This document shows positions 1-64,000 of a DNA stretch of 64,000 nucleotides, piece after piece. This DNA is from an uncultured Actinomycetota bacterium (GTDB lineage: Bacteria; Actinomycetota; Actinomycetes; JACCUZ01). The translations under genes and the position numbers were made by a program. The stretch is taken from the NCBI GenBank assembly GCA_963746465.1, contig CAVVAY010000004.1, forward strand, positions 43,382 to 107,381, read 5' to 3'. Within the stretch, counting starts at the first letter, position 1; each line of letters opens with the position of its first letter. A model generated the notes under the pieces. It had not been told where the DNA came from and did not search any database. It worked only from the letters and a program-made list of their open reading frames with translations.

Positions 1-28
1 CGGGCGAACGAGCGGCGCAGCATCCCGC

Positions 29-931
29 TCAGAAGTCGCCGCCGCCGAAGTCGCCGCCGCCGAAGTCGCCACCGCCGCCCCAGTCGCCGCCACCGCCGCC
101 CCAGTCGCCGCCGGCGAAGTCACTGCCACCGCCGTCGCCGCCGCCGCCGTCCCCGTAGTCGCCGCCGCCGTCCCCGTGGCCGCCGCCGCCGTCGCCACCG
201 CTGTCACCGCCACCATCGCCGGAGGCGTCCTGACCGTCCTGGTAACCGTCGGAGTAGGAGCCGTCGCCGCCGCCGAACCCGCCGGAGAGCATCGAGCCGA
301 GGAACAGGCCGGGCAGCAGCCCGGACATCGCGAACGGGGAGAAGTAGCCCTGGGCGTAGGGGCTGTAGCCGGGACCGCCCTGCCAGTAGGGGACCCGGCC
401 GGCTCCGGACGGGACCTTGCGCATGTCCGGCTCGGTGCCCTCACGGACCCGCTCGGCGTCGGCCGGGCAGGCCGGGACCGAGCGGGGCACACCGCCGGGG
501 GGCGCCCAGTCGACGTTCTCGCTGGAGGGGCCGTGCTGGGGGTTGAAGAAGCAGGGCGGCAGCCGGGTGGGCACCGGCTTGCCGGCCAGCCGGGCCTGCA
601 CGCAGGCCACCGCGTAGCGGCCGTCCTCCAGGATGCCGGTGATGCCGCGGATGTCGTCCGGGCGCTGCACCCGGTCCAGCGCCGCCTTGGCCGCGTCGTA
701 GGAGTCCAGGGCCCGGCGGTAGTCCTGCCGGGTCGGCTCGTCGAGCTGGCGGCCGGTCGTCTCGTTGCCGAGCAATGTCACGTCCTCGCCGAACCGGGTG
801 ACGTCCTCCTCGGCAGCCTTCTTCACCGACTCGATCGCCACGACCTCGCGTTGCTTCTCCCGGCGCTGCGAACGGGTCGTCACGAAGGCGATCACCAAGC
901 CGATGATCACGAGCAGGATGAGCAGGTCCAT
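29..931 (-). CDS. membrane-anchored protein of unknown function with Gly/Asp-rich repetitive C-terminal tail
   Basis: 300-aa ORF with ATG start. N-terminal hydrophobic helix MDLLILLVIIGLVIAFV is followed by a basic stretch and a central globular-looking region. The last ~100 aa are GGGD/GGGDF/GGGGDW repeats. Confidence 0.7.
   Translation of the reverse strand: MDLLILLVIIGLVIAFVTTRSQRREKQREVVAIESVKKAAEEDVTRFGEDVTLLGNETTGRQLDEPTRQDYRRALDSYDAAKAALDRVQRPDDIRGITGILEDGRYAVACVQARLAGKPVPTRLPPCFFNPQHGPSSENVDWAPPGGVPRSVPACPADAERVREGTEPDMRKVPSGAGRVPYWQGGPGYSPYAQGYFSPFAMSGLLPGLFLGSMLSGGFGGGDGSYSDGYQDGQDASGDGGGDSGGDGGGGHGDGGGDYGDGGGGDGGGSDFAGGDWGGGGGDWGGGGDFGGGDFGGGDF
32..180 (-). repeat. in-frame tandem 15-21 nt repeats (gaagtcgccgccgcc / ccagtcgccgccaccgccgcc) encoding the GGGDF/GGGGDW tail
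   Basis: Direct reading of nt 32-115 shows three gaagtcgcc(g/a)ccgcc units, then two ccagtcgccgcc units. The pattern degenerates further upstream. Confidence 0.8.
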
Positions 932-971
932 GCCCGGTCAACTCCGTCCCTGGGCGAGCGGTTCCGGCTCG

Positions 972-2732
972 CTAGTCCTTGATCTCGCAGATAACTGCGC
1001 CGTTGGTCACGGTAGCCCCGACCTCGGCAGTCAAACCCGTGACGGTGCCCGCCTTGTGCGCGGTGAGCGGCTGCTCCATCTTCATCGCCTCGAGCACCAC
1101 GACGGGGTCGCCGACCTCGACCTGCTGGCCCTCCTCGGCGACAACCTTGACGATGGTGCCCTGCATGGGACTGGTGAGGGCGTCCCCGCTGGCGGCGGCG
1201 CCTGCCTTCTTCTTCTTGCCGCCGGTACGCCGGGTGGGCCGGGCCGGACCGGCAGCCTCGCCGGACGCGCCCAGCCCGGCCGGCAGGACCACCTCGAGCC
1301 GACGGCCACCGACCTCGACGACGACCCGCTCGCGCTCACCGGGCTCGGCCGCGTCAGCAGCCTCGCCGCTCCACGGTTCGATGGTGTTGTCGAACTCGGT
1401 CTCGATCCAGCGGGTGTGGATGGTGAACGGCGCGTCGCCGTCGGGTGCGAACGCCTTGTCCGAGACGACCGCCCGGTGGAACGGCAGCACGGTCGGCATG
1501 CCGTCGACGACGAACTCGGCCAGCGCCCGGCGCGACCGCTCGAGCGCCTGCTGCCGGGTCGAGCCGGTGACGATCAGCTTGGCCAGCATCGAGTCGAAGG
1601 CACCAACGACCTCGCCGCCCTCCTCGACGCCCGAGTCGAGCCGGACCCCGGGGCCGGTCGGTGGGCGGAAGGTGCTCACGTGACCGGGTGCCGGCAGGAA
1701 GTTGCGGCCGGCGTCCTCGCCGTTGATCCGGAACTCGAAGGAGTGCCCGCGCAGCTCGGGGTCGCCGTAGCCGAGCTCCTCACCGTCGGCGATGCGGAAC
1801 ATCTCGCGGACCAGGTCGATGCCGGTGACCTCCTCCGTCACCGGGTGCTCGACCTGAAGCCGGGTGTTGACCTCGAGGAACGAGATGGTGCCGTCCTGGC
1901 CGACGAGGAACTCGCAGGTGCCGGCGCCGACGTAGCCGGCCTCGGCGAGGATCGCCTTGGACGCCCGGTAGAGCTCGGCGTTCTGCTCGTCGGACAGGAA
2001 CGGGGCAGGCGCCTCCTCGACCAGCTTCTGGTGGCGGCGCTGCAGCGAGCAGTCGCGGGTCGAGACCACGACGACGTTGCCGTGGGTGTCGGCCAGGCAC
2101 TGGGTCTCGACGTGCCGCGGCTTGTCCAGGTACTTCTCCACGAAGCACTCGCCACGGCCGAAGGCGCCGACCGCCTCGCGGACCGCCGAGTCGAACAGCT
2201 CCGGGATCTCCTCGATGGTGCGGGCGACCTTCAGGCCGCGGCCGCCACCGCCGTACGCCGCCTTGATCGCGACCGGCACGCCGTGCTCCTTGGCGAACGC
2301 CACGACCTCGTCGGCGTCCTCGACCGGCTCCTTGGTGCCCGCGACCAGCGGGGCGCCAGCCCGCTCGGCGATGTGCCGGGCCTTCACCTTGTCGCCGAGG
2401 GAGTCGATCGCGGCCGGCGGCGGGCCGATCCAGGTGAGCCCGGCGTCGATCACGGCCTGTGCGAAGCCGGCGTTCTCGGCGAGGAAGCCGTAGCCGGGGT
2501 GCACGGCATCTGCACCGGCCTGGGCGGCGGCCTCGAGGATCTTGTCGATCACCAGGTAGGAGTCGCCGGGGGTGCTGCCGCCGAGGGCGAACGCCTCGTC
2601 GGCGACCCGGACATGCAGGGCGTCGCGGTCCGGGTCGGCGTAGACGGCCACGCTGGCGATCCCGGCGTCCTTGCAGGCCCGGGCGATCCGGACGGCGATC
2701 TCACCGCGGTTGGCGATCAGCACCTTGCGCAC
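972..2732 (-). CDS. accA: acyl-CoA (acetyl/propionyl-CoA) carboxylase alpha subunit: biotin carboxylase + BCCP domain
   Basis: 586 aa with GTG start. N-terminus [19 protein letters not shown] is typical of biotin carboxylase. The C-terminal biotinyl domain carries the EAMKME motif. Confidence 0.95.
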
Positions 2733-2871
2733 GATCGGATCCCCTTCGTCGGCAGCGGACGGAGTCTAGGCGTAGGGCAACGATAGGGAGTTCGCCCGAT
2801 GTGTCGATCGGCCAGGCGGAGCACGCTGTCGCAAAAGCCCAGATGGGCACACTCCGTGGGAGGAATCAGAG

Positions 2872-3697
2872 ATGCACAGCGATCAGGCAGACGTCGATCT
2901 CAAGGCGCGGCACCGGGCGATGTGGGGCAAGGGCGACTACCCGTTGATGGTGGACACGTTCCTGCTCCCCATCGGGCAACGGCTCGCGGAGGCCGCTGGG
3001 ATCAGCCCTGGCGCGCGAGGTGCTCGACGTGGCGGCGGGCACGGGCAATGCGTCGATCCCGGCCGCACAGCGCGGCGCGCGCGTGACGGCCAGCGACCTG
3101 ACACCCGAGCTGCTGGCGGCGGGATCGCGCCGTCCCGACGCCGAGGGGTTGGACATCGAATGGGCCGAGGCCGACGCTGAGAACCTGCCGTTCGAGGACG
3201 AGTCGTTCGACGTGGTCATGTCGGCGATCGGCGTGATGTTCGCACCGCACCACCAGGCCGCGGCCGACGAGCTGGTGCGGGTGTGCCGACCGGGCGGGAC
3301 GGTGGCTCTGCTGAGCTGGACCCCGGAGGGCATGCTCGGCGACCTGTTCCGCACGATGAAGCCGTTCGCCCCCCCGCCGCCTCCCGGTGCTCAGCCGCCA
3401 CCGCTGTGGGGGAGCGAAGAGCACCTCGCGGCCCTCTTCGGCAACCGGGTCGACTTCCACCACCTCGAGCGCGACACCCTGGAGATCACCGCGTTCGTCC
3501 AGCCGCGCGACTACGGCGAGCACTTCAAGGCGTACTACGGCCCCACGATCGCGGCTCGGGCCAACGCGGTGAAGGAAGGCAGGGAGAGCGAGTTCGACGA
3601 GGCACTCGACCAGTTCTGCGACAAGTGGGACCGCGGGACACCGGGGCAGGGACGGTTCGAGAAGGAGTACCTGATCTCGGTCGGAACCAGACGCTGA
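2872..3697 (+). pseudogene. class I SAM-dependent methyltransferase interrupted by a single extra base near 3019
   Basis: N-terminal 48 codons lie in the 2872 frame (..GQRLAEAAGISPGAR). The rest lies in the 3020 frame (VLDVAAGTGNASIPAAQRGARV.., the SAM-binding motif). Deleting one g at about 3019 gives a continuous GISPGARVLDVAAGTGNA. SD gggagg sits 8 nt before ATG 2872. Confidence 0.85.
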
Positions 3698-3773
3698 GCG
3701 ACCTGGCTGGCGCCGCGCTCCCTTGTGGGGCGGGGTGGCGCTGGTGATACTCGCAAGCGTGGCGACCGTACGC

Positions 3774-5434
3774 ATGAGTGAGGATGTTCGCGACGGCGCC
3801 CGCGCGATGGACCGGGCGGACTGGGAGTCGGCGCGGGTGGCCTTCCAGACCGCCTTGGTCGCGGCGGACGAGGGAGGGGAGCAAGGGCCAGCCCGAGGCC
3901 CACGAAGGCCTCGGGCTCGCTTTGTGGTTCCTCGGTCGCGTCGCCGGAAGGCATCTCCGAGCGCGAGAGGGCATACGACGGCTACGTGGCCGCGAAGCGC
4001 TGCGACGACGCGGCCCGCGTGGCGGTCTGGGTCTCCCACCAGCACCTGATCGGCGGGCGCATGTCCGCCGCACGTGGCTGGTTGGAGCGGGCGGCGCGGG
4101 CTGTCGAGGGCAGCCCTTCGTCGAGTCTTGGTCGCGGCTGGGTCGCAGTGGAGCGGGCGCGACACTCGGAGAGCGTGCAGGAGCGGGTCGTCGAGGCGCA
4201 GCAGGCGGTGGAGATCGCGCGCAGCTCGGGTGACGGCGACCTCGAGGTGTTCGCCCTCAGCCTGCTGGGACGGGCGGTCGTGAGCTCCGGGCGGCGGGAG
4301 GACGGGCTGCGTCTGCTCGAGGAGGCGATGGCAGCAGCCTCGTCAGGTCGGGCGCGCAACATGCACACCCTCGCCGAGGCGTACTGCAACCTCATCGAGG
4401 GCTGCGCGAGTGCCGGCGAGTGGGAGCGCGGGGGCGAGTGGTGCGAGCTGGTCAGCGAGTTCGCCAGCAAGAACAACACTGAACCGTTGTTCGGTGCGTG
4501 CCGCACGGTCCACGCCAACGTCCTGCTGGCCACCGGTCACTGGCCGCAGGCCGAGCACGCGCTGGAGGCCGCACTCGCTGTCCACGCCCGCTTCGTCCCG
4601 CAGTTGAGCGCACCGGCCGTCGCCGCCTTGGCCGAGCTGCGCGTCCTGCAGGGGCGGCTCCTCGACGCGGAGCGACTGCTCCGAGGGCGGGAAGCTGATC
4701 CGTCATCGCTGCGCGCCCTCGCCCTGCTCCGCATCGCGGAAGGGCAGCCTCTGGAGGCGGCCAAACTGCTCGAGCGCGGCCTGCTCGGTACCACGGACAA
4801 CGCCGTCCACGCCGCTGCACTCCTCGCGCCGCTGGTCGACGCGCGGCTCCAGTGCGGTGATCTGGACGGAGCGGAGGCCGCGGCGGAGGAGTTGTCCGCG
4901 ACGGCAGACGCGACGAGCATCCGACTGATCCAGGCGTACGCCGACCTGGCCGCGGCCCGACTGGCTGTCGCCGCGGGACGGCCGCGGGACGCCGCCGAGC
5001 CGGCCCGGCTCGCGCTCACCGCCTTCAGCAATCTCGCGATGCCGTTCGGCGCTGCTCAGGCGCGCCTGGAACTCGCTCGTGCGCTGGCCGACGAGTCGGT
5101 CGGGCTCGCGCGCGACGAGGCGCGCACCGCGCACGCAACTTTCCAGCAGCTCGGCGCGGCCGGGCGATGGATGCCTCGGCAAGGCTGCTGCGCGACCTCG
5201 GCGGCGGGACCGGCCCGCGGCCGGGCACAGTCGGCATGCTCACGGCCCGTGAGAAGGAGGTGCTCGAGCTCATCGCGTTGGGGATGTCCAACTCACGCAT
5301 CGGCCGGACTCTCTCGATCAGCGAGAAGACCGCTGGCCACCACGTGAGCCGCATCCTCGCCAAGCTCGGGGTGCACAACCGGGCCGAGGCGGCGGCTCAC
5401 GCCGTCCGGCCCGTCGTACGAGTGGCAGGTCTGA
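3774..5434 (+). pseudogene. large LuxR-family (TPR-like + C-terminal HTH) transcriptional regulator with at least 3 frame breaks
   Basis: Coding signal passes through three frames: 3774 frame (MSEDVRDGARAMDRADWESARVAFQTAL), 3778 frame (GQPEAHEGLGLALWFLGRVA), 3986 frame (EGISERERAYDGYVAAKRCDD ... FQQLGAAG), then 5167 frame (DASARLLRDLGG..LTAREKEVLELIALGMSNSRIGRTLSISEKTAGHHVSRILAKLGV). The 3' end is uncertain because there is no nearby in-frame stop. Confidence 0.75.
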
Positions 5435-6047
5435 CCCGCTCCCGGAGTAGCCGCTCCGCGAAGCTCGAGCAGCGAGCTGCCGACCTCGACGAGCATCCGC
5501 CGCAGCAGGGGGAGCGAGAGCCCGACCACGTTGTGCGGGTCGCCCTCGATGCCGGTCGACGTAGGGACCCCCGAGCCCGTCGATGGTGAAGGCGCCGGCG
5601 ACGCGCAGCGGCTCGCCGGTGGCCACGTACGCGTCGATCTCCTCGTCGGACAGCTCGGCGAAGTGCACGGTGGTCGAGGCGACCTCGGCCGCGGACCGGC
5701 CGGTGCGGGTGTCGATCAGGCAGTGACCGGTGCGCAGCACGCCGGTCCGGCCGCGCATCCGGTGCCAGCGCTGCACCGCGTCGGCCGCGTCGGCCGGCTT
5801 GCCCAGCGCCTCGCCGTCCAGGTCGAGGACCGAGTCGCAGCCCAGCACGAGCGCGTCGGTGCGGTCGGCCGCCACGGCGGTCGCCTTGCGGACCGCCAGG
5901 GTCAGCGCCACGTCGGCAGGCGGCCCGGTCACGGTGCTCTCGTCGACGCCGCTGACGACCACGTCCGGGTGACAGCCCGGCCTGGCGAAGCAGGCCGAGC
6001 CGGGCGGGAGAGGCCGAGGCCAGGACGAGCCTGCGGGTGTCGGTCAC
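5397..6047 (-). pseudogene. maf: Maf-like nucleoside triphosphate pyrophosphatase (septum formation protein Maf), at least 2 frame breaks
   Basis: N-terminus VTDTRRLVLASASPARLGLLRQAGLSP is in one frame. VVVSGVDES...AGAFTIDGLGGPYVD is in a second frame and IEGDPHNVVGLSLPLLRRML in a third. Breaks are at about 5966 and 5551. The 3' end is uncertain. Confidence 0.8.
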
Positions 6048-6145
6048 CGCGTCACCGTAGCCAGCGCGCCCGTTCTGTCCCTCGACGGCCGGGATCTTCG
6101 GGCGCACCATCGACTCCGACAGGCTCGTCTCCTCCTGGAGGTCGG

Positions 6146-7081
6146 ATGTCCGGTACCCCCGAGGTCGTCGACCTCTACGCCCGCGCCGTCGAGGGCTTCC
6201 GCGACGTCGTCGAAAGGTGCCGGACTCCGCCTGGACGGCGGCGACGCCGTGCGCCGACTGGGACGTGCGAGCCCTGGTCAACCACGTGGTCGGCGAGGAC
6301 CGCTGGGTCGTGCCGTTGCTCGAGGGCAAGACGGTCGCCGAGGTCGGCGACGCGCTCGACGGCGACCTGCTGGGCCAGGCACCCGAGGCGGCGGCAGCAA
6401 CTGCTGGGAAGGCGGCAGTGGCGGCGCTGGCCGAGCCCGGTGCGACTGCCCGCACGGTCCATCTGTCGTTCGGCGACTTCACCGCCGAGGAGTACGCCTG
6501 GCAGGTGCTCGCCGACCACGTCGTGCACACCTGGGATCTGGCGGCGGCGATCGGTGCGCCGCGGGAGCTGGACCCGCGGCTGGTCGAGGTGACCACCGGC
6601 TGGTGGGACGCTTGGGAGGAGTCGTACCGCGGGGCGGGGGCGGTAGGGCCGGCGGTGGCGGTCCCACGGGAGGCGTCGCCGCAGGACCGGCTGGTCGCGT
6701 CGTTCGGCCGTGATCCGTCCTGGACGGCGGTGCACGACGTCGTACGCCGGTTCGGTGCCGCGTGGGAGGCGTGGGACATGGAGCTGGCGCTGTCGCTGCT
6801 GGCACCGGACGCGGTGTTCGAGTCGACCGGTCCGGCTCCGGACGGCCGTCGGCTCGAGGGGGTCGATGCCATCAGGGCCGAGTGGCTCGCGAATGGTCGA
6901 AGCGACCCGGGACGCGTCGTTCTCCTTCGAGGAGGCGTTCGTCTCCGGCGACCGGGCGACGGCCCGCTGGCGGTTCGGCTGGACGAACGAGGACGGCTCG
7001 GCGGGTCACGTCCGCGGGGTCGACGTGATCCGGGTCGCCGACGGACGCATCACGGAGAAGTTCTCCTACGTCAAGGGCTGA
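6146..7081 (+). pseudogene. TIGR03086-like (DinB/mycothiol-dependent isomerase N-terminal-like) domain fused to a SnoaL/NTF2-like domain, 2 frame breaks
   Basis: ATG 6146 is preceded by ggagg. MSGTPEVVDLYARAVEGFRDVVE switches frame at about 6215 into PDSAWTAATPCADWDVRALVNHV. A second switch at about 6892 leads into MVEATRDASFSFEEAFVSGDRATARWRFGW...ITEKFSYVKG, with the stop at 7081. Confidence 0.75.
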
Positions 7082-7084
7082 CGG

Positions 7085-7290
7085 TCACACCGGCCGGGCC
7101 GAGGCGACCCAGCCACCTGGCCCCGATGCCAGCGGCCGCCGCACGAGACGGGCCGGGTCGTTCCAGGCGGTGCGGGTGGACCTGCTCCGGGCCGCGGCTG
7201 GTGCTGTCCGGTTGACGAGGACGGTCACCAGGGCTGCGAGGTCCTCAGCCGCCGGGTCCCCGCGCACCACCCGCAGCAACGGCGCCTCAC

Positions 7291-7294
<4 letters not shown>
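7085..7294 (-). CDS. accE: acyl-CoA carboxylase epsilon subunit
   Basis: 69 codons ([27 protein letters not shown]...). The GTG start overlaps the pccB stop (GTGA at 7291-7294). Position and size match AccE5 downstream of AccD5. Confidence 0.75.
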
Positions 7295-8919
<1,625 letters not shown>

Positions 8920-8953
8920 CCCGGCAGCGTACTGAGTGCTGCCTGCCCGGCTG

Positions 8954-10270
8954 TCAGCGCCGAGAGCTGATCATGACCGGAACGACGCCGACGCGGACCT
9001 TGGTGCCCGCGTGGGCACTGCTGACCGCCGCGCTCCAGGTCGTGACGGAGCTGGTGCGAACAGGTGCCTTCACGGTGGTGGATCGGGTCGGGTTCCATAC
9101 GATCCGCCGGATCTGTGTCGCGGTCGTGAAGGTGCAGGTCCAGGTGTTCGTCTTGGCCCGTGTACAGCCCACCGGACGGGCGCCCAGCAGCCACCTGCGA
9201 GAGGTGCCGAAGGCCCGTCCGGCCGGGGTGAGCGTGATCCGGTCGGCCTCGACCAGCGGCGTGTTGGACGTCCCGAGCAGGTCCCACGAGTACCAGTAGA
9301 CGCGGCTGACCCCGCTCGCCGCATTGAGCACGAACGTCCGCATCAGGTTGCCGACCTGGCGCTCGGTGGAGATCGGGATGGCCAGGCCGGCCCCGGGTCC
9401 GCCGAGCATGCCGTAGTTCACCTCGGTGTTCCAGATGGGCTTGACCACCTTCTTCGTGGCAAGAATCTTGCGCACCGAGCCGAGAAGGGCCATCGACGCC
9501 TCTGGGGAGCCGTTCGCCATCGGGTAGAGCTGGAAGGACAGCGCGTCGACGTATGCGCTCACGTTCCTCTTGGCGACTCGCTGCGAGTAGAACGACTTGA
9601 TCCAGGCCTGCTGGCTGCTCAGCCGGGTCACCAAGGCCGGCGCCACTAGGCGGGCCGACGGGTCGACGGCGCGCAGGGCGCTGCGTGTCCAGGCGGTCAG
9701 CGTGGCCATCTGCTTGGCCGTCCCCGTCCAGTAGCCGATGACGTTGGCCTCGTTCCACACCTGGAACTGCGCCACGTGGCCCCACACAGTCAGGTTGCGC
9801 CGGGCGGTTTCCTGCACATAGCGAACCCACGCGGCCTGGGTGGGCATTGCCGAAGCCCCGAGGCCGTAGCTGCCCAGGGCCGTCGGGTGAGTGGAGTGGA
9901 AGACAGGAGTTTGTCCGAGCACGAGCAGCACTGAGGCGCCGTTCGCCCTTGCCTTGGCCATCAGCGCGTCAGATCGCGTCCAGTCGAATACGCCGTCCGC
10001 GACCTCCACCTCGTTCCAAGCGATCCCGTTGTCCCACAGCCGCACCGAGCCGACCGGTCCCTGCGGCCAGCCGATCGGGCCGTCGGCGTGCAGGCCCAGG
10101 TGGTGCGACCCGAAGAACTCCGCGCCGATGGGAGCCTGCGCCGCTGGCCGCTCGGGCTTGGCGCTGGCGGCACCGGCCGGGAGCAGGGTGGTTGCGGCCG
10201 CGACCACCACGACTCCGGCAACCAGACGAGTGAGACGAGTGGCAGGCCGACAGCTGCGGCGGTAGGTCAT
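8954..10270 (-). CDS. secreted clan GH-A (TIM-barrel) glycoside hydrolase-like protein
   Basis: A signal-peptide-like N-terminus ([37 protein letters not shown]) begins at ATG 10270. The motif QVWNEAN is typical of the GH-A acid/base strand. The start could be further upstream (up to 10321). Confidence 0.7.
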
Positions 10271-10393
10271 GATGTGCATCCCCGGGTCGGCGGCCACCGC
10301 CCGCGACATGGCGGACGTCATGATGGCTTCATCGACCGCCCGCGCAATCGAATTGACTGTCGAAGGCTCCCAACCGCCAATGTTTGCCTCATC

Positions 10394-11202
10394 GTGACCA
10401 GCCCCTGGCGTGACCTCGATCGACCGCCGTTGCGCGAGGCGGCGCTGCGTTCGGCGCTGCTGGTGACGGAGGGCGCTCTGGACCGTCTGACGGTGCGCGA
10501 GAGACCGGGTCGACCAACGCGGACGTGGCGCGGCCGCCCGTGCCGGCGCCGCGAGGGCCTGGTCGTCGTAGCCGAGCTGCAGACGCGCCGGGCGCGGCCG
10601 GGCTGACCGGGTCTGGCAGGCGCCGCTGCGCTCCGGCCTCGGCTGTCTCGGTACTGCTGCGACCGCCGTTCTCGCGCGACACCTGGGGATGGCTGCCGCT
10701 GCTCGCCGGGCTGTCGGTGTCGACCCCGCTCGCCGCGATGAGCGAGCTGGACATCGGCCTGAAATGGCCCAACGACGTGCTGGTGGGGGAGCGCAAGCTG
10801 GCCGGGCTGCTCGCCGAGGTGGTGGACGACGCGGTCGTGGTCGGCATCGGTCTGAACGTCTCGCTGCGCAGCGACGAGCTGCCGGTGCCGACGGCCACCT
10901 CGCTGGCGATCGAAGCCTCCAAGGTCACCGACCGCGAGCCGGTGCTGCGCGCCGTGCTGCGCGACCTCGACCGCCGCTACCGCGCCCTGGTCGCGGCCGG
11001 CGGCGACGCGCAGCGTTGCGGGCTGCTCGACGCCTACCGCGCGGCCTGTACGACGGTGGGCCGGCAGGTGCGCGTCACGCTGCCCGGTGACCAGGTGCTC
11101 GAAGGGACCGCCGTGGACGTCGACCGGGCCGGTCGGCTCGTCGTCGACGCTGCTGATGGCCGACATGCGTTGGCCGCCGGCGACGTCGTTCACGTGCGGT
11201 AG
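10394..11202 (+). pseudogene. birA: biotin--[acetyl-CoA-carboxylase] ligase BirA with about 5 frame changes within 160 nt
   Basis: Pieces matching BirA (by comparison with M. tuberculosis BirA) sit in alternating frames: LTV (frame 2), ETGSTNADVAR (frame 1), AAARAGAA (frame 0), EGLVVVAELQT (frame 2), AGRGRADRVWQAPLRSGLG (frame 0), VSVLLRPP...LKWPNDVLVGERKLAGLLAE...DVVHVR (frame 1). Confidence 0.85.
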
Positions 11203-11228
11203 CCCCCGGGGGCTGGCACCATCGGGCC

Positions 11229-11789
11229 GTGCCCGGAATCCCGAAGCGTCTCCTCGCCGACGACGAAGACGTCGTCATGGCCATGCGTCCGCACTGGAAG
11301 GAGATGGTCGGCCCGGTCCTCATCCTGCTGGTGACCAGCCCGCTGGCCACCTATCTGGCGACGATCATGCCCGAGAGCAGTGCCCAGGGCTGGCTGCGGC
11401 TGGCGGTGGCGGTCATCGCGGCGTTGATCGTGCTGCGGTTCAGCGTCTGGCCGTTCGTCAAGTGGATCACCACGTCGTACGTCGTCACCGACCGCCGCAT
11501 CATCACCCGGGTCGGCGTGGTCGCCCGCACCGGCCGGGACATGCCGATCTCTCGGATCAACGACGTGACCTTCCAGCACAGCGGCATCCTCGAGCGGGTG
11601 CTCCGCTGCGGCACGCTGGTCGTCGAGTCGGCCGGCGAACGCGGCCAGCTGGTGCTGCGCGACGTCCCGCACGTCGAGGAGGTGCAGCGGGACGTCTACC
11701 GGCTGGCCGAGGCCGACGAGGAGCGCCGTCGCGGGGGCCGGGACGACCATGACGGTCGGGACGGCACCACCTCGACCGACATCCGGTGA
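11229..11789 (+). CDS. PH-domain (bPH_2/YdbS-like) membrane protein
   Basis: 186 aa. Two hydrophobic helices are followed by YVVTDRRIITRVGVVARTGRDMPISRINDV, typical of the bacterial PH domain family. Confidence 0.8.
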   Translation: MPGIPKRLLADDEDVVMAMRPHWKEMVGPVLILLVTSPLATYLATIMPESSAQGWLRLAVAVIAALIVLRFSVWPFVKWITTSYVVTDRRIITRVGVVARTGRDMPISRINDVTFQHSGILERVLRCGTLVVESAGERGQLVLRDVPHVEEVQRDVYRLAEADEERRRGGRDDHDGRDGTTSTDIR

Positions 11790-12781
11790 GCGAGCCTCCC
11801 GAGGACTCACCTGCGTCCCTGGTCCGGTCCGGTGAGATCGAGGAGCGACTGCTGGGCGGACCGCGACGCCACACCCGGGAGGCCGCAGCCGCCTTCGCCG
11901 ACCTCGACGTCACCTACCTGCGTCGGCTGTGGCGGGCCATGGGCTTCGCCAACGTCGGCGACACCGAGGCGTTCACCGACGGCGACCTGCTCGCCCTGGA
12001 CCGGCTGCAGGCCCTGATCCGGGACGGCGTCCTCGACGAGGAGCTCGCCGTCTCCGTGACCCGGGCGCTAGGGCACAACGCGGCCCGGCTGGCCGAGTGG
12101 CAGGTGGACGCGTTGGCCGAGCACCTGGCCCGAACCCAGGACCTGCCGCAGGAGGAGGCCCTCCGGCGAGCGGTCGACCTGTCGACCGAGCACCTCGACG
12201 AGCTCGAGGCCCTGCTCGTCTACGCGTGGCGCCGGCAGCTGGCGGCGGTGGCCGGCCGGGTGCTGGCCGTCAGCGACACCGAGCCGGTGAGCGGCGTCCT
12301 GTCGGTGGGCTTCGCCGACCTGGTGTCCTACAGCCGCCTCTCCCAGCGCCTCGAGGAGCGCGAGCTGGCGCTGCTGGTCGACGGGTTCGGTCGCCGCTCC
12401 TCGGACATCATCGCCGGCGCCGGCGGCCGCCTGGTCAAGACCATCGGCGACGAGGTGCTGTTCGTCGCGGACACCCCGGCAGCCGCGGCCCTGATCGGCC
12501 TCGAGCTGGCCGAGGCGATGGCCGCCGACCCGGAGCTGCCCGACGTCCGCGTCGGCATCGCGACCGGCACCGTCCTCACCCGGATGGGCGACGTCTTCGG
12601 CCGGACCGTCAACCTCGCCAGCCGGCTCACCGCGCTGGCTGCCCCCGGCACCGTGCTGGTCGACGCCGACACCGCAGAGGCGCTGGCCGGCGACGACGGC
12701 TTCGAGCTGGACGCGCAGCGCACCCGGGCGGTGCGCGGTCTCGGCCTTGTGCGGCCGGGAGTCGTGCGGCGTACGCGATGA
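11786..12781 (+). CDS. class III adenylate/guanylate cyclase with N-terminal regulatory region
   Basis: 331 aa. The GTG start overlaps the upstream stop (GTGA). The C-terminal cyclase core reads VGFADLVSYSRL...KTIGDEVLFV...GDVFGRTVNLASRL. Confidence 0.85.
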   Translation: MSEPPEDSPASLVRSGEIEERLLGGPRRHTREAAAAFADLDVTYLRRLWRAMGFANVGDTEAFTDGDLLALDRLQALIRDGVLDEELAVSVTRALGHNAARLAEWQVDALAEHLARTQDLPQEEALRRAVDLSTEHLDELEALLVYAWRRQLAAVAGRVLAVSDTEPVSGVLSVGFADLVSYSRLSQRLEERELALLVDGFGRRSSDIIAGAGGRLVKTIGDEVLFVADTPAAAALIGLELAEAMAADPELPDVRVGIATGTVLTRMGDVFGRTVNLASRLTALAAPGTVLVDADTAEALAGDDGFELDAQRTRAVRGLGLVRPGVVRRTR

Positions 12782-12814
12782 GGGTCGTGCGACGCACGCG
12801 TTAGCCTCGCCGTC

Positions 12815-13615
12815 GTGAGCGACCCGACGTACGACGACGTGACCGTGCGCCGCCACGGCGACCGCGGTCAGGTGGCCGAGCTGGTGCTGGACCGGCCCGC
12901 GGCGCACAACGCGCTGTCGACCGCGATGGCCCGCGACATCGCCGCCGCCACCGCCGCACTCGCCGCCGACGACTCGCTGCGCGCGGTGGTGGTGAGCTCG
13001 GCGTCGGAGAAGGCGTTCTGCGTCGGCGCCGACCTCAAGGAGCGCAACACGTTCAGCGACGCCGACCTGATGGCGCAGCGCCCGCACTTCCGCGCCGCGT
13101 TCGGCGGCATCCTCGACCTGCCGGTGCCGACGATCGCGGCGGTGCACGGCTTCGCCCTCGGCGGCGGGCTCGAGCTGGCGCTGTCCTGCGACCTGATCGT
13201 GGCCGACGAGACGGCCGTGCTCGGCCTGCCCGAGGTGACCGTGGGGGTGATCCCCGGCGGCGGCGGCACCCAGCTGCTCACCCGCCGGATCGGCTCCTCC
13301 CGGGCGGCGGACCTGGTCTTCACCGGTCGCCGGCTCGACGTCGCCGAGGCCGAACGGATCGGCCTCGTCGACCGCCGGGTCGCCGCCGGCGCCGATGCCG
13401 CGACGGCCCTCGAGCTCGCTGCGACGATCGCCGCGAACTCGCCGGTGGGAGTGCGCAACGCCAAGCGGGCGTTACGACAGGGAGCGGACGTCGACCTGGC
13501 CACCGGCCTGGACGTCGAGGACGGCGCATGGCGGGCGACCGCCTTCTCCGGTGACCGGGTCGAGGGGGTGGCGGCCTTCAACGAGAAGCGCCGCCCCGAC
13601 TGGCCCGGCGTGTGA
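12815..13615 (+). CDS. enoyl-CoA hydratase/isomerase family protein (methylglutaconyl-CoA hydratase-like)
   Basis: 266 aa. Crotonase motifs FCVGADLKER and GFALGGGLELALSCD are present. Confidence 0.9.
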   Translation: MSDPTYDDVTVRRHGDRGQVAELVLDRPAAHNALSTAMARDIAAATAALAADDSLRAVVVSSASEKAFCVGADLKERNTFSDADLMAQRPHFRAAFGGILDLPVPTIAAVHGFALGGGLELALSCDLIVADETAVLGLPEVTVGVIPGGGGTQLLTRRIGSSRAADLVFTGRRLDVAEAERIGLVDRRVAAGADAATALELAATIAANSPVGVRNAKRALRQGADVDLATGLDVEDGAWRATAFSGDRVEGVAAFNEKRRPDWPGV

Positions 13616-13625
13616 GAGGACGAGC

Positions 13626-14540
13626 ATGAGTGATCTGCCGGAGCGGCTGTCGCTGCGCGAGGTCGGCCCGCGCGACGGGCTGCAGAACGAGGCGCCGGTG
13701 CCTACCGCGAGCAAGGTGGCCCTGGTCGACGCGCTGTCCGGCACCGGCGTGGGTCGCATCGAGGCGGTGTCCTTCGTGCACCCGAAGGCGATCCCGTCGA
13801 TGGCCGACGCGGCCGAGGTCTGGGCCGCCGTGCAGCGCAACCCGACCGTCCGCTACTCCGCGCTGGTGCCGAACCTGCGGGGGGCCGAGCGGGCGCTGGA
13901 GGCCGGGTTCGACGAGATCGAGGTGGTGGTGTCGGCGTCCGACACCCACAACCGGAAGAACGTGAACCGGTCCACCGAGGAGTCGCTGGACGACATCGCC
14001 GCGATCCTGGACCTCGTCCACGGCCGCGGCGCGACCTGCCAGGTCATCGTGTCCACCGCCTGGGGCTGTCCCTACGAGGGCGAGGTGCCGGTCGAGCGGG
14101 TGCTGGCGGTGGCCGGCCGCGCACTGGCCGACGGCGCCGACACCCTGTCGTACGGCGACACGACCGGCATGGCCACGCCGGGCCGGGTCACCCGTCTGGT
14201 CGGGGAGACCCGCTCGGCGCTGCCCGACGCTGCGCTGAACCTGCACTTCCACAACACCCGGGGCACCGGCCTGGCCAACGTGCTGGCCGCCCTCGAGCTC
14301 GGTGTCAGCGACTTCGACGCCTCGGTGGGCGGCCTCGGCGGCTGCCCCTACGCGCCGGGGGCGACCGGGAACATCGCCACCGAGGAGCTGGTGCACATGG
14401 TGGAGGACATGGGGGTCGCCACCGGCATCGACCTGGAGGCCATGATCGACGTGGCGGCACAGGCCGAGACCCTGGTCGGGCGCACGCTGCCCTCACAGGT
14501 GCTGCGCGCCGGGCCGCGCACCCGGACCGTGCCCCGCTGA
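13626..14540 (+). CDS. hydroxymethylglutaryl-CoA lyase
   Basis: ATG 13626. Motifs EVGPRDGLQNE, HFHNTRGTGLAN and GLGGCPYAPGATGN are present. Confidence 0.92.
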   Translation: MSDLPERLSLREVGPRDGLQNEAPVPTASKVALVDALSGTGVGRIEAVSFVHPKAIPSMADAAEVWAAVQRNPTVRYSALVPNLRGAERALEAGFDEIEVVVSASDTHNRKNVNRSTEESLDDIAAILDLVHGRGATCQVIVSTAWGCPYEGEVPVERVLAVAGRALADGADTLSYGDTTGMATPGRVTRLVGETRSALPDAALNLHFHNTRGTGLANVLAALELGVSDFDASVGGLGGCPYAPGATGNIATEELVHMVEDMGVATGIDLEAMIDVAAQAETLVGRTLPSQVLRAGPRTRTVPR

Positions 14541-14647
14541 CCCTGGCTCGTTGACCCTGGCCCGATCGGGCCATTGGGCTGGTCAGATCGGGTGCTGATA
14601 TGCCCGATCTGTCGCGCAGCGGCCCCGGGTAGGCCACAGTCGGGGCT

Positions 14648-16324
14648 GTGACGACCTCCGGCGACGCGGTACGCCTGCAGTCGCTGCTGGACATCGCCAA
14701 GGTGGTCGGCGCGGCCCGTCGCTTCGACGACCTGATCGAGCTGACGGCCGAGGAGGCCCGGCGCGCGCTGGACGCGGCATCCCTGTCGATCACCCGCTGG
14801 GAGGGTGAGCAGGGGCTGCTGCGCGTGCTGGTCAACGTGGGTGTGCTGGGTCCGGACGAGGTGCGGTTCCCGGCCGACGAGGTCTACCCGGCGACCCGGT
14901 TCCCGCAGGCGCACACCCTGGTCGAGCTGCGCCAGGGCTACGTCGCCAGTCGGGACGACGGCGACGAGGAGGCCGAGCTGCTCGCCGGGCTGGGCAAGGA
15001 CTGCAGCCTCGGGGTGCCGGTCATCGTCGACGCGCGGGTGTGGGGCGCGCTCTACGCCACCCGGCTGCCGGGCCAGCCGCGCTTCAGCCGGGCCGACCTC
15101 GAGTTCGCCGCTGCCGTCGCGACCCACGTGGCCACCGGTGTCGTTCAGGCCGACCACTTCGCGCGGATCGAGCGGCTGGCCTTCCAGGACCCTCTGACCG
15201 GGCTGGCCAACCGCCGGGCCGTCGACGACCGGCTCGAGACCGAGATGGCCCCCGGCAACGACGACACCTTCCCGGTCTCCGTGGTGCTCGCGGACATCAA
15301 CCGGCTCAAGCAGGTCAACGACTCGTTCGGCCACGAGGCGGGAGACCGGCTGATCGCGACGGTCGGCCAGGCGGTCAGCCAGGCCAGCGGCCTGGTCCCG
15401 GGCAGCCTCGCGGCCCGGATCGGCGGCGACGAGTTCTGCATCGTGATCAGCGGGGCTCCCAGCAGCGAGGCGGTGCGGGTCGCCGAGGAGGTGTGCCGGC
15501 TGGTCGACGGCCGCCCCATGAGCACCGGAGTGTCCTGCGGTGTTGCCTCGACCGACTCCCTGGCCGGGCACGTCGACACCCCGGTCCGGCTGCTGCGGTT
15601 GGCCGACGCCGCGCAGTACCGGGCCAAGCGGGCCGGACTGCGCTGGCCGGTGGTGGCCGGCCAGGCGGCCGCGGGGGAGCGCCTCGACCCGGCCGGCACG
15701 GACCGCCGACGGCGCCGGGGCAAGGTCTCGGCACGGGTTCCGGAGACCCTCGAGTCCGGCCTGGCGCTGCTCGACGACCTCTCGGGAGTCGATGCCCAGA
15801 CCCGGCTCGAGGCGGTCGCCGAGCACCTGGCCAACCTGATCGACGCCGGCGGCTGGTGGGTGTCGGAGGCGCCGGGCGGCGGGCCGCAGCTGGTCACGGT
15901 GGCCACCTCGGTACACCGCTCCGGAGACCCGGCCGACGAGCGGCAGGCCGAGCAGAGCAAGATCGGCGCCGTCTTCGAGCTGGCCGACTTCCCCGCCACC
16001 GAGCGGGCGGTGCGGGACGCCGCGTCCTTCGCGGTCGAGATCGGCATGCGGGGCAACGACCCCGAGGAGGAGTCCGCGCTGGTCATCGCCGGCTACCGCG
16101 CGGTCATCGCGGCCGGCGCCACCGCGGACGGCTCCGGCTGGCTGGTCGAGGTGTTCGCCGACAGCCTGACCTTCCAGCTGCTCGACTTCGAGCCGGTGCT
16201 GCACGCACTCGTGGCGGTCGCCGTGGTCGGGGCTGTGGGCACGGCGGAGCGTGCCGGCGTACCGGCCGCCCGGGCTGCTGCCGCACCCAGGCCGACCGGC
16301 GTGGACGCGGCCGACGGACGTTAG
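14648..16324 (+). CDS. GAF-GGDEF diguanylate cyclase with additional C-terminal GAF-like region
   Basis: 558 aa. An N-terminal GAF-like region is followed by FQDPLTGLANRR...ARIGGDEFCIV (intact GGDEF), then a ~200-aa C-terminal extension. Confidence 0.85.
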   Translation: MTTSGDAVRLQSLLDIAKVVGAARRFDDLIELTAEEARRALDAASLSITRWEGEQGLLRVLVNVGVLGPDEVRFPADEVYPATRFPQAHTLVELRQGYVASRDDGDEEAELLAGLGKDCSLGVPVIVDARVWGALYATRLPGQPRFSRADLEFAAAVATHVATGVVQADHFARIERLAFQDPLTGLANRRAVDDRLETEMAPGNDDTFPVSVVLADINRLKQVNDSFGHEAGDRLIATVGQAVSQASGLVPGSLAARIGGDEFCIVISGAPSSEAVRVAEEVCRLVDGRPMSTGVSCGVASTDSLAGHVDTPVRLLRLADAAQYRAKRAGLRWPVVAGQAAAGERLDPAGTDRRRRRGKVSARVPETLESGLALLDDLSGVDAQTRLEAVAEHLANLIDAGGWWVSEAPGGGPQLVTVATSVHRSGDPADERQAEQSKIGAVFELADFPATERAVRDAASFAVEIGMRGNDPEEESALVIAGYRAVIAAGATADGSGWLVEVFADSLTFQLLDFEPVLHALVAVAVVGAVGTAERAGVPAARAAAAPRPTGVDAADGR

Positions 16325-16363
16325 GCTCGCCCGCGTCCCGAGCCCCCGCACCCGAGGTGAAGC

Positions 16364-17926
16364 GTGTCGCCGGTCCAGTCGCAGGAGCACAACCCACTCC
16401 CGGAGCACCCGCCGGCACCCGAGCTGCGGAAGCGGGTGGAGCAGGGCGGCGCCGCCAAGTACCACGAGGCCAACGCCGGCAAGGGCAAGCTCTTCGCTCG
16501 TGAGCGGGTGCGGCTGCTGGTCGACGAGGGCTCGTTCGTCGAGGACGGCGTGTTCGCGAACGTGGCCGCGAAGGACCTGCCGGCCGACGGTGTCGTGACC
16601 GGCACGGCCACCATCGACGGGCGTCCGGTCGCGCTGATGGCCAACGACTCGACGGTGAAGGCCGGCTCCTGGGGAGCGCGGACCGTCGAGAAGATCATCC
16701 GGATCATCGAGACGGCGTACCGGACCTCGGTGCCGATGGTCTACCTGGTCGACTCGGCCGGTGCGCGGATCACCGACCAGATCGACCTGTTCCCCGGCCG
16801 GCGTGGGGCCGGGAAGATCTTCTGGAACCAGGTCCGCGCCAGCGGCTCGATCCCGCAGGTGTGCGCGCTGTTCGGCCCCTCGGCGGCCGGCGGTGCCTAC
16901 ATCCCGGCGTTCTGCGACGTGGTGGTGATGGTCGAGGGCAACGCGTCGATGTACCTCGGCTCGGACCGGATGGTCGAGATGGTCACCGGCGAGAAGACGA
17001 CCCTCGAGGCGATGGGCGGCGCCCGGGTGCACTGCGCCGAGTCCGGCGTCGGGCACTTCCTGGTCTCGACCGAGCAGGAGGCGCTGGAGACGGTGCGCGG
17101 GTACCTGTCGTACCTGCCGTCGAACTGGCAGGGGACCCCGCCGGCCGCCGAGTCCCGGCCCGCGCCGGCGAACGTCGACCTTGCGGCGCTGGTGCCCGAC
17201 AGCGAGCGGCAGGCGTTCGACATGCGCCGCTACGCCAAGGGGCTGCTCGACGAGGGGTCGTTCTTCGAGATCCATGCGCTGTGGGCCCGCGAGGTCACCG
17301 TCGGCTTCGGCCGGCTCGACGGCGAGGTCGTCGGGGTCGTCGGCAACAACTCGATGTTCAAGGGCGGCGTGCTCTTCATCGACTCGGCCGACAAGGCCAC
17401 CCGGTTCGTGCAGCTGTGCGACGCGTTCAACGTGCCGCTGGTGTTCCTCTCCGACGTCCCCGGGTTCATGGTCGGTTCGGTGGTCGAGAAGGCGGGCATC
17501 ATCCGGCACGGCGCGAAGATGATCACTGCCATCTCCGAGGCGACGGTGCCGAAGATCTGCGTCGTCGTGCGCAAGGCCTACGGCGCCGGCCTGTACGCGA
17601 TGGCCGGGCCCGGCTTCGAGCCGGACGCGACGTTGGCGCTGCCCACCGCGAAGATCGCCGTAATGGGTGCCGAGGCAGCGGTCAACGCGGTCTACGCGAA
17701 CAAGATCGCGGCCATCGACGACGAAGACGAGCGCGCCGAGTTCGTCGCGACCAAGCGCCGCGAGTACGACGAGGACATCGACATCGTCCGGCTGGCCAGC
17801 GAGCTGGTGGTCGACGACATCGTCACCCCGGAGACGCTGCGCGGCGAGCTGGTCCGCCGGCTGCGCGTCTGCCGCACCAAGGACCGGCACTTCTCCCGCC
17901 GCCGCCACGGCGTCACCCCGGTCTGA
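16364..17926 (+). CDS. acyl-CoA carboxylase carboxyltransferase (methylcrotonyl-CoA carboxylase beta-like)
   Basis: Intact 520-aa ORF with carboxyltransferase sequence throughout (..AMGGARVHCAESG.., ..RKAYGAGLYAMAG..). Its neighbours are HMG-CoA lyase and enoyl-CoA hydratase. Confidence 0.9.
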   Translation: MSPVQSQEHNPLPEHPPAPELRKRVEQGGAAKYHEANAGKGKLFARERVRLLVDEGSFVEDGVFANVAAKDLPADGVVTGTATIDGRPVALMANDSTVKAGSWGARTVEKIIRIIETAYRTSVPMVYLVDSAGARITDQIDLFPGRRGAGKIFWNQVRASGSIPQVCALFGPSAAGGAYIPAFCDVVVMVEGNASMYLGSDRMVEMVTGEKTTLEAMGGARVHCAESGVGHFLVSTEQEALETVRGYLSYLPSNWQGTPPAAESRPAPANVDLAALVPDSERQAFDMRRYAKGLLDEGSFFEIHALWAREVTVGFGRLDGEVVGVVGNNSMFKGGVLFIDSADKATRFVQLCDAFNVPLVFLSDVPGFMVGSVVEKAGIIRHGAKMITAISEATVPKICVVVRKAYGAGLYAMAGPGFEPDATLALPTAKIAVMGAEAAVNAVYANKIAAIDDEDERAEFVATKRREYDEDIDIVRLASELVVDDIVTPETLRGELVRRLRVCRTKDRHFSRRRHGVTPV

Positions 17927-18535
17927 GGGCTGGGAGATCGGCCGCCGGGCACACAATGGCGGGGCGGCCGACGTCTCGACGGCGTGGACATCCAGGCTTT
18001 GTGTGCTGAGCGGCTGAGCGTGGTCCACGGTTCGCCGGCGTACCGGGCTGAGCGTGGTGCTCAGGGGATCTGAGTATCCGTACGGGTACGGCGAGCGGCG
18101 GGCAGCGCCGATGATCACTGCATGGAACCAACAGTGCTCGCCGGACCGGTGGAGTTCAGCCCGGCCGACATCGCCTTGATCGTCGCCGTGCATCGCGGCG
18201 ATGTTCGTGGCGCTGATGGCTCCGGGCTGGGCGGCGCTCTGCTTCGCCGCCTACCGCCGCCGCAAGGCCCAGCGCCCGGGCCCTGGCTGGGGGTCGGCCG
18301 TCGATCGGGGCGGTCGTCGGCATCGTGGTCTGCGCCGCCGTCGCTGCGCTGACCGGGTCCGTGGTGCACAGCCTGGGGTTCGCCGGCGGTCGTGATCGGC
18401 GTGCTGCCTCCTGGGCCAGCCTGCTGGGTGATCGCGTTCGCGATCGTTCACGCGCTCGAGCATCTCCGGTCCGGCGGCACCTCGTCGGACGCACGACACA
18501 GCCCGCCGGGCCGACCGGCGAGCGGGGTGGGGCCG

Positions 18536-21253
18536 ATGAGCACCGAGCAGTTCCTCGCCGACGCTACCCGCTGCCCCTCCTGCTCGGCCGTGCTGCCGGC
18601 CGAGCGGAATGCCTGCCGCCACTGCGGGCTGCGGCTCGCGGGCCCGCTGGCCGGTCGCCTCTGGCAGGTGTCGGTGCAGGCTGCCGAGCTGCTCGAGACC
18701 CGGCGCCTGATCATCGAGCAGCTCCGCCGCGAGCCGGCCGCAGCACCAGCCGCTGCCGTCGTACCGTCCGTCGACCCGGCGTCCGTCGGGGCACCTCCAC
18801 CCCCTGCCGCTGCGCCGGTGCGCCAGCAGCCCGAGTGGTCCAAGCGCCGGGTGCAGAACGTGCTGCTCGCGCTGGGTGTCGGCCTGCTGGCCGTGGCGGC
18901 GATCATCTTCCTCGCAGTGTCCTGGGGCCGGCTCGGCGTCGGCGGCCGGTCCGCCGTGATGGCCGGAGTCACCGCCCTGGCGGGGCTGGCCGCCGTCCGC
19001 ACCCACCGCCGCGGCCTGGTGTCGACCGCCGAGTGGCTCTCGCTACTCACCGTCGCTCTGGCGGTGCTGGACTGCTTCGGGGCCCGGGCGGCCGACCTGG
19101 CAGGCCTCGGGTCCACGTCGGCCGCCGCCTACTGGTCCGGCGCCCTTGCCCTGGTCGCGGTACTCGCCGGCCTGCTCGCGATGGTCTTGCCCACCCGAAG
19201 CCTGCGCCTGGCTGCGGCGGTGCTCGGCCTGCTGCCGGTCCCGCTGCTCTCGGTGCACCTCTCCTCGGGCATCGACCCGCAGCTCGCGCTGTTCGCCGTC
19301 GGGATGACCGCGCAGACGGTGGCCGCGCTGGCCCTCGTCGCGGCCTGGCCGTTCGGGGCGGGCGCCAAGGACGCTCGCCTCGTCGTCGGCGCCGGCGGCG
19401 CCCTGTCGCTGATGGTGGCCTCACTGGCGGCCGGCGGAGCGGCGTACGGCGAGGACGGCTCGCTGGTGGTCGGCGCCGCCCTCCTGCTGGTGCTGGCGGC
19501 CGTGCTCGCGGTGGCGGGCAGCGTGCTTGACCGTCGGGCGGGCTACGCCGCAGCGGTGCCCGTCCTCGACGGTGCCGCCGTCGTGCTCCTGGTGGCCGCT
19601 GCCTGGGCGCCGGTGTTCGACCTCGTCGCGGACCGCTGGCAGCCCGGGGTGTTCGCCGCGATCGGTGCAGCGCTGGTCGCTGCCGCCCGGCTGGTGCCGG
19701 TCCTGCGGCGTACCGCGGTCGCTCTGGTCGCCCTCGCTGCCGCCCTGCTCCCCGCGCTGGCCGCTGCCGAGCCGGTCGCCGACGCCGTCGAGGCGATGCT
19801 GCGGCCGCTGCACACGCCGTGGGCCTACCGGGTGGCCGATGTCGCCGTGGTCGCCGACCGGCCTGCCGTGTTCGAGCTGGCGACGGCCGGCGTCGCCTTG
19901 CTGCTGGGCGCCTGGGTGCTGCAGGCCCGCCTGCTCGCCGCCGCGGCCGTCCCGCTGCTGCTCGGCGCAGCAGCGCTCGCTCCGCCGGCGTTCGGGGCGG
20001 CGTACCCGCTGACGCTGGGCGTCTCGGTCGGGCTCGCCGCGGCCGCTCTGGTCGCCGGCGCCGTGCTCGACGCCCGCGGCCGGGTGGCCGTCGGCTGGGC
20101 GGCGCTCGGCTCGGCCGGTGGGCTGCTGGTCCTCACCACGGCCTGGTCGCTGGCGGCGGACCGCGCGACGCTGGCCGTGCTGCCCGCGGTGGCGCTCGTG
20201 CTGCTCGCCGGCGCTGCGGTGTCCCGGGCGTCGGAGGCGCTGCGCCCGTGGCGGGTGGGCCTGGTGGTCTCGGCCCTGCTGCTCGGGGTGGCCGAGGCGG
20301 CGGCCCTGCTGCGGTACGACGGCGCCGGCTGGCCGGCGGTGTGGTCGCTCGCGCTGAGCCTGCTGGTGGTGGTGGCCGCAGCCGTGGCGGCAAGCGTGGC
20401 GCTGCGCACCGCGGTCGAGGACCCGTTCTGGGCGCCGCTGCACTCGGCGGCCGTTGTGGTCGCGGGAGGGGCGCTGGTCGCCGACGCCGCAGCCCTCGCC
20501 AGGTTCTCCGACGTGGCGGCCGCCGGCTGCGGGCTGGCCGCCGCCGGTGTCGCCGGCGCCCTGCTCGCCCTGACCGGGGCGCCGGTGCCGCTGCGCCGGC
20601 CGGTGCGCGGCGTCCTGCAGGTGGTCGCCGGACTGGCGGCGGTGCCGGCTCTGGCACTCGCCGCGCTGGACGGCGAGCGGCTCTGGGTCGCCCTGCTCCT
20701 GGCCGGGCTCGGGGTTGCGGTGGTCGCCACGACGCCGTCCCGGCACCAGCTGGGCTGGGTCGCGGGCGTGGTGCTGGCGGCCAGCAGCTGGGTGCGGCTG
20801 GCGATGGCCGAGGTCGACGCGCCGGAGGCGTACACCGCGCCCGGCGGCGTGGCGCTGCTGGTCCTCGGAGCGCTGCGGCGCCGGCGTGACCCGGCGTACG
20901 GGTCCTGGCAGGCCTACGGCAGCGGGCTCAGCCTGGTGCTGCTCCCCAGCCTGCTACGCGCTGTCACCGACTCGGGCGACCTGCGCCCGTTCCTGCTGGC
21001 ACTCACCGCCGCCGCGGTCCTGGCGGCCGGCGCAGCCCGTCGTCTGCAGGCGCCGCTGGTTCTCGGCGGGGTCACGCTCGGTGTCGACGCGCTGGTGCAG
21101 CTCGCGCCGTATCTCGCGGCGGCGTACGACGTGGTGCCACGCTGGGTGACGATCGGCCTGCTCGGCCTTGCGCTGGTGGGTGCCGGCGCGACGTACGAGC
21201 AGCGGGTCCGGGACCTGCGCCGGGTCGGTCGGCACGTCGCGCGACTGGGCTGA
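18536..21253 (+). CDS. very large polytopic membrane protein with N-terminal zinc-ribbon (CxxC..CxxC)
   Basis: ATG 18536 (MSTEQFLADATRCPSCSAVLPAERNACRHCGLRL). A Pro/Ala linker is followed by about 20 or more Ala/Leu/Val/Gly-rich hydrophobic segments running to residue ~900. The listed ORF starts further upstream, at 18392. Confidence 0.75.
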   Translation: MSTEQFLADATRCPSCSAVLPAERNACRHCGLRLAGPLAGRLWQVSVQAAELLETRRLIIEQLRREPAAAPAAAVVPSVDPASVGAPPPPAAAPVRQQPEWSKRRVQNVLLALGVGLLAVAAIIFLAVSWGRLGVGGRSAVMAGVTALAGLAAVRTHRRGLVSTAEWLSLLTVALAVLDCFGARAADLAGLGSTSAAAYWSGALALVAVLAGLLAMVLPTRSLRLAAAVLGLLPVPLLSVHLSSGIDPQLALFAVGMTAQTVAALALVAAWPFGAGAKDARLVVGAGGALSLMVASLAAGGAAYGEDGSLVVGAALLLVLAAVLAVAGSVLDRRAGYAAAVPVLDGAAVVLLVAAAWAPVFDLVADRWQPGVFAAIGAALVAAARLVPVLRRTAVALVALAAALLPALAAAEPVADAVEAMLRPLHTPWAYRVADVAVVADRPAVFELATAGVALLLGAWVLQARLLAAAAVPLLLGAAALAPPAFGAAYPLTLGVSVGLAAAALVAGAVLDARGRVAVGWAALGSAGGLLVLTTAWSLAADRATLAVLPAVALVLLAGAAVSRASEALRPWRVGLVVSALLLGVAEAAALLRYDGAGWPAVWSLALSLLVVVAAAVAASVALRTAVEDPFWAPLHSAAVVVAGGALVADAAALARFSDVAAAGCGLAAAGVAGALLALTGAPVPLRRPVRGVLQVVAGLAAVPALALAALDGERLWVALLLAGLGVAVVATTPSRHQLGWVAGVVLAASSWVRLAMAEVDAPEAYTAPGGVALLVLGALRRRRDPAYGSWQAYGSGLSLVLLPSLLRAVTDSGDLRPFLLALTAAAVLAAGAARRLQAPLVLGGVTLGVDALVQLAPYLAAAYDVVPRWVTIGLLGLALVGAGATYEQRVRDLRRVGRHVARLG

Positions 21254-21311
21254 CCGGCGAAACGCCTGCGCCGAGCCGCAGCGTCTACCCGCGATGTGCC
21301 ACGATGCGGCT

Positions 21312-21986
21312 ATGACCCGAGTGCTCCTGGCCGAAGACGACCAGGCGATCTCCGAACCGCTCGCGCGCGCGCTGCGCCGCGAGGGTTACGAGGTCGAGGT
21401 CTGCGAGGACGGCCCGGGTGCGCTCGAGTCGGCGACCGGCGGCGTGCCGGTCGACCTGGTGGTGCTCGACATCGGGCTGCCGGGCATGGACGGCCTCGAG
21501 GTCTGCCGGCGGCTGCGCGGGGAGGGCAGCGGGGTCCCGGTGCTGGTGCTGACCGCCCGCACCGACGAGGTCGACACCGTCGTGGGCCTGGACGCCGGGG
21601 CCGACGACTACGTGACCAAGCCGTTCCGGCTGGCCGAGCTGCTGGCCCGGGTCCGCGCGCTGCTGCGCCGCGGCGGCATCGAGGTCACGCAGGGCGTGCA
21701 CGGGGTGCGGATCGACGTCGAGTCCCACCGCGCCTGGATCGACGAGCGCGAGCTGTCGCTGACCGCCAAGGAGTTCGACCTCCTGCGGGTGCTGCTGCGC
21801 GAGAACGGGAAGGTCGTGACCCGCGAGCAGCTGATGCGCGAGGTGTGGGACACGGCGTGGTGGGGGTCGACGAAGACGCTGGACATGCACGTCTCCTGGC
21901 TTCGCAAGAAGCTCGGCGACGACGCCGCCAACCCCCGCTTCATCACCACGGTGAGAGGTGTGGGGTTCCGCTTCGAGCGCGAGTGA
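21312..21986 (+). CDS. OmpR/PhoB-family response regulator
   Basis: MTRVLLAEDDQ.., receiver motif LVVLDIGLPGMDG and a winged-helix C-terminus ..ITTVRGVGFRFE. Confidence 0.92.
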   Translation: MTRVLLAEDDQAISEPLARALRREGYEVEVCEDGPGALESATGGVPVDLVVLDIGLPGMDGLEVCRRLRGEGSGVPVLVLTARTDEVDTVVGLDAGADDYVTKPFRLAELLARVRALLRRGGIEVTQGVHGVRIDVESHRAWIDERELSLTAKEFDLLRVLLRENGKVVTREQLMREVWDTAWWGSTKTLDMHVSWLRKKLGDDAANPRFITTVRGVGFRFERE

Positions 21987-22014
21987 CCGGGCCGCGCGTG
22001 GTGGAGGTCCGGCC

Positions 22015-22998
22015 ATGAGGACCCGGGTCCTGGCATCGACCTTGGCGGTCGCCGTGGTCGCGATCGTCCTGGTCGGCACGCCGCTCGCAGTCCTGGCGCT
22101 GACCAGCGACGCGCCCGACACCAGCACCGTGGTCATCCTCGGGTTGGCGGGCTCGGTGCTCGCCCTGGCCGCGGCCACCGGGATGGGTGTGCTGCAGGCG
22201 AAGGTGCTGCGCGCCCCGCTGGCCGGTCTGCAGCGGCGGGCCGAGACGCTCGGGTCGGGCCAGAAGCGTGAGCAGCTGCGATCTTCCGGCATCGCCGAGG
22301 TCGACCGGGTGGCCGAGCTCCTCGAGCGCAGCGCCGACCGGGTCGACCGGCTGATCGCGGCCGAGCGGCAGTTCGCCAGCGACGCCTCGCACCAGCTGCG
22401 CACCCCGCTCACGGCGCTCTCGATGCGGCTCGAGGAGATCCTGCAGGCCGAGGACCAGCAGACCGTGCGGGAGGAGGCCGGCAGCGCGCTGGCCCAGGTC
22501 GAGCGGCTGGCCACGGTCGTCGAGCACCTGCTGGAGAACGTCCGGGACAACAACCTGCGGGCCGGGCCGGTGCCGCTGGACGACGTGGTGCTCCAGCAGG
22601 TCGTGGAGTGGGAGCCGGCGTTCGCGGCCCGGCAGCGCATCGTCAAGGCGACCGGCACCCGCGGCCTGGTGGCCCTGGCCACGCCGAACGGGCTGTCGCA
22701 GGTGCTGGCGACCCTGCTGGAGAACAGCCTGATCCACGGCGACGGGATGGTCACCGTCTCGACCCGGTCGACCGGCATCTCGCTGGTCGTCGAGGTGACC
22801 GACGAAGGCGCGGGGGTGCCGGCCGAGCTGGGTGCGCGGATCTTCGAGCGGTCGGTCAGCGGGCGAAAGGGCACCGGGCTCGGCCTCGCGGTGGCCCGGG
22901 AGCTGGCCGAGGCCGACGGCGGCCGGCTCGAGCTGGTCCAGCAGAAGCCGGCGATGTTCGCGCTGTTCCTCAGTGCGGCGGGGGCCGGTCCGCGCTGA
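22015..22998 (+). CDS. sensor histidine kinase
   Basis: Two N-terminal hydrophobic helices, H-box FASDASHQLRTPLTAL and an ATPase G-box GTGLGLAVAREL. It lies directly downstream of the response regulator. Confidence 0.9.
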   Translation: MRTRVLASTLAVAVVAIVLVGTPLAVLALTSDAPDTSTVVILGLAGSVLALAAATGMGVLQAKVLRAPLAGLQRRAETLGSGQKREQLRSSGIAEVDRVAELLERSADRVDRLIAAERQFASDASHQLRTPLTALSMRLEEILQAEDQQTVREEAGSALAQVERLATVVEHLLENVRDNNLRAGPVPLDDVVLQQVVEWEPAFAARQRIVKATGTRGLVALATPNGLSQVLATLLENSLIHGDGMVTVSTRSTGISLVVEVTDEGAGVPAELGARIFERSVSGRKGTGLGLAVARELAEADGGRLELVQQKPAMFALFLSAAGAGPR

Positions 22999-23443
22999 CC
23001 GTCTCGGCGTCCTTGACAGCTGGGAAGACCCAGCGGCGGTAGGACCAGAACCGGAACGCCGCGCCCAGCCCGAGGCCGATCACGTTGGCGGCGATGTTGT
23101 CGGCCAGCGTGCTGGTGAAGTCCAGGGCGTAGTGCGAGATCGCCAGGCAGGCCAGCGCGATCAGCAGGCCCACCCCGTTCAGCAGGAAGAACAGCCCGTA
23201 CTCACGGGCCAGGCCGGATCGGCTCCGCCGGCGGAACGTCCAGGTCCGGTTGCCGGCGTACGCGACCGTGGTCGCTGCCAGGGTGGAGATCGTCTTCGAC
23301 GTCAGCGGCTTGTCGGTGGCGTGCAGGAGCAGGTTGAAGACACCGATGTCGACCAGGAACGCGACCCCGCCGACCACGCCGAACTTCATCAGCTCGCGGA
23401 CCAGGTGGCCCAGCCGGTAGTACGCGGCGAGCAGCGCCCTCAC
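22970..23443 (-). CDS. GtrA-family membrane protein
   Basis: 157 aa with four hydrophobic helices and the motifs FGVVGGVAFLVD and ..FRFWSYRRWVF. Its 3' end overlaps the kinase 3' end by 29 nt (convergent). Confidence 0.85.
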   Translation of the reverse strand: MRALLAAYYRLGHLVRELMKFGVVGGVAFLVDIGVFNLLLHATDKPLTSKTISTLAATTVAYAGNRTWTFRRRSRSGLAREYGLFFLLNGVGLLIALACLAISHYALDFTSTLADNIAANVIGLGLGAAFRFWSYRRWVFPAVKDAETVSADRPPPH

Positions 23444-23587
23444 GGGCAGGTCAGCGGAGCAGCGGTCACGCCGCGGAGCCTAACGGCCGGGCCCGCGCAG
23501 GGCCGCGGACGTGGCACCATGTCCGGCGTACGACGTGACAGGCGGGCGCGGACGCGCAGCCTTGATGACACACCGTCAGGAGACCCC

Positions 23588-24745
23588 GTGAGCGCCACCC
23601 ACCTCAGCGACGAGCTCGAGTCGCTGCGCAAGACCGTCGAGGAGTTCGCCCAGGAGGTCGTGGCCCCGACCATCGCCGACCTCTACGAGCGCAACGAGTT
23701 CCCCTACGACATCGTGCGCCAGATGGGTGAGATGGGGCTCTTCGGCCTGCCCTTCCCGGAGGAGTACGGCGGCATGGGCGGCGACTACTTCGCGCTCTGC
23801 GTCGCCCTCGAGGAGCTGGCCCGGGTGGACTCGTCGGTGGCGATCACCCTGGAGGCCGGGGTGTCGCTCGGTGCGATGCCGGTCTTCCGGTTCGGCACCG
23901 AGGAGCAGAAGCGCGAGTGGCTGCCGCGGCTGTGCTCGGGCTCGATGATCGGTGCGTTCGGGCTCACCGAGCCGGGCGCCGGGTCGGACGCCGGCGGCAC
24001 GACGACCACGGCCAAGCTGTCCGCCGACGGCAGCGAGTGGGTGATCAACGGCACCAAGGCCTTCATCACCAACTCGGGCACCGACGTCACCGGGCTGGTC
24101 ACGGTCACGGCCGTCACCGGGACGACCGAGACCGGCAAGAAGGAGATCTCCGCGATCATCGTGCCCTCGGGGACGCCGGGGTTCACCGTCTCGAAGAAGT
24201 ACTCCAAGGTCGGCTGGAACGCCTCGGACACCCGTGAGCTGTCGTTCGCCGACTGCCGGGTGCCCGCCGCGAACCTGCTCGGCGAGCAGGGCCGGGGCTA
24301 CGCGCAGTTCCTGTCGATCCTGGACGAGGGGCGGATCGCGATCGCCGCGCTGGGCGTCGGGCTGGCGCAGGGCTGCGTCGACGAGTCGGTGAAGTACGCC
24401 AAGCAGCGGCACGCGTTCGGCCGGCCGATCGGCTCCAACCAGGCGATCCAGTTCAAGGTCGCCGACATGGAGGTGCGGGCGCACACCGCGCGGCTCGCGT
24501 ACTACGACGCCGCCGCCCGGATGCTGCGCGGCGAGCCGTTCAAGAAGCAGGCGGCCATCGCCAAGCTGTACTCCTCGGAGATCGCCGTCACCAACGCCCG
24601 TGAGGCGACCCAGGTGCACGGCGGCTACGGGTTCATGAACGAGTTCCCGGTGGCCCGGATGTGGCGCGACTCGAAGATCCTGGAGATCGGCGAGGGCACC
24701 TCCGAGGTGCAGCGGATGCTGATCGCCCGCGAGCTCGGCCTGTAG
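23588..24745 (+). CDS. acyl-CoA dehydrogenase (FadE25/isovaleryl-CoA dehydrogenase-like)
   Basis: GTG 23588. Motifs GLTEPGAGSD, ..QVHGGYGFMNEFP.. and EIGEGTSEVQR are present. Same position relative to purE/purK as M. tuberculosis fadE25. Confidence 0.9.
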   Translation: MSATHLSDELESLRKTVEEFAQEVVAPTIADLYERNEFPYDIVRQMGEMGLFGLPFPEEYGGMGGDYFALCVALEELARVDSSVAITLEAGVSLGAMPVFRFGTEEQKREWLPRLCSGSMIGAFGLTEPGAGSDAGGTTTTAKLSADGSEWVINGTKAFITNSGTDVTGLVTVTAVTGTTETGKKEISAIIVPSGTPGFTVSKKYSKVGWNASDTRELSFADCRVPAANLLGEQGRGYAQFLSILDEGRIAIAALGVGLAQGCVDESVKYAKQRHAFGRPIGSNQAIQFKVADMEVRAHTARLAYYDAAARMLRGEPFKKQAAIAKLYSSEIAVTNAREATQVHGGYGFMNEFPVARMWRDSKILEIGEGTSEVQRMLIARELGL

Positions 24746-24756
24746 CCGCAGCAGAG

Positions 24757-24816
24757 CGCCGTGATCATGAAGGTTCCACCCCGCACTTGGGGGGACGAAG
24801 CCTCATGATCACGGCG
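24757..24816 (+). terminator. 60-nt hairpin (14-bp perfect arms cgccgtgatcatga/tcatgatcacggcg plus inner CCCC/GGGG stem) between fadE and purK
   Basis: The inverted repeat was read directly at 24757-24770 and 24803-24816. It starts 12 nt after the fadE stop. There is no clear U-tract. Confidence 0.5.
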
Positions 24817-24862
24817 TGAGGGCGGCAGGAGTGAGGGGAACGCGGTCGTTAGGGTTGCCGCC

Positions 24863-25993
24863 GTGGGGTTCCCGGTGGTGGGTGTCGTGGGCGGCGGACA
24901 GCTCGCCCGGATGATGGCGGCTCCCGCGATCGGGCTCGGCATCACGTTGCGGGTGCTGGCCCGCGACCCGCAGGACAGCGCCGCGCTGGTCGTCCCGGGC
25001 ACCGAGGTCGGCGACGAGGACGACCTCGAGGCCCTGCGCGCCTTCGCCGCCGGCTGCGACGTGCTGACCTTCGACCACGAGCACGTCCCCACCGAGCACC
25101 TGCGCACCCTCGCGGCCGAGGGCGTGGTGGTCCGCCCCGGCCCGGACGCCCTGGTGCACGCCCAGGACAAGGTCGTCATGCGCCGGCGGCTCACCGAGCT
25201 CGGCGTCCCCTGCCCGCGATGGGCGGTCGTGTCGTCGGTCGAGCAGCTCGCGACGTTCGCCGACGAGGTCGGCCGGCCGGTGGTCCTCAAGACCCCCCGG
25301 GGCGGGTACGACGGCAAGGGTGTCCGGCTGGTCGACGACCCGGCCGAGGCCGCGGACTGGTTCCTGGCGGGCGACCCGCTGCTCGCGGAGGAGCGGGTCG
25401 CGTTCACCCGGGAGCTCGCCGTGCTGGTGGCCCGCAGCCCGCACGGGCAGGCAGCGGTGTGGCCGGTCGTCGAGACCGTGCAGGTCGACGGCGTCTGCCG
25501 CGAGGTCATCGCCCCCGCCCCGGTCGAGGAGGACCACGCGCTCGCGGCCCAGCAGGCGGCGCTGCGCATCGCCGAGGGACTCGGGGTCACCGGCGTGATG
25601 GCGGTCGAGATGTTCGACACCCCGGCCGGTGTGCTCGTCAACGAGCTTGCGATGCGCCCGCACAACAGCGGCCACTGGACCATCGAGGGTGCACGCACCA
25701 GCCAGTTCGAGCAGCACCTTCGAGCCGTCCTGGACCTGCCGCTCGGGGACACCCGGATGACTGCGCCGCACGTGGTGATGGCCAACGTGCTCGGCGGCGA
25801 GATCGGAGACATGTACGACGGCTATCTGCACTGCTTCGCCCACGACCCCGGCGTGCGCATCCACATGTACGGGAAGCAGGTACGCCCAGGGCGAAAGGTG
25901 GGTCACGTGACGACGACGGGCGACGATGCTGACGACGTACGCGACCGCGCCACGCACGCTGCCGCCTTCCTCCGAGGAGACATCAATGAGTGA
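24863..25993 (+). CDS. purK: 5-(carboxyamino)imidazole ribonucleotide synthase
   Basis: 376 aa. [13 protein letters not shown], an ATP-grasp core and C-terminal [10 protein letters not shown]. Confidence 0.93.
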
Positions 25994-26513
25994 GAACGCA
26001 CCTGTCGTCGGCATCGTGATGGGCAGCGACTCGGACTGGCGGATCATGGAGGGCGCCGCGAAGGCGCTTGAGGAGTTCGACGTCGCGCACGAGGTCGATG
26101 TCGTCTCCGCGCACCGGATGCCGCGCGAGATGCTGACCTACGGCGAGCAGGCGGCGGGGCGCGGGCTGAAGGTCCTCGTCGCCGGCGCCGGGGGAGCGGC
26201 GCACCTGCCGGGCATGCTCGCCAGCGTCACCCCGCTGCCGGTCATCGGCGTACCCGTGCCGCTTGAGCACCTCGACGGCATGGACTCCCTGCTGTCCATC
26301 GTGCAGATGCCGGCCGGCGTACCAGTGGCCACGGTGTCGGTCGGTGGGGCGCGCAACGCCGGGTTGCTGGCGGTGCGCATCCTGGCGGCGTCCGACCCGG
26401 GGCTGCAGGAGCGGATGGTCGCCTTCCAGGAGGACCTGGCGAAGACCGCGCGGGCCAAGGGTGACGCCCTGCGCCGGCACCGCACCGGCTCCGGTGTGGG
26501 CTTCGGAGTCTGA
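25986..26513 (+). CDS. purE: 5-(carboxyamino)imidazole ribonucleotide mutase
   Basis: ATG 25986 overlaps the purK stop (ATGAGTGA). Motifs [11 protein letters not shown] and [10 protein letters not shown] are present. Confidence 0.93.
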
Positions 26514-26514
26514 G

Positions 26515-26907
26515 CTAGCGGCCCCACTCGATGGCCGGGCAGCGGTCCATCACCATCAGCAGGCCCGCAGCCCGCACCCGCTCGGCGGCGAGCTCGTCGA
26601 TCACGCCGAGCTGGAACCACACGGCCTTCGCACCGATCGCCACGGCCTGGTCGGCGATGTCACCGGCCAGCGCGGAGTTCACGAAGACGTCGACCACGTC
26701 GACCGGGTGCGGGATGTCCGCCAGAGCGGCGTAGGCGGTCTCGCCGAAGACGTCCTGCGGCTGGCGGTGCACCGGCACGACCCGCTTGCCCTGCTGCTGC
26801 AGGAAGCGGGCGACGCCGTACGCCGCCCGGGCCGGGTTCTCGCGCAGCCCGACGACCGCCCAGGTCTGCAGCGCCAGGACCTCCCGGACGGTGGTCTGCT
26901 CGGTCAC
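26515..26907 (-). CDS. CoA-binding domain protein (YccU-like)
   Basis: 130 aa starting at GTG 26907, with WAVVGLRENPARAAYGV..VVPVH..VDVVDVF. The start overlaps the stop of the upstream udg remnant (GTGA). Confidence 0.8.
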   Translation of the reverse strand: MTEQTTVREVLALQTWAVVGLRENPARAAYGVARFLQQQGKRVVPVHRQPQDVFGETAYAALADIPHPVDVVDVFVNSALAGDIADQAVAIGAKAVWFQLGVIDELAAERVRAAGLLMVMDRCPAIEWGR

Positions 26908-28221
26908 GGCCGGCCGAGCGACCCGTAGGTCCAGCCGGCCTCGCGCCAGCGAGCCGGGTCGAGGGCGTTGCGGGCGTCGATGATCTTCCGCTGGGCGACG
27001 ACGGCGGACAGGACAGCGGGATCCATCTCCCGGAACTCCTGCCACTCGGTGAGGTGCAGCACCAGGTCGGCGTCCCGGCAGGCCTCGACGGCGGAGTCGG
27101 CGTAGCCCAGCGTCGGGAACAGCGCCTTGGCGTTGGCGTTGCCCCGCGGGTCGTAGACGGTGACCTGGGCGCCCTGCAGCTGGATCTGGCCCGCCACGTT
27201 GAGCGCGGGGGAGTCCCGGACGTCGTCGCTGTTGGGCTTGAAGCTCGCGCCGAGCACGCCCACGCGGATGCCCAGGAAGTTGCCGCCGACATCGTGCGGG
27301 CCCGCTCGACGACGTGTGCCGCGCCGACGCATGTTGATCGCGTCGACCTCCTTGAGGAAGCTCAGAGCCTGGTCGACGCCGAGCTCGCCTGCCCTGAGCC
27401 ATGAACGCTCGGATATCCTTGGGAAGGCAGCCGCCGCCGAAACCGAGGCCGGCATTGAGGAATTTTCGGCCGATGCGCGCGTCATGGCCGATGGCGTCGG
27501 CAAGCTGGGTGACGTCGGCGCCAGTTGCCTCGCAGAGCTCTGCCATCGCGTTGATGAACGAGATCTTGGTGGCGAGAAAGGCATTGGCCGAAACCTTCAC
27601 CAGCTCGGCGGTGGCGAAGTCGGTGACGATGAATGGTGTGCCCTCGTCGATGGCATGTGCGTAGACCTCGCGCAGCAGCTTCTCGGCGCGCTCGTGAAGT
27701 GGTGCCGACGACCAGCCGATCGGGGCGGATCGTGTCCTGGACGGCGAAGCCCTCGCGGAGGAACTCGGGATTCCAGGCGAGTTCGGCGGCCTCCCCTGCG
27801 GGGGCGAGCTCGGCGACTCGCTGCTGCAAGCGCGCCGCAGTGCCGACCGGGACGGTGGACTTCCCCACGACCAAGGTCGGCGCGGACGAGGTGAGGTGCG
27901 AGGCCGTCGACCACCCCGTCGACGTAGCGCATGTCCGCCGCGTACTCGCCCTTCGCTGTGGGGTGCCGACGCAGAGGAAGTGCACGTCGGCGGTGGCTAC
28001 CTCGGCGTACGACGTAGTGAACCGCAGGCGGCTACTCTCGAGGTTCTTGCGCAGCAACGGCTCGAGCTCCGGCTCGTAGAACGGCACGCGCCCGTCGGCC
28101 AGCGCCGCGATCTTCTCCTCGACACGTCCATGCCGACGACGTCGAAGCCGAGCTCTGCCATGCAAACGGCATGGGTTGCTCCGAGGTACCCGGTGCCGAG
28201 GACGCTGATGCGCAAGGTCAT
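26904..28221 (-). pseudogene. udg: UDP-glucose 6-dehydrogenase broken into at least 5 frame segments
   Basis: Segments in alternating frames are MTLRISVLGTGYLGATHAVCMAELGFDVVGMDV; EEKIAALADGRVPFYEPELEPLL..VHFLCVGTPQ; MRYVDGVVDGLAPHL; PTLVVGKSTVPVGT..AWNPEFLREG; HERAEKLLREVYA..VKVSANAFLATKISFINAMAELCE..GFGGGCLPKDIRAF; and LSFLKEVDAINMRRR..VLGASFKPNSDDVRDSPAL.. Confidence 0.85.
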
Positions 28222-28283
28222 GTGGAGAAGGTTATCGAGTGCCCGCTGCCCGGTCGGGCATAACGTCGCCGTACCCTCGGAAC

Positions 28284-29435
28284 GTGAGCGACTTCGACCT
28301 GTTCAAGCTGTCCGACGAGCACGAGATGCTCCGGGAGGCGGTCCGCGCCGTCTGCGACGACAAGATCGCGCCGCGTGCCGCGGAGGTCGACGAGAAGGCC
28401 GAGTTCCCGCAGGACTCCTACGACGCGCTGCGCAAGGCCGACTTCCACGCGGTGCACATCCCGGAGGAGTACGGCGGTGCCGGGGCGGACGCGCTGGCCA
28501 CCTGCATCGTGATCGAGGAGGTGGCCCGGGCCTGCGCCTCGACCTCGCTGATCCCGGCCGTGAACAAGCTGGGCACGATGCCGCTGCTGCTCTCGGCGTC
28601 CGAGGACCTGCTCAAGCGCTACCTGCCGGCGGTCGCCGCGGGGGACGCGATGTTCTCCTACGCGCTGAGCGAGCCGGAGGCCGGCAGCGACGCCGTCGCC
28701 ATGAAGACCACGGCCGTCCGGGACGGCGACGGGTACGTGCTCAACGGTGCCAAGCGCTGGATCACCAACGCGGGCGTGTCGGAGTACTACACGGTGATGG
28801 CGGTGACCGACCCCGAAGCGGGGGCGAACGGCATCTCCGCGTTCGTGGTCGAGAAGTCCGACGGGGGGTTCAGCTTCGGGGCGCCGGAGAAGAAGCTCGG
28901 CATCAAGGGCTCACCGACCCGCGAGCTGTACTTCGACGACTGCCGGATCCCGGCCGACCGGCTGGTCGGCGCGGAGGGCACCGGCTTCAAGACCGCTCTG
29001 CGCACGCTGGACCACACCCGGGTCACGATCGCTGCGCAGGCCGTCGGCATCGCGTCCGGAGCCCTCGCCTACGCGACGGCCTACGCCAAGGAGCGCAAGC
29101 AGTTCGGCAAGGCCATCGCCGAGTTCCAGGGCATGCAGTTCATGCTCGCGGACATGGCGATGAAGGTCGAGACGGCCCGGCAGATGACCTACGTCGCGGC
29201 CGCCAAGTCCGAGCGCGGCGACAGGGACCTCACGTTCTTCGGTGCCGCCGCGAAGTGCTACGCCTCCGACATCGCGATGGAGGTCACCACCGACGCGGTG
29301 CAGGTCCTCGGCGGCTACGGCTACGTCAAGGACTACCCGGTCGAGCGGATGATGCGGGACGCGAAGATCACCCAGATCTACGAGGGCACCAACCAGGTGC
29401 AGCGCCTGGTGATGGCACGACAGCTGCTGAAGTAG
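28284..29435 (+). CDS. acyl-CoA dehydrogenase
   Basis: GTG 28284 (VSDFDLFKLSDEHEML..). Motifs ALSEPEAGSD and QIYEGTNQVQR are present. Confidence 0.9.
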   Translation: MSDFDLFKLSDEHEMLREAVRAVCDDKIAPRAAEVDEKAEFPQDSYDALRKADFHAVHIPEEYGGAGADALATCIVIEEVARACASTSLIPAVNKLGTMPLLLSASEDLLKRYLPAVAAGDAMFSYALSEPEAGSDAVAMKTTAVRDGDGYVLNGAKRWITNAGVSEYYTVMAVTDPEAGANGISAFVVEKSDGGFSFGAPEKKLGIKGSPTRELYFDDCRIPADRLVGAEGTGFKTALRTLDHTRVTIAAQAVGIASGALAYATAYAKERKQFGKAIAEFQGMQFMLADMAMKVETARQMTYVAAAKSERGDRDLTFFGAAAKCYASDIAMEVTTDAVQVLGGYGYVKDYPVERMMRDAKITQIYEGTNQVQRLVMARQLLK

Positions 29436-29458
29436 CTCGGATGCCGCCCCGCGGCGCG

Positions 29459-30028
29459 TCAGGTCAGCTCGGGCAGCACGGCGGCGCAGAACTCGTCGTC
29501 GGTGAACGACGGACCGTTCTCGGCGAGCACCTGGAACGTGTCGGGTACCGGCACGGCTCCGGGCTGGGAGTCACCGAGGGTGTCGAACTGCTCGCTCGCC
29601 TTGAAGACGCCGCTAGCGCGCAGCAGCAGGCGCCCCGTCGAGTCGTAGACCCGGAAGGTTCCCGCGTCGATGGACTGGAACTCCCAGATGTTGCCGGTGA
29701 TGTGAGTGGCCTTCTGCTCGTGGAAGGAGCCGTTGCCATGGGTGCGGATCCAGCCGTCCTCGGTAGAGATGATCTCGGTGAACTCGTAGTTGTCGAAGCC
29801 GAGGAAGGCCTGGCCGTCAGACCCCTTGACGGGCATGACCTTGGAGACCCCGCTGAAGGCGACCTCGACGTGCACTGGGATGCCGCAGAAGTCGGGCTCG
29901 TCATAGGAGTCCGTGCCGGCGTAGTGGGCGGCCTTGGCGACAGGCTTGCCGGCGTGGGCGGCCACCGGAGTCGCGAGCACGAGGGCCCCGGAGGCGAGAA
30001 CGGCGACGATGCGCGCGGTGCGGTTCAT
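29459..30028 (-). CDS. secreted protein of unknown function
   Basis: ATG 30028 with a signal peptide (MNRTARIVAVLASGALVLATPVAAHA). I recognise no motif. Confidence 0.6.
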   Translation of the reverse strand: MNRTARIVAVLASGALVLATPVAAHAGKPVAKAAHYAGTDSYDEPDFCGIPVHVEVAFSGVSKVMPVKGSDGQAFLGFDNYEFTEIISTEDGWIRTHGNGSFHEQKATHITGNIWEFQSIDAGTFRVYDSTGRLLLRASGVFKASEQFDTLGDSQPGAVPVPDTFQVLAENGPSFTDDEFCAAVLPELT

Positions 30029-30207
30029 CTGTACCCCCATGCAGGTGGCTGTGCAGGCCCCGGGACGTGTCCACGTTGCTCCTGCCGGGCGGGCGTCGCC
30101 ATGGCCACTACGGGCCATTTTTCGCCGCCGGTCCGCCCCAAGGAAGGACCGGACCCGGGAGGCTGTTGCAGTCGAGGGTCCGGTCCCCTGGCAGATGAGG
30201 TGATGCG

Positions 30208-31506
30208 ATGGCAGCGGCGATGGGCAGCGAGTCTGCCAAGGTCCAGCGCACCTACCTGACGCTGACGCTGTTCACCACGCTCTCGGCCTCGCTGATCTGG
30301 GGCATCAACACGCTGTTCCTGCTGGACGCCGGTCTGAACAACCTCGAGGCCTTCGCGGCCAACGCGTTCTTCACCGCCGGGATGATGCTGTTCGAGGTGC
30401 CCACCGGCGTGGTGGCCGACCTGCGCGGTCGTCGGTTCTCGTTCCTGCTCGGGTCGGTGACGCTGACCGCGTCGACGCTGGCCTACGTGCTGATGTGGCA
30501 GGTGAACGCGCCGTTCTGGGCGTGGGCGGCCGTGTCGGTGATGATCGGGCTCGGGTTCACCTTCTTCTCGGGGGCCGTCGAGGCCTGGCTGGTCGACGCG
30601 CTGCGTTTCACCGGGTACGACGGCCCGCTGGACCCGGTCTTCGCCAGGGGGCAGGCCGTGCAGGGCGGGGCCATGCTCACCGGCTCGGTGCTGGGTGGCG
30701 TCATCGCCCAGGCCACCAGCCTCGGCGTCCCGTTCGTGGTGCGCAGCGCGCTGCTCGGCGTGACCTTCGTGCTCGCCTTCGGAACGATGCACGACCTCGG
30801 CTTCACGCCCACGCGCGGCAAGCGACCCGGCCCTGAGGTGAAGCGGATCTTCAACGACTCGCTGCGGTACGGGCTCGGCCGCCCCTCGGTCCGGTGGGTG
30901 ATGCTCACGTCGCCGTTCGTCGGCGGTGTCAGCATCTACGCGTTCTACGCGATGCAGCCGTACCTTCTGGAGCTCTACGGGGACGAAGGGGCGTACGGGA
31001 TCGCCGGGCTGGCCGCAGCCATCGTCGCGGGTGCCCAGATCGTCGGTGGCTTGTCCGCACCACGGCTGCGCAGGCTGTTCCGTCGGCGTACCTCGTTGAT
31101 GATCACCTCGGCGACGGTCAGCGTCCTCGCACTGCTGCTCGTCAGCCTGATTGCGGTGTTCTGGGTGGTGGTCGGGCTGCTGGTCGTGTGGAGCCTCGCC
31201 TTCGCTGTCACGATGCCGGTGCGCCAGGCGTACCTCAACGACCAGATCCCGTCGCAGCAGCGGGCCACCGTGCTGTCGTTCGACTCGCTGCTCAGCTCGT
31301 CCGGCGGCGTGGTCGTGCAGCCTGCTTTCGGCCGGGTGGCCGACGTCGGCAGCTACGCGCTCACGTTCGGGCTCAGCGCCGCCGTGCAGGCCTGTGCGAT
31401 CCCGTTCCTCGTGCTGGCCCGGCGTACCGGCGTGACTGCAGACATCGTGGTCGGGCCGGCGGACGGGCTGCCGGTGCCGGCCTCGGCCGAGGAGGACACC
31501 GCATGA
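30208..31506 (+). CDS. MFS transporter
   Basis: 432 aa with about 12 hydrophobic segments and a DLRGRR loop after TM2. Confidence 0.85.
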   Translation: MAAAMGSESAKVQRTYLTLTLFTTLSASLIWGINTLFLLDAGLNNLEAFAANAFFTAGMMLFEVPTGVVADLRGRRFSFLLGSVTLTASTLAYVLMWQVNAPFWAWAAVSVMIGLGFTFFSGAVEAWLVDALRFTGYDGPLDPVFARGQAVQGGAMLTGSVLGGVIAQATSLGVPFVVRSALLGVTFVLAFGTMHDLGFTPTRGKRPGPEVKRIFNDSLRYGLGRPSVRWVMLTSPFVGGVSIYAFYAMQPYLLELYGDEGAYGIAGLAAAIVAGAQIVGGLSAPRLRRLFRRRTSLMITSATVSVLALLLVSLIAVFWVVVGLLVVWSLAFAVTMPVRQAYLNDQIPSQQRATVLSFDSLLSSSGGVVVQPAFGRVADVGSYALTFGLSAAVQACAIPFLVLARRTGVTADIVVGPADGLPVPASAEEDTA

Positions 31507-32180
31507 CGACCGCCATCGACCCGGCGGACCTGACCGCGACCCGGGAGGCGCTGCACCGGGTGGCCGAGCACCTGCTCGCCGCGACCCGCAAGCGGGCCAC
31601 CGGCGAGATCACCCTGCAGGCCGGCCCGGAAGGCTTCCGCACGCCGCCGCTGCCGGACGGCACCGTCCTCGGGATCGACGGCGTCGACGTCGTGGTGACC
31701 GGCCCGGACGGTGCCCGCCGGGAGCGGCTCACGACGCTGGCCCGGGCGGCGGCATTCGCCGGCGTACCGGCCGGGTTCCCGTGGACCAAGCACCCGCCGG
31801 CCACGCCGTTCGAGCCGGAGCAGCCGCTGACCGTGGACCCGGCCGCGGCGGCTGCGCTGGTCGAGTGGTTCCAGCTCGGCCACCAGGCGCTCGCGATCCT
31901 GGCTGCCGGCCTGACGTCCGAGCAACCCAGCGACCCGCAGCTGTTCCCGGAGCACTTCGACCTGGGCATCACCGCGGCCTCGGTCAACTACGGCTGCTCC
32001 CCGGGCGACGCCGCGATCGCCGTCCCGTACCTCTACGTCGGCCCGCACCAGCTGCCGCCGCCGGAGGGCGACTACTGGAACGCCCCGTTCGGCGCCTACC
32101 GGACCTGGGACGAGGTCGGGAACGTGGACCTGGCGCTGGAGTTCCTGCGCACCGGGCACGACGCCCTCGCCGGGCGTTGA
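31503..32180 (+). CDS. hypothetical protein
   Basis: 225 aa. ATG 31503 overlaps the MFS stop (ATGA). Composition is protein-like, but I recognise no motif. Confidence 0.6.
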   Translation: MTTAIDPADLTATREALHRVAEHLLAATRKRATGEITLQAGPEGFRTPPLPDGTVLGIDGVDVVVTGPDGARRERLTTLARAAAFAGVPAGFPWTKHPPATPFEPEQPLTVDPAAAAALVEWFQLGHQALAILAAGLTSEQPSDPQLFPEHFDLGITAASVNYGCSPGDAAIAVPYLYVGPHQLPPPEGDYWNAPFGAYRTWDEVGNVDLALEFLRTGHDALAGR

Positions 32181-32188
32181 CGCAGCCG

Positions 32189-32249
32189 CACTTCGCTAGG
32201 CGTACGGACACCTCGCCAGGCGTGCACGCCTAGCGAAGTGTCCGTACGC
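32189..32249. terminator. structured element between convergent genes: two overlapping perfect inverted repeats (15 bp and 12 bp)
   Basis: cacttcgctaggcgt (32189-32203) pairs with acgcctagcgaagtg (32226-32240). gcgtacggacac (32200-32211) pairs with gtgtccgtacgc (32238-32249). Confidence 0.55.
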
Positions 32250-32301
32250 ATGCTTTACGTGGTCGACTCCGCGGGGGCCGAGGGCGGCGGCCGGGGCGGG
32301 G

Positions 32302-33483
32302 TCAGTGGGTGCGGAGGGTGCGGAACAGCTCGAGGGCCTGGTCGCGGTCCCAGCGGACGGCGGAGGACCCGCTGGGCGTGCGGTAGTTCGGGTCGGCCAC
32401 CGGGACCGTGATCCGCTGGCCACCGCCGCCGGCCACCGCGCGCATGGTCAGCGCGAACTGCACCAGCGACCACGGCCCGTCGCCGTCGTCGATGGTGAGC
32501 GCCGTGGTCGCGGCGTCGCCCAGCCGGAGGATGCGGAACGGGTTGAGCAGCGTGGCGGGGCTGGCCGCCTCGTCGAAGACCGCGCCGAGGAACTCCTGCT
32601 GCCGCTGCACCCGGCCGAGGTCGCCCTGCGGGTCGAAGTAGCGGGCCCGGACGTACGCCAGCGCCGTCGGGCCGTCCATCTCCTGGCAGCCCTTGGCGAC
32701 GTCGAGCCCGCTCTTGCGGTCCTTGATCTTGCGCTTCGGGCAGAGCTCGACACCGCCGACCGCGTCGGTCATGCCGACGAAGCCGCCGAAGCCGATCTCG
32801 GAGTAGTGGTCGATGTGCAGCCCGGTGACCGTCTCGACGGTCTGCGCGAGCAGCGGCGCGCCGCCGAACGCGTACGCGGCGTTCAGCTTGTCGCGGCCGT
32901 GACCGGGGATCGGCACGTACGAGTCGCGCGGCAGGCTGACCAGCGTGGGCTCCCCGCTGTCCGGCTTGTGCAGCAGGATGATCGTGTCGGTACGCCGGCC
33001 GGCCACCTTGCCCAGGTGCAGGTCCTTGACCTCCTGGTCGCTGAGCCCCTCGCGGCTGTCGGAGCCGACGATCAGCCAGTTGGTGCCGGACGCCGGTGCC
33101 GGGCGGCCCTCGTAGTCGCGCAGTGCGTCGACCTTCTCGATCCGGGTGTAGAAGAACAGCATCGCGCCGACCAGCAGCGCGAGGACGAGCAGCAGGGCCA
33201 GCAGGACCCGCTTCGTCCAGCGCCCGGCCCCGCCCCCGCTCCGCCGCGGGCGGGAGAAGTCCGGCGGCGGGTGGTCGCCTCGGCGCGGCCGGGCGGTCTC
33301 CGGGGACGACGAGGACGGCGAGCCCGGCCGGGCGCTCGCGGGCGGCAGCACCTGGGTGCGCTCCGAGTCGGCTGGAGCGGGCCGTGCGGTGCCCAGCGGG
33401 GGGCGGGGGCTCTCCGGCGGCGGCCGCCGGGTGCCGTCCTCGCCGCGCGACCAGCCCTCCGGCCAGTCCCTGGGTCCGCTCAT
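32302..33483 (-). CDS. LytR-CpsA-Psr (LCP) family cell-wall glycopolymer ligase
   Basis: ATG 33483. A Pro/Arg-rich cytoplasmic N-terminus and one TM helix are followed by the LCP motifs LIVGSDSR, RTDTIILL, SLPRDSYV and KLNAAYAFGG. Confidence 0.9.
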   Translation of the reverse strand: MSGPRDWPEGWSRGEDGTRRPPPESPRPPLGTARPAPADSERTQVLPPASARPGSPSSSSPETARPRRGDHPPPDFSRPRRSGGGAGRWTKRVLLALLLVLALLVGAMLFFYTRIEKVDALRDYEGRPAPASGTNWLIVGSDSREGLSDQEVKDLHLGKVAGRRTDTIILLHKPDSGEPTLVSLPRDSYVPIPGHGRDKLNAAYAFGGAPLLAQTVETVTGLHIDHYSEIGFGGFVGMTDAVGGVELCPKRKIKDRKSGLDVAKGCQEMDGPTALAYVRARYFDPQGDLGRVQRQQEFLGAVFDEAASPATLLNPFRILRLGDAATTALTIDDGDGPWSLVQFALTMRAVAGGGGQRITVPVADPNYRTPSGSSAVRWDRDQALELFRTLRTH

Positions 33484-33507
33484 CCGACGACCGTACCCTT
33501 GCGCCTC

Positions 33508-34032
33508 ATGACCGATGCCTCCCCGCTCGACGGCAAGCCGACCAGCGCCGCGCGCAGCACTCTCAGCCGGATCATGACCGTGCTCGACACCAACCTGTTG
33601 GGCACGGTGCACGGCGGCGTGGTGATGAAGCTGGTCGACGACGTGGCCGGCGTTGTCGCGCAGCGCCACTCGGGCGGCCCCGCCGTGACGGCGTCGATGG
33701 ACGAGATGGACTTCGTCGAGCCGGTGCGGGTCGGCGACCTGGTGCATGCCGAGGCGCAGGTCAACTGGTCCGGCACCACCTCGATGGAGGTGGGGGTCCG
33801 GGTGCTGGCGGAGCCGTGGGACCGGGCCGGCGTCCCGCCGACGCGGGTCGCCACGGCATACCTCGTGTTCGTCGCCGTCGACGAGAACGGGCAGCCGCGC
33901 GCGGTGCCGCCGGTGCAGCCGGAGACCGCCGAGGACCGACGGCGGTTCGCCGAGGCCGAGATCCGGCGGGCGCACCGGCTGGCCAGGCGGCAGGCGATCC
34001 AGCGTTCCCGGGACGAGACCGCGCAGCAGTGA
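33508..34032 (+). CDS. acyl-CoA thioesterase (hotdog fold)
   Basis: 174 aa with LGTVHGGVVMKLVDDVAG...ATAYLVFVAVD. Confidence 0.85.
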   Translation: MTDASPLDGKPTSAARSTLSRIMTVLDTNLLGTVHGGVVMKLVDDVAGVVAQRHSGGPAVTASMDEMDFVEPVRVGDLVHAEAQVNWSGTTSMEVGVRVLAEPWDRAGVPPTRVATAYLVFVAVDENGQPRAVPPVQPETAEDRRRFAEAEIRRAHRLARRQAIQRSRDETAQQ

Positions 34033-34045
34033 CGCTGCCGCGGCG

Positions 34046-36409
34046 TCAGGGCGCGGTGTCCGTCGCCGACGCCGCGGTGCCGGTCGGCTCGGAGGTCCCG
34101 GTGGGGGCCTCGGTCGTGCCGTTCCCGGTCGAGTCCGGCGACGAGGTCGCCTCGGGCGTGCTGGACGCCGACGGCTCGTCGCTCGGTGTCACCCCGCCAT
34201 CGGGCGTCGCGGACGGGTCGTCGCCCGGGGCGTCGGGCGGTGGGGAAGGTGTGGGTGTCTCGCCGGCCGACTCGGCCGTGACGATGTCCTTGATCTGCTG
34301 CTCGAAGCCTTCCAGCGTCGACTGGATCTGACCGACCGGCACGGTCCCGATGGTGCTGCCGAACTGCTGGATCTGCGCCCAGACCACCTCGATCGCCGCC
34401 ATCCCCGCATCGCTGAGCGGGCCGTCGAGGGTGAGGACGAGCTGCTTCGCGAGCGCGTAGGTCGCGCAGGCGAGACAGTTGTAGTTCACCGCCGCGGCGA
34501 GGTTCTGCGGGACCACGACGTCGGCCTGGCCGAGCACCAGGATCACCTGGAAGCCGATCGCGACCGCGGCGCAGCCGTTGCAGCTGGCGAACGCGTACGC
34601 CTCGTTGGCGTTGAGCACCTCGCCGTCGTCGGCCCAGACGAGCGCGAAGGCGACGTCGTAGCGGATCGAGCCGTCCTGGGTGTTGACGGCGAGCGCCTGG
34701 TTGTCGCCCTCGAGCGGGGCGTCCGGCTTGTTGAACGGGAACACCCAGGTCGGCGACTCGGGCGGCGCCTCCAGCGCGCCGGCCGCACCCTGCGGCGCGG
34801 CGTCGGCCGGCACCAGCACCATGGCCAGCTGCGGCTCGTCCTTCGGCGGCGGCTGCTCGTCGCTGGCCCACAGCGTCTGGGCGGCGCCGGTCTGGCCCTG
34901 CTTCAGCGACGGTGCGGCCGGTGCGGCGGAGTCGGAGGAGGTGGCCGGCCGCTGCAGCAGCGGGACCCGGTCGGCGACCGCGGCCGGAACCGCGTCGAGC
35001 AGGGTGCCCTGCTCGTTCGCCTGGATCGGCCGGTAGGTGCCCTCGTCCGGCCACCACACCCAGGCGAGGCCGGCCAGCAGCGCGACCGCCGTGGCGACGG
35101 CCACCGCCCGGCGGGCCGGCCGGCCCTCGGTCGAGCGGGCGACCGAGCGAACGGTCCGGCGCAGCACCCGGCCGAGCAGGTACACCATCGCCAGGATCGG
35201 CAGCGCCAGGGCGAAGATCGAGAGCATCCGCACGGCCACCTCGGCCGCGGCTCCCTCGGACCAGGCCTGGGTCAGCACGTCCCACTGGTTGCCGACGCTC
35301 TCCCACGCCGTCGCGGCGGCCCGGGGCAGCGCCACGACCATCAGCACCATGGACAGCAGGAGCACGGGCACGACCAGCAGCACCCAGACGGTGACGACCG
35401 CACGGGCCCACCAGGTCAGCGCCGACTCGGTGCGCCAGCGGTGCGGCAGCAGCCCGGCCAGCGTCGGCTTGATGTGCGAGTAGAGGTCGGGGACGCCGGT
35501 GAGGTCGGCGAGGATGTGGTAGCCGTCGAACCGGACGAACGGGGCCAGCTGCCGGACCATCTGCACGACCTGCGCCGCGATGATGAGCAGCAGCGCCTCC
35601 CAGCGGGTGACGGCCCACACCCCGAACATCGCGACCGCGAACAGCGCGTTGAAGTACAGCCCGCCGAGGTCGACACGGACCCGGCCCGCGCGGCCGAGCC
35701 GGTAGCTGTCGCCCACCTCGGTGTAGAAGGCCGGCCAGACCAGGTACATCCCGGCTCCCATGGCGCCGGGGGTCGCCCCGCCGTAGCGGCACGCGGCAGC
35801 ATGGCCGAACTCGTGGAAGCCGGCAGAGACGGCGGTCACCGCGAAGACCAGCAGGAACAGGCCGGGCGAGGTGAACGCGTCACGGGTGGCGGCGGCGAGC
35901 CCCTCGCGGAACAGGACCCACCCGGCGGCGGCCACGAAGGCCAGCGTGAACGGCACCACGACGAGCGGGTGGAAGAGGACGGCGAACGGCGCCGTGATCC
36001 GGCGGGTGATGGCCGGGTCGGTGACGACCTTCTTCAGCTTGACGGCCAGCAGCGGGTTGGGCTTGCTGACCTCCGGCTCGGAGCCGTCGGCGAGCACCAG
36101 CACGCCCAGTGGCCGCAGCTTGCTCTCGACGAGCGTGACGACCTGTTCGGCGCTCACCTCCCGGCCGAACGACTCGCTGACCGCGGCCGCGACCTCGTCG
36201 TAGCTGCGCTTGCCGTCGATCTGCTCGAGCACCGTGTAGAGCAGCGGGGTGAGCTGGACCGTCTGCCCGTCGGCCCGCCGCACCAGTGCCGGCGGCTTCT
36301 TGTAGCCGGACCCGGGGAGCTCGCCGATCAGCTCGACGCCAGCAGCCCGGGCGGGCACCTCCGCAGGGGAGGCTCCCGCCCGGGCCGGGGCGTCGGGCGT
36401 CGCGGTCAC
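34046..36409 (-). CDS. membrane M50/site-2-protease-like zinc metalloprotease with N-terminal PqqD/RRE-like segment and large extracytoplasmic C-terminal domain
   Basis: 787 aa. HEFGH lies at nt 35801-35815 and LAPFVRFDGYH at 35516-35530, both inside a hydrophobic core. Residues ~45-105 read QLTPLLYTVLEQIDGKRSYDEVAAAVSESFGREVSAEQVVTLVESKL. The C-terminal region has CNGC...CLAC and a Pro/Thr/Ser tail. Confidence 0.8.
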   Translation of the reverse strand: MTATPDAPARAGASPAEVPARAAGVELIGELPGSGYKKPPALVRRADGQTVQLTPLLYTVLEQIDGKRSYDEVAAAVSESFGREVSAEQVVTLVESKLRPLGVLVLADGSEPEVSKPNPLLAVKLKKVVTDPAITRRITAPFAVLFHPLVVVPFTLAFVAAAGWVLFREGLAAATRDAFTSPGLFLLVFAVTAVSAGFHEFGHAAACRYGGATPGAMGAGMYLVWPAFYTEVGDSYRLGRAGRVRVDLGGLYFNALFAVAMFGVWAVTRWEALLLIIAAQVVQMVRQLAPFVRFDGYHILADLTGVPDLYSHIKPTLAGLLPHRWRTESALTWWARAVVTVWVLLVVPVLLLSMVLMVVALPRAAATAWESVGNQWDVLTQAWSEGAAAEVAVRMLSIFALALPILAMVYLLGRVLRRTVRSVARSTEGRPARRAVAVATAVALLAGLAWVWWPDEGTYRPIQANEQGTLLDAVPAAVADRVPLLQRPATSSDSAAPAAPSLKQGQTGAAQTLWASDEQPPPKDEPQLAMVLVPADAAPQGAAGALEAPPESPTWVFPFNKPDAPLEGDNQALAVNTQDGSIRYDVAFALVWADDGEVLNANEAYAFASCNGCAAVAIGFQVILVLGQADVVVPQNLAAAVNYNCLACATYALAKQLVLTLDGPLSDAGMAAIEVVWAQIQQFGSTIGTVPVGQIQSTLEGFEQQIKDIVTAESAGETPTPSPPPDAPGDDPSATPDGGVTPSDEPSASSTPEATSSPDSTGNGTTEAPTGTSEPTGTAASATDTAP

Positions 36410-36420
36410 TGGTGGCGTGA

Positions 36421-37137
36421 CTACTGGGTGATGTCGGACTGCTGGTCGGTGTTGGCCTCAGCGGTGACGTCGTCCAGGTGCTGGTTGATGACGGCGTCCT
36501 GGTCGGCGACCGCCGTGGCCTCGGAGCCGATCGAGCCGACGTTGGCGGCCACGGCGGCATCGATCGGGGCAGCCACGTTGGCGTTGGCGGCCACCGCACC
36601 GGCGATCGGCGCGGCGATGTCCGCGTCCAGCGCGGCATTCACGTCCACGTTGAGCAGGTCGCCGTCGAGCAGCGAGCCGGGGTCGGCCGTCACGCCGGCA
36701 GCGGCGTCGGTCGGCGTGCTGCCGTCGGCCGGGGTCGGGGCAGTCGTGCCGTCGGCCGCGGGGCCGGTGGTGCCGTCGGCCGGCGCCGCACCGGTGCCGT
36801 CGTCGACGACGTCGTTGCCCTGGTCGAGGGTGCTGTCCTGGGCGCTGTTGGCGACGGCCTCGCCGCTGATGCCCTGGTCGATGGCGACGTCCTGGCTGGC
36901 GAGACCCTGGGCGACCGAGCCGGCGGAGAGCACGTTGGCCGACACAGCGGCGTCGATCGGGGCAGCCACGTTCGCGTTGGCCGCCACGGCGAGGTCGATC
37001 GGCGCTGCCAGGTCGAGGGCGAGATCGAGGTCGACGTTCAGGTCCAGCAGCGAGATCACTTCCTTGGGCGGAAGGGCGCTGCCGGCCTCGGCGGCCAGCT
37101 CGTCGTCCGACAGGGGTGTCTGGTCGTTCGCGGTCAT
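36421..37137 (-). CDS. highly acidic, internally duplicated repeat protein (AAPIDAAVAANANVAAPI motif) of unknown function
   Basis: 238 aa from ATG 37137. SD GGGAGG lies 8 nt upstream. The stop is 11 nt before the M50-like gene start. There are two ~60-aa repeats and a Thr/Pro/Ala/Asp/Gly linker. An alternative GTG start exists at 37155. Confidence 0.75.
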   Translation of the reverse strand: MTANDQTPLSDDELAAEAGSALPPKEVISLLDLNVDLDLALDLAAPIDLAVAANANVAAPIDAAVSANVLSAGSVAQGLASQDVAIDQGISGEAVANSAQDSTLDQGNDVVDDGTGAAPADGTTGPAADGTTAPTPADGSTPTDAAAGVTADPGSLLDGDLLNVDVNAALDADIAAPIAGAVAANANVAAPIDAAVAANVGSIGSEATAVADQDAVINQHLDDVTAEANTDQQSDITQ

Positions 37138-37145
37138 GAGCCGTA

Positions 37146-37151
37146 CCTCCC
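37146..37151 (-). promoter_or_regulatory. Shine-Dalgarno GGGAGG of the acidic repeat-protein gene
   Basis: The reverse complement of 37135-37155 reads gtgcGGGAGGtacggctcATG. Confidence 0.7.
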
Positions 37152-37277
37152 GCACGCTGCGCGTGCACTCTGGGCGCGCCGGAGGAAGAAGTCCCCCCGA
37201 CCGACGCGTCGGCGACGGTGGCGCCGCCCGGTCGATGTCTCGCGAACGGCTTGCCCGGACCGGACCAGGCGGAAACG

Positions 37278-38792
37278 TCAGCTGCAGACGTGATCACTCG
37301 CGGTGCGTACGCCCGTGTCGGACGGTGCTGGCCCCGTCACCCGCACGGCCCGCGCCCCGTCGTACGACGTGCCGACCACCACCTGCATGGTGCGGCCCAG
37401 CCCGGCCACCGCCTGCAACCGGGCACCGGGCAGCGCCGCAGCGACCGTCTTGATGCTCTCGGTGTAGCGGGTGTCGAACCGCACCGTGGTGCGCTCCACC
37501 CCCGTGCGGCTCCAGTTCTGCGCCGGGCCCGCGGTCTCGAACCCGCGGGCGGCCAGGTCGGCGGTCGCCAGCGAGCCGAGCCCGGGCGTGCCGGCGCCGT
37601 TGTAGACCTGCAGCCGGATCTGCGCGGGCAGCACCGTTGGCCGGCCGGTCCCGGCGCCGCCATCGCGGCGGTGCGGGCGGGCACTGTCCTCTCGCATCGC
37701 GGTGAACACCTGGGCGGCCGCGGCCTCGTCCCACAGGGCGACCGAGCCGGCCGAGGCGGTGCGGTGCGACGGGTCGGCCACCGGCACGGTGCGGAACCGG
37801 ATGTCGCTCCCCGACACGTGCCGCAGTCGAGTGCCCAGCCGCACCAGCTCCTCCTCGGTCAGCCCCGGGTCGGCCCGGACGGCGGCCAGCGCGGCGTCCA
37901 GGAAGCGCACCAGGGCCCTCGGGTCCAGCAGGACGTCGCGGCTGGTGGCCCGGTCGACCATCGCGGCCAGGAACCGTTGCTGCCGCTCGACCCGACCCAG
38001 GTCGGCGCGGGCGTCGAGATGGCGGGCCCGGACGTAGGCCAGGCCGGTCTCGCCGTCGACGTGACTGACCCCGGCCGGCAGCCGCAGGCCGGCCTTGCGG
38101 TCCCGCATCCGGACCGGGCTGCAGACGTCGACTCCGCCGACGGCGTCGACCAGGCGGACGAAGCCGAGGAAGTCGACCTCGAGGTAGTGGTCGATCCGGA
38201 CACCGGTGCTGCGCTCGACGGTGGCGACCGCGAGGGACGGTCCGCCGAAGGCGTACGCCGCGTTCAGCTTGTTGCGCCGCTCCGGCACCCGGTCCCCGTC
38301 GGACGACACGTGCTCCGGGATGGTGACGTAGGAGTCGCGCGGGAGGCTGACAGCGTCGACCGTGCCGTGCCGGGCCGAGATGTGCACCAGCAGCATCGTG
38401 TCGGCCCGGCGCCCGGCGGCGGTGGCCGCGTCGCCGACATGGAGGCGCTTCATGTCGGCGCTGCTCATCCCGGTGCGGCCGTCCGAGCCCACCAGCAGGA
38501 AGGTGGTCGAGCCGGCGGCGTTGGCCGGCGGCCGGTCGGTGACGCCGGCGAAGGCGTCGACCCGCTCGATGGACCGGCTGGACCAGGTGAGCAGGGTGTA
38601 CCCCGAGGCGCTGACCATAAGGACGGCCAGCGCGGCCACGGCCGCCGTCGCGACCAGCAGCCGGCGCAGGATGCGGCTGATCCGGGTGGGTGGCCGGCGT
38701 CCGGTGCGCGGGCCCGGACGAGACCTGCCCGCACGGCCGCGGGGGTCGAGCTGCGGCGGCAGCGGGGGGTGGACGCCGGACGGCGAGGACAT
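37278..38792 (-). CDS. LCP family ligase with C-terminal LytR_C-like domain
   Basis: 504 aa with one TM helix and motifs LLVGSDGR, RADTMLLV, SLPRDSYV and KLNAAYAFGG. The C-terminal ~90 aa read QIRLQVYNGAGTPGLG... Confidence 0.9.
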   Translation of the reverse strand: MSSPSGVHPPLPPQLDPRGRAGRSRPGPRTGRRPPTRISRILRRLLVATAAVAALAVLMVSASGYTLLTWSSRSIERVDAFAGVTDRPPANAAGSTTFLLVGSDGRTGMSSADMKRLHVGDAATAAGRRADTMLLVHISARHGTVDAVSLPRDSYVTIPEHVSSDGDRVPERRNKLNAAYAFGGPSLAVATVERSTGVRIDHYLEVDFLGFVRLVDAVGGVDVCSPVRMRDRKAGLRLPAGVSHVDGETGLAYVRARHLDARADLGRVERQQRFLAAMVDRATSRDVLLDPRALVRFLDAALAAVRADPGLTEEELVRLGTRLRHVSGSDIRFRTVPVADPSHRTASAGSVALWDEAAAAQVFTAMREDSARPHRRDGGAGTGRPTVLPAQIRLQVYNGAGTPGLGSLATADLAARGFETAGPAQNWSRTGVERTTVRFDTRYTESIKTVAAALPGARLQAVAGLGRTMQVVVGTSYDGARAVRVTGPAPSDTGVRTASDHVCS

Positions 38793-38879
38793 GCGGGGGA
38801 CCTTCCGGCGCAGGAGTGACCGTCGCTGGCGATGCTAGGTGCGTTACCGCCTTACGCCGGTCAGGCACGCCGGTAGCGT

Positions 38880-39920
38880 GTGGGCGCCATGGCCGCCCCC
38901 GAACCCGTCCCCGATCCCACCGCTGCGCCTCCGGCCGACATCGCCGGCTGGCCCGGCGTCTCGGTCGTCGTCCCGGTGCTCGACGAGGAGCACCACCTGC
39001 GGGCCGCCGTGTCGACCGTGCTCGGCCAGGACTACGCGGGCCCGGTCGAGGTCGTGCTGGCCCTGGGGCCGTCCCGGGACCGCACCGACGAGATAGCCGC
39101 GGAGCTGGCCGCCGCCGACCGCCGGGTGCGGCTGGTGCCGAACCCGACCGGCGCCACCGGCGCCGGCCTGAACCGGGCGGTGGCCGCGGCCCGGTACGAC
39201 GTCGTCGTCCGGCTGGACGGGCATGCGCTCGTCCCCGACGACTACCTGCGGATCGCGGTCGAGACGCTGCAGCGCACCGGGGCCGACAACGTCGGTGGGC
39301 TGATGTCGGCCGAGGGGGTCACCGACTTCCAGCGAGCCGTCGCGGCCGCGATGACCAGCCCGATCGGGGTCGGGCAGGCCAGCTTCCACGTCGGCGGCGA
39401 GGAAGGACCGGCGCTGACGGTCTACCTGGGCGCGTTCCGCCGCGAGGTGCTCGAGCGGCTCGGAGGGTACGACGAGACCTTCCTGCGGGCCCAGGACTGG
39501 GAGCTCAACCACCGGATCCGGGAGAGTGGGGGGGTCGTGTGGTTCACCCCGCGCCTCACCGTGTCCTACCGCCCGCGTTCCGACCTGCGTGCGCTGGCCC
39601 GGCAGTACCGCGACTACGGCCGGTGGCGCCGGGTGGTCATGCGCGAGCACGAGGGGACCGCGAGCCTGCGCTACCTCGCACCGCCGGCCGCGGTCGTGGC
39701 CGTCTCGGCCGGCACGGTCGTCGGGCTGACGTGGTGGCGGCCGGCGCTGCTCGCGCCGGTGGGCTACGCCGCCGCGGTGCTGGCCGGGTCGGCGGTCGTC
39801 GGCCGCGGCCTGCCGCCCCGCTCGCGGGCCTGGCTGCCCGTCGTCCTCGCGACCATGCACGGAGCGTGGGGGGTCGGGTTCCTCACCAGCCCGCGGAGGC
39901 TGCGCAGCGCGGGACGGTAG
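38880..39920 (+). CDS. family 2 glycosyltransferase with C-terminal membrane segments
   Basis: 346 aa with VSVVVPVLDEEHHL, ..VVRLDGHA.. and ..AQDWELNHR.. An alternative ATG start exists at 38889. Confidence 0.85.
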   Translation: MGAMAAPEPVPDPTAAPPADIAGWPGVSVVVPVLDEEHHLRAAVSTVLGQDYAGPVEVVLALGPSRDRTDEIAAELAAADRRVRLVPNPTGATGAGLNRAVAAARYDVVVRLDGHALVPDDYLRIAVETLQRTGADNVGGLMSAEGVTDFQRAVAAAMTSPIGVGQASFHVGGEEGPALTVYLGAFRREVLERLGGYDETFLRAQDWELNHRIRESGGVVWFTPRLTVSYRPRSDLRALARQYRDYGRWRRVVMREHEGTASLRYLAPPAAVVAVSAGTVVGLTWWRPALLAPVGYAAAVLAGSAVVGRGLPPRSRAWLPVVLATMHGAWGVGFLTSPRRLRSAGR

Positions 39921-39961
39921 CGTCCACCGTTGCGTGCACGTCGACCAAGGGAGCACCACAG

Positions 39962-40705
39962 ATGATCGGCATGGTGCTGGCGGCTGGAGCCGGCCGGCGG
40001 CTGCGGCCCTACACGGACACCCTGCCGAAGGCTCTGGTGCCGGTCGACGGTGCGACGACGATCCTCGACATCGCGCTGCGCAACCTCGCGGCGGTCGGTC
40101 TGACCGACGTCGCGGTGGTCGTGGGCTACCGCGCCGAGGCCGTCGAGGAACGGCAGGCCGCCCTCGAGGAGCGGCACGGCGTCCGGCTCACCCTGGTGCA
40201 CAACGACAAGGCCGAGGAGTGGAACAACTGCTATTCGCTGTGGCTCGCGCGTGACCACTTCGCTGACGGCGCGCTGCTGGTGAACGGGGACACGGTGCAC
40301 CCGGTGGACGTCGAGCGCACCCTGCTCGCCGCCCGCGAGCAGGACGGTGCCGCCGGCATCCTGCTCGCGCTGGACGACCAGAAGTCGCTGGCCGAGGAGG
40401 AGATGAAGGTCGTGCTCGACGCGTCCGGCCGGATGAGCCGGATCACCAAGCTGATGGACCCGGCCGAGGCCGCAGGGGAGTACATCGGTGCGACGCTGAT
40501 CGAGGGCCGCGCGGCCGGTGCGCTGGCCGACGCCCTCAAGGCCACCTGGGAGCGCGACCCCGACCTCTACTACGAGGACGGCTACCAGACGCTGGTGGAC
40601 ACCGGCGGCGAGGTCGGAGTCGCGCCGATCGGGACGCTGCCGTGGGTCGAGGTCGACAACCACGACGACCTCGTCAAGGCTCGGGAGATCGCGTGCCACT
40701 ACTAG
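39962..40705 (+). CDS. sugar/alcohol-phosphate cytidylyltransferase (NTP_transf_3, LicC-like)
   Basis: 247 aa with the nucleotide-binding loop MVLAAGAGRRLRPYT..PKALV. Confidence 0.8.
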   Translation: MIGMVLAAGAGRRLRPYTDTLPKALVPVDGATTILDIALRNLAAVGLTDVAVVVGYRAEAVEERQAALEERHGVRLTLVHNDKAEEWNNCYSLWLARDHFADGALLVNGDTVHPVDVERTLLAAREQDGAAGILLALDDQKSLAEEEMKVVLDASGRMSRITKLMDPAEAAGEYIGATLIEGRAAGALADALKATWERDPDLYYEDGYQTLVDTGGEVGVAPIGTLPWVEVDNHDDLVKAREIACHY

Positions 40706-40710
40706 CCCGG

Positions 40711-41751
40711 ATGCTGCTCAGCCCGCTGTTCATCGACATCCGCGCGGGCGCGGTGACGGGGCTGGGCGACCTGCTGTCCGACCGGCGGATCTCCGCCGAC
40801 GGGCACGTCGCAGTGGCGGTCGGACCGGGGCAGGGCGAGAGCGTCGTCGAGGCGATCCGGCCGTCGCTGGCCAACGCTGACGTCTTCACCGTCCGCGGCG
40901 GCAGCCTGGAGGCCGCCGGCGAGCTGCAGACCGAGATCCGGGGCAAGAGCTACGACGCCCTGGTCGGCATCGGCGGCGGCCGGACGCTGGACGTCGCGAA
41001 GTACGCCGCCATGCGGCTCGGACTGCCGATGGTGGCTGTCGCGACCAACCTCGCGCACGACGGCATCGCCTCGCCGGTGAGCTCGTTGCTGCACGAGGGT
41101 GGCAAGGGGTCCTTCGGTGTCGTCCCACCGGTGGCAGTGGTCGTCGACCTCGACTACGTGCGCACCTCGCCGCCGCAGATGGTGCTGTCCGGGGTGGGTG
41201 ACCTGGTCAGCAACATCACCGCCTGCGAGGACTGGCGACTGGCGTCCCGCGAGCGAGGTGAGCCGGTCGACGGGCTGGCGGTGACGTTCGCCCGTACTGC
41301 CGCCGAGGCCGTGCTGCACCGCACCGACGGCATCGAGTCGGACGGGTTCCTCACCGCGCTGGCGGAGGGGCTCGTGCTCTCCGGCATGGCGATGACCGCC
41401 GCCGGCGACAGCCGCCCGAGCAGCGGCGCCGACCACGAGATCATGCACGCGGTGGACCAGCTCTTCCCGGGCACCGCCACCCACGGCGAGCTGGCCGGCG
41501 TGGGTGCCCTCTTCTCGGCGTACATCCGGAAGAACGAGCGGCTTGCCGAGCAGATCGACCGCTGCCTGAGCCGGCACGAGCTGCCGCGTGTTCCTGCCGA
41601 CCTCGGCCTGACGACCGCGCAGTTCGCCGAGGCCGTCGTGCTGGCACCGAGCACCCGCCCGGACCGGTACACCATCCTCGAGCACCTCGACCTCGACGAG
41701 ACAGCGGTGCGCGCGCGGGTCGACGCCTACATCGGCGCGTACGGCGGGTGA
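40711..41751 (+). CDS. iron-containing alcohol dehydrogenase family protein, glycerol-1-phosphate dehydrogenase-like
   Basis: 346 aa with GIGGGRTLDVAKY, ..NLAHDGIASP.. and GADHEIMHAV (putative metal ligands). Confidence 0.75.
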   Translation: MLLSPLFIDIRAGAVTGLGDLLSDRRISADGHVAVAVGPGQGESVVEAIRPSLANADVFTVRGGSLEAAGELQTEIRGKSYDALVGIGGGRTLDVAKYAAMRLGLPMVAVATNLAHDGIASPVSSLLHEGGKGSFGVVPPVAVVVDLDYVRTSPPQMVLSGVGDLVSNITACEDWRLASRERGEPVDGLAVTFARTAAEAVLHRTDGIESDGFLTALAEGLVLSGMAMTAAGDSRPSSGADHEIMHAVDQLFPGTATHGELAGVGALFSAYIRKNERLAEQIDRCLSRHELPRVPADLGLTTAQFAEAVVLAPSTRPDRYTILEHLDLDETAVRARVDAYIGAYGG

Positions 41752-41797
41752 CCGCACCCGCTGGCGTAACACCCCCGGTGGTAGCGTTCCGCAGTCC

Positions 41798-42634
41798 GTG
41801 AGCGTGCAGACCGGTGGGAGTGTCGTGGCTGGTCAGGTGGTGCCGGCGAGGCTCGGCACCCTGTGGAACAGCAGACGGATCCTGAGCCTGCTGGTGACCC
41901 GCGACCTCAAGGTCAAGTTCGCCGACTCGGTGCTGGGCTACGTCTGGTCGGTCCTCGACCCGCTGATGATGGCCGGCGTCTACTGGTTCGTCTTCACGGT
42001 CCTGATGGAGCGTCAGCTCGGCGAGGACCCGTACATCGTCTTCCTGCTCTGCGCGATGCTGCCCTGGCAGTGGACCAACGCCGTGCTGCGCACGTCGATG
42101 CGCGCGCTGTCCAAGGACTCCAAGCTGGTGCGCTCGACCAACCTGCCGCGCGAGATCTGGGTGCTGCGCACCGTCGGGTCGAAGTTCGCCGAGTTCGCCT
42201 TCGCGATCCCGGTGCTGATCTTCTTCGCCCTGGTGACCAGGGCGGACCCGTCCTGGCACGTGGTGTTCGTCCCGCTCGCGATGCTGATCCAGGCGGTGCT
42301 CCTGACCGGTGCCGGGTTGCTGCTCGCCCCCCTGGCCGTGCTGTACGGCGACGTCCAACGACTGATGCGCATCGTGATGAGGCTGCTCTTCTACTTCTCG
42401 CCGATCCTCTACGGGGTGCACGACGTCCAGGACCGGCTCGGCGGGGTCGCGGCCAAGCTGTACGTCCTCAACCCGCTCGCCGGGATCTTCGACCTCTACC
42501 GCACCTCCTTCTTCCCCGACCAGTGGGCCGGCTGGGGCGCGGTCGCGGTCTCCGCGGTGTTCTCGGTGGTGGTCTTCGTCCTCGGTGCCGTCGTGTTCCG
42601 GCGCCTCGAGGGCGCCGTCCTCAAGGAGATCTGA
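41798..42634 (+). CDS. ABC-2 type polymer exporter permease (TagG-like)
   Basis: 278 aa with six hydrophobic segments. Its N-terminus LVTRDLKVKFADSVLGYVWSVLDPL is typical of ABC-2/TagG permeases. Confidence 0.85.
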   Translation: MSVQTGGSVVAGQVVPARLGTLWNSRRILSLLVTRDLKVKFADSVLGYVWSVLDPLMMAGVYWFVFTVLMERQLGEDPYIVFLLCAMLPWQWTNAVLRTSMRALSKDSKLVRSTNLPREIWVLRTVGSKFAEFAFAIPVLIFFALVTRADPSWHVVFVPLAMLIQAVLLTGAGLLLAPLAVLYGDVQRLMRIVMRLLFYFSPILYGVHDVQDRLGGVAAKLYVLNPLAGIFDLYRTSFFPDQWAGWGAVAVSAVFSVVVFVLGAVVFRRLEGAVLKEI

Positions 42635-43405
42635 GTGACGGCGGTCATCGCTGCCGAGGGGCTCGGCATCTCTTTCATGCGCAACCGGCGTCGCGACAAG
42701 CGACTGCGCGACCTGCTCGCCGGCTCCAAGGCGCCGGACAAGGTGCCGGGCAAGAAGAAGCGCAAGGGCGAGTTCTGGGCGCTGCGCGACGTCTCGTTCG
42801 CGGTGAACGAGGGCGAAGCCGTCGGTCTGGTCGGCGGGAACGGGCAGGGCAAGAGCACGCTGCTCAAGCTCATCGCCGGTGTCCTGCTGCCCGACGAGGG
42901 GCGCATCGCGGTGCGCGGCGGGGTCGCCCCGCTGATCGAGGTGACCGGCGGCTTCGTCGGTGACCTGACTGCGCGCGACAACATCTGGCTGACGGCCGGG
43001 CTGCACGGCCTGAGCAAGCGCGAGATCGCGCAGCGGTTCGACGAGATCGTCGACTTCGCCGAGGTGGGCGACTTCCTGGACACGCCGTTCCGGCACTTCT
43101 CCTCGGGGATGAAGGTGCGGCTCGGGTTCTCGGTCATCACGACTCTCGACGAGCCCATCGTGCTCGTGGACGAGGTGCTGGCGGTCGGCGACCGGGCGTT
43201 CCGGGAGAAGTGCTACCAACGGATGAACGACATGCTCTCCGGCGGCCGCACGCTGTTCCTCGTCTCGCACAACGAGAGCGACCTGCGCCGGTTCTGCACC
43301 CGCGGGCTGTACCTGCGCGGCGGCTCTCTGGTCACCGACGGGGCGCTGGAGGACGCGTTGGCGGCCTACAGCGCCGACACGGACGAGCGGCGGAAGGCGC
43401 AGTGA
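42635..43405 (+). CDS. ABC exporter ATP-binding protein (TagH-like)
   Basis: Walker A GGNGQGKST, signature FSSGMKVRL and Walker B IVLVDE. The GTG start immediately follows the permease stop. Confidence 0.9.
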   Translation: MTAVIAAEGLGISFMRNRRRDKRLRDLLAGSKAPDKVPGKKKRKGEFWALRDVSFAVNEGEAVGLVGGNGQGKSTLLKLIAGVLLPDEGRIAVRGGVAPLIEVTGGFVGDLTARDNIWLTAGLHGLSKREIAQRFDEIVDFAEVGDFLDTPFRHFSSGMKVRLGFSVITTLDEPIVLVDEVLAVGDRAFREKCYQRMNDMLSGGRTLFLVSHNESDLRRFCTRGLYLRGGSLVTDGALEDALAAYSADTDERRKAQ

Positions 43406-45192
43406 CGGCGCCGGTCGTCGTGGATCCGGCCCCGCCGGACCTGGCGACCGGGCTCGAGGCGCTGGCGGCCGCCGCGCGGTCCGGTGGCGGCGAGCTGCTG
43501 CTCGTCGCCGCGGACCTCACGGTGCACCCGGAGGCGCTCGCCGACCTGGCCGAGGACCCGCGCCCGGCCACGGCCGTGCTCGTCAGCCGGGACCCGAGGG
43601 CAGCGCCCGGTCTCCGGGTACGGGCCGGCAGCGTCGTGGCGGCGGGCACTCCGGCGCACCGGGTGACCGATGCCGACACCGCCTTCGTGGGGGCGGTGCG
43701 ACTGTCCGGCGACGACCGGGCCGCGGCTGCCGGGCTCGCTGACGACCTCGCCGGGCTCGCCCGTCGCCATGGTTGGGCCGGCGACCCGCTGGACTACCTG
43801 GTCCTCGGCCTGGTCCGCACCGGCGTGCGGGTCGGGACGGTGCCGCTCGACCCCTGGCCGTGGCGGCGCGGGACGGCCGGCGTCGAAGCACCGACCCAGG
43901 CCGACCTGGACGCGCTGGACGAGCGCGCGGTGCACACAATCCGGTTCACCCGGGCCACCAAGTCCGACGACGGTTTCGTGGCCACCTTCCTCAGCCGTCC
44001 GTTGTCGCGCCTGCTGACTCCGTGGGCCCTGAGCCTCGGCCTGAGCCCCAACCAGGTCACGGCCGCCTCGGTCGTGATCGGTCTTGCCGCCGCCGCCCTG
44101 TTCGCGGTCGGCGGGCCGGCAGCTCTCGTCGCCGGCGCGCTGCTGCTCCAGCTGTCCCTCGTTGTCGACTGCGTCGACGGCGACGTCGCCCGGTACACCC
44201 GGCGGTTCAGCCCGCTCGGCGCCTGGCTGGACGCCTCGACCGACCGGCTCAAGGAGTTCGCCTGCTACGCCGGGCTCGCCTGGGGCGCCGGTTCCGGACG
44301 CACCGGGTGGCTGCTGGCCGCGGCGATGATCGCGCTGCAGACGAGCCGGCACAGCATCGACTACACCTTCACCGCCGTGAAGGACCTCCGCGAGGCCGAG
44401 GTCGTCCGCGCGTCGCTGGACGACGGCGACGATCCGGGTCGGCGCGGGGTCGGCGACGAGCGGGCGGCCCGCGCGATCGAGCTGAGCCGGAGGAGCAGCG
44501 CCGGCCGGCCGGCGGTGACCTGGCTGAAGAAGGTGCTGCACCTCGGCATCGCAGAGCGCTGGCTGGTCATCTCGGTGCTGGCGGCGGCGGGCCGGCCGGT
44601 CCTCGCCCTCGGCACGCTCCTGGTGCTCGGTGCCGGCTCCCTGCTCTACACCTCGGCCGGCCGGACGCTGCGGGCCAGGTCCTGGCCGCCGGAGCCGGTG
44701 ACCGACCGGGAACGCGAGATCGTCCGCGCCCAGGTGGACGGCGGTCCGCTGCTGCCGGAACGCATCGCGGCGGGGATCGCGGGCCTCCCCGGTGGGCGGC
44801 AGCGGTTTCTCTGGGTGCGCCCCGCACTGGTCCGGGCCGGGGAGTACGCCGGCCTGCTCGCGCTCACCGCGATGCTGCCCGGTGCGGCGCCGGGCGCCGC
44901 CACCTGTGCGCTGCTGCTCGTGGTCGCCTCGCACCACTACGACGACCTCTACCGGGTGCTGAACCGGCTGGCCCCGCCCGCAGCGACGGCCCGGGTGCTC
45001 GGTCTGGGCTGGCCCGGCCGGCTGCTCGTGGTGGCCGTGCTGTCGGTGCTCGGCGGCGCCGTGGGCACGGGGGGGCTGTGGGTCCTCGCTGCCGGGCTCG
45101 GCATGCTCTACCTGGGAACCGAGCCGGCGCGGGTGCTCCGCGAGGTGCGGTCCCGCGCCGACGTGCCGACCGGAGGAGCAGAAGGTGGCTGA
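43402..45192 (+). CDS. three-part membrane protein: degenerate nucleotidyltransferase-like N-domain, CDP-alcohol phosphatidyltransferase, C-terminal polytopic domain
   Basis: GTG 43402 overlaps the upstream stop (GTGA). The CDP-OH-P motif is DCVDGDVARYTRRFSPLGAWLDASTDR. Hydrophobic segments continue to the C-terminus. Confidence 0.8.
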   Translation: MTAPVVVDPAPPDLATGLEALAAAARSGGGELLLVAADLTVHPEALADLAEDPRPATAVLVSRDPRAAPGLRVRAGSVVAAGTPAHRVTDADTAFVGAVRLSGDDRAAAAGLADDLAGLARRHGWAGDPLDYLVLGLVRTGVRVGTVPLDPWPWRRGTAGVEAPTQADLDALDERAVHTIRFTRATKSDDGFVATFLSRPLSRLLTPWALSLGLSPNQVTAASVVIGLAAAALFAVGGPAALVAGALLLQLSLVVDCVDGDVARYTRRFSPLGAWLDASTDRLKEFACYAGLAWGAGSGRTGWLLAAAMIALQTSRHSIDYTFTAVKDLREAEVVRASLDDGDDPGRRGVGDERAARAIELSRRSSAGRPAVTWLKKVLHLGIAERWLVISVLAAAGRPVLALGTLLVLGAGSLLYTSAGRTLRARSWPPEPVTDREREIVRAQVDGGPLLPERIAAGIAGLPGGRQRFLWVRPALVRAGEYAGLLALTAMLPGAAPGAATCALLLVVASHHYDDLYRVLNRLAPPAATARVLGLGWPGRLLVVAVLSVLGGAVGTGGLWVLAAGLGMLYLGTEPARVLREVRSRADVPTGGAEGG

Positions 45193-45967
45193 CCGCCCGA
45201 CCATCGCCGAGCTGCGGGCCGTCACGCAGCCGGAATCGGTGATGGGACGACGCACCTCGGAGCACTGGACCGGTGACCTCTACATGAGGCGGCTGTCGCC
45301 GTACCTCACCCGGGTCCTGCTCGGCACCGCCATCACCGCCAACGGCGTCACCGTGCTGATGATCGTCACCGGCGTCGCAGCCGGAGCGGGCCTGCTGATC
45401 CCGGGTCTCGTCGGCGCCGTGCTCGCCGCGTTGCTCGCCCAGCTCCAGATGCTCTGGGACTGCTGTGACGGTGAGGTGGCCCGCTGGCGGCAGACGTTCT
45501 CACCGAGCGGCTTCTTCCTGGACAAGCTGGGCCACACCCTGGCCGAGACCGCGATCCCGCTGGCGCTGGGCATCCGCGCCGACGGCGGCGTGGACTCGAT
45601 GGGTGGGTGGACCACCCTGGGCGCGCTGCTCGCCGTGCTCGTTCTGGTGAACAAGTCGCTCAACGACGCGGTGCACATCGCCCGGGCGGTTAGCGGGCTC
45701 CCGAAGCTGGAGGATCGGGCCGAGGAGGCCGCGCCTCGGGTGTCGAGCGTCCGGCGGCTACGGTCGCTGGCCCGGTTCGTGCCGTTCCACCGGGCGTTCC
45801 ACTCCATCGAGCTCACCCTGCTCGCGCTGGTCGCGGGCGTCATCGACGCGGCGACCGGTGGCGGGCTCGAGGCCACCCGGCTGCTGGTGGCGATCCTCGT
45901 GCCGGCCGCCGCCCTGACCGTTCTCGGGCACCTGGCGGCGATCCTCACGTCCAGCAGGCTGCGATGA
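45185..45967 (+). CDS. CDP-alcohol phosphatidyltransferase family protein
   Basis: 260 aa with the motif DCCDGEVARWRQTFSPSGFFLDKLGH. It overlaps the upstream gene by 8 nt. Confidence 0.85.
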   Translation: MADRPTIAELRAVTQPESVMGRRTSEHWTGDLYMRRLSPYLTRVLLGTAITANGVTVLMIVTGVAAGAGLLIPGLVGAVLAALLAQLQMLWDCCDGEVARWRQTFSPSGFFLDKLGHTLAETAIPLALGIRADGGVDSMGGWTTLGALLAVLVLVNKSLNDAVHIARAVSGLPKLEDRAEEAAPRVSSVRRLRSLARFVPFHRAFHSIELTLLALVAGVIDAATGGGLEATRLLVAILVPAAALTVLGHLAAILTSSRLR

Positions 45968-46830
45968 CCCCGCCCACCGTCGGCGCGGTGGTGCTCAGCA
46001 TGGGCACCCGCCCCGACGAGCTCCCGCGCGCCCTCGCGTCGCTGCTGGCCCAGCGGGGCGTCGACCTCGACGTCGTCGTGGTGGGCAACGGCTGGGACCC
46101 CGTCGACCTGCCGGTCGGCGTGCGCACCGTGCACCTTCCCGAGAACGTGGGAATCCCGGAGGGTCGCAACGTCGGCGCCGCCGAGGCGCGGGGGGAGTAC
46201 CTCTTCTTCTACGACGACGACGCGTACCTGCCCAGCACCGACGTGGTCGCTCGGCTGGTCGACGTGCTGGTGGCAGACGACCGGGTCGGTGCCGTCCAGC
46301 CAAGACCGGTCGACCCGACCGGCAAGCCGGCACCGAAGCGGTGGGTACCGCGCCCGGGTGGGCGCGGCGCCCTGCAGCCCGGAGCCGTGGGCTGGTTCTG
46401 GGAGGGCACCTTCGTCGTACGCCGGCAGGTGTTCGAGCAGGCGGGAGGCTGGCCCGGTCACTTCTTCTACGGGCACGAGGGCATCGAGCTCGCCTGGCGC
46501 ATCTGGGACGCGGGCTATGTCACCTGGTACGCCCCGCAGGTCGTGATGAACCATCCGGCGACCTCTCCTACCCGGCATGAGACCTACTACCGGCTCAACG
46601 CCCGGAACCGGCTGTGGGTGGCCCGGCGGAACCTGCCCTGGCCGCTGGCCGTCGTCTACGTGGCGGTCTGGACCGCGCTGACCATCGTCAGGTTCCGTTC
46701 GCCGCGGCTGCTGAAGCTGTGGTTCGCCGGGTTCCGCGAAGGGCTGGGGCCGGGAGCCGGGGAGCGTCGACCGATGCGTTGGCGGACCGTCTGGCGCCTG
46801 ACCCGGGCCGGCAGGCCACCCGTCATCTGA
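45964..46830 (+). CDS. family 2 glycosyltransferase
   Basis: 288 aa with VGAVVLSMGTRPDEL and FFYDDDAY. ATG overlaps the upstream stop (ATGA). Confidence 0.85.
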   Translation: MTPPTVGAVVLSMGTRPDELPRALASLLAQRGVDLDVVVVGNGWDPVDLPVGVRTVHLPENVGIPEGRNVGAAEARGEYLFFYDDDAYLPSTDVVARLVDVLVADDRVGAVQPRPVDPTGKPAPKRWVPRPGGRGALQPGAVGWFWEGTFVVRRQVFEQAGGWPGHFFYGHEGIELAWRIWDAGYVTWYAPQVVMNHPATSPTRHETYYRLNARNRLWVARRNLPWPLAVVYVAVWTALTIVRFRSPRLLKLWFAGFREGLGPGAGERRPMRWRTVWRLTRAGRPPVI

Positions 46831-46899
46831 AAACATCGGGCGCCATAGACTCGGCGGCTGCTGCCGGCCGACGACGTATGAGAACGAGAGGGAGTCCGA

Positions 46900-49746
46900 G
46901 TGTCCCGACGGACCGCCTCCGGCCCGCCCGCCGAGCCTGACGTGTCGGTCGTGGTCATCGGGTACAACGACCGCAAGAACCTGCCGAAGGCGATCAGGTC
47001 GGTGCTCGACCAGAGCCTGCGCAACCTCGAGGTGCTGGTCGTCGACGACTGCTCGACGGACGACTCGGTCGCTGCGGCGGAGCAGATCGCCCGGCAGGAC
47101 CCTCGGGTCACGGTGATCCGCCTGCCGGAGAACAGTGGCGGCTGCAGCCGGCCTCGCAACGTCGGCATCGAGCGCGCACGGGCGCCGTACGTGATGTTCC
47201 TCGACAGCGACGACGTCTACGAGCGGCACGCCTGCAAGAACCTGCTGCTCGCGGCCGAGCGCACCGGAGCCGACGTCGTGGCCGGGAAGGTGGTGCGGGT
47301 CCACCTCGCCAAGAACCGGGAGTCGCCCTGGGCCAAGAAGCTGTTCACCGGCCGCGCGGTCTACCGCGGTGTCCGGGAGAACCCGCTGCTGTTCTTCGAC
47401 CCGCTGTCGACCAACAAGATCTACCGCCGGGACTTCCTGGACCGCAACGACATCCGGTTCCCGGAGGGAGTCCACTACGAGGACTCCCTCTTCTCGACGA
47501 AGGTCTACTGCCTGGCCGAGACCATCGCCGTGATCCCGAACCTCGTCTACTACTGGCGGGTGGTGGCCGACGCGGAGGAGGCCGAGGCCTCGATCACCCA
47601 GCGGCGCTTCGAGTTCGAGAACTTCCGGGACCGGGTCGCTGTGCACCGGATGATGGACGACTTCCTGCGCGAGCACGACTCGGCCGACCTCAAGGTGCAC
47701 AAGGACTTCAAGTTCATCCGGCACGACCTCAAGCTCTACCTCACCGACCTGCCGGAGCGCGACGACGAGTACCAGCGCAAGTTCATGGAGCTGGCCGCCG
47801 ACTACCTCGCCACGGTCAGCGACGAGACCCTGGCGATGGTCCTCCCGGTCGAGCGGGTGTGTGTGCACCTGATCCGCAAGCTCGACGTGGCGGGGACGCT
47901 CAGCACGGTCGACTACCTCCGGTTCGGCTTCAAGCTCTCGACCGACCTGGTCGAGCAAGACGGCCGGGTGTACTGGTCCGGGACGTACCTCGACACCCCG
48001 GAGGACCGGGCCGCGATGGACGTCACCGAGATGGGCTTCCACCGGCTGCCGTTCGAGCGACTCGCCCTGCACAACCTGATCACCGCCGTCAGCCTGCAGG
48101 GGTCGGTGCTGCAGATCGAGGGGCGGGTCGTGATCCCGCTGAGACGGATCCAGCCGGACGACGAGCTGGAGCTCTGCCTCGACGTGAGGTCACGGGGTGC
48201 CGGCGGCACCAGGAGGTCCCGGCCGGTGCGCGACTGGTCGATCGAGGCGGACCGGCTCCGCTACCGCGCCGACCTCGACCTCTCCGCCGCCCTCGGCGAG
48301 CTCGACCTGGACAACCCGGTCTGGGACCTCCGGATGGAGATCCGGCGCGGCGTCGAGGTGAACGTCTCGCCGATCGCCATCGACCCGACGAAGGTGACCG
48401 GCCAGCGCATCCCGGTCCGGGCCAGGATGGGCGGCGCAGCCATCGGGTACGTGGTGCCGTTCGTCACCACCCGGCTCAACCTGGCGTTCGAACAGGCGCC
48501 CGACACCCGGCTGTCCGCGTTGGGGGCCAGGGCCGACCTCCTGCGCAAGCGGGCCGGCCACTCGCTGCGGTGGCGATCGAGCAAGACCGTCGGCAACAAC
48601 GCCGCGCTGAAGGCTCTGGCATACAAGGTGTTCCGCCGGCTCCCGGTCAAGCGTGGACTTGCCGTGTTCGAGTCGCACATGGGCAAGCAGTACTCCGACA
48701 GCCCCCGATACATCTACGAGGCCGCGGTGGCCGCTGGCCTCGAGCGGCTCGGGCTCCACCCGGTGTGGTCCTACGCGCGTCGCACCGACGGGTTCCCCAC
48801 CGACGTCCGGCTGGTGCGCCGGGACAGCTGGCGCTACCACCTGGACCTCGCGAGGGCCGAGTTCTGGGTGGACAACCAGGGCTTCCCGCGTGGGTTCGCG
48901 CGACGCCGCGAGACGACGTACGTGCAGACCTGGCACGGAACGCCGTTGAAGCGGATGGGTTTCGACTCGCCGGCGCTGGAGCGGGCCGGGCTGGCCGTAC
49001 GGCGCCAGCAGCGGGCGATGGTCAAGCGGTGGAGCGCGCTGCTGGTGCCCAGCGAGTACTTCGTCGAGACGTTCGTGAAGTCCTACGGGTACCAGGGTCG
49101 GTTGGTCCGCAAGGGACTGCCGCGCAACGACCTGCTGGTCCGTGGCGCCGACGAGGCGTGGCTGCGGGCCAAGAAGCATGAGCTCGGCCTGCCCACCGAC
49201 CGCCGGCTGGTGCTCTACTGCCCGACGTTCCGCGACCGGGCCCGCCGGCTCCGCACGTCGTACGTGCTGCCGCTGGAGCTCGAGCCGATGCGCCGCGAGC
49301 TGGGGGAAGACTTCCACCTGCTGCTGCGCCCGCACTACCTCGACAACTACAAGCTCTCACCGCGGTTCGCGCCTTTCGCCACCGACGTCTCGCGGCACCA
49401 CGACGTCACCGAGCTCATGCTGCTCGCCGACGTGCTGGTCACCGACTACTCCTCGGTGATGTTCGACTTCGCGAACACCGGCAAGCCGATGGTGTTCTAC
49501 ACCTACGACTACGAGGACTACGTCCGCGACGAGCGCGGGACGTACTTCGACCTGCCGGACGTCGCGCCGGGCCCGATGGTGGCGACCCAGGACGAGCTGG
49601 TCCAGGCGCTGCGCACGGTCGACGACGACGTGGACCGCTACCAGGAGCGGTACGCCGCGTTCCGCGAGCGCTTCTGCACCTTCGAGACCGGCCACGCCGC
49701 TGGGGCCGTGGTCGAGGAGTTCTTCGCCCGGGGACCGTCGTCGTGA
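46900..49746 (+). CDS. bifunctional GT2 glycosyltransferase / CDP-glycerol glycerophosphotransferase (TagF-like)
   Basis: 948 aa. N-terminus VSVVVIGYNDRKNL..VVDDCSTDDS. The C-terminal TagF motifs are VQTWHGTPLKRMG and LVTDYSSVMFDF. Confidence 0.9.
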   Translation: MSRRTASGPPAEPDVSVVVIGYNDRKNLPKAIRSVLDQSLRNLEVLVVDDCSTDDSVAAAEQIARQDPRVTVIRLPENSGGCSRPRNVGIERARAPYVMFLDSDDVYERHACKNLLLAAERTGADVVAGKVVRVHLAKNRESPWAKKLFTGRAVYRGVRENPLLFFDPLSTNKIYRRDFLDRNDIRFPEGVHYEDSLFSTKVYCLAETIAVIPNLVYYWRVVADAEEAEASITQRRFEFENFRDRVAVHRMMDDFLREHDSADLKVHKDFKFIRHDLKLYLTDLPERDDEYQRKFMELAADYLATVSDETLAMVLPVERVCVHLIRKLDVAGTLSTVDYLRFGFKLSTDLVEQDGRVYWSGTYLDTPEDRAAMDVTEMGFHRLPFERLALHNLITAVSLQGSVLQIEGRVVIPLRRIQPDDELELCLDVRSRGAGGTRRSRPVRDWSIEADRLRYRADLDLSAALGELDLDNPVWDLRMEIRRGVEVNVSPIAIDPTKVTGQRIPVRARMGGAAIGYVVPFVTTRLNLAFEQAPDTRLSALGARADLLRKRAGHSLRWRSSKTVGNNAALKALAYKVFRRLPVKRGLAVFESHMGKQYSDSPRYIYEAAVAAGLERLGLHPVWSYARRTDGFPTDVRLVRRDSWRYHLDLARAEFWVDNQGFPRGFARRRETTYVQTWHGTPLKRMGFDSPALERAGLAVRRQQRAMVKRWSALLVPSEYFVETFVKSYGYQGRLVRKGLPRNDLLVRGADEAWLRAKKHELGLPTDRRLVLYCPTFRDRARRLRTSYVLPLELEPMRRELGEDFHLLLRPHYLDNYKLSPRFAPFATDVSRHHDVTELMLLADVLVTDYSSVMFDFANTGKPMVFYTYDYEDYVRDERGTYFDLPDVAPGPMVATQDELVQALRTVDDDVDRYQERYAAFRERFCTFETGHAAGAVVEEFFARGPSS

Positions 49747-50894
49747 CCGGCTCCGAGCAGGCCCGGGACGTGTTCCTGGTCGCCAACAACCTCGAGGAGC
49801 TGGGCGGGGTCCAGCGAGTGACCCACAACCTCGCCCTGATGCTTCACGACCGGGGGCACCGGGTGACCGTCATCGGGATCCAGCACCACCCCGAGCCCCA
49901 CGACTACGGCGAGCGGCCCTATCGCTGGCTGGTGCTCAACGAGCAGGCGGAACCGCCCGAGCCGAAGGAGGACGGCCTCCTGGCCCGGTTCGACCCGCGG
50001 GTCGCCGCCGCCCGGAAGGCGCACCTCAGGGCGCGGAAGTCGGCCGTCGACCGGCTCTCGGCGCTGTTCGCGGAGGCCGACGAGGGCGTCGTCGTCTGCA
50101 TGCAGATCTGGTCGATGAACTGGGTGGCACCGGCGGCGACCGACCATCTGCACGTGATCGGGATGAGTCACGAGTCGTTCGACGCCACTCTCGGGTCGAC
50201 CCGGTGGGAGCGGGTGAAGAGGTTCTACCGCGACGTCGACCTGCTGCTGCTGCTCACCGAGCACGACGCCGCGCGCTTCGAGCTCGAAGGCTTCAACAAC
50301 GTCGGGGTCATGCACAACTCGCTGTCCTTCTACCCGAAGGTCGCCAGTGACGTCACCGCGCACGTCGTCGTCGCGGCCGGCCGGCTCGCGCCGGAGAAGG
50401 GCTACGACCGGCTGATCAGCGCCTTCGCCGTCGTCGCCGGCGAGCACCCCGACTGGGTCCTGAAGATCTTCGGTCGCGGCCCGTTGCTGCCCCGCCTGCG
50501 CAAGCAGGTCGACGCGCTCGGGCTGACCGACCGGGTGCTGCTGCCCGGGCTGGCCGACGACATCGAGGCCGAGCTGGTGCAGGCCTCGGTGTTCGCGCTG
50601 TCGTCCATCCACGAGGGCCTGCCGATGGCCCTGGCCGAGGGGATGGCCTGCGGCCTGGCCTGCGTGGCGTTCGACTGCGCCCCCGGCGTACGCGAGATCG
50701 TCACCGACGGCGTCGACGGCCTCGTCGTGCCGCCCCGGAACGTCGAGGCGCTGGCCGCCGGCCTGTCCCGGCTGATGGGCGACGACAAGCTCCGCCGCGC
50801 CTACGGCCAGGCTGCGCGCGAGAGCGTCCGCCGGTTCGCCCCCGACGCGGTGGTCGCGCAGTGGGAGGCCGTCTTCGCCCTCGTGGACCGTTGA
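49743..50894 (+). CDS. GT4 (GT-B fold) glycosyltransferase
   Basis: 383 aa with the C-terminal motif SSIHEGLPMALAEGMACGL. The GTG start overlaps the upstream stop. Confidence 0.85.
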   Translation: MTGSEQARDVFLVANNLEELGGVQRVTHNLALMLHDRGHRVTVIGIQHHPEPHDYGERPYRWLVLNEQAEPPEPKEDGLLARFDPRVAAARKAHLRARKSAVDRLSALFAEADEGVVVCMQIWSMNWVAPAATDHLHVIGMSHESFDATLGSTRWERVKRFYRDVDLLLLLTEHDAARFELEGFNNVGVMHNSLSFYPKVASDVTAHVVVAAGRLAPEKGYDRLISAFAVVAGEHPDWVLKIFGRGPLLPRLRKQVDALGLTDRVLLPGLADDIEAELVQASVFALSSIHEGLPMALAEGMACGLACVAFDCAPGVREIVTDGVDGLVVPPRNVEALAAGLSRLMGDDKLRRAYGQAARESVRRFAPDAVVAQWEAVFALVDR

Positions 50895-51003
50895 CCGTCG
50901 GCAGACCTGCTCTTTGCCCGGTTCGGGCTAGCTTGCCCTCGTCCGTTCCGCCATCAAGAGCGTGGACCGAGGCGCCGATAACTCTGGAGTGACCCGCGTA
51001 GCC

Positions 51004-52262
51004 ATGACCCGACCCAGCCTGTGGGCCCTCGCGCTTGCGCTGCCCTTCCTGCTCCTGGTGCCGCCGCCGACCGCGAATGCCGGCACCTACGAGAAGGTGA
51101 AGGTCGTCCGCGTCCTGGACGGCGATACGATCGACGTCGACCGCAACCACGACGGCCGGATCGACGCCCGCATCCGGCTGATCGGGATCGACGCCCCCGA
51201 GCACGGGCTGTGCGGCTTCGCCGCCTCGACCAACGCGCTGAAGAGCCTGGTCCGGCACAAGACCGTCGAGCTCCGCTCCGACAGGGGCCGCACCGGCATC
51301 ATGAACCGCCCCGAGCGGCGCGTGATCGTGCCGGTCGCCGGCGGCCAGAAGGTCGACGCCTCCACCTGGATGCTCGAGCGCGGCTGGGGAGTCTGGATGC
51401 CGCGCGACGGTGAGATCACCCAGAGCCTGCAGCAGCACCAGGCGGCCGACCGTGCGGCGGCTGCCGGTCTGGGCTGGTTCAACAGCTCCCGGTGCGGCAT
51501 CGGGCCGTTCTCGGAGGAGTCCCTGACCATGCAGGTCGAGTACGTCTCCGACGCCGCGGACTGGATGGGCGCGACGGCGCTGCGCAACCAGGAGTTCATC
51601 CGGATCCGGAACGACGGCCCGTCCCCGGTGAGCATCGACGGCTGGACGCTGCGGGTCGGCAACGACCGCAGCCGCCGGGTGCCGTCCGGCGGAGCCATCC
51701 CGCCCGGCCAGGCGGTCGACATCCATGTCGGCTTCGGCACCAACTCCGCGACCGACCGCTTCCTCGGCAGCAGCGTGCCGATGCTGGTCAACGCCTCGGT
51801 CGACGGCGGCAAGCACCTGGGCAGCGGCAGCTACCTGATCGACCCGAACAACGACATCCGTGCGCACATGACCTGGCCGTGCACCTACTCGTGCGGGGAC
51901 CCCACGGGTGGCGCGATCGTGTTCTCGCACGTGGAGGTCGACCCGCCCGGCAACGAGGGATACGCCCTCAACACCGAGTACGTCGAGATCAGCAACCGGG
52001 GCAACGTGCCGGTGCAGACGGGCAGCCTGGTGCTCGAGGAGTTCCCCTACATCTACGAGCTCCCCCTGACCACTGGCTGCAGCCCGGCGAGACGATGCGG
52101 GTGTCCAGCGGCTCCGGCGACGACGACCGGCTGAGCCGGCACCTCAAGGCCAAGGTCCCGCCGATGCACAACGACACCGGCCGCGTGCTGCTGCGCACCT
52201 ACGACGCGATCGTCGTCGACTGCGTCGCATGGGGCAGCGCGAAGTGCCCGCCCGGCTCCTGA
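51004..52262 (+). pseudogene. secreted thermonuclease (SNase-like) with two lamin-tail domains; frame break in a C5 run at 52062-52066
   Basis: Signal peptide MTRPSLWALALALPFLLLVPPPTANA. SNase motifs are VLDGDTIDV and RLIGIDAPE. LTD-like motifs are EFIRIRNDG and EYVEISNRG. After ..YIYELP the reading continues in the 51492 frame (PDHWLQPGETMRVSSG...KCPPGS, stop at 52262). Confidence 0.75.
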
Positions 52263-52377
52263 CCGCCTAGCCTGCGCCGCGCTCCTGACCTGGAACCCGG
52301 TCCCGCTAGGATGACCCTCGGTGCGCCGGGAAGACTGGTCGGCAGTCGGTTTACGCTGCCTACTGTAGGAGATCTCG

Positions 52378-52854
52378 ATGCGCGCCCGCGACCTCGCCGA
52401 GGACTTCCCCACCGTTCCGCTCACTGGCGACGCCATGCACGCTGCTCAGGCGATGGCCCAGGCTCACCAGCCCGGCCTGATCGTCGTCGACGATCGAGGC
52501 CGGCCCCATGCTGTGCTCGGCGGGTCCCAGGTCTTGCGGTTCGTGATCCCGAACTATGTCCAGGAGGACCCGCACCTCGCCCGGGCGCTGGGTGCGGAGG
52601 CAGCCGACGAGCTGTGCCGCCGCCTGGAAGGCACCACCGTCAAGGCGGTGCTGCCCGACCGCCAGGACCTTGACGAGCTCCCGGTCGTCGACGGGGATGC
52701 GACCGCGCTCGAGATGGCGGCCGTGATGGCCAGGATGCACAGCCCACTGGTCGCCGTCGTCGAGGGCGAGCGAGTGATCGGCGCAGTCACGGTCTCGCGA
52801 CTCCTCGACTACCTGCTGCCTGTCTCGCCGGCAAAGCCCATGCAGACATCGTGA
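52378..52854 (+). CDS. CBS domain pair protein
   Basis: 158 aa with two CBS-like repeats (..LIVVDDRGRPHAVLG.., ..PLVAVVEGERVIGAVT..). SD aggag lies upstream. Confidence 0.75.
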   Translation: MRARDLAEDFPTVPLTGDAMHAAQAMAQAHQPGLIVVDDRGRPHAVLGGSQVLRFVIPNYVQEDPHLARALGAEAADELCRRLEGTTVKAVLPDRQDLDELPVVDGDATALEMAAVMARMHSPLVAVVEGERVIGAVTVSRLLDYLLPVSPAKPMQTS

Positions 52855-54143
52855 CCATTGTCCTGGTGGTGGCGGTGTTCGCCGCCGCCTACATCCTCAT
52901 CGCTACCGAGCGGATCCACCGGGTTGCGGCCGCGCTGCTCGGCGCCGCAGGAATGGTGCTGCTCGGTCAGGTCGACGCGCACACCGCGTTCTTCTCCGAG
53001 GAAACCGGGGTGGACTGGAACGTCATCTTCCTGCTGCTCGGCATGATGGTGATCGTCAGCGTCGTCAAGCAGACCGGGGCGTTCGACTTCCTCGCCATCT
53101 GGGCCGCGAAACGTACCCGCGGCCGTCCGTTCCCCACGCTGGTGCTCCTGGTCGTCATCACCGCGTTCGCGTCTGCGCTGCTGGACAACGTGACCACCGT
53201 GCTGCTCATCGCGCCGGTCACCCTGCTCGTCGCCGATCGCCTCCGCGTCAGCCCGGTCCCCTTCCTCATCGCCGAGGCGTTGGCGTCCAACATCGGCGGG
53301 ACCGCGACCCTGATCGGCGACCCGCCGAACATCATCATCGCCAGCCGGGCAGACCTCACCTTCAACGACTTCCTGTTCAACCTCGCCCCCATCGTGCTGG
53401 TACTCCTTGGCGTGTTCGTCCTGCTCTGCCGCCTCATGTTCGCGAAGTCTTTGCACTACGACCCGGACCAGGTCGATGCCCTGATGGCTCTCGACGAGCG
53501 CGACGTCATCCGAGACCGCCGGCTGCTCACGAAGTGCGTCATCGTGCTGATCGCCGTCATGGCAGGGTTCATCGCCCACTCCTGGATCGATCTCGAACCA
53601 TCCCTGGTCGCCCTGCTCGGCGCCGGCGCTCTGGTCGCCCTCTCGAAGCTCGAGCCGACTCAGTACCTCGAGGAGGTGGAGTGGCCCACCCTGGTGTTCT
53701 TCATGGCGCTGTTCGTCATGGTCGGTGCACTGGTCGAGGTCGGTCTGATCGAGGACCTCGGCAACGCTGTCACCGACGCCGTGGGCGACCGCTATCTGCT
53801 GGCGTCGAGCGTGATGCTTTGGGGCTCCGCCCTGTTGTCCGGCCTCGTGGACAACATCCCGTACGTCGCCACGATGGCGCCACTGGTCCAGTCGCTCGTG
53901 GAAGCGGGTGACGGATCGGGGCAGGCGAAGGCGCTGTGGTGGGCACTCGCACTCGGCGCCGACCTGGGAGGAAACGCGACCGCCGTCGGCGCCAGCGCGA
54001 ATGTCGTGATCATCGGCATCGCTGCCCGCAACGGGCACCCGATCTCGTTCTGGCACTTCACCAAGTACGGCGCTCTGACCACACTGGTCACCATCACCGT
54101 CGCCTGGCTCTACCTGTGCTTGCGGTACTACACCTTCTCCTGA
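52851..54143 (+). CDS. ArsB/NhaD-type (ion transporter superfamily) permease
   Basis: 430 aa with 10 or more hydrophobic segments and the motifs ..LDNVTTVLLIAPV.. and ..GGTATLIGDPPNIII.. The GTG start overlaps the CBS gene stop (GTGA). Confidence 0.8.
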   Translation: MTIVLVVAVFAAAYILIATERIHRVAAALLGAAGMVLLGQVDAHTAFFSEETGVDWNVIFLLLGMMVIVSVVKQTGAFDFLAIWAAKRTRGRPFPTLVLLVVITAFASALLDNVTTVLLIAPVTLLVADRLRVSPVPFLIAEALASNIGGTATLIGDPPNIIIASRADLTFNDFLFNLAPIVLVLLGVFVLLCRLMFAKSLHYDPDQVDALMALDERDVIRDRRLLTKCVIVLIAVMAGFIAHSWIDLEPSLVALLGAGALVALSKLEPTQYLEEVEWPTLVFFMALFVMVGALVEVGLIEDLGNAVTDAVGDRYLLASSVMLWGSALLSGLVDNIPYVATMAPLVQSLVEAGDGSGQAKALWWALALGADLGGNATAVGASANVVIIGIAARNGHPISFWHFTKYGALTTLVTITVAWLYLCLRYYTFS

Positions 54144-54389
54144 ACCGCCCTTGGCCGGCCGCTGTCGGGTGCCACGGTCAAGACTGGGATCGGAAGGGAT
54201 GCCTCGTGCGGCCGACAAGGTCATGGCGCAGCGGCTGGGCACCCGTTGTACTACTACGCCCACGAGGGTCCGGGCGAGGTTCTCTGTCACAACGTCGCGG
54301 AGTTCGGTGGGCGTTGGCTGGTGGTGACCCCGGCGGGGACACCCGCGCCGGCGTGACGTCGTAGATGTACCGACCGAGGATTGCCTGGC

Positions 54390-55490
54390 TCAGCGGCGGT
54401 TGAGGCGGGAGCGCACCTTGCGGGCCACCGGACGGAGCTTCGCCTTCACCTTCGCGGCCGGCGTCTTGGGTGGCGGCGGGGCCTTCGTGGCCTTCTTCTT
54501 CGCGGCCTTGCGGCCGGGCCCCTGGATGATGCCGACCGCCTCGGGGGTCAGCATCCGGTTGCCCGCCCACGGCGTGATCTCGCGATCGAACTCCGCGGCC
54601 AGCTGGGGGAACTGCACCTTGCGCACCGCCAGCTCGGTGCCGGTGAGCGTCTTGCGCCCCGGCGTACCCGGGACGTCCATCGGCGCGAGCGCCTCGGGGT
54701 CCTCGATGTCGTAGCCGTAGAACGGGGCGAGCTCTCCGGCCTTGTTGGTGAGGGTGGCGAGCTGCTCGGTGGTCTTGCCCTCCACCCAGGCTGTGATCCG
54801 GTCGGTGGCGATCGGCTTGTCCGACCGGGTGGCACCCTCGACCTTCTTGGCCGTGCCGCGCTCCGCGTGCACCTTGTCGTGCTCGAGCAGGCGGTCGGAC
54901 CACGGCTCGTCGAGCCAGCTGAAGACCTCGCGCAACGTCGTCTCGGGAGAGGTGACCAGGTCCTCGTAGCGGACCATCAGCAGACGGTCGCCGAGCTCGA
55001 TGCCCCGCTGGACCTGCTCGGTGGTGGTGTTGACCCAGTGGTTGACGGCACCGTCCCAGTTCAGCCGGAACCGCTCGGACACCGAGGTCGCCACCGCACC
55101 CGGCTGGCGGACCATCGCGATGAACACGGCGTCGGGGAAGACCCGCGCGAGCTCGCGCAGGTGCCAGGCGTGCCACGGCGTCTTGTCGCCCCAGCGCTTC
55201 TTGCCCTGCTCAGCCGCGAACCGCTCGAACATCCCGCCGTAGAACTCGCGCATCCGGTCGTCGAGCTCGTCGTCGGACCAGCCGAGCCGGCCGTACCAGT
55301 CGCCGCCGTGCCGATGGAAGGGGATCCACTTGTGCGCCAGGTAGGCGCGCATGATGGAGGTCTCCTGCGCGATAGCGATGTTGTCGTGGCTGTCGACGAT
55401 CAGGCGCATCAGCGTGGTCCCTGAACCCATCGGTCCCACGATGAAGATCGGCCGTCCGTCGCTTCCGACATCAGTACGGTCGTCGGGCAC
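54390..55490 (-). CDS. sulfotransferase family protein with Lys/Ala/Pro-rich basic C-terminal tail
   Basis: 366 aa. The PAPS 5'-phosphosulfate loop reads IFIVGPMGSGTTLM. The tail reads GRKAAKKKATKAPPPPKTPAAKVKAKLRPVARKVRSRLNRR. Confidence 0.8.
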   Translation of the reverse strand: MPDDRTDVGSDGRPIFIVGPMGSGTTLMRLIVDSHDNIAIAQETSIMRAYLAHKWIPFHRHGGDWYGRLGWSDDELDDRMREFYGGMFERFAAEQGKKRWGDKTPWHAWHLRELARVFPDAVFIAMVRQPGAVATSVSERFRLNWDGAVNHWVNTTTEQVQRGIELGDRLLMVRYEDLVTSPETTLREVFSWLDEPWSDRLLEHDKVHAERGTAKKVEGATRSDKPIATDRITAWVEGKTTEQLATLTNKAGELAPFYGYDIEDPEALAPMDVPGTPGRKTLTGTELAVRKVQFPQLAAEFDREITPWAGNRMLTPEAVGIIQGPGRKAAKKKATKAPPPPKTPAAKVKAKLRPVARKVRSRLNRR

Positions 55491-55602
55491 GCGGACTCCT
55501 CGAGGAACGGCATTCTGGGGCTGGGACGAAGCGGCCCCACGATACGCGGGCGCCCGGGGTGCTCGACAACCGCGTCACACGGCGTCGGGTAGCGTCAGTC
55601 CG

Positions 55603-57561
55603 GTGCTGCTGAGCGTCGTCCTGGTCGTCCGGAGGCACCAGGCATGGGTCCGGCCGTGCCTGCGCTCGATCCTCGACGAGGCGCCGGACGACCTCGATCT
55701 GGTCGTGGTCGACGACGCCTCTACTGACCACACGGCGCGCATCGTCGCCGAGGTGTCCGACGCCGACCAGCGGATCCGCGTGCACCGCTCGGAGGCGCCG
55801 GTCGGGACCGCAGCAGCCGTCGAGACCGGTCGCGCGCTGGCCCGTGGCGATCACGTCTGGTTCTTCGACGCGGCCGACCTGGTGCTGCCCGGCGGGCTCG
55901 CGGCGGTGACCGCCGGCCTGGCCTCGGCGCCCGACGTGCTGCTGGTGGCCGAGACCGAACGCGACCTCTACGGCAAGGACCGCCGGCCCGACGTCGGCCC
56001 CCGCGACCGACCGCTCATGCGGAACCGGGTCGTCCGCCGGGAACAGCTGCCGGCCCTGTCGCCGGGGGCGCACCTCGACGAGGTCGGCCTCGCGTCCGCA
56101 GTCCTCGCCGCGGCCGCCACCGTGGAGCAGGTCGACAGCCCGGTGTACGCGCACCGTCTTCTTCCCGACCGCGTCGTACAGCAGTGGACTGAAGGCGACC
56201 CCTGGTACGCCACCGCCCCGCCCGCACGCCCGCCGGTCGCGCGGGGGAAGGGCAAGGCAGGCTTGCGCCAGGTGTACGCCGGGCTCACGAGGGCGCGGCG
56301 GCCCGCGATGGCCACCCTCCGAGGAGTTGCGCGTCGCGTCCCTCGAAGCCGCACCGACCTGCGCAAGGCAGTACGCGAGGCTCGCTACGCGGCGCAGCGG
56401 CGCAAGCCCCTCGATCCCCAGCTCGCGGTCTTCGCCGCCTACTGGGGCGCGGCCTACTCGTGCAACCCGCGCGCGATCTACGAGAAGGCCGCCGAGCTGG
56501 CGCCCTGGCTGCGCGGCGTGTGGGTGGTGAAGGCCGGCTCGGAGCACGTCGTCCCGGCCGGCGTCGAGCACGTCGTGGAAGGCAGCCGCGAGTACTACCG
56601 CCTGATGGCTCGGGCGACGTACTTCGTGAACAACGTCAACTTCCCCAACGACATCGTGAAGCGGCGCGGCCAGGTGCACCTGCAGACTCACCACGGCACT
56701 CCGCTCAAGACGATGGGCCTGGACCTGGTGAACGCACGGCACAGCAGCCTCGGACTGAACTTCAAGCGGTTGATGAAGCGCGTGGAGCGGTGGGACTACA
56801 GCATCTCGGCGAACGAGTTCACCACCGAGATCTGGGAGCGGGTCTACCCGAGCGGCACCTACGAGAGCCTGGAGACCGGCTACCCCCGCAACGACGTCCT
56901 CGCGACCGCAACCGCCGCCCACCGCGACCGGGTGCGGGCCGAGCTGGGTCTCACGCCCGGGCAGAAAGCCTTGCTCTACACGCCCACGCACCGTGAGTAC
57001 AGCGCGGAGTACGTGGCGATGCTCGACCTCGACGCGCTCGTCCACGAGCTCGGCCCGGACGTCGTCGTCCTCATGCGGGCGCACTACTTCTACCGGGGAG
57101 CCGACACGGCGGGGTCGAGCGAGCGGATCATCGACGTCGCCGGGAACCCGTCGATCGAGGACCTCGCGATCGCCTCCGACCTGCTGATCACCGACTACTC
57201 GTCACTGATGTTCGACTACGCCGTGCTCGACCGGCCGATCGTCATCTACGCCCCGGACTGGGAGACCTACCGCACCGAGCGCGGCACCTACTTCGACCTG
57301 ATGGCGGAGCCGCCCGGCGCCGTCGCGACGACGCAGGCCGAGCTGACCGACGTCCTGCGCTCCGGGCAGGCCGAGGACGCCGTCAGTGCCGCGCTCCGGA
57401 GCGAGTTCCGGGCCCGATACTGTTCGCTCGAGGACGGCAGAGCGGCCGAGCGTGTCGTGCGCAGGCTCTGGCCCGGCTCGCCGGGTCTCGCGCCGCCGCA
57501 GCACCAAGAGCGGCACACCCGAACGACGACCACGGCGTCTGCCGTCAAGGAGGAAGCATGA
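55603..57561 (+). CDS. GT2-like domain fused to CDP-glycerol glycerophosphotransferase (TagF-like)
   Basis: GTG 55603 (VLLSVVLVVRRH..VVVDDASTDHT). TagF motifs are LQTHHGTPLKTMG and LITDYSSLMFDY. Confidence 0.85.
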   Translation: MLLSVVLVVRRHQAWVRPCLRSILDEAPDDLDLVVVDDASTDHTARIVAEVSDADQRIRVHRSEAPVGTAAAVETGRALARGDHVWFFDAADLVLPGGLAAVTAGLASAPDVLLVAETERDLYGKDRRPDVGPRDRPLMRNRVVRREQLPALSPGAHLDEVGLASAVLAAAATVEQVDSPVYAHRLLPDRVVQQWTEGDPWYATAPPARPPVARGKGKAGLRQVYAGLTRARRPAMATLRGVARRVPRSRTDLRKAVREARYAAQRRKPLDPQLAVFAAYWGAAYSCNPRAIYEKAAELAPWLRGVWVVKAGSEHVVPAGVEHVVEGSREYYRLMARATYFVNNVNFPNDIVKRRGQVHLQTHHGTPLKTMGLDLVNARHSSLGLNFKRLMKRVERWDYSISANEFTTEIWERVYPSGTYESLETGYPRNDVLATATAAHRDRVRAELGLTPGQKALLYTPTHREYSAEYVAMLDLDALVHELGPDVVVLMRAHYFYRGADTAGSSERIIDVAGNPSIEDLAIASDLLITDYSSLMFDYAVLDRPIVIYAPDWETYRTERGTYFDLMAEPPGAVATTQAELTDVLRSGQAEDAVSAALRSEFRARYCSLEDGRAAERVVRRLWPGSPGLAPPQHQERHTRTTTTASAVKEEA

Positions 57562-58691
57562 GCAGCGACGGGTCGACGGCCGCGGCGGGCGCAGGTGCGC
57601 CGACCCGCCGGCTCGTCCTCGTGGCAGGGGTCGGCCGCAGCGGTACCAGCCTGTTCACCTCCATCCTCGGCCAGGCCGGGTTCCACGTCCCGCAGCCCGA
57701 GGTCGACGCCGACTCGACGAACCCCAAGGGCTTCGGCGAGCCGAAGTGGGCTGTCGACTTCCACGGCCGTCAGCTGCGCTCCCGCCGGGTGTCGGTGTGG
57801 GACTCCCGTCCGTCGGCCTGGGAGGACACCTCGCGTGCCGTCGAGGACCCGGCGGCGCTGGCCGAGCTGCGCGGCTGGCTGAAGGTGCAGTTCGTCGGCC
57901 GGGACGCCGTCGTGGTCAAGGACCCGCGGATCGGCTGGTTCCTGCCGCTGTGGGAGAAGGCCGCCGAGGACCTCGGCGTCGAGGTGTCGTTTGCCACCCT
58001 GCTGCGCCACCCGGCCGAGGCCGTCAGCAGCGCCATCAAGTGGTACGGCGACTGGCAGACGCCGGCCAGTCGCACCGTCTCCTGGCTGAACATCATGCTG
58101 GAGACCGAGCTCGCGACTCGCGGCCGGAAGCGCGTCTTCGTCCGATACGACGACCTGCTCACCGACTGGTCCGGTCAGGTCGCTCGCACCGGGCAGGCCC
58201 TCTCGGTGCCGGCCCTGCAGAACCTCGATCCTGACGTCCGGGCCTCCATCGACGCCTTCGTCGACCCCACGCTGCACCGGCAGAAGGTGAGCTTCGCCGA
58301 CCTCGGCGTGCCGGCCGATGTCGAGGCGATGACCGAGCGGGTGTGGACCGAGTTCCTCGACCTGGCGGTGCCGGGCGGTGACGGCCCGGAGGCTCAGGCC
58401 CGGCTGGACGAGTCGCGGGACGGCTACCGGGCCTACTACGCGGACATCGAGGCCATCGCTCAGTCGTCGCTGCACGCGCTGCGACCGACCGGCGGCGGGG
58501 CGGGCGGCAGCGGCGGCGGAGGCAAGGGCGGCGGCTCGTCGTCCGGTGGCGGTCGTGGTGGTGGCGCCGACGCCCTGATCCGGGTGGCCGAGCGGGCGGT
58601 GCCCCGCAGCCTGCTGCGCAAGGTCCCGCCGGTCTGGCGGGCCCGGATGGTGCGGACCGCGAACCGGGCCTCGCGGCTGGTGCGCCGCTAG
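57558..58691 (+). CDS. sulfotransferase family protein with Gly-rich linker and basic C-terminal helix
   Basis: 377 aa. SD aaggagg lies upstream and ATG overlaps the upstream stop (ATGA). The PAPS loop reads LVLVAGVGRSGTSLF. The tail reads ..GGGKGGGSSSGGGRGGG..RMVRTANRASRLVRR. Confidence 0.8.
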   Translation: MSSDGSTAAAGAGAPTRRLVLVAGVGRSGTSLFTSILGQAGFHVPQPEVDADSTNPKGFGEPKWAVDFHGRQLRSRRVSVWDSRPSAWEDTSRAVEDPAALAELRGWLKVQFVGRDAVVVKDPRIGWFLPLWEKAAEDLGVEVSFATLLRHPAEAVSSAIKWYGDWQTPASRTVSWLNIMLETELATRGRKRVFVRYDDLLTDWSGQVARTGQALSVPALQNLDPDVRASIDAFVDPTLHRQKVSFADLGVPADVEAMTERVWTEFLDLAVPGGDGPEAQARLDESRDGYRAYYADIEAIAQSSLHALRPTGGGAGGSGGGGKGGGSSSGGGRGGGADALIRVAERAVPRSLLRKVPPVWRARMVRTANRASRLVRR

Positions 58692-61600
58692 CCCGCGCCG
58701 TTCTCGGCGAGCAGCGCGTCCACCGCACGAGCGGCGGCCTGACCGTCGGCTCGCGGGGCATGGCGAGTCACCAGGTCCTGGTACGCACCGGCGTAGGTGC
58801 CGGCCCGGCCGGCCGCGCTGCGCACGGCGTCGGCCAGGTCGCTCTCGTCGGTCACGACGGCGCCGGGCAGCGCAGTCGAGTCCAGGTACAGCCCGCCCAA
58901 CTGGTCACGGTGGTGCTCGAGGTCGGGGATGAAGAAGACCATCGGCCGACCGGTGAGAGCGAAGTCGACCAGGACCGAGGAGTAGTCGGTCACCAGGACG
59001 TCGGCGGCCAGCAGCAGGTCGCGGCCGTCGGCGTGCCAGGAGGCGTCCACCACCGACCGTCCGTCGGCCGTAGGGACGCGGTCCACCACCTTGGGGTGCG
59101 GCCGGACGAGCAGGACGTGGTCGTCCCCGAGCTCCTTGGCGAGCTGGTCAGGGTCCAGCAGGAGGTCCAGCCGGTAGCGGTCCGGGGCGACCTGCTGCTC
59201 GGGCCGGTAGGACGGGGCGTACAGCACCACCCGACGGCCGGCCGGCAGGCCGAGCTCGTCGCGGACCTCAGCCGCCCGCGTCGCCCGCTCGTCCGCGCGG
59301 TCCGGTGCCACCAGCAGGTCGTGCCGGGGCAGCCCGGTCTCGGTCACCGAGCGCTGCACCTCGAACGCGCGCTGCAGCACCTCGGTCCCGTGGGGGCCGG
59401 CCGAGAGCAGCACGTCCCAGCGCGCGGCCTCGCGCCGCAGGCGGTCCTCCCAGCCGCGACCGAGCCTGGTGCCCGCGTGCTCGTCGTCCAGGCCGACGGC
59501 GGTGACCGGGACGCCGTGCCAGGTCTGCAGGACCCGCTGGCCGGGCCGGGCGGGCAGGTCGGAAAGGCCCAGCAGGTCGCTGGTGACCACGTACCTCGAC
59601 CGGGCCAGGGCCTCGTACCACTCGCGGCCGTGCCGCGTCACCTGACGGGCGCCGGCGGGTGGCACGGCCTGGCCGTCCTGCACCGCCCAGAGGACCTCCA
59701 GCCCGGTGCCCCGCGAGGCGAGCTCGTCGTGCACGGCGCGCGCGTCGTCGGCGTACCGTCCAGCGCCGTAGGCATCGACCAGGACCTGGTCGAGCAGCGG
59801 CTGCCGCAGGTACGCCGGGTATGCCTCCGTGCGCAGGCGGCGCGCCCCGGCCCGGCTCCGGTCACCGACCGGCAGGCCGCCGGACACCTGCAGCGCCAGG
59901 CAGTAGCGGTCGACGTCGAGCGCCATCAGCTCACGCGGACCCTCGACCCGCCGCTGCGGCAGCGTCGGCAGCGTCGGGCGGGCGACCTTGACCCGCACCA
60001 TGTTCGGCATGCCGACGGTGCGCGCGTAGAAGTCCCACTGGCCCTCGCCGAGCGGCATCGGCCCGCCGGGGGTCACCATCGCGGTCGGCAGCAGCCGCAC
60101 GGTGAACCGCTCGCCGTCCCGCGTCATGGGCACGGTCAGCGAGACCGCCCGCTCGGTGGCGCTGAGCACCACCTCGGTCGGTGCGCCGGTCGGCTCGGCG
60201 TACGTCCCGGTGAGCTCGAGCCAGCCTCCCTCGGTCCACGCGACGTCGTGCACCTCGGGTCGCGGACGACGGACGATCACCTGCAGCCGGCCTCTCCGGG
60301 TGACCTGGAGCAGGACCTCCGGCCCGGCCACGGTGAGCCGGGCCTCGGGCATCTCGCTGCCCGCGGACAGCGAGATGCGTGCGCCGGTGGCGTCGGGGAA
60401 CAGAGACAGGTCCCACTCGGCGCCGTCACCGAGGTCCTGGCCGCGCGTGAGGGCCTCGTCGACCTCTCCCTCGCCGAGCAGCGCGTCGATGTCGACCCGG
60501 GTGACGAACGGCGTCTCCCCGCCGCTCGAGGACCCGGCGGTCGCCACCGGCAGCTCGAGGGTGGACGTGCCGTCCTCACGGCTGGCGCGCAGCCACGCGG
60601 TCGCGGGGTCGAACGGGCGGCCGTGCAGGGTGCCGGTCAGCTCGAGCACCCTGCCGTCGACGCGGACGTCGTCGACCTCGGCCGGGGTCGTGGACACCTC
60701 GACGGCGAAGTTGCCCGCCATCGTGGTGGGGACGATGCGTGCCCCGTCGACCGTGGCCCAGCCCGGCCGCTTCGCGCGGCCCGGCTCGGTGCCCGACAGC
60801 CAGCGCCGCCGGGTGACGCCCTTGGACCGGACCTCGACCCGGAGCCGCCAGTTGCCGGTGCGGAACCTGCCGCGGTGCCGCAGGGCCGACACCGGCAGCG
60901 AGGCCTCCCAGCCGGACCCGTCGTAGTTCGTCACGCCGTCCGGCGCGTTCTGGGTGACGTCGGGACGTCGGACCCGGCGCAGCTCGAGCGGGATGACGCT
61001 CTCCGGGTGGCCGGACTCCTCCAGGGTGAGCCGGATCCGGCCGGACCGCTCGGTCGGCAGCTCGAGGAAGGCGATGTAGGCGTAGCCGGACAGCCGGAGC
61101 ACGTCGCCGTCCCACCAGACGTCCTCGACCCGGGCCGGCAGCGGCAGCTCGTCCTTGCCGAGCCGGTAGACCTCCGGCGGGATCGCGAGCTCGGCGTCGG
61201 TGCGGAACGGGTAGTCGCCGTAGATCTTGCGGCCCTTGCGCACGATCGGGGTGTACGCGATCTCACCCGCGTGCTCGAACCGCAGCACCTCGAGCAGCTC
61301 GGGCATCAGCCGGCGGCGCACCAGGTGCCACTTGAGCCGCGCCAGTGCGGGCAGGTCGTCGAACACGTCCGGCCTGGCGCGGTCGAAGAAGTCGTTGGTC
61401 AGCTCGAGGAACAGCGCCCGGAACTCGTCGTCGGCGACGTCGAGCTGCTGGAGGAAGTACTTCAGGTCCTGCTCGGCGACCGACTTGTCGTAGCGCGCTT
61501 TGAGGTCGTCCTCGCCGCGTTCGGCCATGAAGCGGCTCACCCCGTCGACCGCGGCGAACCGGTCCCGGATCGCCCGCGGCTCGGTCCGACGCTGGGTGAT

Positions 61601-62245
61601 CGACGTGCTGTCACCCACCCGGGCCCGCCACAGGTAGACCGGCTCCCGCACCACGTCGACCGCGCGCGCCAGCACGTGCGCCGGCAGGGTCACCGGGATG
61701 TCCTCGTAGAGAACGCCCTCGGGCCAGCGGAAGCCGTGCTCGTCCCAGAAGGTGCGGCGGAACAGCTTGTTCCACGCGGTCCGGTCGTTGAGCAGGGCGG
61801 GGTGCTTCGTCACGTGGGTGGCCGGGCGGGTGGCGTTGAACGCGGTGAACACCATGCCGGCCTGCCGGGTGCCCACCGTGGTCAGCCGGTGGAAGTTCCC
61901 GGTGGCGAAGTCTGACCCCGTGCGGTCCAGCGAGCCGGCCAGCAGCTCGTACGCGTTGCGGGTGACGATGTCGTCGCTGTCGACGAACGCCAGGTAGTCG
62001 CCGGTCGCCCGGTCCGCGCCGGTGTTGCGCGCGTTGCCGAGGCCACCGTTGGGCTGCCGGACCAGGACGAAGCGTTCGTCCTTCTCCGCGAAGGCCGCGG
62101 CGATGGTGGCGCTGGAGTCGGTCGAGCCGTCGTCGACCATCACCACCTCGAGGTCGCTCCACGTCTGCTGCGCCAGCGACTCCAGGCAGTCGAGGAGATA
62201 GCGCTCGACGTTGTAGATGGGCACGACGACGCTGACGCGGGGCAT
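58688..62245 (-). CDS. large bifunctional GT2 glycosyltransferase / CDP-glycerol glycerophosphotransferase (TagF-like) with long central region of unknown function
   Basis: 1185 aa. N-terminus MPRVSVVVPIYNVERYL..MVDDGSTDSS. The C-terminal TagF motifs are LQTWHGVPVTAVG and LVTDYSSVLVDF. Confidence 0.9.
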   Translation of the reverse strand: MPRVSVVVPIYNVERYLLDCLESLAQQTWSDLEVVMVDDGSTDSSATIAAAFAEKDERFVLVRQPNGGLGNARNTGADRATGDYLAFVDSDDIVTRNAYELLAGSLDRTGSDFATGNFHRLTTVGTRQAGMVFTAFNATRPATHVTKHPALLNDRTAWNKLFRRTFWDEHGFRWPEGVLYEDIPVTLPAHVLARAVDVVREPVYLWRARVGDSTSITQRRTEPRAIRDRFAAVDGVSRFMAERGEDDLKARYDKSVAEQDLKYFLQQLDVADDEFRALFLELTNDFFDRARPDVFDDLPALARLKWHLVRRRLMPELLEVLRFEHAGEIAYTPIVRKGRKIYGDYPFRTDAELAIPPEVYRLGKDELPLPARVEDVWWDGDVLRLSGYAYIAFLELPTERSGRIRLTLEESGHPESVIPLELRRVRRPDVTQNAPDGVTNYDGSGWEASLPVSALRHRGRFRTGNWRLRVEVRSKGVTRRRWLSGTEPGRAKRPGWATVDGARIVPTTMAGNFAVEVSTTPAEVDDVRVDGRVLELTGTLHGRPFDPATAWLRASREDGTSTLELPVATAGSSSGGETPFVTRVDIDALLGEGEVDEALTRGQDLGDGAEWDLSLFPDATGARISLSAGSEMPEARLTVAGPEVLLQVTRRGRLQVIVRRPRPEVHDVAWTEGGWLELTGTYAEPTGAPTEVVLSATERAVSLTVPMTRDGERFTVRLLPTAMVTPGGPMPLGEGQWDFYARTVGMPNMVRVKVARPTLPTLPQRRVEGPRELMALDVDRYCLALQVSGGLPVGDRSRAGARRLRTEAYPAYLRQPLLDQVLVDAYGAGRYADDARAVHDELASRGTGLEVLWAVQDGQAVPPAGARQVTRHGREWYEALARSRYVVTSDLLGLSDLPARPGQRVLQTWHGVPVTAVGLDDEHAGTRLGRGWEDRLRREAARWDVLLSAGPHGTEVLQRAFEVQRSVTETGLPRHDLLVAPDRADERATRAAEVRDELGLPAGRRVVLYAPSYRPEQQVAPDRYRLDLLLDPDQLAKELGDDHVLLVRPHPKVVDRVPTADGRSVVDASWHADGRDLLLAADVLVTDYSSVLVDFALTGRPMVFFIPDLEHHRDQLGGLYLDSTALPGAVVTDESDLADAVRSAAGRAGTYAGAYQDLVTRHAPRADGQAAARAVDALLAENGAG

Positions 62246-62340
62246 GCGGGTTCGGGGCTCCTCGGTAGAGATCGGCTCAAAGTCTATGGGCCGCAGTTCT
62301 GTTGCCCCGAGGGTGGTTTCGCCGGGCCCAGTTTGGTTGA

Positions 62341-62700
62341 GTGGCGGGCATGGCGTCGTACTCGGTGAACGGGAGCGCGGTGAGCCACGCGGAGCGGCTG
62401 ATCGACGCCCGGCAGTACGTCCTGGACAGCGACTGGGGGGAGGTGCAGCCGCGGCCCGAGGACCAGAACGCGTACTTGGAGTCGCACTCCTGGGACGACT
62501 ACGCCGCCTGGCACCTCGGTCTCACCGACGGGGCGACCGACGAGACCAAGGCGCGGTACGCGTTCTGCTACGGCGACCTCCGGCGGGTGCACCGGACCGG
62601 GCTGATCGCCTGCGTGTACCGGGCCGCCGAGTGGCGGCACAAGGACGTCGAGCTGGCCGCCCACGAGCTGCTCCAGCGCCTCGACCGGGTCAGCGCCTGA
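62341..62700 (+). CDS. hypothetical protein
   Basis: 119-aa ORF with protein-like composition (alternative ATG start at 62350). I recognise no motif. Confidence 0.5.
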   Translation: MAGMASYSVNGSAVSHAERLIDARQYVLDSDWGEVQPRPEDQNAYLESHSWDDYAAWHLGLTDGATDETKARYAFCYGDLRRVHRTGLIACVYRAAEWRHKDVELAAHELLQRLDRVSA

Positions 62701-62710
62701 CCGCTCGGGC

Positions 62711-63226
62711 TCACCTCGGCTGGACGGTCCGCTCCTGGTACGACGGGTTCAGCTCGGTCCATCGGGTGTGCCAGTCGGCGGCTTCCTGCCCCGCGACGTG
62801 GGCGCCGAGGTCCTCGACGTGAGCCTGCCAGCCGGCACCGTGGGCGGCGAGCTCAGCCAGCGGGATGCCGCGCTCCTCCACCACCAGGCGGGTCTGGTCG
62901 CCGTCAACGTCGAGCACGGCCTCGACGACCGTCTCGTCCTCGTCCCCGGGGGACATGGTGACGAGGAGGCGGTTCGGGGGCTCGCAGACCTCCACCCGGC
63001 CGGGGCCTTCCCAGCCGCTGGTGAAGGTGGCCCGGAAGGCGCCGCCGACACGGAGGTCGCCCTCTACCTCGGCGACCCACCGGGCGAGCCGTGCCGGGTC
63101 GCTGACCGCCGACCACAGGTCGTCGATGTCGGTGTCGTAGCGGCCGTCCATCCGCACGACTCCCTTGCCGTCGACGGAGTGCATGGTCCCGGTGATGCGG
63201 GCGGTTGCTCGGGTCTGGTCGGTCAT
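62711..63226 (-). CDS. SRPBCC/AHSA1-like domain protein
   Basis: 171 aa with ..DIDDLWSAVSDPARLARWV.. It is translationally coupled to the upstream ArsR gene (ATGA overlap), a common pairing. Confidence 0.75.
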   Translation of the reverse strand: MTDQTRATARITGTMHSVDGKGVVRMDGRYDTDIDDLWSAVSDPARLARWVAEVEGDLRVGGAFRATFTSGWEGPGRVEVCEPPNRLLVTMSPGDEDETVVEAVLDVDGDQTRLVVEERGIPLAELAAHGAGWQAHVEDLGAHVAGQEAADWHTRWTELNPSYQERTVQPR

Positions 63227-63549
63227 GTCGCGTCCCTCCGTGCTTTCTTACCTCGGGCGATCTCGGTGTGCAGGGCGTCCAGGCGGGACTCCCAGAGCGA
63301 TCGGTAGTGGCTGAGCCACTCGTCGACCTCGACGAGCGGGTCGGGGCGCAGGCTGTACACCCGGAACTGCGCCTCCTGACGGACCTCGACCAGGCCGGCC
63401 TCGCGCAGGACCCGGAGGTGCCGCGAGACGCCGGGTCGGGCGATCGGCAGCAGTGCGGCCAGCTCGCCGGCGGTGGCCGGCCCCTCGCCGAGGGCGTCCA
63501 GCACGGTCCGGCGGCTCGGGTCGGCCAACGCCTGCAGAACTGCGTCCAT
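63223..63549 (-). CDS. ArsR/SmtB family transcriptional regulator
   Basis: 108 aa with LADPSRRTVLDAL and the HTH ELAALLPIARPGVSRHLRVLREAGLV. Confidence 0.88.
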   Translation of the reverse strand: MDAVLQALADPSRRTVLDALGEGPATAGELAALLPIARPGVSRHLRVLREAGLVEVRQEAQFRVYSLRPDPLVEVDEWLSHYRSLWESRLDALHTEIARGKKARRDAT

Positions 63550-63650
63550 GGGGCATGTGTACCACAGTGGTTACGTACCCGTCCAGTTACTTAAGACCAA
63601 CGGAGCGAAACGGACTGGAAGTGAGGTTCTGGATTTGCCACCATCGGGCG

Positions 63651-64000
63651 GTGGTCACCGCAGGCGTCGCCCTCGTCACCGGTGTCGGCCGGCGCCGCTC
63701 CATCGGCACCGGTCTCGCCGTCGGCCTCGCTCGCGACGGCTGGGACCTGGCGCTGGGCTACTGGACGCCGTACGACGACCGGCTCGGCTACCAGCGCACA
63801 CCGGAGGACCCGCAGGCGGTGGCGGAGGAGTGCCGCCAGCTCGGCAGCTCCGTCGTGCTGGTACCGGGGGACCTGGCCGACCCGGACGTGCCGCTGCAGA
63901 TGGTGAACTCCGCACGGGAGCAGCTCGGGCCGCTCACCGCCCTCGTGATGTCGCACTGCGAGTCGGTGGACAGCTCGATCCTCACCACGACGGTGGAGAG
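63651..64000 (+). CDS. short-chain dehydrogenase/reductase (partial, runs off window end)
   Basis: Open frame from GTG 63651 (alternative GTG at 63621). It reads VTAGVALVTGVGRRRSIGTGLAVGLARDGWDL..., a Rossmann TGxxxxxG motif. There is no stop before nt 64000, so it is absent from the ORF track. Confidence 0.7.
   Translation, partial: MVTAGVALVTGVGRRRSIGTGLAVGLARDGWDLALGYWTPYDDRLGYQRTPEDPQAVAEECRQLGSSVVLVPGDLADPDVPLQMVNSAREQLGPLTALVMSHCESVDSSILTTTVE

Follow-up and report, generated by a model that had tools for sequence, protein, structure and literature searches.

RiPP recognition elements (RREs) fused to site-2 proteases (S2Ps) have so far been known only from enzymes that process the leaders of small modified peptides. 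Among these are the daptides, whose peptidase MpaP carries an RRE fused N-terminally to an intramembrane S2P and takes off the leader. The HExxH membrane protease YydH/LiaK belongs to the epipeptides; the yyd operon also encodes a radical-SAM epimerase, which the epipeptide system needs, as well as a short precursor and an ABC exporter. Among other S2Ps, SpoIVFB cuts a non-membrane pro-protein by means of beta-sheet augmentation, and in RseP-type enzymes extracytoplasmic PDZ domains control the access of substrates (PMC9401612). In this report, we describe a pair of genes in which the RRE-S2P machinery is tied, near-obligately and across several actinobacterial classes, to an unmodified protein of more than 200 residues, encoded in the chromosomal core and not in a biosynthetic island. 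The literature searched gave no description of this pair, in line with the original prediction that no characterised system has such a composition.

The pair lies in a window of 64,000 nucleotides (the whole stretch of DNA that was analysed) from an uncultured member of the Actinomycetota. Its upstream gene (36421..37137, minus strand; ATG start, stop codon 36421-36423) was recognised from its ORF, composition and homologues and encodes a putative acidic pro-protein of 238 aa, and its downstream gene (34046..36409, minus strand; GTG start) was recognised from motifs, HMM matches and AlphaFold2 (AF2) models and encodes a predicted RRE-S2P membrane metalloprotease of 787 aa. The two genes have the same orientation, and the 11 nt between the stop codon of the first and the GTG of the second, a distance that agrees with the one originally given, suggest that their translation is coupled. 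A mechanical ORF list extends the acidic gene by six codons to an upstream GTG (244 aa), but the homologue alignments favour the ATG, as does the Shine-Dalgarno (SD) sequence GGGAGG (37146-37151, minus strand) 8 nt before it; this strong SD had been noted before, together with the lack of a signal peptide, and the N-terminus indeed has no hydrophobic stretch. Our recount also reproduced the unusual composition reported for the acidic protein, with 39 Asp and Glu residues, one Lys, one His and no Arg, Cys, Phe, Tyr or Trp. A protein search returned more than 3700 homologues, the family comprises at least 518 clusters at 50% identity, and in comparison with the DNA of the closest relative (L001) 14 of 14 consecutive substitutions (columns 93-195) fall at codon position 3 of the acidic frame. 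Judged by this pattern of sequence constraint, the acidic ORF is a real and strongly constrained gene, not a chance reading frame. The protein matches nothing in Pfam, NCBIfam or PADLOC, and PDB sequence profile searches with both the acidic and the protease families gave nothing meaningful. Some submitters label its homologues 'peptidoglycan-binding protein', a label that has no HMM support in Pfam or NCBIfam, and RefSeq now mostly calls them hypothetical.

Of 80 genome loci, 79 have the acidic gene immediately upstream of the protease gene; the one exception leaves no space for an upstream acidic gene and was left out, so the pair is found together in 79/79 informative loci. Likewise, in 41 of the 42 metagenome loci with enough sequence, the acidic gene is followed, about 620 nt downstream, by a stretch that encodes an HExxH motif. 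This adjacency, which had been posed as a question by the original prediction, holds in several orders and classes of actinobacteria, the other neighbours vary by genus, and no third gene is conserved, as every other gene family is confined to 14 or fewer of the 80 neighbourhoods. Tailoring and transport genes are not conserved near the pair in the 80 loci or in three annotated contexts, which extends the earlier remark that no tailoring genes are nearby. By its genomic distribution, the pair is a self-contained two-gene module, widespread in Actinomycetota.

At the N-terminus of the protease, a predicted cytoplasmic domain (residues ~20-110; 36080..36352, minus strand) was delimited by AF2, Foldseek and HMM evidence. 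Structure prediction of this region, which had been proposed at the outset, gave an RRE-like fold of three strands (26-30, 41-44 and 50-53) and three helices (55-63, 70-81 and 87-98), with a pLDDT of about 84-96 over residues 41-110 that is largely above 90. Among the best domain-level Foldseek matches was PqqD (5sxy; probability 0.97, TM 0.63), and the lasso-peptide RRE TbiB1 with bound leader was matched as well (5v1u_B; probability 0.75). The isolated domain also gave weak, below-cut-off HMM matches to PqqD (E = 0.032), ApyI (E = 0.0047) and PQQ_PqqD (E = 0.025). Three independent lines, homology to the daptide model, AF2 topology and Foldseek, thus support the assignment of this domain as RRE/PqqD-like, as had been read from its residue pattern. 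Its beta3 strand (Q49, Q52, L53 and T54) and the linker between the domains are fully or almost fully conserved.

The domain is followed by a seven-helix membrane core defined by motifs and AF2 helices (residues ~141-453; 35051..35989, minus strand), with a re-entrant hairpin at 217-230 in the AF2 model and, by the positive-inside rule as read from sequence, an N-in/C-out topology. The core contains both motifs on which the earlier M50/S2P assignment was based. The zinc motif HEFGH (residues 199-203; 35801-35815, minus strand) lies inside the predicted helix 182-209 and is invariant in 120 homologues, and the second S2P motif, QxxPxxxxDG (35522-35551, minus strand), reads Q287-LA-P290-FVRF-D295-G296 (P290-x3-FDG296), with Q287, P290, D295 and G296 invariant; Gln here replaces the Asn at the first position of the S2P/M50 motif NxxPxxxxDG. 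The protease is predicted from these motifs to be proteolytic. Its score against Pfam PF02163 (M50), 12.6 bits, is under the gathering threshold of 27.2, and by its profile matches it is a divergent S2P branch that is better recognised by the NCBIfam RiPP-protease models. Outside the membrane follows a part of about 330 aa, in which the four-Cys domain and the Pro/Thr/Ser tail described earlier were both recovered. The domain (residues 454-714; 34268..35050, minus strand) is recognised by its invariant columns, including WVFPF and the four Cys in two CxxC motifs (C610-NG-C613 and C645-LA-C648), has a poor AF2 model and has no match in Pfam, NCBIfam or PDB; the tail (residues 715-787; 34049..34267, minus strand), read from the sequence, is variable in homologues. 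RseP-type S2Ps likewise combine an S2P core with a sizeable outside domain; the one described here, however, sits at the C-terminus, bears no relation to PDZ and falls into no known family, and the presumed substrate comes from the cytoplasm and has no transmembrane segment.

The protease matches the NCBIfam model daptide_HExxH (NF041824; E = 4e-27) over residues 40-322, the RRE part included, and the YydH/LiaK model (NF058609; E = 2e-10) over residues 193-306, and 18 of 18 diverse family members match both. On these profiles, its nearest described relatives are RiPP leader peptidases, namely MpaP-type RRE-S2P fusions and YydH/LiaK. With the daptide system the pair shares an N-terminal RRE and an HExxH membrane protease, with significant similarity over both parts, an adjacent substrate gene, an acidic leader motif with Pro at its end (ELExMEAP in MpaA and ELAAE..ALP here) and a mainly actinobacterial distribution. 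It differs in that the protease scores 95.3 bits where the equivalog cut-off is 300 and carries the extra extracytoplasmic part, and that daptide clusters encode two to ten short hydrophobic peptides ending in Thr, whereas the partner here is a two-domain acidic protein of 210-260 aa ending in Gln. Moreover, daptide clusters contain the MpaB/C/D/M enzymes and an ABC transporter, none of which is conserved beside the pair; no DUF-RRE protein, Fe-ADH decarboxylase, aminotransferase or methyltransferase is conserved in the 80 loci or annotated contexts. We therefore rejected daptide membership on precursor type, score and missing enzymes, the leader motif being the only similar part of the partner. 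The likeness to YydH/LiaK is a homologous HExxH membrane core, to which the match is confined. The IMG name for the protease family, 'putative peptide zinc metalloprotease protein', is also the KEGG name of yydH. The same grounds led us to reject epipeptide membership: the score is 40.6 bits where the equivalog cut-off is 225, and no neighbour family is conserved in the 80 loci; the three annotated contexts contain no radical-SAM Pfam domain. A RiPP gene cluster in general was rejected as well, since the precursor-like gene has no linked partner other than a protease.

The acidic protein consists of a duplicated domain of about 85 aa behind an invariant N-terminal motif, LSxDELAAE…LPxKEVxSxLDL. 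Conserved columns define a leader-like N-terminus (residues 1-24, PLSxDELAAExG(S/T)ALP; 37066..37137, minus strand), in which L9, L14, A16, E17, A21, L22 and P23 show little or no variation over 120 sequences; the leader character first proposed from this one protein is supported by a motif conserved among homologues and resembling the daptide leader. Overlapping its end is the LPxKEVxSxLDL block (residues 22-33; 37039..37074, minus strand), which contains the sole Lys and is invariant in alignments A3 and A4 and in the divergent set A6. We infer that this block holds the cleavage site. Copy 1 of the acidic domain (residues 26-106; 36820..37062, minus strand) begins with a strictly alternating hydrophobic/acidic run, as read from the sequence, and continues into a Gln-ladder beta-hairpin, modelled by AF2 at 75-105. 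It is 58% identical in protein sequence to copy 2 (residues 153-238; 36424..36681, minus strand), which has an invariant Gln at its end, and the corresponding DNA repeat of 177 nt is 72% identical. The Pro/Thr/Gly/Asp linker between the copies (residues 107-152; 36682..36819, minus strand) differs in length and sequence in the homologue alignments and is in some homologues expanded with GNxxGTLD repeats. The whole length of the protein is highly conserved among homologues. Its AF2 model is of low confidence (pLDDT 54), and Foldseek with this model found no match. The Gln ladders are, as we see them, reminiscent of curli repeats; a secreted functional amyloid of the curli or chaplin type was rejected, as the protein has no signal peptide and no Pfam match.

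Together, these features point to the acidic protein as the probable target of trimming by the protease, and we consider it moderately likely that the trimming would occur by RRE-guided removal of a leader at the cytoplasmic membrane face, without RiPP tailoring. The acidic protein would be synthesised in the cytoplasm as a pro-protein, and the cytoplasmic RRE domain would bind its N-terminal motif LSxDELAAE, so that LPxKEVxSxLDL could be fed as an extended strand into the HEFGH/QxxPxxxxDG active site, which would be open to the cytoplasm. A leader of about 25 residues would be cut near the invariant Pro23 and Lys25, and a two-domain, strongly amphipathic, beta-rich acidic protein would be released. 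We infer, along with binding and cleavage, that the four-Cys outside domain and the Pro/Thr tail most likely gate or localise cleavage on an envelope cue. Such removal of a short N-terminal pro-sequence from a soluble protein by an S2P would resemble the action of SpoIVFB on pro-sigma-K, where the substrate is likewise positioned by beta-sheet augmentation, through an accessory domain in the cytoplasm and the linker between the domains; however, the accessory domain there is a CBS domain and not an RRE, the substrate is a sigma factor, BofA and SpoIVFA provide regulation, and no sequence relationship is detectable beyond the S2P motifs. Counting against leader removal, the substrate is about 10x larger than those of known RRE-S2P peptidases and lacks hydrophobicity where the cut is proposed, its composition, poor in basic and aromatic residues and with a P/T/G linker, is more like that of an exported or surface protein, for which there is no export signal or transporter, the Pfam M50 score is under threshold and the acidic protein model is of low confidence. 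If cleavage does take place, RRE-guided recognition would reach beyond natural-product chemistry into protein maturation or signalling, and two large families of hypothetical proteins, with thousands of sequences each, would gain a function.

A first alternative, which we regard as unlikely, is that the acidic protein is a stable partner (an inhibitor, adaptor or regulator) docked on the RRE, by analogy with the action of BofA and SpoIVFA on SpoIVFB, and that the protease has another, unlinked substrate, for example a membrane-bound regulator. The tight pairing and the conserved N-terminal docking motif would suit a binding partner equally well, control of S2P proteases by partner proteins is established (PMC9042235 and PMC6242693), and an extracytoplasmic domain of this size is suggestive of a protease that acts in signalling. 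However, the RRE binds the peptide being cut in all described RRE-bearing relatives, no candidate substrate or regulator gene is conserved nearby in the 80 loci, and the invariant block, right behind the leader, is spaced from the recognition motif as a cleavage site would be.

The same composition that counts against leader removal would suit an extracellular or wall-associated structural protein, such as an amphipathic beta-sheet, an amyloid-like layer or a wall polyanion, with leader removal coupled to an unrecognised export and with the outside domain and Pro/Thr tail of the protease receiving or anchoring the product. The protein has no basic, aromatic or Cys residues apart from the single Lys and His and has a P/T/G/D linker, its long strands of alternating hydrophobic and acidic residues and its Gln ladders are reminiscent of surface-active or fibre proteins, and some submitters call it peptidoglycan-binding. 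The genes around the pair also have to do with the cell envelope in this lineage (two LCP genes and GT2) and in Arthrobacter (a class A PBP and TatA beside the pair). We nevertheless consider this reading improbable: the protein has no Sec or Tat signal and no T7SS-type motif, no transporter is conserved, protein translocation by S2P proteases is not known, the submitters' label has no HMM support and has mostly given way to 'hypothetical' in RefSeq, and the envelope context is not conserved among loci. On the last point, the original prediction had placed the pair between two LCP genes and proposed a role at the wall-polymer interface. Both LCP genes are genuine (Pfam LytR_cpsA_psr, E = 4e-47 and 3e-42), but the protease gene is separated from the second, downstream one by a convergent 4HBT thioesterase gene (33508-34032, plus strand). 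These flanks are retained only in the seven closest relatives (L001-L006 and L008), beyond which housekeeping genes surround the pair; the wall-polymer inference is weakened because the LCP flanks are lineage-specific, and we rejected a general linkage of the pair to LCP genes. An Fe-ADH_2 gene (40642-41751) is part of a lineage-specific glycopolymer cluster.

The homology to RiPP leader peptidases, the RRE domain and the leader-like motif would also agree with a true RiPP, in which the acidic protein is a precursor whose cores are modified by enzymes encoded elsewhere, with small peptides as end products. We find this quite implausible, given that the neighbourhoods of the 80 loci share no conserved modifying enzyme, second RRE protein or ABC exporter, that housekeeping genes surround the pair, and that the precursor has neither Cys nor the daptides' invariant C-terminal Thr and is conserved over its full length, unlike typical hypervariable cores. 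Finally, that the two genes are merely co-transcribed neighbours without a functional link is very improbable, as their adjacency persists across orders and classes while all other neighbours change and their close spacing suggests translational coupling.

Returning to leader removal by the protease, the mature acidic protein may, as a guess, self-assemble at the membrane or another interface. A possible but rather doubtful extension is that an RRE domain here serves the regulated maturation of a full-size protein, that an envelope-sensing S2P cuts the leader from a cytoplasmic, Lys/Arg-free amphipathic beta-protein, and that this protein would form a membrane-associated or otherwise exported acidic layer, in a pathway vertically inherited in Actinomycetota; if so, it would be a previously unrecognised pathway of actinobacterial cell biology.

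In the 5' region of the acidic gene, both repeats of the original prediction are present, a 12-nt palindrome, CCGACGCGTCGG (37201-37212), and a 6-3-6 inverted repeat, GCACGC-TGC-GCGTGC (37152-37166, minus strand), which forms a 6-bp-stem hairpin abutting the SD. The palindrome was rejected as a conserved element, since the 5' regions of relatives do not keep it as a palindrome. Shuffled sequence folds as well as the 5' leader RNA (z = -0.02), and searches found no Rfam family and no promoter or terminator consensus site. The stem arms GCACGC/GCGTGC of the hairpin are absent in L006 and L008, slightly altered in L003, and conserved, with variable loops, in L001, L002, L004 and L005.

RRE-guided removal of a leader from the acidic protein is the best-supported reading of this gene pair; it reaches beyond architecture, homology and linkage, and we regard its chances as slightly better than even. 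The genes for the acidic protein (36421-37137, minus strand, 238 aa) and the protease (34046-36409, minus strand, 787 aa) lie 11 nt apart, and this spacing, together with the composition, motifs and SD described in the original prediction, was confirmed from the sequence. GGGAGG stands 8 nt upstream of the ATG of the acidic ORF. Substitution pattern and homologues mark this ORF as a genuine gene: in the DNA alignment with the closest relative, the 14 consecutive differences within columns 93-195 all hit the third position of a codon in the annotated frame. More than 3700 homologues of very similar length were found, with identity up to 89-91%, and the profile of the protein matched 518 clusters, all apparently of one family, in a search of 1.84 billion cluster representatives. 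The product contains 57 Ala, 33 Asp, 6 Glu, 1 Lys and 1 His among its 238 residues and is devoid of Arg, Cys, Phe, Tyr and Trp.

The acidic protein is built on an internal duplication in which residues 26-106 and 153-238 (approximate limits) are 58% identical, and the underlying DNA repeat spans 177 nt at 72% identity. The Pro/Thr/Gly/Asp linker between the two domain copies differs among homologues in both length and sequence, and GNxxGTLD-type repeats enlarge it in some relatives. In two long variants, P0248 (583 aa) and P0257 (438 aa), many GN(I/L)xGTLDxxTGxV-like repeats replace the linker; P0257 also has an acidic C-terminal extension, and the last 100 or so residues of P0248 look as though a frameshift had let the ORF run on into the protease gene. 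Across residues 27-71, as read from the sequence, the odd positions are all hydrophobic (L/V/I/A) and the even positions are Asp, Asn, Ala or Pro, and invariant Gln residues are regularly spaced in the second half of each copy. AlphaFold2 models these second halves as long beta-hairpins (residues 75-105 and 206-237, pLDDT 65-75) and the rest with low confidence (mean pLDDT 54). Pfam, NCBIfam and PDB profile searches, and Foldseek on the low-confidence model, found no family, solved-structure or fold match for the protein.

The most telling part of the acidic protein is its N-terminus, where the consensus PLSxDELAAExG(S/T)ALPxKEVxSxLDL was derived. Little or no variation was seen at L9, L14, A16, E17, A21, L22, P23, K25, E26, V27, S29, D32 and L33, either in 120 sequences or in a deliberately divergent set, and the sole Lys of the protein is invariant. 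In a divergent sub-branch (loci L096, L118 and L159), AFHE(I/L)GHA replaces GFHEFGHA about 620 nt 3' of the acidic gene, and in the acidic partners the leader is shifted (LSREELELEGGQLLPNKEV) and Phe or Tyr is present. Leader and protease thus seem to diverge together.

The protease carries HEFGH at residues 199-203, P290-x3-FDG, two CxxC motifs (610-613 and 645-648) and a Pro/Thr/Ser tail. The Pfam M50 model scored only 12.6 bits against it, and the NCBIfam models daptide_HExxH (95 bits, E = 4e-27, residues 40-322) and YydH/LiaK (41 bits, E = 2e-10) gave scores far under their equivalog cut-offs; both NCBIfam models matched 18 of 18 diverse family members. These profile matches put the protease near two RiPP leader peptidases. 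An RRE-like fold at its N-terminus, part of the original prediction, was borne out by model topology, structural matches and weak profile matches. In the AlphaFold2 model built from 120 sequences (mean pLDDT 71.8), residues 26-98 fold into three strands and then three helices; pLDDT is about 84-96 over 41-110. When Foldseek was run with the full-length model, its best match of domain size was PqqD (5sxy, probability 0.97, TM 0.63), and the lasso-peptide RRE TbiB1 with bound leader (5v1u_B, probability 0.75) was also among the best of that size. Residues 1-130 in isolation weakly matched the HMMs of ApyI RiPP-binding protein (E = 0.0047), PQQ_PqqD (E = 0.025) and PqqD (E = 0.032), and the single unrelated match, Pfam ORF_12_N, was weaker (E = 0.12). 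Seven predicted helices make up the modelled core, and the one with HEFGH is followed by a re-entrant hairpin. Since the charges agree with an N-in/C-out topology at every loop (loop 414-434, for example, carries eight Arg), the RRE is predicted to be cytoplasmic and residues 454-787 to lie outside. This outside domain is highly conserved, with an invariant WVFPF, four Cys and many further columns; it is poorly modelled by AlphaFold2, and Pfam, NCBIfam and PDB searches returned no family or structure match.

We propose that the LSxDELAAE motif would be bound by the cytoplasmic RRE domain, whereupon the invariant LPxKEVxSxLDL, with its helix-breaking Pro, would pass, as an extended strand, into the S2P active site on the cytoplasmic side; the leader would then be cut off, and the mature two-domain acidic protein would be freed. 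Leader removal agrees with three observations: few parts of the protease are as conserved as the RRE beta3 strand and the interdomain linker; in SpoIVFB the soluble substrate, pro-sigma-K, is positioned by the linker together with beta-sheet augmentation; and a gate or localisation device, like the accessory domains of other S2Ps, is the best explanation for the outside domain. A non-cleaved acidic protein acting as regulator or adaptor seems unlikely. Similarly improbable is an exported, wall-associated structural protein, which would be compatible with cleavage and would use an unrecognised export route; the sequence has no hydrophobic N-terminus, and for its occasional name 'peptidoglycan-binding protein' no supporting model was found in Pfam or NCBIfam. 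In RefSeq both proteins mostly go under the name hypothetical. A RiPP precursor whose modifying enzymes are encoded far off is a distinctly poor prospect.

In the proposed reading, the module resembles both a RiPP leader peptidase with its precursor and SpoIVFB with pro-sigma-K. The daptide peptidase is described as an intramembrane site-2 protease with an RRE fused N-terminally that removes the leader. Membership in the daptides or epipeptides is ruled out by the equivalog scores, by precursor features, as the acidic protein is long and ends in Gln, not in Thr, and by the absence of companion enzymes around the pair. On sequence comparison, neither the acidic protein nor the outside domain falls into a described family; searches of an incomplete full-text collection turned up no paper on the pair. 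The interest of the pair is that it is widespread, uncharacterised and open to direct testing.

A genome scan with the protease family gave 80 loci, in Arthrobacter, Pseudarthrobacter, Pedococcus, Phycicoccus, Sinomonas, Nocardioides, Kribbella, Mycolicibacterium, Mycobacterium, Planosporangium, Plantactinospora, Saccharothrix, Actinokineospora, Blastococcus, Nitriliruptorales and Microthrixaceae. In 79 of them the acidic gene directly precedes the protease and shares its strand; the remaining locus has just 44 nt of upstream sequence. In the reverse search with the acidic protein, 42 of 80 metagenome loci had at least about 640 nt downstream; the exact GFHEFGHA coding pattern follows about 620 nt downstream in 37, and variant motifs (GWHEFGH, AFHELGH and, twice, AFHEIGH) in four. 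The predicted conservation of the pair thereby held in 41 of 42 informative metagenome loci as well as in the genomes, and that the adjacency is functionally meaningless can be virtually discounted. In the last locus, L158, what comes after the acidic gene is not the protease but an ORF for a small secreted protein with coiled-coil repeats (1108-1650, 180 aa, signal-peptide-like N-terminus, LDQVL-type repeats); this contig could be chimeric.

The neighbours change: class A PBP, DUF2127, TatA and Na/Ca exchanger genes in Arthrobacter; cytochrome oxidase, trpD and cysteine desulfurase genes in Micromonospora; and ispH, xseAB and ychF in Pedococcus. When all neighbouring ORFs were clustered, no further family occurred in more than 14 of 80 neighbourhoods. 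Therefore, the conserved unit is the two genes, and it sits in the chromosomal core without a conserved tailoring enzyme or transporter. In Arthrobacter, as in sp. SLBN-83 (L081, 2603-4813), and in Pseudarthrobacter the four genes lie upstream of the pair, and an upstream ORF family of about 740 aa, a putative counterpart by size and position, occurs at 14 of 80 loci. The wall-polymer role once deduced from the flanking LCP genes is not borne out, such flanks being restricted to the seven closest relatives among the 80 genome loci; overall, the earlier interpretation is partly supported. Both LCP genes are genuine, but a convergent gene for a 174-aa 4HBT (hotdog) thioesterase (33508-34032, plus strand) separates the protease from the downstream one. 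The stop codons of thioesterase and protease are 13 nt apart, and in Pedococcus a thioesterase of another family (4HBT_3) also comes next after the protease.

Of the regulatory sequences foreseen, the 12-nt palindrome (37201-37212) and the 6-3-6 inverted repeat (37152-37166) are both present. The palindrome is not kept in relatives. The hairpin arms GCACGC/GCGTGC of the inverted repeat, abutting the SD, are kept with loops of other lengths in four LCP-flanked relatives (L001, L002, L004 and L005), slightly altered in a fifth (L003) and missing from the upstream regions of more distant relatives; this hairpin could occlude or present the SD. As a whole, the leader RNA of the acidic gene has no more structure than shuffled sequence, and Rfam, promoter and terminator scans found nothing. 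A 219-aa ORF without Pfam match (29459-30118, minus strand) has a signal-peptide-like N-terminus. The surrounding region (30208-31506 and 37278-41751) looks like a cell-wall glycopolymer cluster, with two LCP ligases, an MFS transporter, a GT2 glycosyltransferase (38880-39920), a putative nucleotidyltransferase (about 39950-40705) and an Fe-ADH_2 dehydrogenase (40642-41751).

Follow-up and report, generated by a model that had tools for sequence, protein, structure and literature searches.

A candidate sn-glycerol-1-phosphate route to an envelope glycopolymer encoded by a conserved actinobacterial gene cassette

The window, the whole stretch of 64,000 nucleotides that was analysed, belongs to a soil actinobacterium whose genome is 92.6% complete. 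Positions 39962-45967 carry a co-directional, translationally coupled chain of genes for a nucleotidyltransferase (NT), a dehydrogenase (DH), a TagGH-type ABC exporter, a three-part membrane enzyme (TRI) and a second CDP-alcohol phosphotransferase (CDP2). This cassette is flanked by family-2 glycosyltransferase (GT2) genes, a GT2-TagF fusion and two LCP ligase genes. Its gene content and coordinates, first described in an earlier note on this DNA, were borne out by Pfam, NCBIfam and the translations. The features are as follows.

32302..33975, minus strand: LCP (LytR-CpsA-Psr) glycopolymer ligase, upstream context (PF03816, 144.8 bits)
37278..38792, minus strand: LCP ligase with LytR_C domain, divergent from the cassette (PF03816, 160.6 bits; PF13399)
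38880..39920, plus strand: GT2a, family-2 glycosyltransferase, first of the co-directional chain (PF00535, 81 bits)
39962..40705, plus strand: NT, LicC/IPCT-like nucleotidyltransferase, predicted CTP:glycerol-phosphate cytidylyltransferase (PF00483, PF12804)
40711..41751, plus strand: DH, sn-glycerol-1-phosphate-dehydrogenase-like Fe-ADH_2 (NF002022, 243.6 bits; cut-off 413)
41798..42634, plus strand: ABC-2 type permease, TagG/Wzm-like (PF01061, 50 bits; galactan-export Wzm model, 62 bits)
42635..43405, plus strand: ABC ATPase, TagH/Wzt-like (teichoic-acid export ATPase models, 193 and 174 bits, each below cut-off)
43402..45192, plus strand: TRI, three-part membrane enzyme, CDP-OH_P_transf plus DUF5941 (Pfam)
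45185..45967, plus strand: CDP2, 6-helix CDP-alcohol phosphotransferase (PF01066, CDP-OH_P_transf)
45964..46830, plus strand: GT2b, family-2 glycosyltransferase (PF00535, 46 bits)
46900..49746, plus strand: GT2-TagF fusion, glycosyltransferase plus CDP-glycerol glycerophosphotransferase domain (PF04464, 323.7 bits; PF00535, 121.5 bits)
49743..50894, plus strand: GT4 glycosyltransferase, last coupled gene of the chain (PF00534, 135.5 bits)
55351..57561, plus strand: second TagF-domain protein (PF04464, 425.7 bits at C4:99767-100852, window 56386-57471)
58688..62245 (start approximate), minus strand: third TagF-domain protein (PF04464, 269.3 bits at C4:102093-103172, window 58712-59791); its stop-to-stop frame extends to 62521

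The chain of GTGA/ATGA-coupled or adjacent reading frames is real. The NT stop codon is followed after 5 nt by the ATG of DH, the permease TGA and the ATPase GTG abut at 42632-42637, and overlaps are found at 43402 (GTGA), 45185 (8 nt) and 45964 (ATGA). GT2a also adjoins the cassette in loci L024, L025 and L031, GT2b lies directly 3' of CDP2 with no cassette gene between them in 19 of 22 loci with a full-length CDP2 match, and the position of the LCP ligase at 37278..38792 is kept in the loci of close relatives (tblastn synteny, L002-L018). All three TagF genes of the genome lie within the window, together with the two LCP genes and the exporter. They do not form the consecutive run after the chain that had been described, as GT2b, a GT4, a nuclease, a CitMHS transporter and a sulfotransferase lie among them. 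The frame at 50962-52134 is the nuclease and not a TagF. The GT2-TagF fusion is likely a consumer of CDP-glycerol.

DH scored 243.6 bits against the glycerol-1-phosphate dehydrogenase model NF002022, which is below the equivalog cut-off, whereas glycerol dehydrogenase models gave at most 50.7 bits. Against solved G1PDH-type chains it scored 164 bits (PDB 3ce9) and 157 bits (4rgq, the Methanocaldococcus jannaschii G1PDH), with glycerol dehydrogenases at about 50. Both Fe-ADH motifs reported earlier, GIGGGRTLDVAKY and DHEIMH, are present. The blocks GGG, GxGD, SRPxSGxxH, HG and TRPxRxTxLE vary little or not at all among 14 orthologues; the conserved superfamily blocks include GxGD...H242...H258, and the C-terminal TRPxRxTxLE block is common to the M. 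jannaschii enzyme. Judged by sequence, DH lies far closer to the G1P dehydrogenases of archaea and bacteria than to glycerol dehydrogenases. Published trees place actinobacterial DH homologues within the bacterial G1PDH clan (PMC6431249), and G1PDH paralogues with other substrates are known, such as a haloarchaeal glycolaldehyde reductase (PMC9700705). The nearest solved relative of NT is LicC (1jyk, 59.7 bits), followed by IPCT (4jd0), and its LAAGxGxR...PK signature is invariant in 14 orthologues. By these comparisons NT is a canonical nucleotidyltransferase, nearest to the small phospho-alcohol activators LicC, IPCT and PntC.

A preference of NT for glycerol phosphate, and for one enantiomer of it, is predicted from gene adjacency. 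In 22 of the 23 related loci in which both genes are resolved, NT precedes DH with a gap of 5-9 nt or an overlap (the exception is L024); the pairing spans at least seven families of the phylum and is kept even at 29-41% identity. GpsA is present in the genome, making G3P freely available, and PcrB/GGGPS was not found there, which argues that G1P is not bound for ether lipid. With GpsA present and PcrB absent, a dedicated DH is sensible only if NT needs its product. A non-orthologous replacement of TagD, in which NT takes G3P or the specificity of DH has drifted, would instead yield ordinary CDP-(sn-3)-glycerol and a conventional polymer. The sub-cut-off score of DH and the G3P on hand through GpsA are consistent with such a replacement, as is soft specificity, since TagD-type cytidylyltransferases and TagF-like polymerases accept either enantiomer in vitro (PMC8262930). 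It is unlikely, because an NT that took G3P would have no need of a dedicated, tightly coupled G1PDH-type gene, yet the adjacency is nearly constant, and because established enzymology has the G1PDH fold fix the face of DHAP to which hydride is added (reviewed in PMC4244643).

The activated alcohol might also be a different one, with DH acting on an unphosphorylated or different carbonyl and NT on glycerol-2-phosphate, another polyol phosphate or a phosphonate. A precedent exists in pneumococcal capsule loci, whose gtp1 dehydrogenase, gtp2 nucleotidyltransferase and gtp3 phosphotransferase lead to CDP-2-glycerol (PMC1391919, PMC3493582); relatives of NT with 35-38% identity are fused to aminoethylphosphonate transaminases, and the paralogues cited above indicate that G1PDH-type enzymes can change substrate. 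However, the conserved cassette contains no Gtp3/LicA-type kinase or phosphotransferase, so the DH product must already bear its phosphate, and no other NCBIfam family gives DH more than about a fifth of its score on the G1PDH model. Another alcohol is thus improbable.

TRI begins with a degenerate cytidylyltransferase-like domain (residues 1-176) that lacks the GxGxR...K signature, continues with a CDP-alcohol phosphotransferase core carrying the full DxxDGxxAR-x8-GxxxDxxxD signature, and ends in four extra C-terminal helices that correspond to DUF5941. Homologues numbered 515 at E <= 1e-5, and the PF19365 plus PF01066 architecture is found in nearly all of the 120 listed. In VIA-align, the AlphaFold model (pLDDT 90.9) matched cholinephosphotransferase with diacylglycerol (8ul9) at Z 22.7 and rmsd 3.6 over 314 residues (model 55-596), AF2299 at Z 19.4 (model range 1-425) and IPCT 4jd0 at Z 12.5 over residues 1-176. 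The Kennedy-type matches as a group had Z 20-22.7 and rmsd 3.6-4.0 and reached the C-terminal end of the model; the best of them, cholinephosphotransferase with diacylglycerol and CEPT1, had Z 21-22.7 and extended to residue 596. The model is therefore closest to the 10-helix eukaryotic choline/ethanolamine phosphotransferases, which suggests a lipid acceptor; this likeness, and the identity of DUF5941 as the extra helices, are new here. CDP2 (model pLDDT 85.9) has AF2299 as its sole PDB sequence match and aligned to it (4q7c) at Z 18.4 and rmsd 2.9 over 211 residues, with Kennedy-pathway enzymes reaching just Z 10-13. Its variant signature, DxxDGxxAR-x8-GxxxD-xxx[H/A], was seen in 23 sequences (the window and 22 orthologues), the fourth Asp always being His or Ala. 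To judge from this replacement, CDP2 may have a different mode of action or be non-catalytic. The finding that CDP2 is a 6-helix AF2299-like enzyme with this replacement is likewise new here.

Among solved relatives, both CDP-alcohol enzymes are nearest in sequence to AF2299 and IPCT-DIPPS of Archaeoglobus fulgidus (PDB 4O6M/4O6N/4Q7C, 4MND), in which a membrane CDP-alcohol phosphotransferase is joined to an N-terminal cytidylyltransferase-like domain. AF2299 was crystallised with CDP-glycerol; the two enzymes use soluble donors, CDP-glycerol or CDP-inositol, and process no lipid, and the product of IPCT-DIPPS is the solute di-myo-inositol phosphate (PMC4634129). Diglycerol phosphate, glycerophospho-inositol or another soluble phosphodiester osmolyte, of the kind made by these hyperthermophile relatives, is highly improbable as the product here, given the linkage to glycosyltransferases, an ABC-2 exporter, TagF and LCP genes and the four additional helices of TRI. 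The cassette further differs from the archaeal proteins in that its predicted active nucleotidyltransferase is a separate gene. TRI resembles eukaryotic CHPT1/CEPT1 (PDB 8UL9, 8ERO, 8GYW, 9UET), which use a soluble CDP-alcohol to attach a phospho-alcohol to a membrane lipid, in its fold. Sequence identity is only 11-15%, CHPT1/CEPT1 lack the cytosolic N-domain, and their donor and acceptor, CDP-choline and diacylglycerol, may not be those of TRI.

An orthologue of CDP2 (at least 340 bits) was found in 16 of 301 sampled genomes of the phylum, and in 15 of these it directly abuts the DH gene, the exception being the window genome. DUF5941/TRI is also present in 14 of the 16, and two cassette variants (L031, L032) lack it. 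TagD above cut-off occurs in 5 of the 301 genomes and in none together with DH, in line with the proposal that the cassette stands in place of TagD. Of the 17 genomes with TagF, 12 carry the cassette but lack a real TagD, and in two others, without DH, TagD lies next to TagF; these co-occurrence counts are inflated by relatedness, as one genus accounts for 8 of the 16 cassette genomes. TagF is absent from four cassette genomes, so the CDP-alcohol enzymes can be sole consumers. In the window genome, the three CTP_transf_like matches lie on contigs C5, C13 and C7. No TagD-type gene is present on the window's contig, as stated for the window itself; elsewhere in the genome there is one small, sub-threshold TagD/RfaE-II-like gene on C7 (69 bits; cut-off 165), which is part of a Wzx/Wzz exopolysaccharide locus and could be the source of some CDP-glycerol. 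TagO- and TagA-family genes are present elsewhere in the genome. The cassette genes were listed for 843-856 of 929 complete Streptomyces genomes (~92%) in a 2026 synteny paper, with no function assigned (PMC13118837 supplement). Streptomyces and several other actinobacterial lineages share the cassette; in Streptomyces it adjoins the isoprenoid/hopanoid genes idi, crtB and HpnH.

This neighbourhood, the genomes without TagF and the structural matches of TRI, one solved with diacylglycerol, would fit a membrane phospholipid without any polymer, with TRI using CDP-glycerol to add glycerol phosphate to diacylglycerol or another lipid, giving a phosphatidylglycerol-type or novel glycerophospho-lipid or glycolipid. 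Such a product is quite improbable, because nearly every examined locus of sufficient extent has GT2b and the TagGH-type exporter along with the cassette, the window cassette is embedded among TagF and LCP genes, and TRI is dispensed with in two variants.

With confidence somewhat better than even, the cassette is read as a self-contained module for a glycerol-phosphate-containing envelope glycopolymer made via sn-glycerol-1-phosphate, which replaces the textbook TagD step. The searchable literature holds no enzyme assay of any cassette enzyme from any organism, and we infer substrates, enantiomer, acceptors and final polymer from what the analysis does show, namely the gene identities, their coupling, conservation and co-occurrence, and the likeness of folds. 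DH would convert dihydroxyacetone phosphate to sn-glycerol-1-phosphate, the archaeal enantiomer, and NT would join this with CTP to CDP-glycerol, probably CDP-1-glycerol. The logic would be that of TarJ/TarI, a reductase and cytidylyltransferase pair for CDP-ribitol, whose substrate differs in being ribulose-5-P. Pneumococcal Gtp1-Gtp3 also place a dedicated reductase and an adjacent cytidylyltransferase in a surface-polymer locus, but start from dihydroxyacetone with a separate phosphotransferase (PMC1391919, PMC3493582); in both systems transfer is by TarL/TagF-type or WchX-type enzymes and not by CDP-alcohol phosphotransferases. DH shares its family and conserved blocks with EgsA of archaea and AraM of Bacillus subtilis, which feed ether-lipid synthesis via GGGPS/PcrB, whereas the DH gene is linked with those for a cytidylyltransferase and for polymer synthesis.

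TRI and CDP2 would move glycerol phosphate from the soluble CDP-glycerol donor, TRI probably to a lipid-embedded acceptor as a priming step and CDP2 probably to a hydrophilic hydroxyl of the growing head group. GT2b and GT2a would add sugars, and the three TagF-domain proteins would probably draw on the same CDP-glycerol pool; installation of the glycerol-phosphate unit may fall to the CDP-alcohol enzymes, to the TagF enzymes or to both. The exporter would carry the lipid-linked product outwards, and the neighbouring LCP enzymes could attach it to peptidoglycan. TagF, exporter and LCP genes are common to the window and the TagD/TagB/TagF/TagGH pathway of Bacillus subtilis 168, in which CDP-glycerol, TagF-type glycerophosphotransferases, a TagGH-type exporter and LCP ligation are used. 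The window differs in that TagD is missing, a G1PDH-type enzyme and a nucleotidyltransferase of another fold are the probable source of the precursor, CDP-alcohol phosphotransferases lie outside the textbook pathway, and the polymer would be of the opposite enantiomer.

The earlier note had proposed this enantiomer, or another polyol phosphate, and a membrane CDP-alcohol transferase, and every computational test run (DH identity, gene linkage, solved relatives, TagD exclusion) points the same way. Its description of the chemistry as new agrees with Litschko et al. 2021, who regarded free Gro1P and CDP-1-glycerol as probably absent from bacteria (PMC8262930). If the proposal is true, an archaeal mirror-image precursor enters an envelope polymer via lipid-synthase-like membrane enzymes, bypassing the TagD route.

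The genes under study form a chain of ten plus-strand genes at 38880-50894, separated by short gaps or overlaps, in a window of about 72% GC that spans C4:43382-107381 in a genome of 3.57 Mb (14 contigs, 92.6% complete). An earlier note on this DNA had placed an unusual activated-alcohol pathway at 39962-45967, and its coordinates, motifs and gene couplings proved correct when checked with Pfam, NCBIfam and translations of the chain.

Genes of the chain, in window coordinates
38880-39920, + strand, GT2 gene (GT2a)
39962-40705, + strand, LicC/IPCT-like nucleotidyltransferase (NT)
40711-41751, + strand, glycerol-1-phosphate-dehydrogenase-like Fe-ADH (DH); ATG 5 nt past the NT stop
41798-42634, + strand, ABC-2 permease (TagG type)
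42635-43405, + strand, ABC ATPase (TagH type); start abuts the permease stop
43402-45192, + strand, three-part CDP-alcohol transferase (TRI); GTGA overlap with the ATPase gene
45185-45967, + strand, second CDP-alcohol transferase (CDP2); 8-nt overlap with TRI
45964-46830, + strand, GT2 gene (GT2b); ATGA overlap with CDP2
46900-49746, + strand, GT2-TagF fusion
49743-50894, + strand, GT4 gene

Just upstream, the opposite strand carries two LCP ligase genes, and genes of the TagO and TagA families are found elsewhere in the genome. A full-length Glyphos_transf domain (PF04464) is encoded by three genes of the window (425.7, 327 and 269.3 bits), which are the only ones of the genome. The three TagF-like genes reported previously are thus present; they do not form a run of adjacent genes, as the other two lie 5-12 kb downstream of the chain. 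The gene at 50962-52134, directly 3' of the GT4 gene, encodes a thermonuclease-like secreted nuclease and not a TagF. The nuclease gene recurs 3' of the cassette: of six related loci, five (L002, L006, L010, L015, L019) have it immediately after GT4, and L011 has it after TRI. A promoter and terminator scan of 38700-52400 gave no signal above chance. The listed sequencing runs containing the locus are all of metagenome DNA, from soil, groundwater, rhizosphere or an unspecified source, each with a small share, and none is RNA. The nearest loci elsewhere belong to Actinomycetota assembled from soil metagenomes, and one carries the label Sporichthyaceae.

In the textbook pathway, wall teichoic acid is made from sn-glycerol-3-phosphate via TagD. 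No tagD-like gene is present in the window, as had been noted, or anywhere on its contig; the only TagD-type match of the genome is on another contig (C7) and scores 68.7 bits, below the TIGR01518 cut-off of 165.4. This gene, C7:808745-809116 (- strand; L026:8712-9149), encodes a 145-aa cytidylyltransferase that matches TagD (69 bits) and RfaE domain II (68 bits) about equally and sits in an exopolysaccharide locus with Wzx, Wzz-tyrosine-kinase and GT4 genes; its substrate, activated for a second polymer, may be glycerol phosphate or a heptose. NT carries the N-terminal LAAGAGRR...PK signature (LxxGxGxR...PK type), which is invariant in 14 orthologues, and matches PF00483 and PF12804 with 51 and 49 bits. 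Its nearest solved relatives include the phosphocholine enzyme LicC (59.7 bits) and the inositol-1-phosphate enzyme IPCT, so the label "LicC-like" was apt. Structure prediction of an NT-DH complex gave a score of zero, which counts neither for nor against their pairing. Many apparent natural NT-DH and TRI-NT fusions were seen and rejected: all are single-contig metagenome proteins, and the NT C-terminus is lost before DH begins. The proteins P0121-P0150 from metagenome assemblies, which join NT-DH, TRI-NT or NT-DH-CDP2 with truncated domain ends at the junctions, look like indel or frameshift artefacts between abutting genes in noisy assemblies. Such calls in public metagenome gene sets could mislead surveys of domain architecture. 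A 593-aa open frame in genome G070 is likewise not a fusion.

DH scores 243.6 bits with NF002022 (sn-glycerol-1-phosphate dehydrogenase, EgsA/AraM), the best of the other families reaching about a fifth of this. The score is below the equivalog cut-off of 413 bits, which is reached by none of the actinobacterial genomes in a sample of 301 genomes of the phylum. Solved chains of the G1PDH type match DH with 164 bits (3ce9), 157 bits (M. jannaschii, 4rgq) and 127 bits (Pyrobaculum, 5fb3), compared with about 50 bits for glycerol dehydrogenase structures. The Fe-ADH_2/DHQS-like fold is recognized (PF13685, 103 bits), and the dinucleotide-binding GIGGG is invariant in 14 orthologues. The GGG, GxGD, SRPxSGxxH, HG and C-terminal TRPxRxTxLE blocks are kept in these proteins down to 35% identity. 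Residues D164 (in GxGD), H242 and H258 are matched in the alignment with the M. jannaschii enzyme; both histidines are invariant in the 14 orthologues, and conservation of D164 is 90% or more. We take these residues to be the Asp...His...His metal-ligand triad, which in the Aeropyrum pernix enzyme has spacings of about 80 and 16 residues. DH thus appears to belong with the G1PDH-type enzymes and is predicted to convert DHAP to an sn-1 product. A rival reading, held less likely, is that the cassette yields an ordinary sn-3 product. The case for the sn-1 form is indirect: GpsA is present in the genome, so that sn-glycerol-3-phosphate is already available, and a dedicated G1PDH-type gene, invariably coupled, would be needless unless NT used its product. 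No PcrB/GGGPS gene was found in the genome. Other families have G1PDH-like genes of a second class, frequently as multiple copies (about 150 bits, model positions 12-283, open frames of about 460 aa). These genes, e.g. L033:9508-10359 and L034:9834-10448, probably encode a different enzyme, since they have 27-29% identity to DH and lack cassette neighbours.

TRI (596 aa) was modelled by AlphaFold with a pLDDT of 90.9 and consists of three parts. Residues 1-176 have a cytidylyltransferase fold (Z 12.5 to IPCT) without the GxGxR...K nucleotide-binding signature, and the N-domain of AF2299 resembles it in this respect (PMC4634129). The core contains the complete D1xxD2GxxAR-x8-GxxxD3xxxD4 CDP-alcohol signature of PF01066, invariant in 40 homologues, and the last four helices correspond to DUF5941. 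TRI is not a member of the bifunctional IPCT-DIPPS family NF041135 (58.8 bits, cut-off 580). For the whole membrane part, the best VIA-align match is a cholinephosphotransferase whose structure contains diacylglycerol (8ul9; Z 22.7, rmsd 3.6, 314 residues, model 55-596), followed by Xenopus CHPT1 and human CEPT1 (Z 21), and below these by AF2299 (Z 19.4, model 1-425) and IPCT-DIPPS (Z 17.1). The likeness to the Kennedy-type 10-helix choline/ethanolamine phosphotransferases is strong at the level of the fold. Within the family, the enzymes with a lipid acceptor are marked by extra C-terminal helices (PMC4634129). Because of these helices and the Kennedy-type best matches, TRI is read from its model as an enzyme that would take a phospho-alcohol from a soluble CDP-alcohol donor and transfer it to a lipid of the membrane. 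The module as a whole is real and widely conserved, and is rated as belonging to teichoic-acid-type glycopolymer synthesis. A phospholipid in place of a polymer is an improbable rival product, and a soluble osmolyte the least probable one. No papers on DUF5941 were found, and a protein atlas search met only Actinomycetota clusters with the generic name "CDP-alcohol phosphatidyltransferase family".

CDP2 (260 aa, model pLDDT 85.9) is a plain 6-helix enzyme. The closest structural match is AF2299 (Z 18.4, rmsd 2.9); PIP synthases and DIPPS come next (Z 17), and Kennedy-type enzymes reach Z 10-13 only. The fold and the Pfam match are clear, except that the full PF01066 signature is not kept: among the 23 sequences compared (the window and 22 orthologues), D4 is His in 21, Ala in two of Streptomyces type and Asp in none. 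An acidic residue (Glu/Asp) is conserved at D3+8, in the region of about residues 92-121. This suggests an altered catalytic base.

The permease and ATPase belong to the wider class of ABC-2 glycan exporters. The ATPase scores 193.5 and 174.1 bits with the TagGH equivalog models, below their cut-offs of 538 and 320, and the sole match of the permease is the galactan Wzm model (62 bits, cut-off 380).

In the proposed mechanism, the simplest reading of the genes, DH would convert DHAP to sn-glycerol-1-phosphate and NT would convert this to CDP-glycerol, from which glycerol phosphate would be transferred by TRI onto a lipid acceptor and by CDP2 onto a hydrophilic acceptor. Sugars would be added by GT2b and GT2a. 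The three GT2-TagF fusions of the window would also draw on the CDP-glycerol pool, and TagF-like polymerases accept CDP-1-glycerol in vitro (PMC8262930). The product would be exported by the ABC transporter and possibly ligated to peptidoglycan by the LCP enzymes. This route to a CDP-glycerol polymer is favoured by a small margin over its being wrong; the unusual enantiomer and the acceptors of TRI and CDP2 are held with less confidence than the route itself. Another activated alcohol, after the precedent of pneumococcal Gtp1-3, is disfavoured because the cassette is without a phosphotransferase.

Conservation of the gene set in Actinomycetota, a comparison called for in the earlier note, was found in close and distant loci. 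The order LCP / GT2a-NT-DH-TagG-TagH-TRI-CDP2-GT2b-GT2TagF-GT4 is shared by 18 close loci, and in distant genomes the order is altered and the set kept. Two large (7-9 Mb) Streptomyces-type genomes have TRI-NT-DH-CDP2-GT2b-TagG-TagH with no TagF or LCP gene within 20 kb, and two other families have variants without TRI. As the order varies, the set persists and TRI is absent from some variants, the conserved core is NT-DH-CDP2-GT2b plus the exporter. In the 301-genome sample, whose counts are non-independent (8 of the 16 cassette genomes are of one genus), there are 14 genomes with DUF5941, 36 with a G1PDH-like gene scoring 200 bits or more, 17 with TagF and 16 with a CDP2 orthologue, which directly abuts DH in 15, the present genome being the exception. 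The genus g3 is taken to be Streptomyces from its near-perfect matches to the DUF5941 model. TagD is above its cut-off in five genomes and reaches at least 100 bits in seven, and at this level it is found together with DH in none of the 301. Twelve of the 17 TagF genomes have the cassette without a real TagD, two have TagD beside TagF without DH, and three have neither; TagF is absent from four cassette genomes. In one family (f9, with genomes of 2.3-3.5 Mb), 19 of 20 genomes (16 of 17 without the three unpublished genomes G001, G048 and G120) have a G1PDH-like gene scoring 200 bits or more and no CDP2, and an NT homologue adjoins this gene in two of three loci examined. In these two (L028:9700-11450 and L029:9684-11476) the NT-DH pair stands alone, with 29-41% identity; no CDP-alcohol enzyme or TagF was found nearby or detected in those genomes, and the neighbours encode a phosphoesterase, a type I phosphodiesterase and a DUF4012 protein.

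The families of the parts are known, and their combination is not a described pathway. In textbook accounts, phosphatidylglycerol is the invariable source of sn-glycerol-1-phosphate in bacterial surface polymers. Litschko et al. regard free Gro1P as probably absent from most bacteria, describe all known surface-polymer Gro1P as coming from sources other than CDP-1-glycerol, and explicitly assume that bacteria have no CDP-1-glycerol (PMC8262930). Evolutionary studies treat the G1PDH of Streptomyces as a possible lipid gene only (PMC6431249). According to a synteny survey of 2026, which assigned them no function, these genes are present in 843-856 of 929 complete Streptomyces genomes, beside tagG, tagH, araM, idi, crtB and HpnH (PMC13118837). 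No experimental paper on any cassette gene was found in the literature, nor, under the presumed locus tags, a functional study of the S. coelicolor genes between idi and the hopanoid cluster. New here are the systematic D4 substitution in CDP2, the cross-tabulation of TagD, G1PDH, TagF and CDP2 on one genome sample, the lack of TagF in some cassette genomes, and the Kennedy-enzyme-like architecture predicted for TRI/DUF5941.

Streptomyces, Thermobifida and Agromyces contain lipoteichoic acid and have no known LtaS orthologue; how they make the polymer is unexplained (PMC3196553). That the cassette is an LtaS-independent lipoteichoic acid route of Actinomycetota is an improbable proposal. TRI would prime a membrane lipid with sn-glycerol-1-phosphate from CDP-1-glycerol, CDP2 and GT2b would lengthen the chain and add sugars to it in the cytoplasm, and the ABC transporter would flip the product; the polymer would be sn-1 like the lipoteichoic acid of Firmicutes and made by wholly different chemistry. 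The proposal fits the near-universal presence of the cassette in Streptomyces, a genus with documented lipoteichoic acid and without a known LtaS orthologue, as well as the lipid-acceptor type of fold of TRI, the cassette genomes without TagF and the lack of a clear LtaS in the present genome (best match 26.5 bits, cut-off 970). The LtaS search of this genome returned six sulfatase-family matches, three of them to 705-770-aa sulfatase-superfamily proteins matched in the C-terminal sulfatase domain only (C7:704977-707094, C5:624252-626375 and C5:637253-639565). None of the six exceeds 26.5 bits with LtaS, although a divergent LtaS analogue may still exist in this genome.

If the CDP-glycerol route is true, much of the Actinomycetota, including nearly all Streptomyces, builds an envelope polymer from a mirror-image precursor with enzymes of the lipid-synthase type. 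This would explain why the phylum retains an "archaeal" G1P dehydrogenase, hitherto read as a lipid gene (PMC6431249), and would offer a concrete candidate for the unexplained synthesis of lipoteichoic acid in Actinobacteria. The cassette genes are directly testable targets in the genetically tractable Streptomyces.
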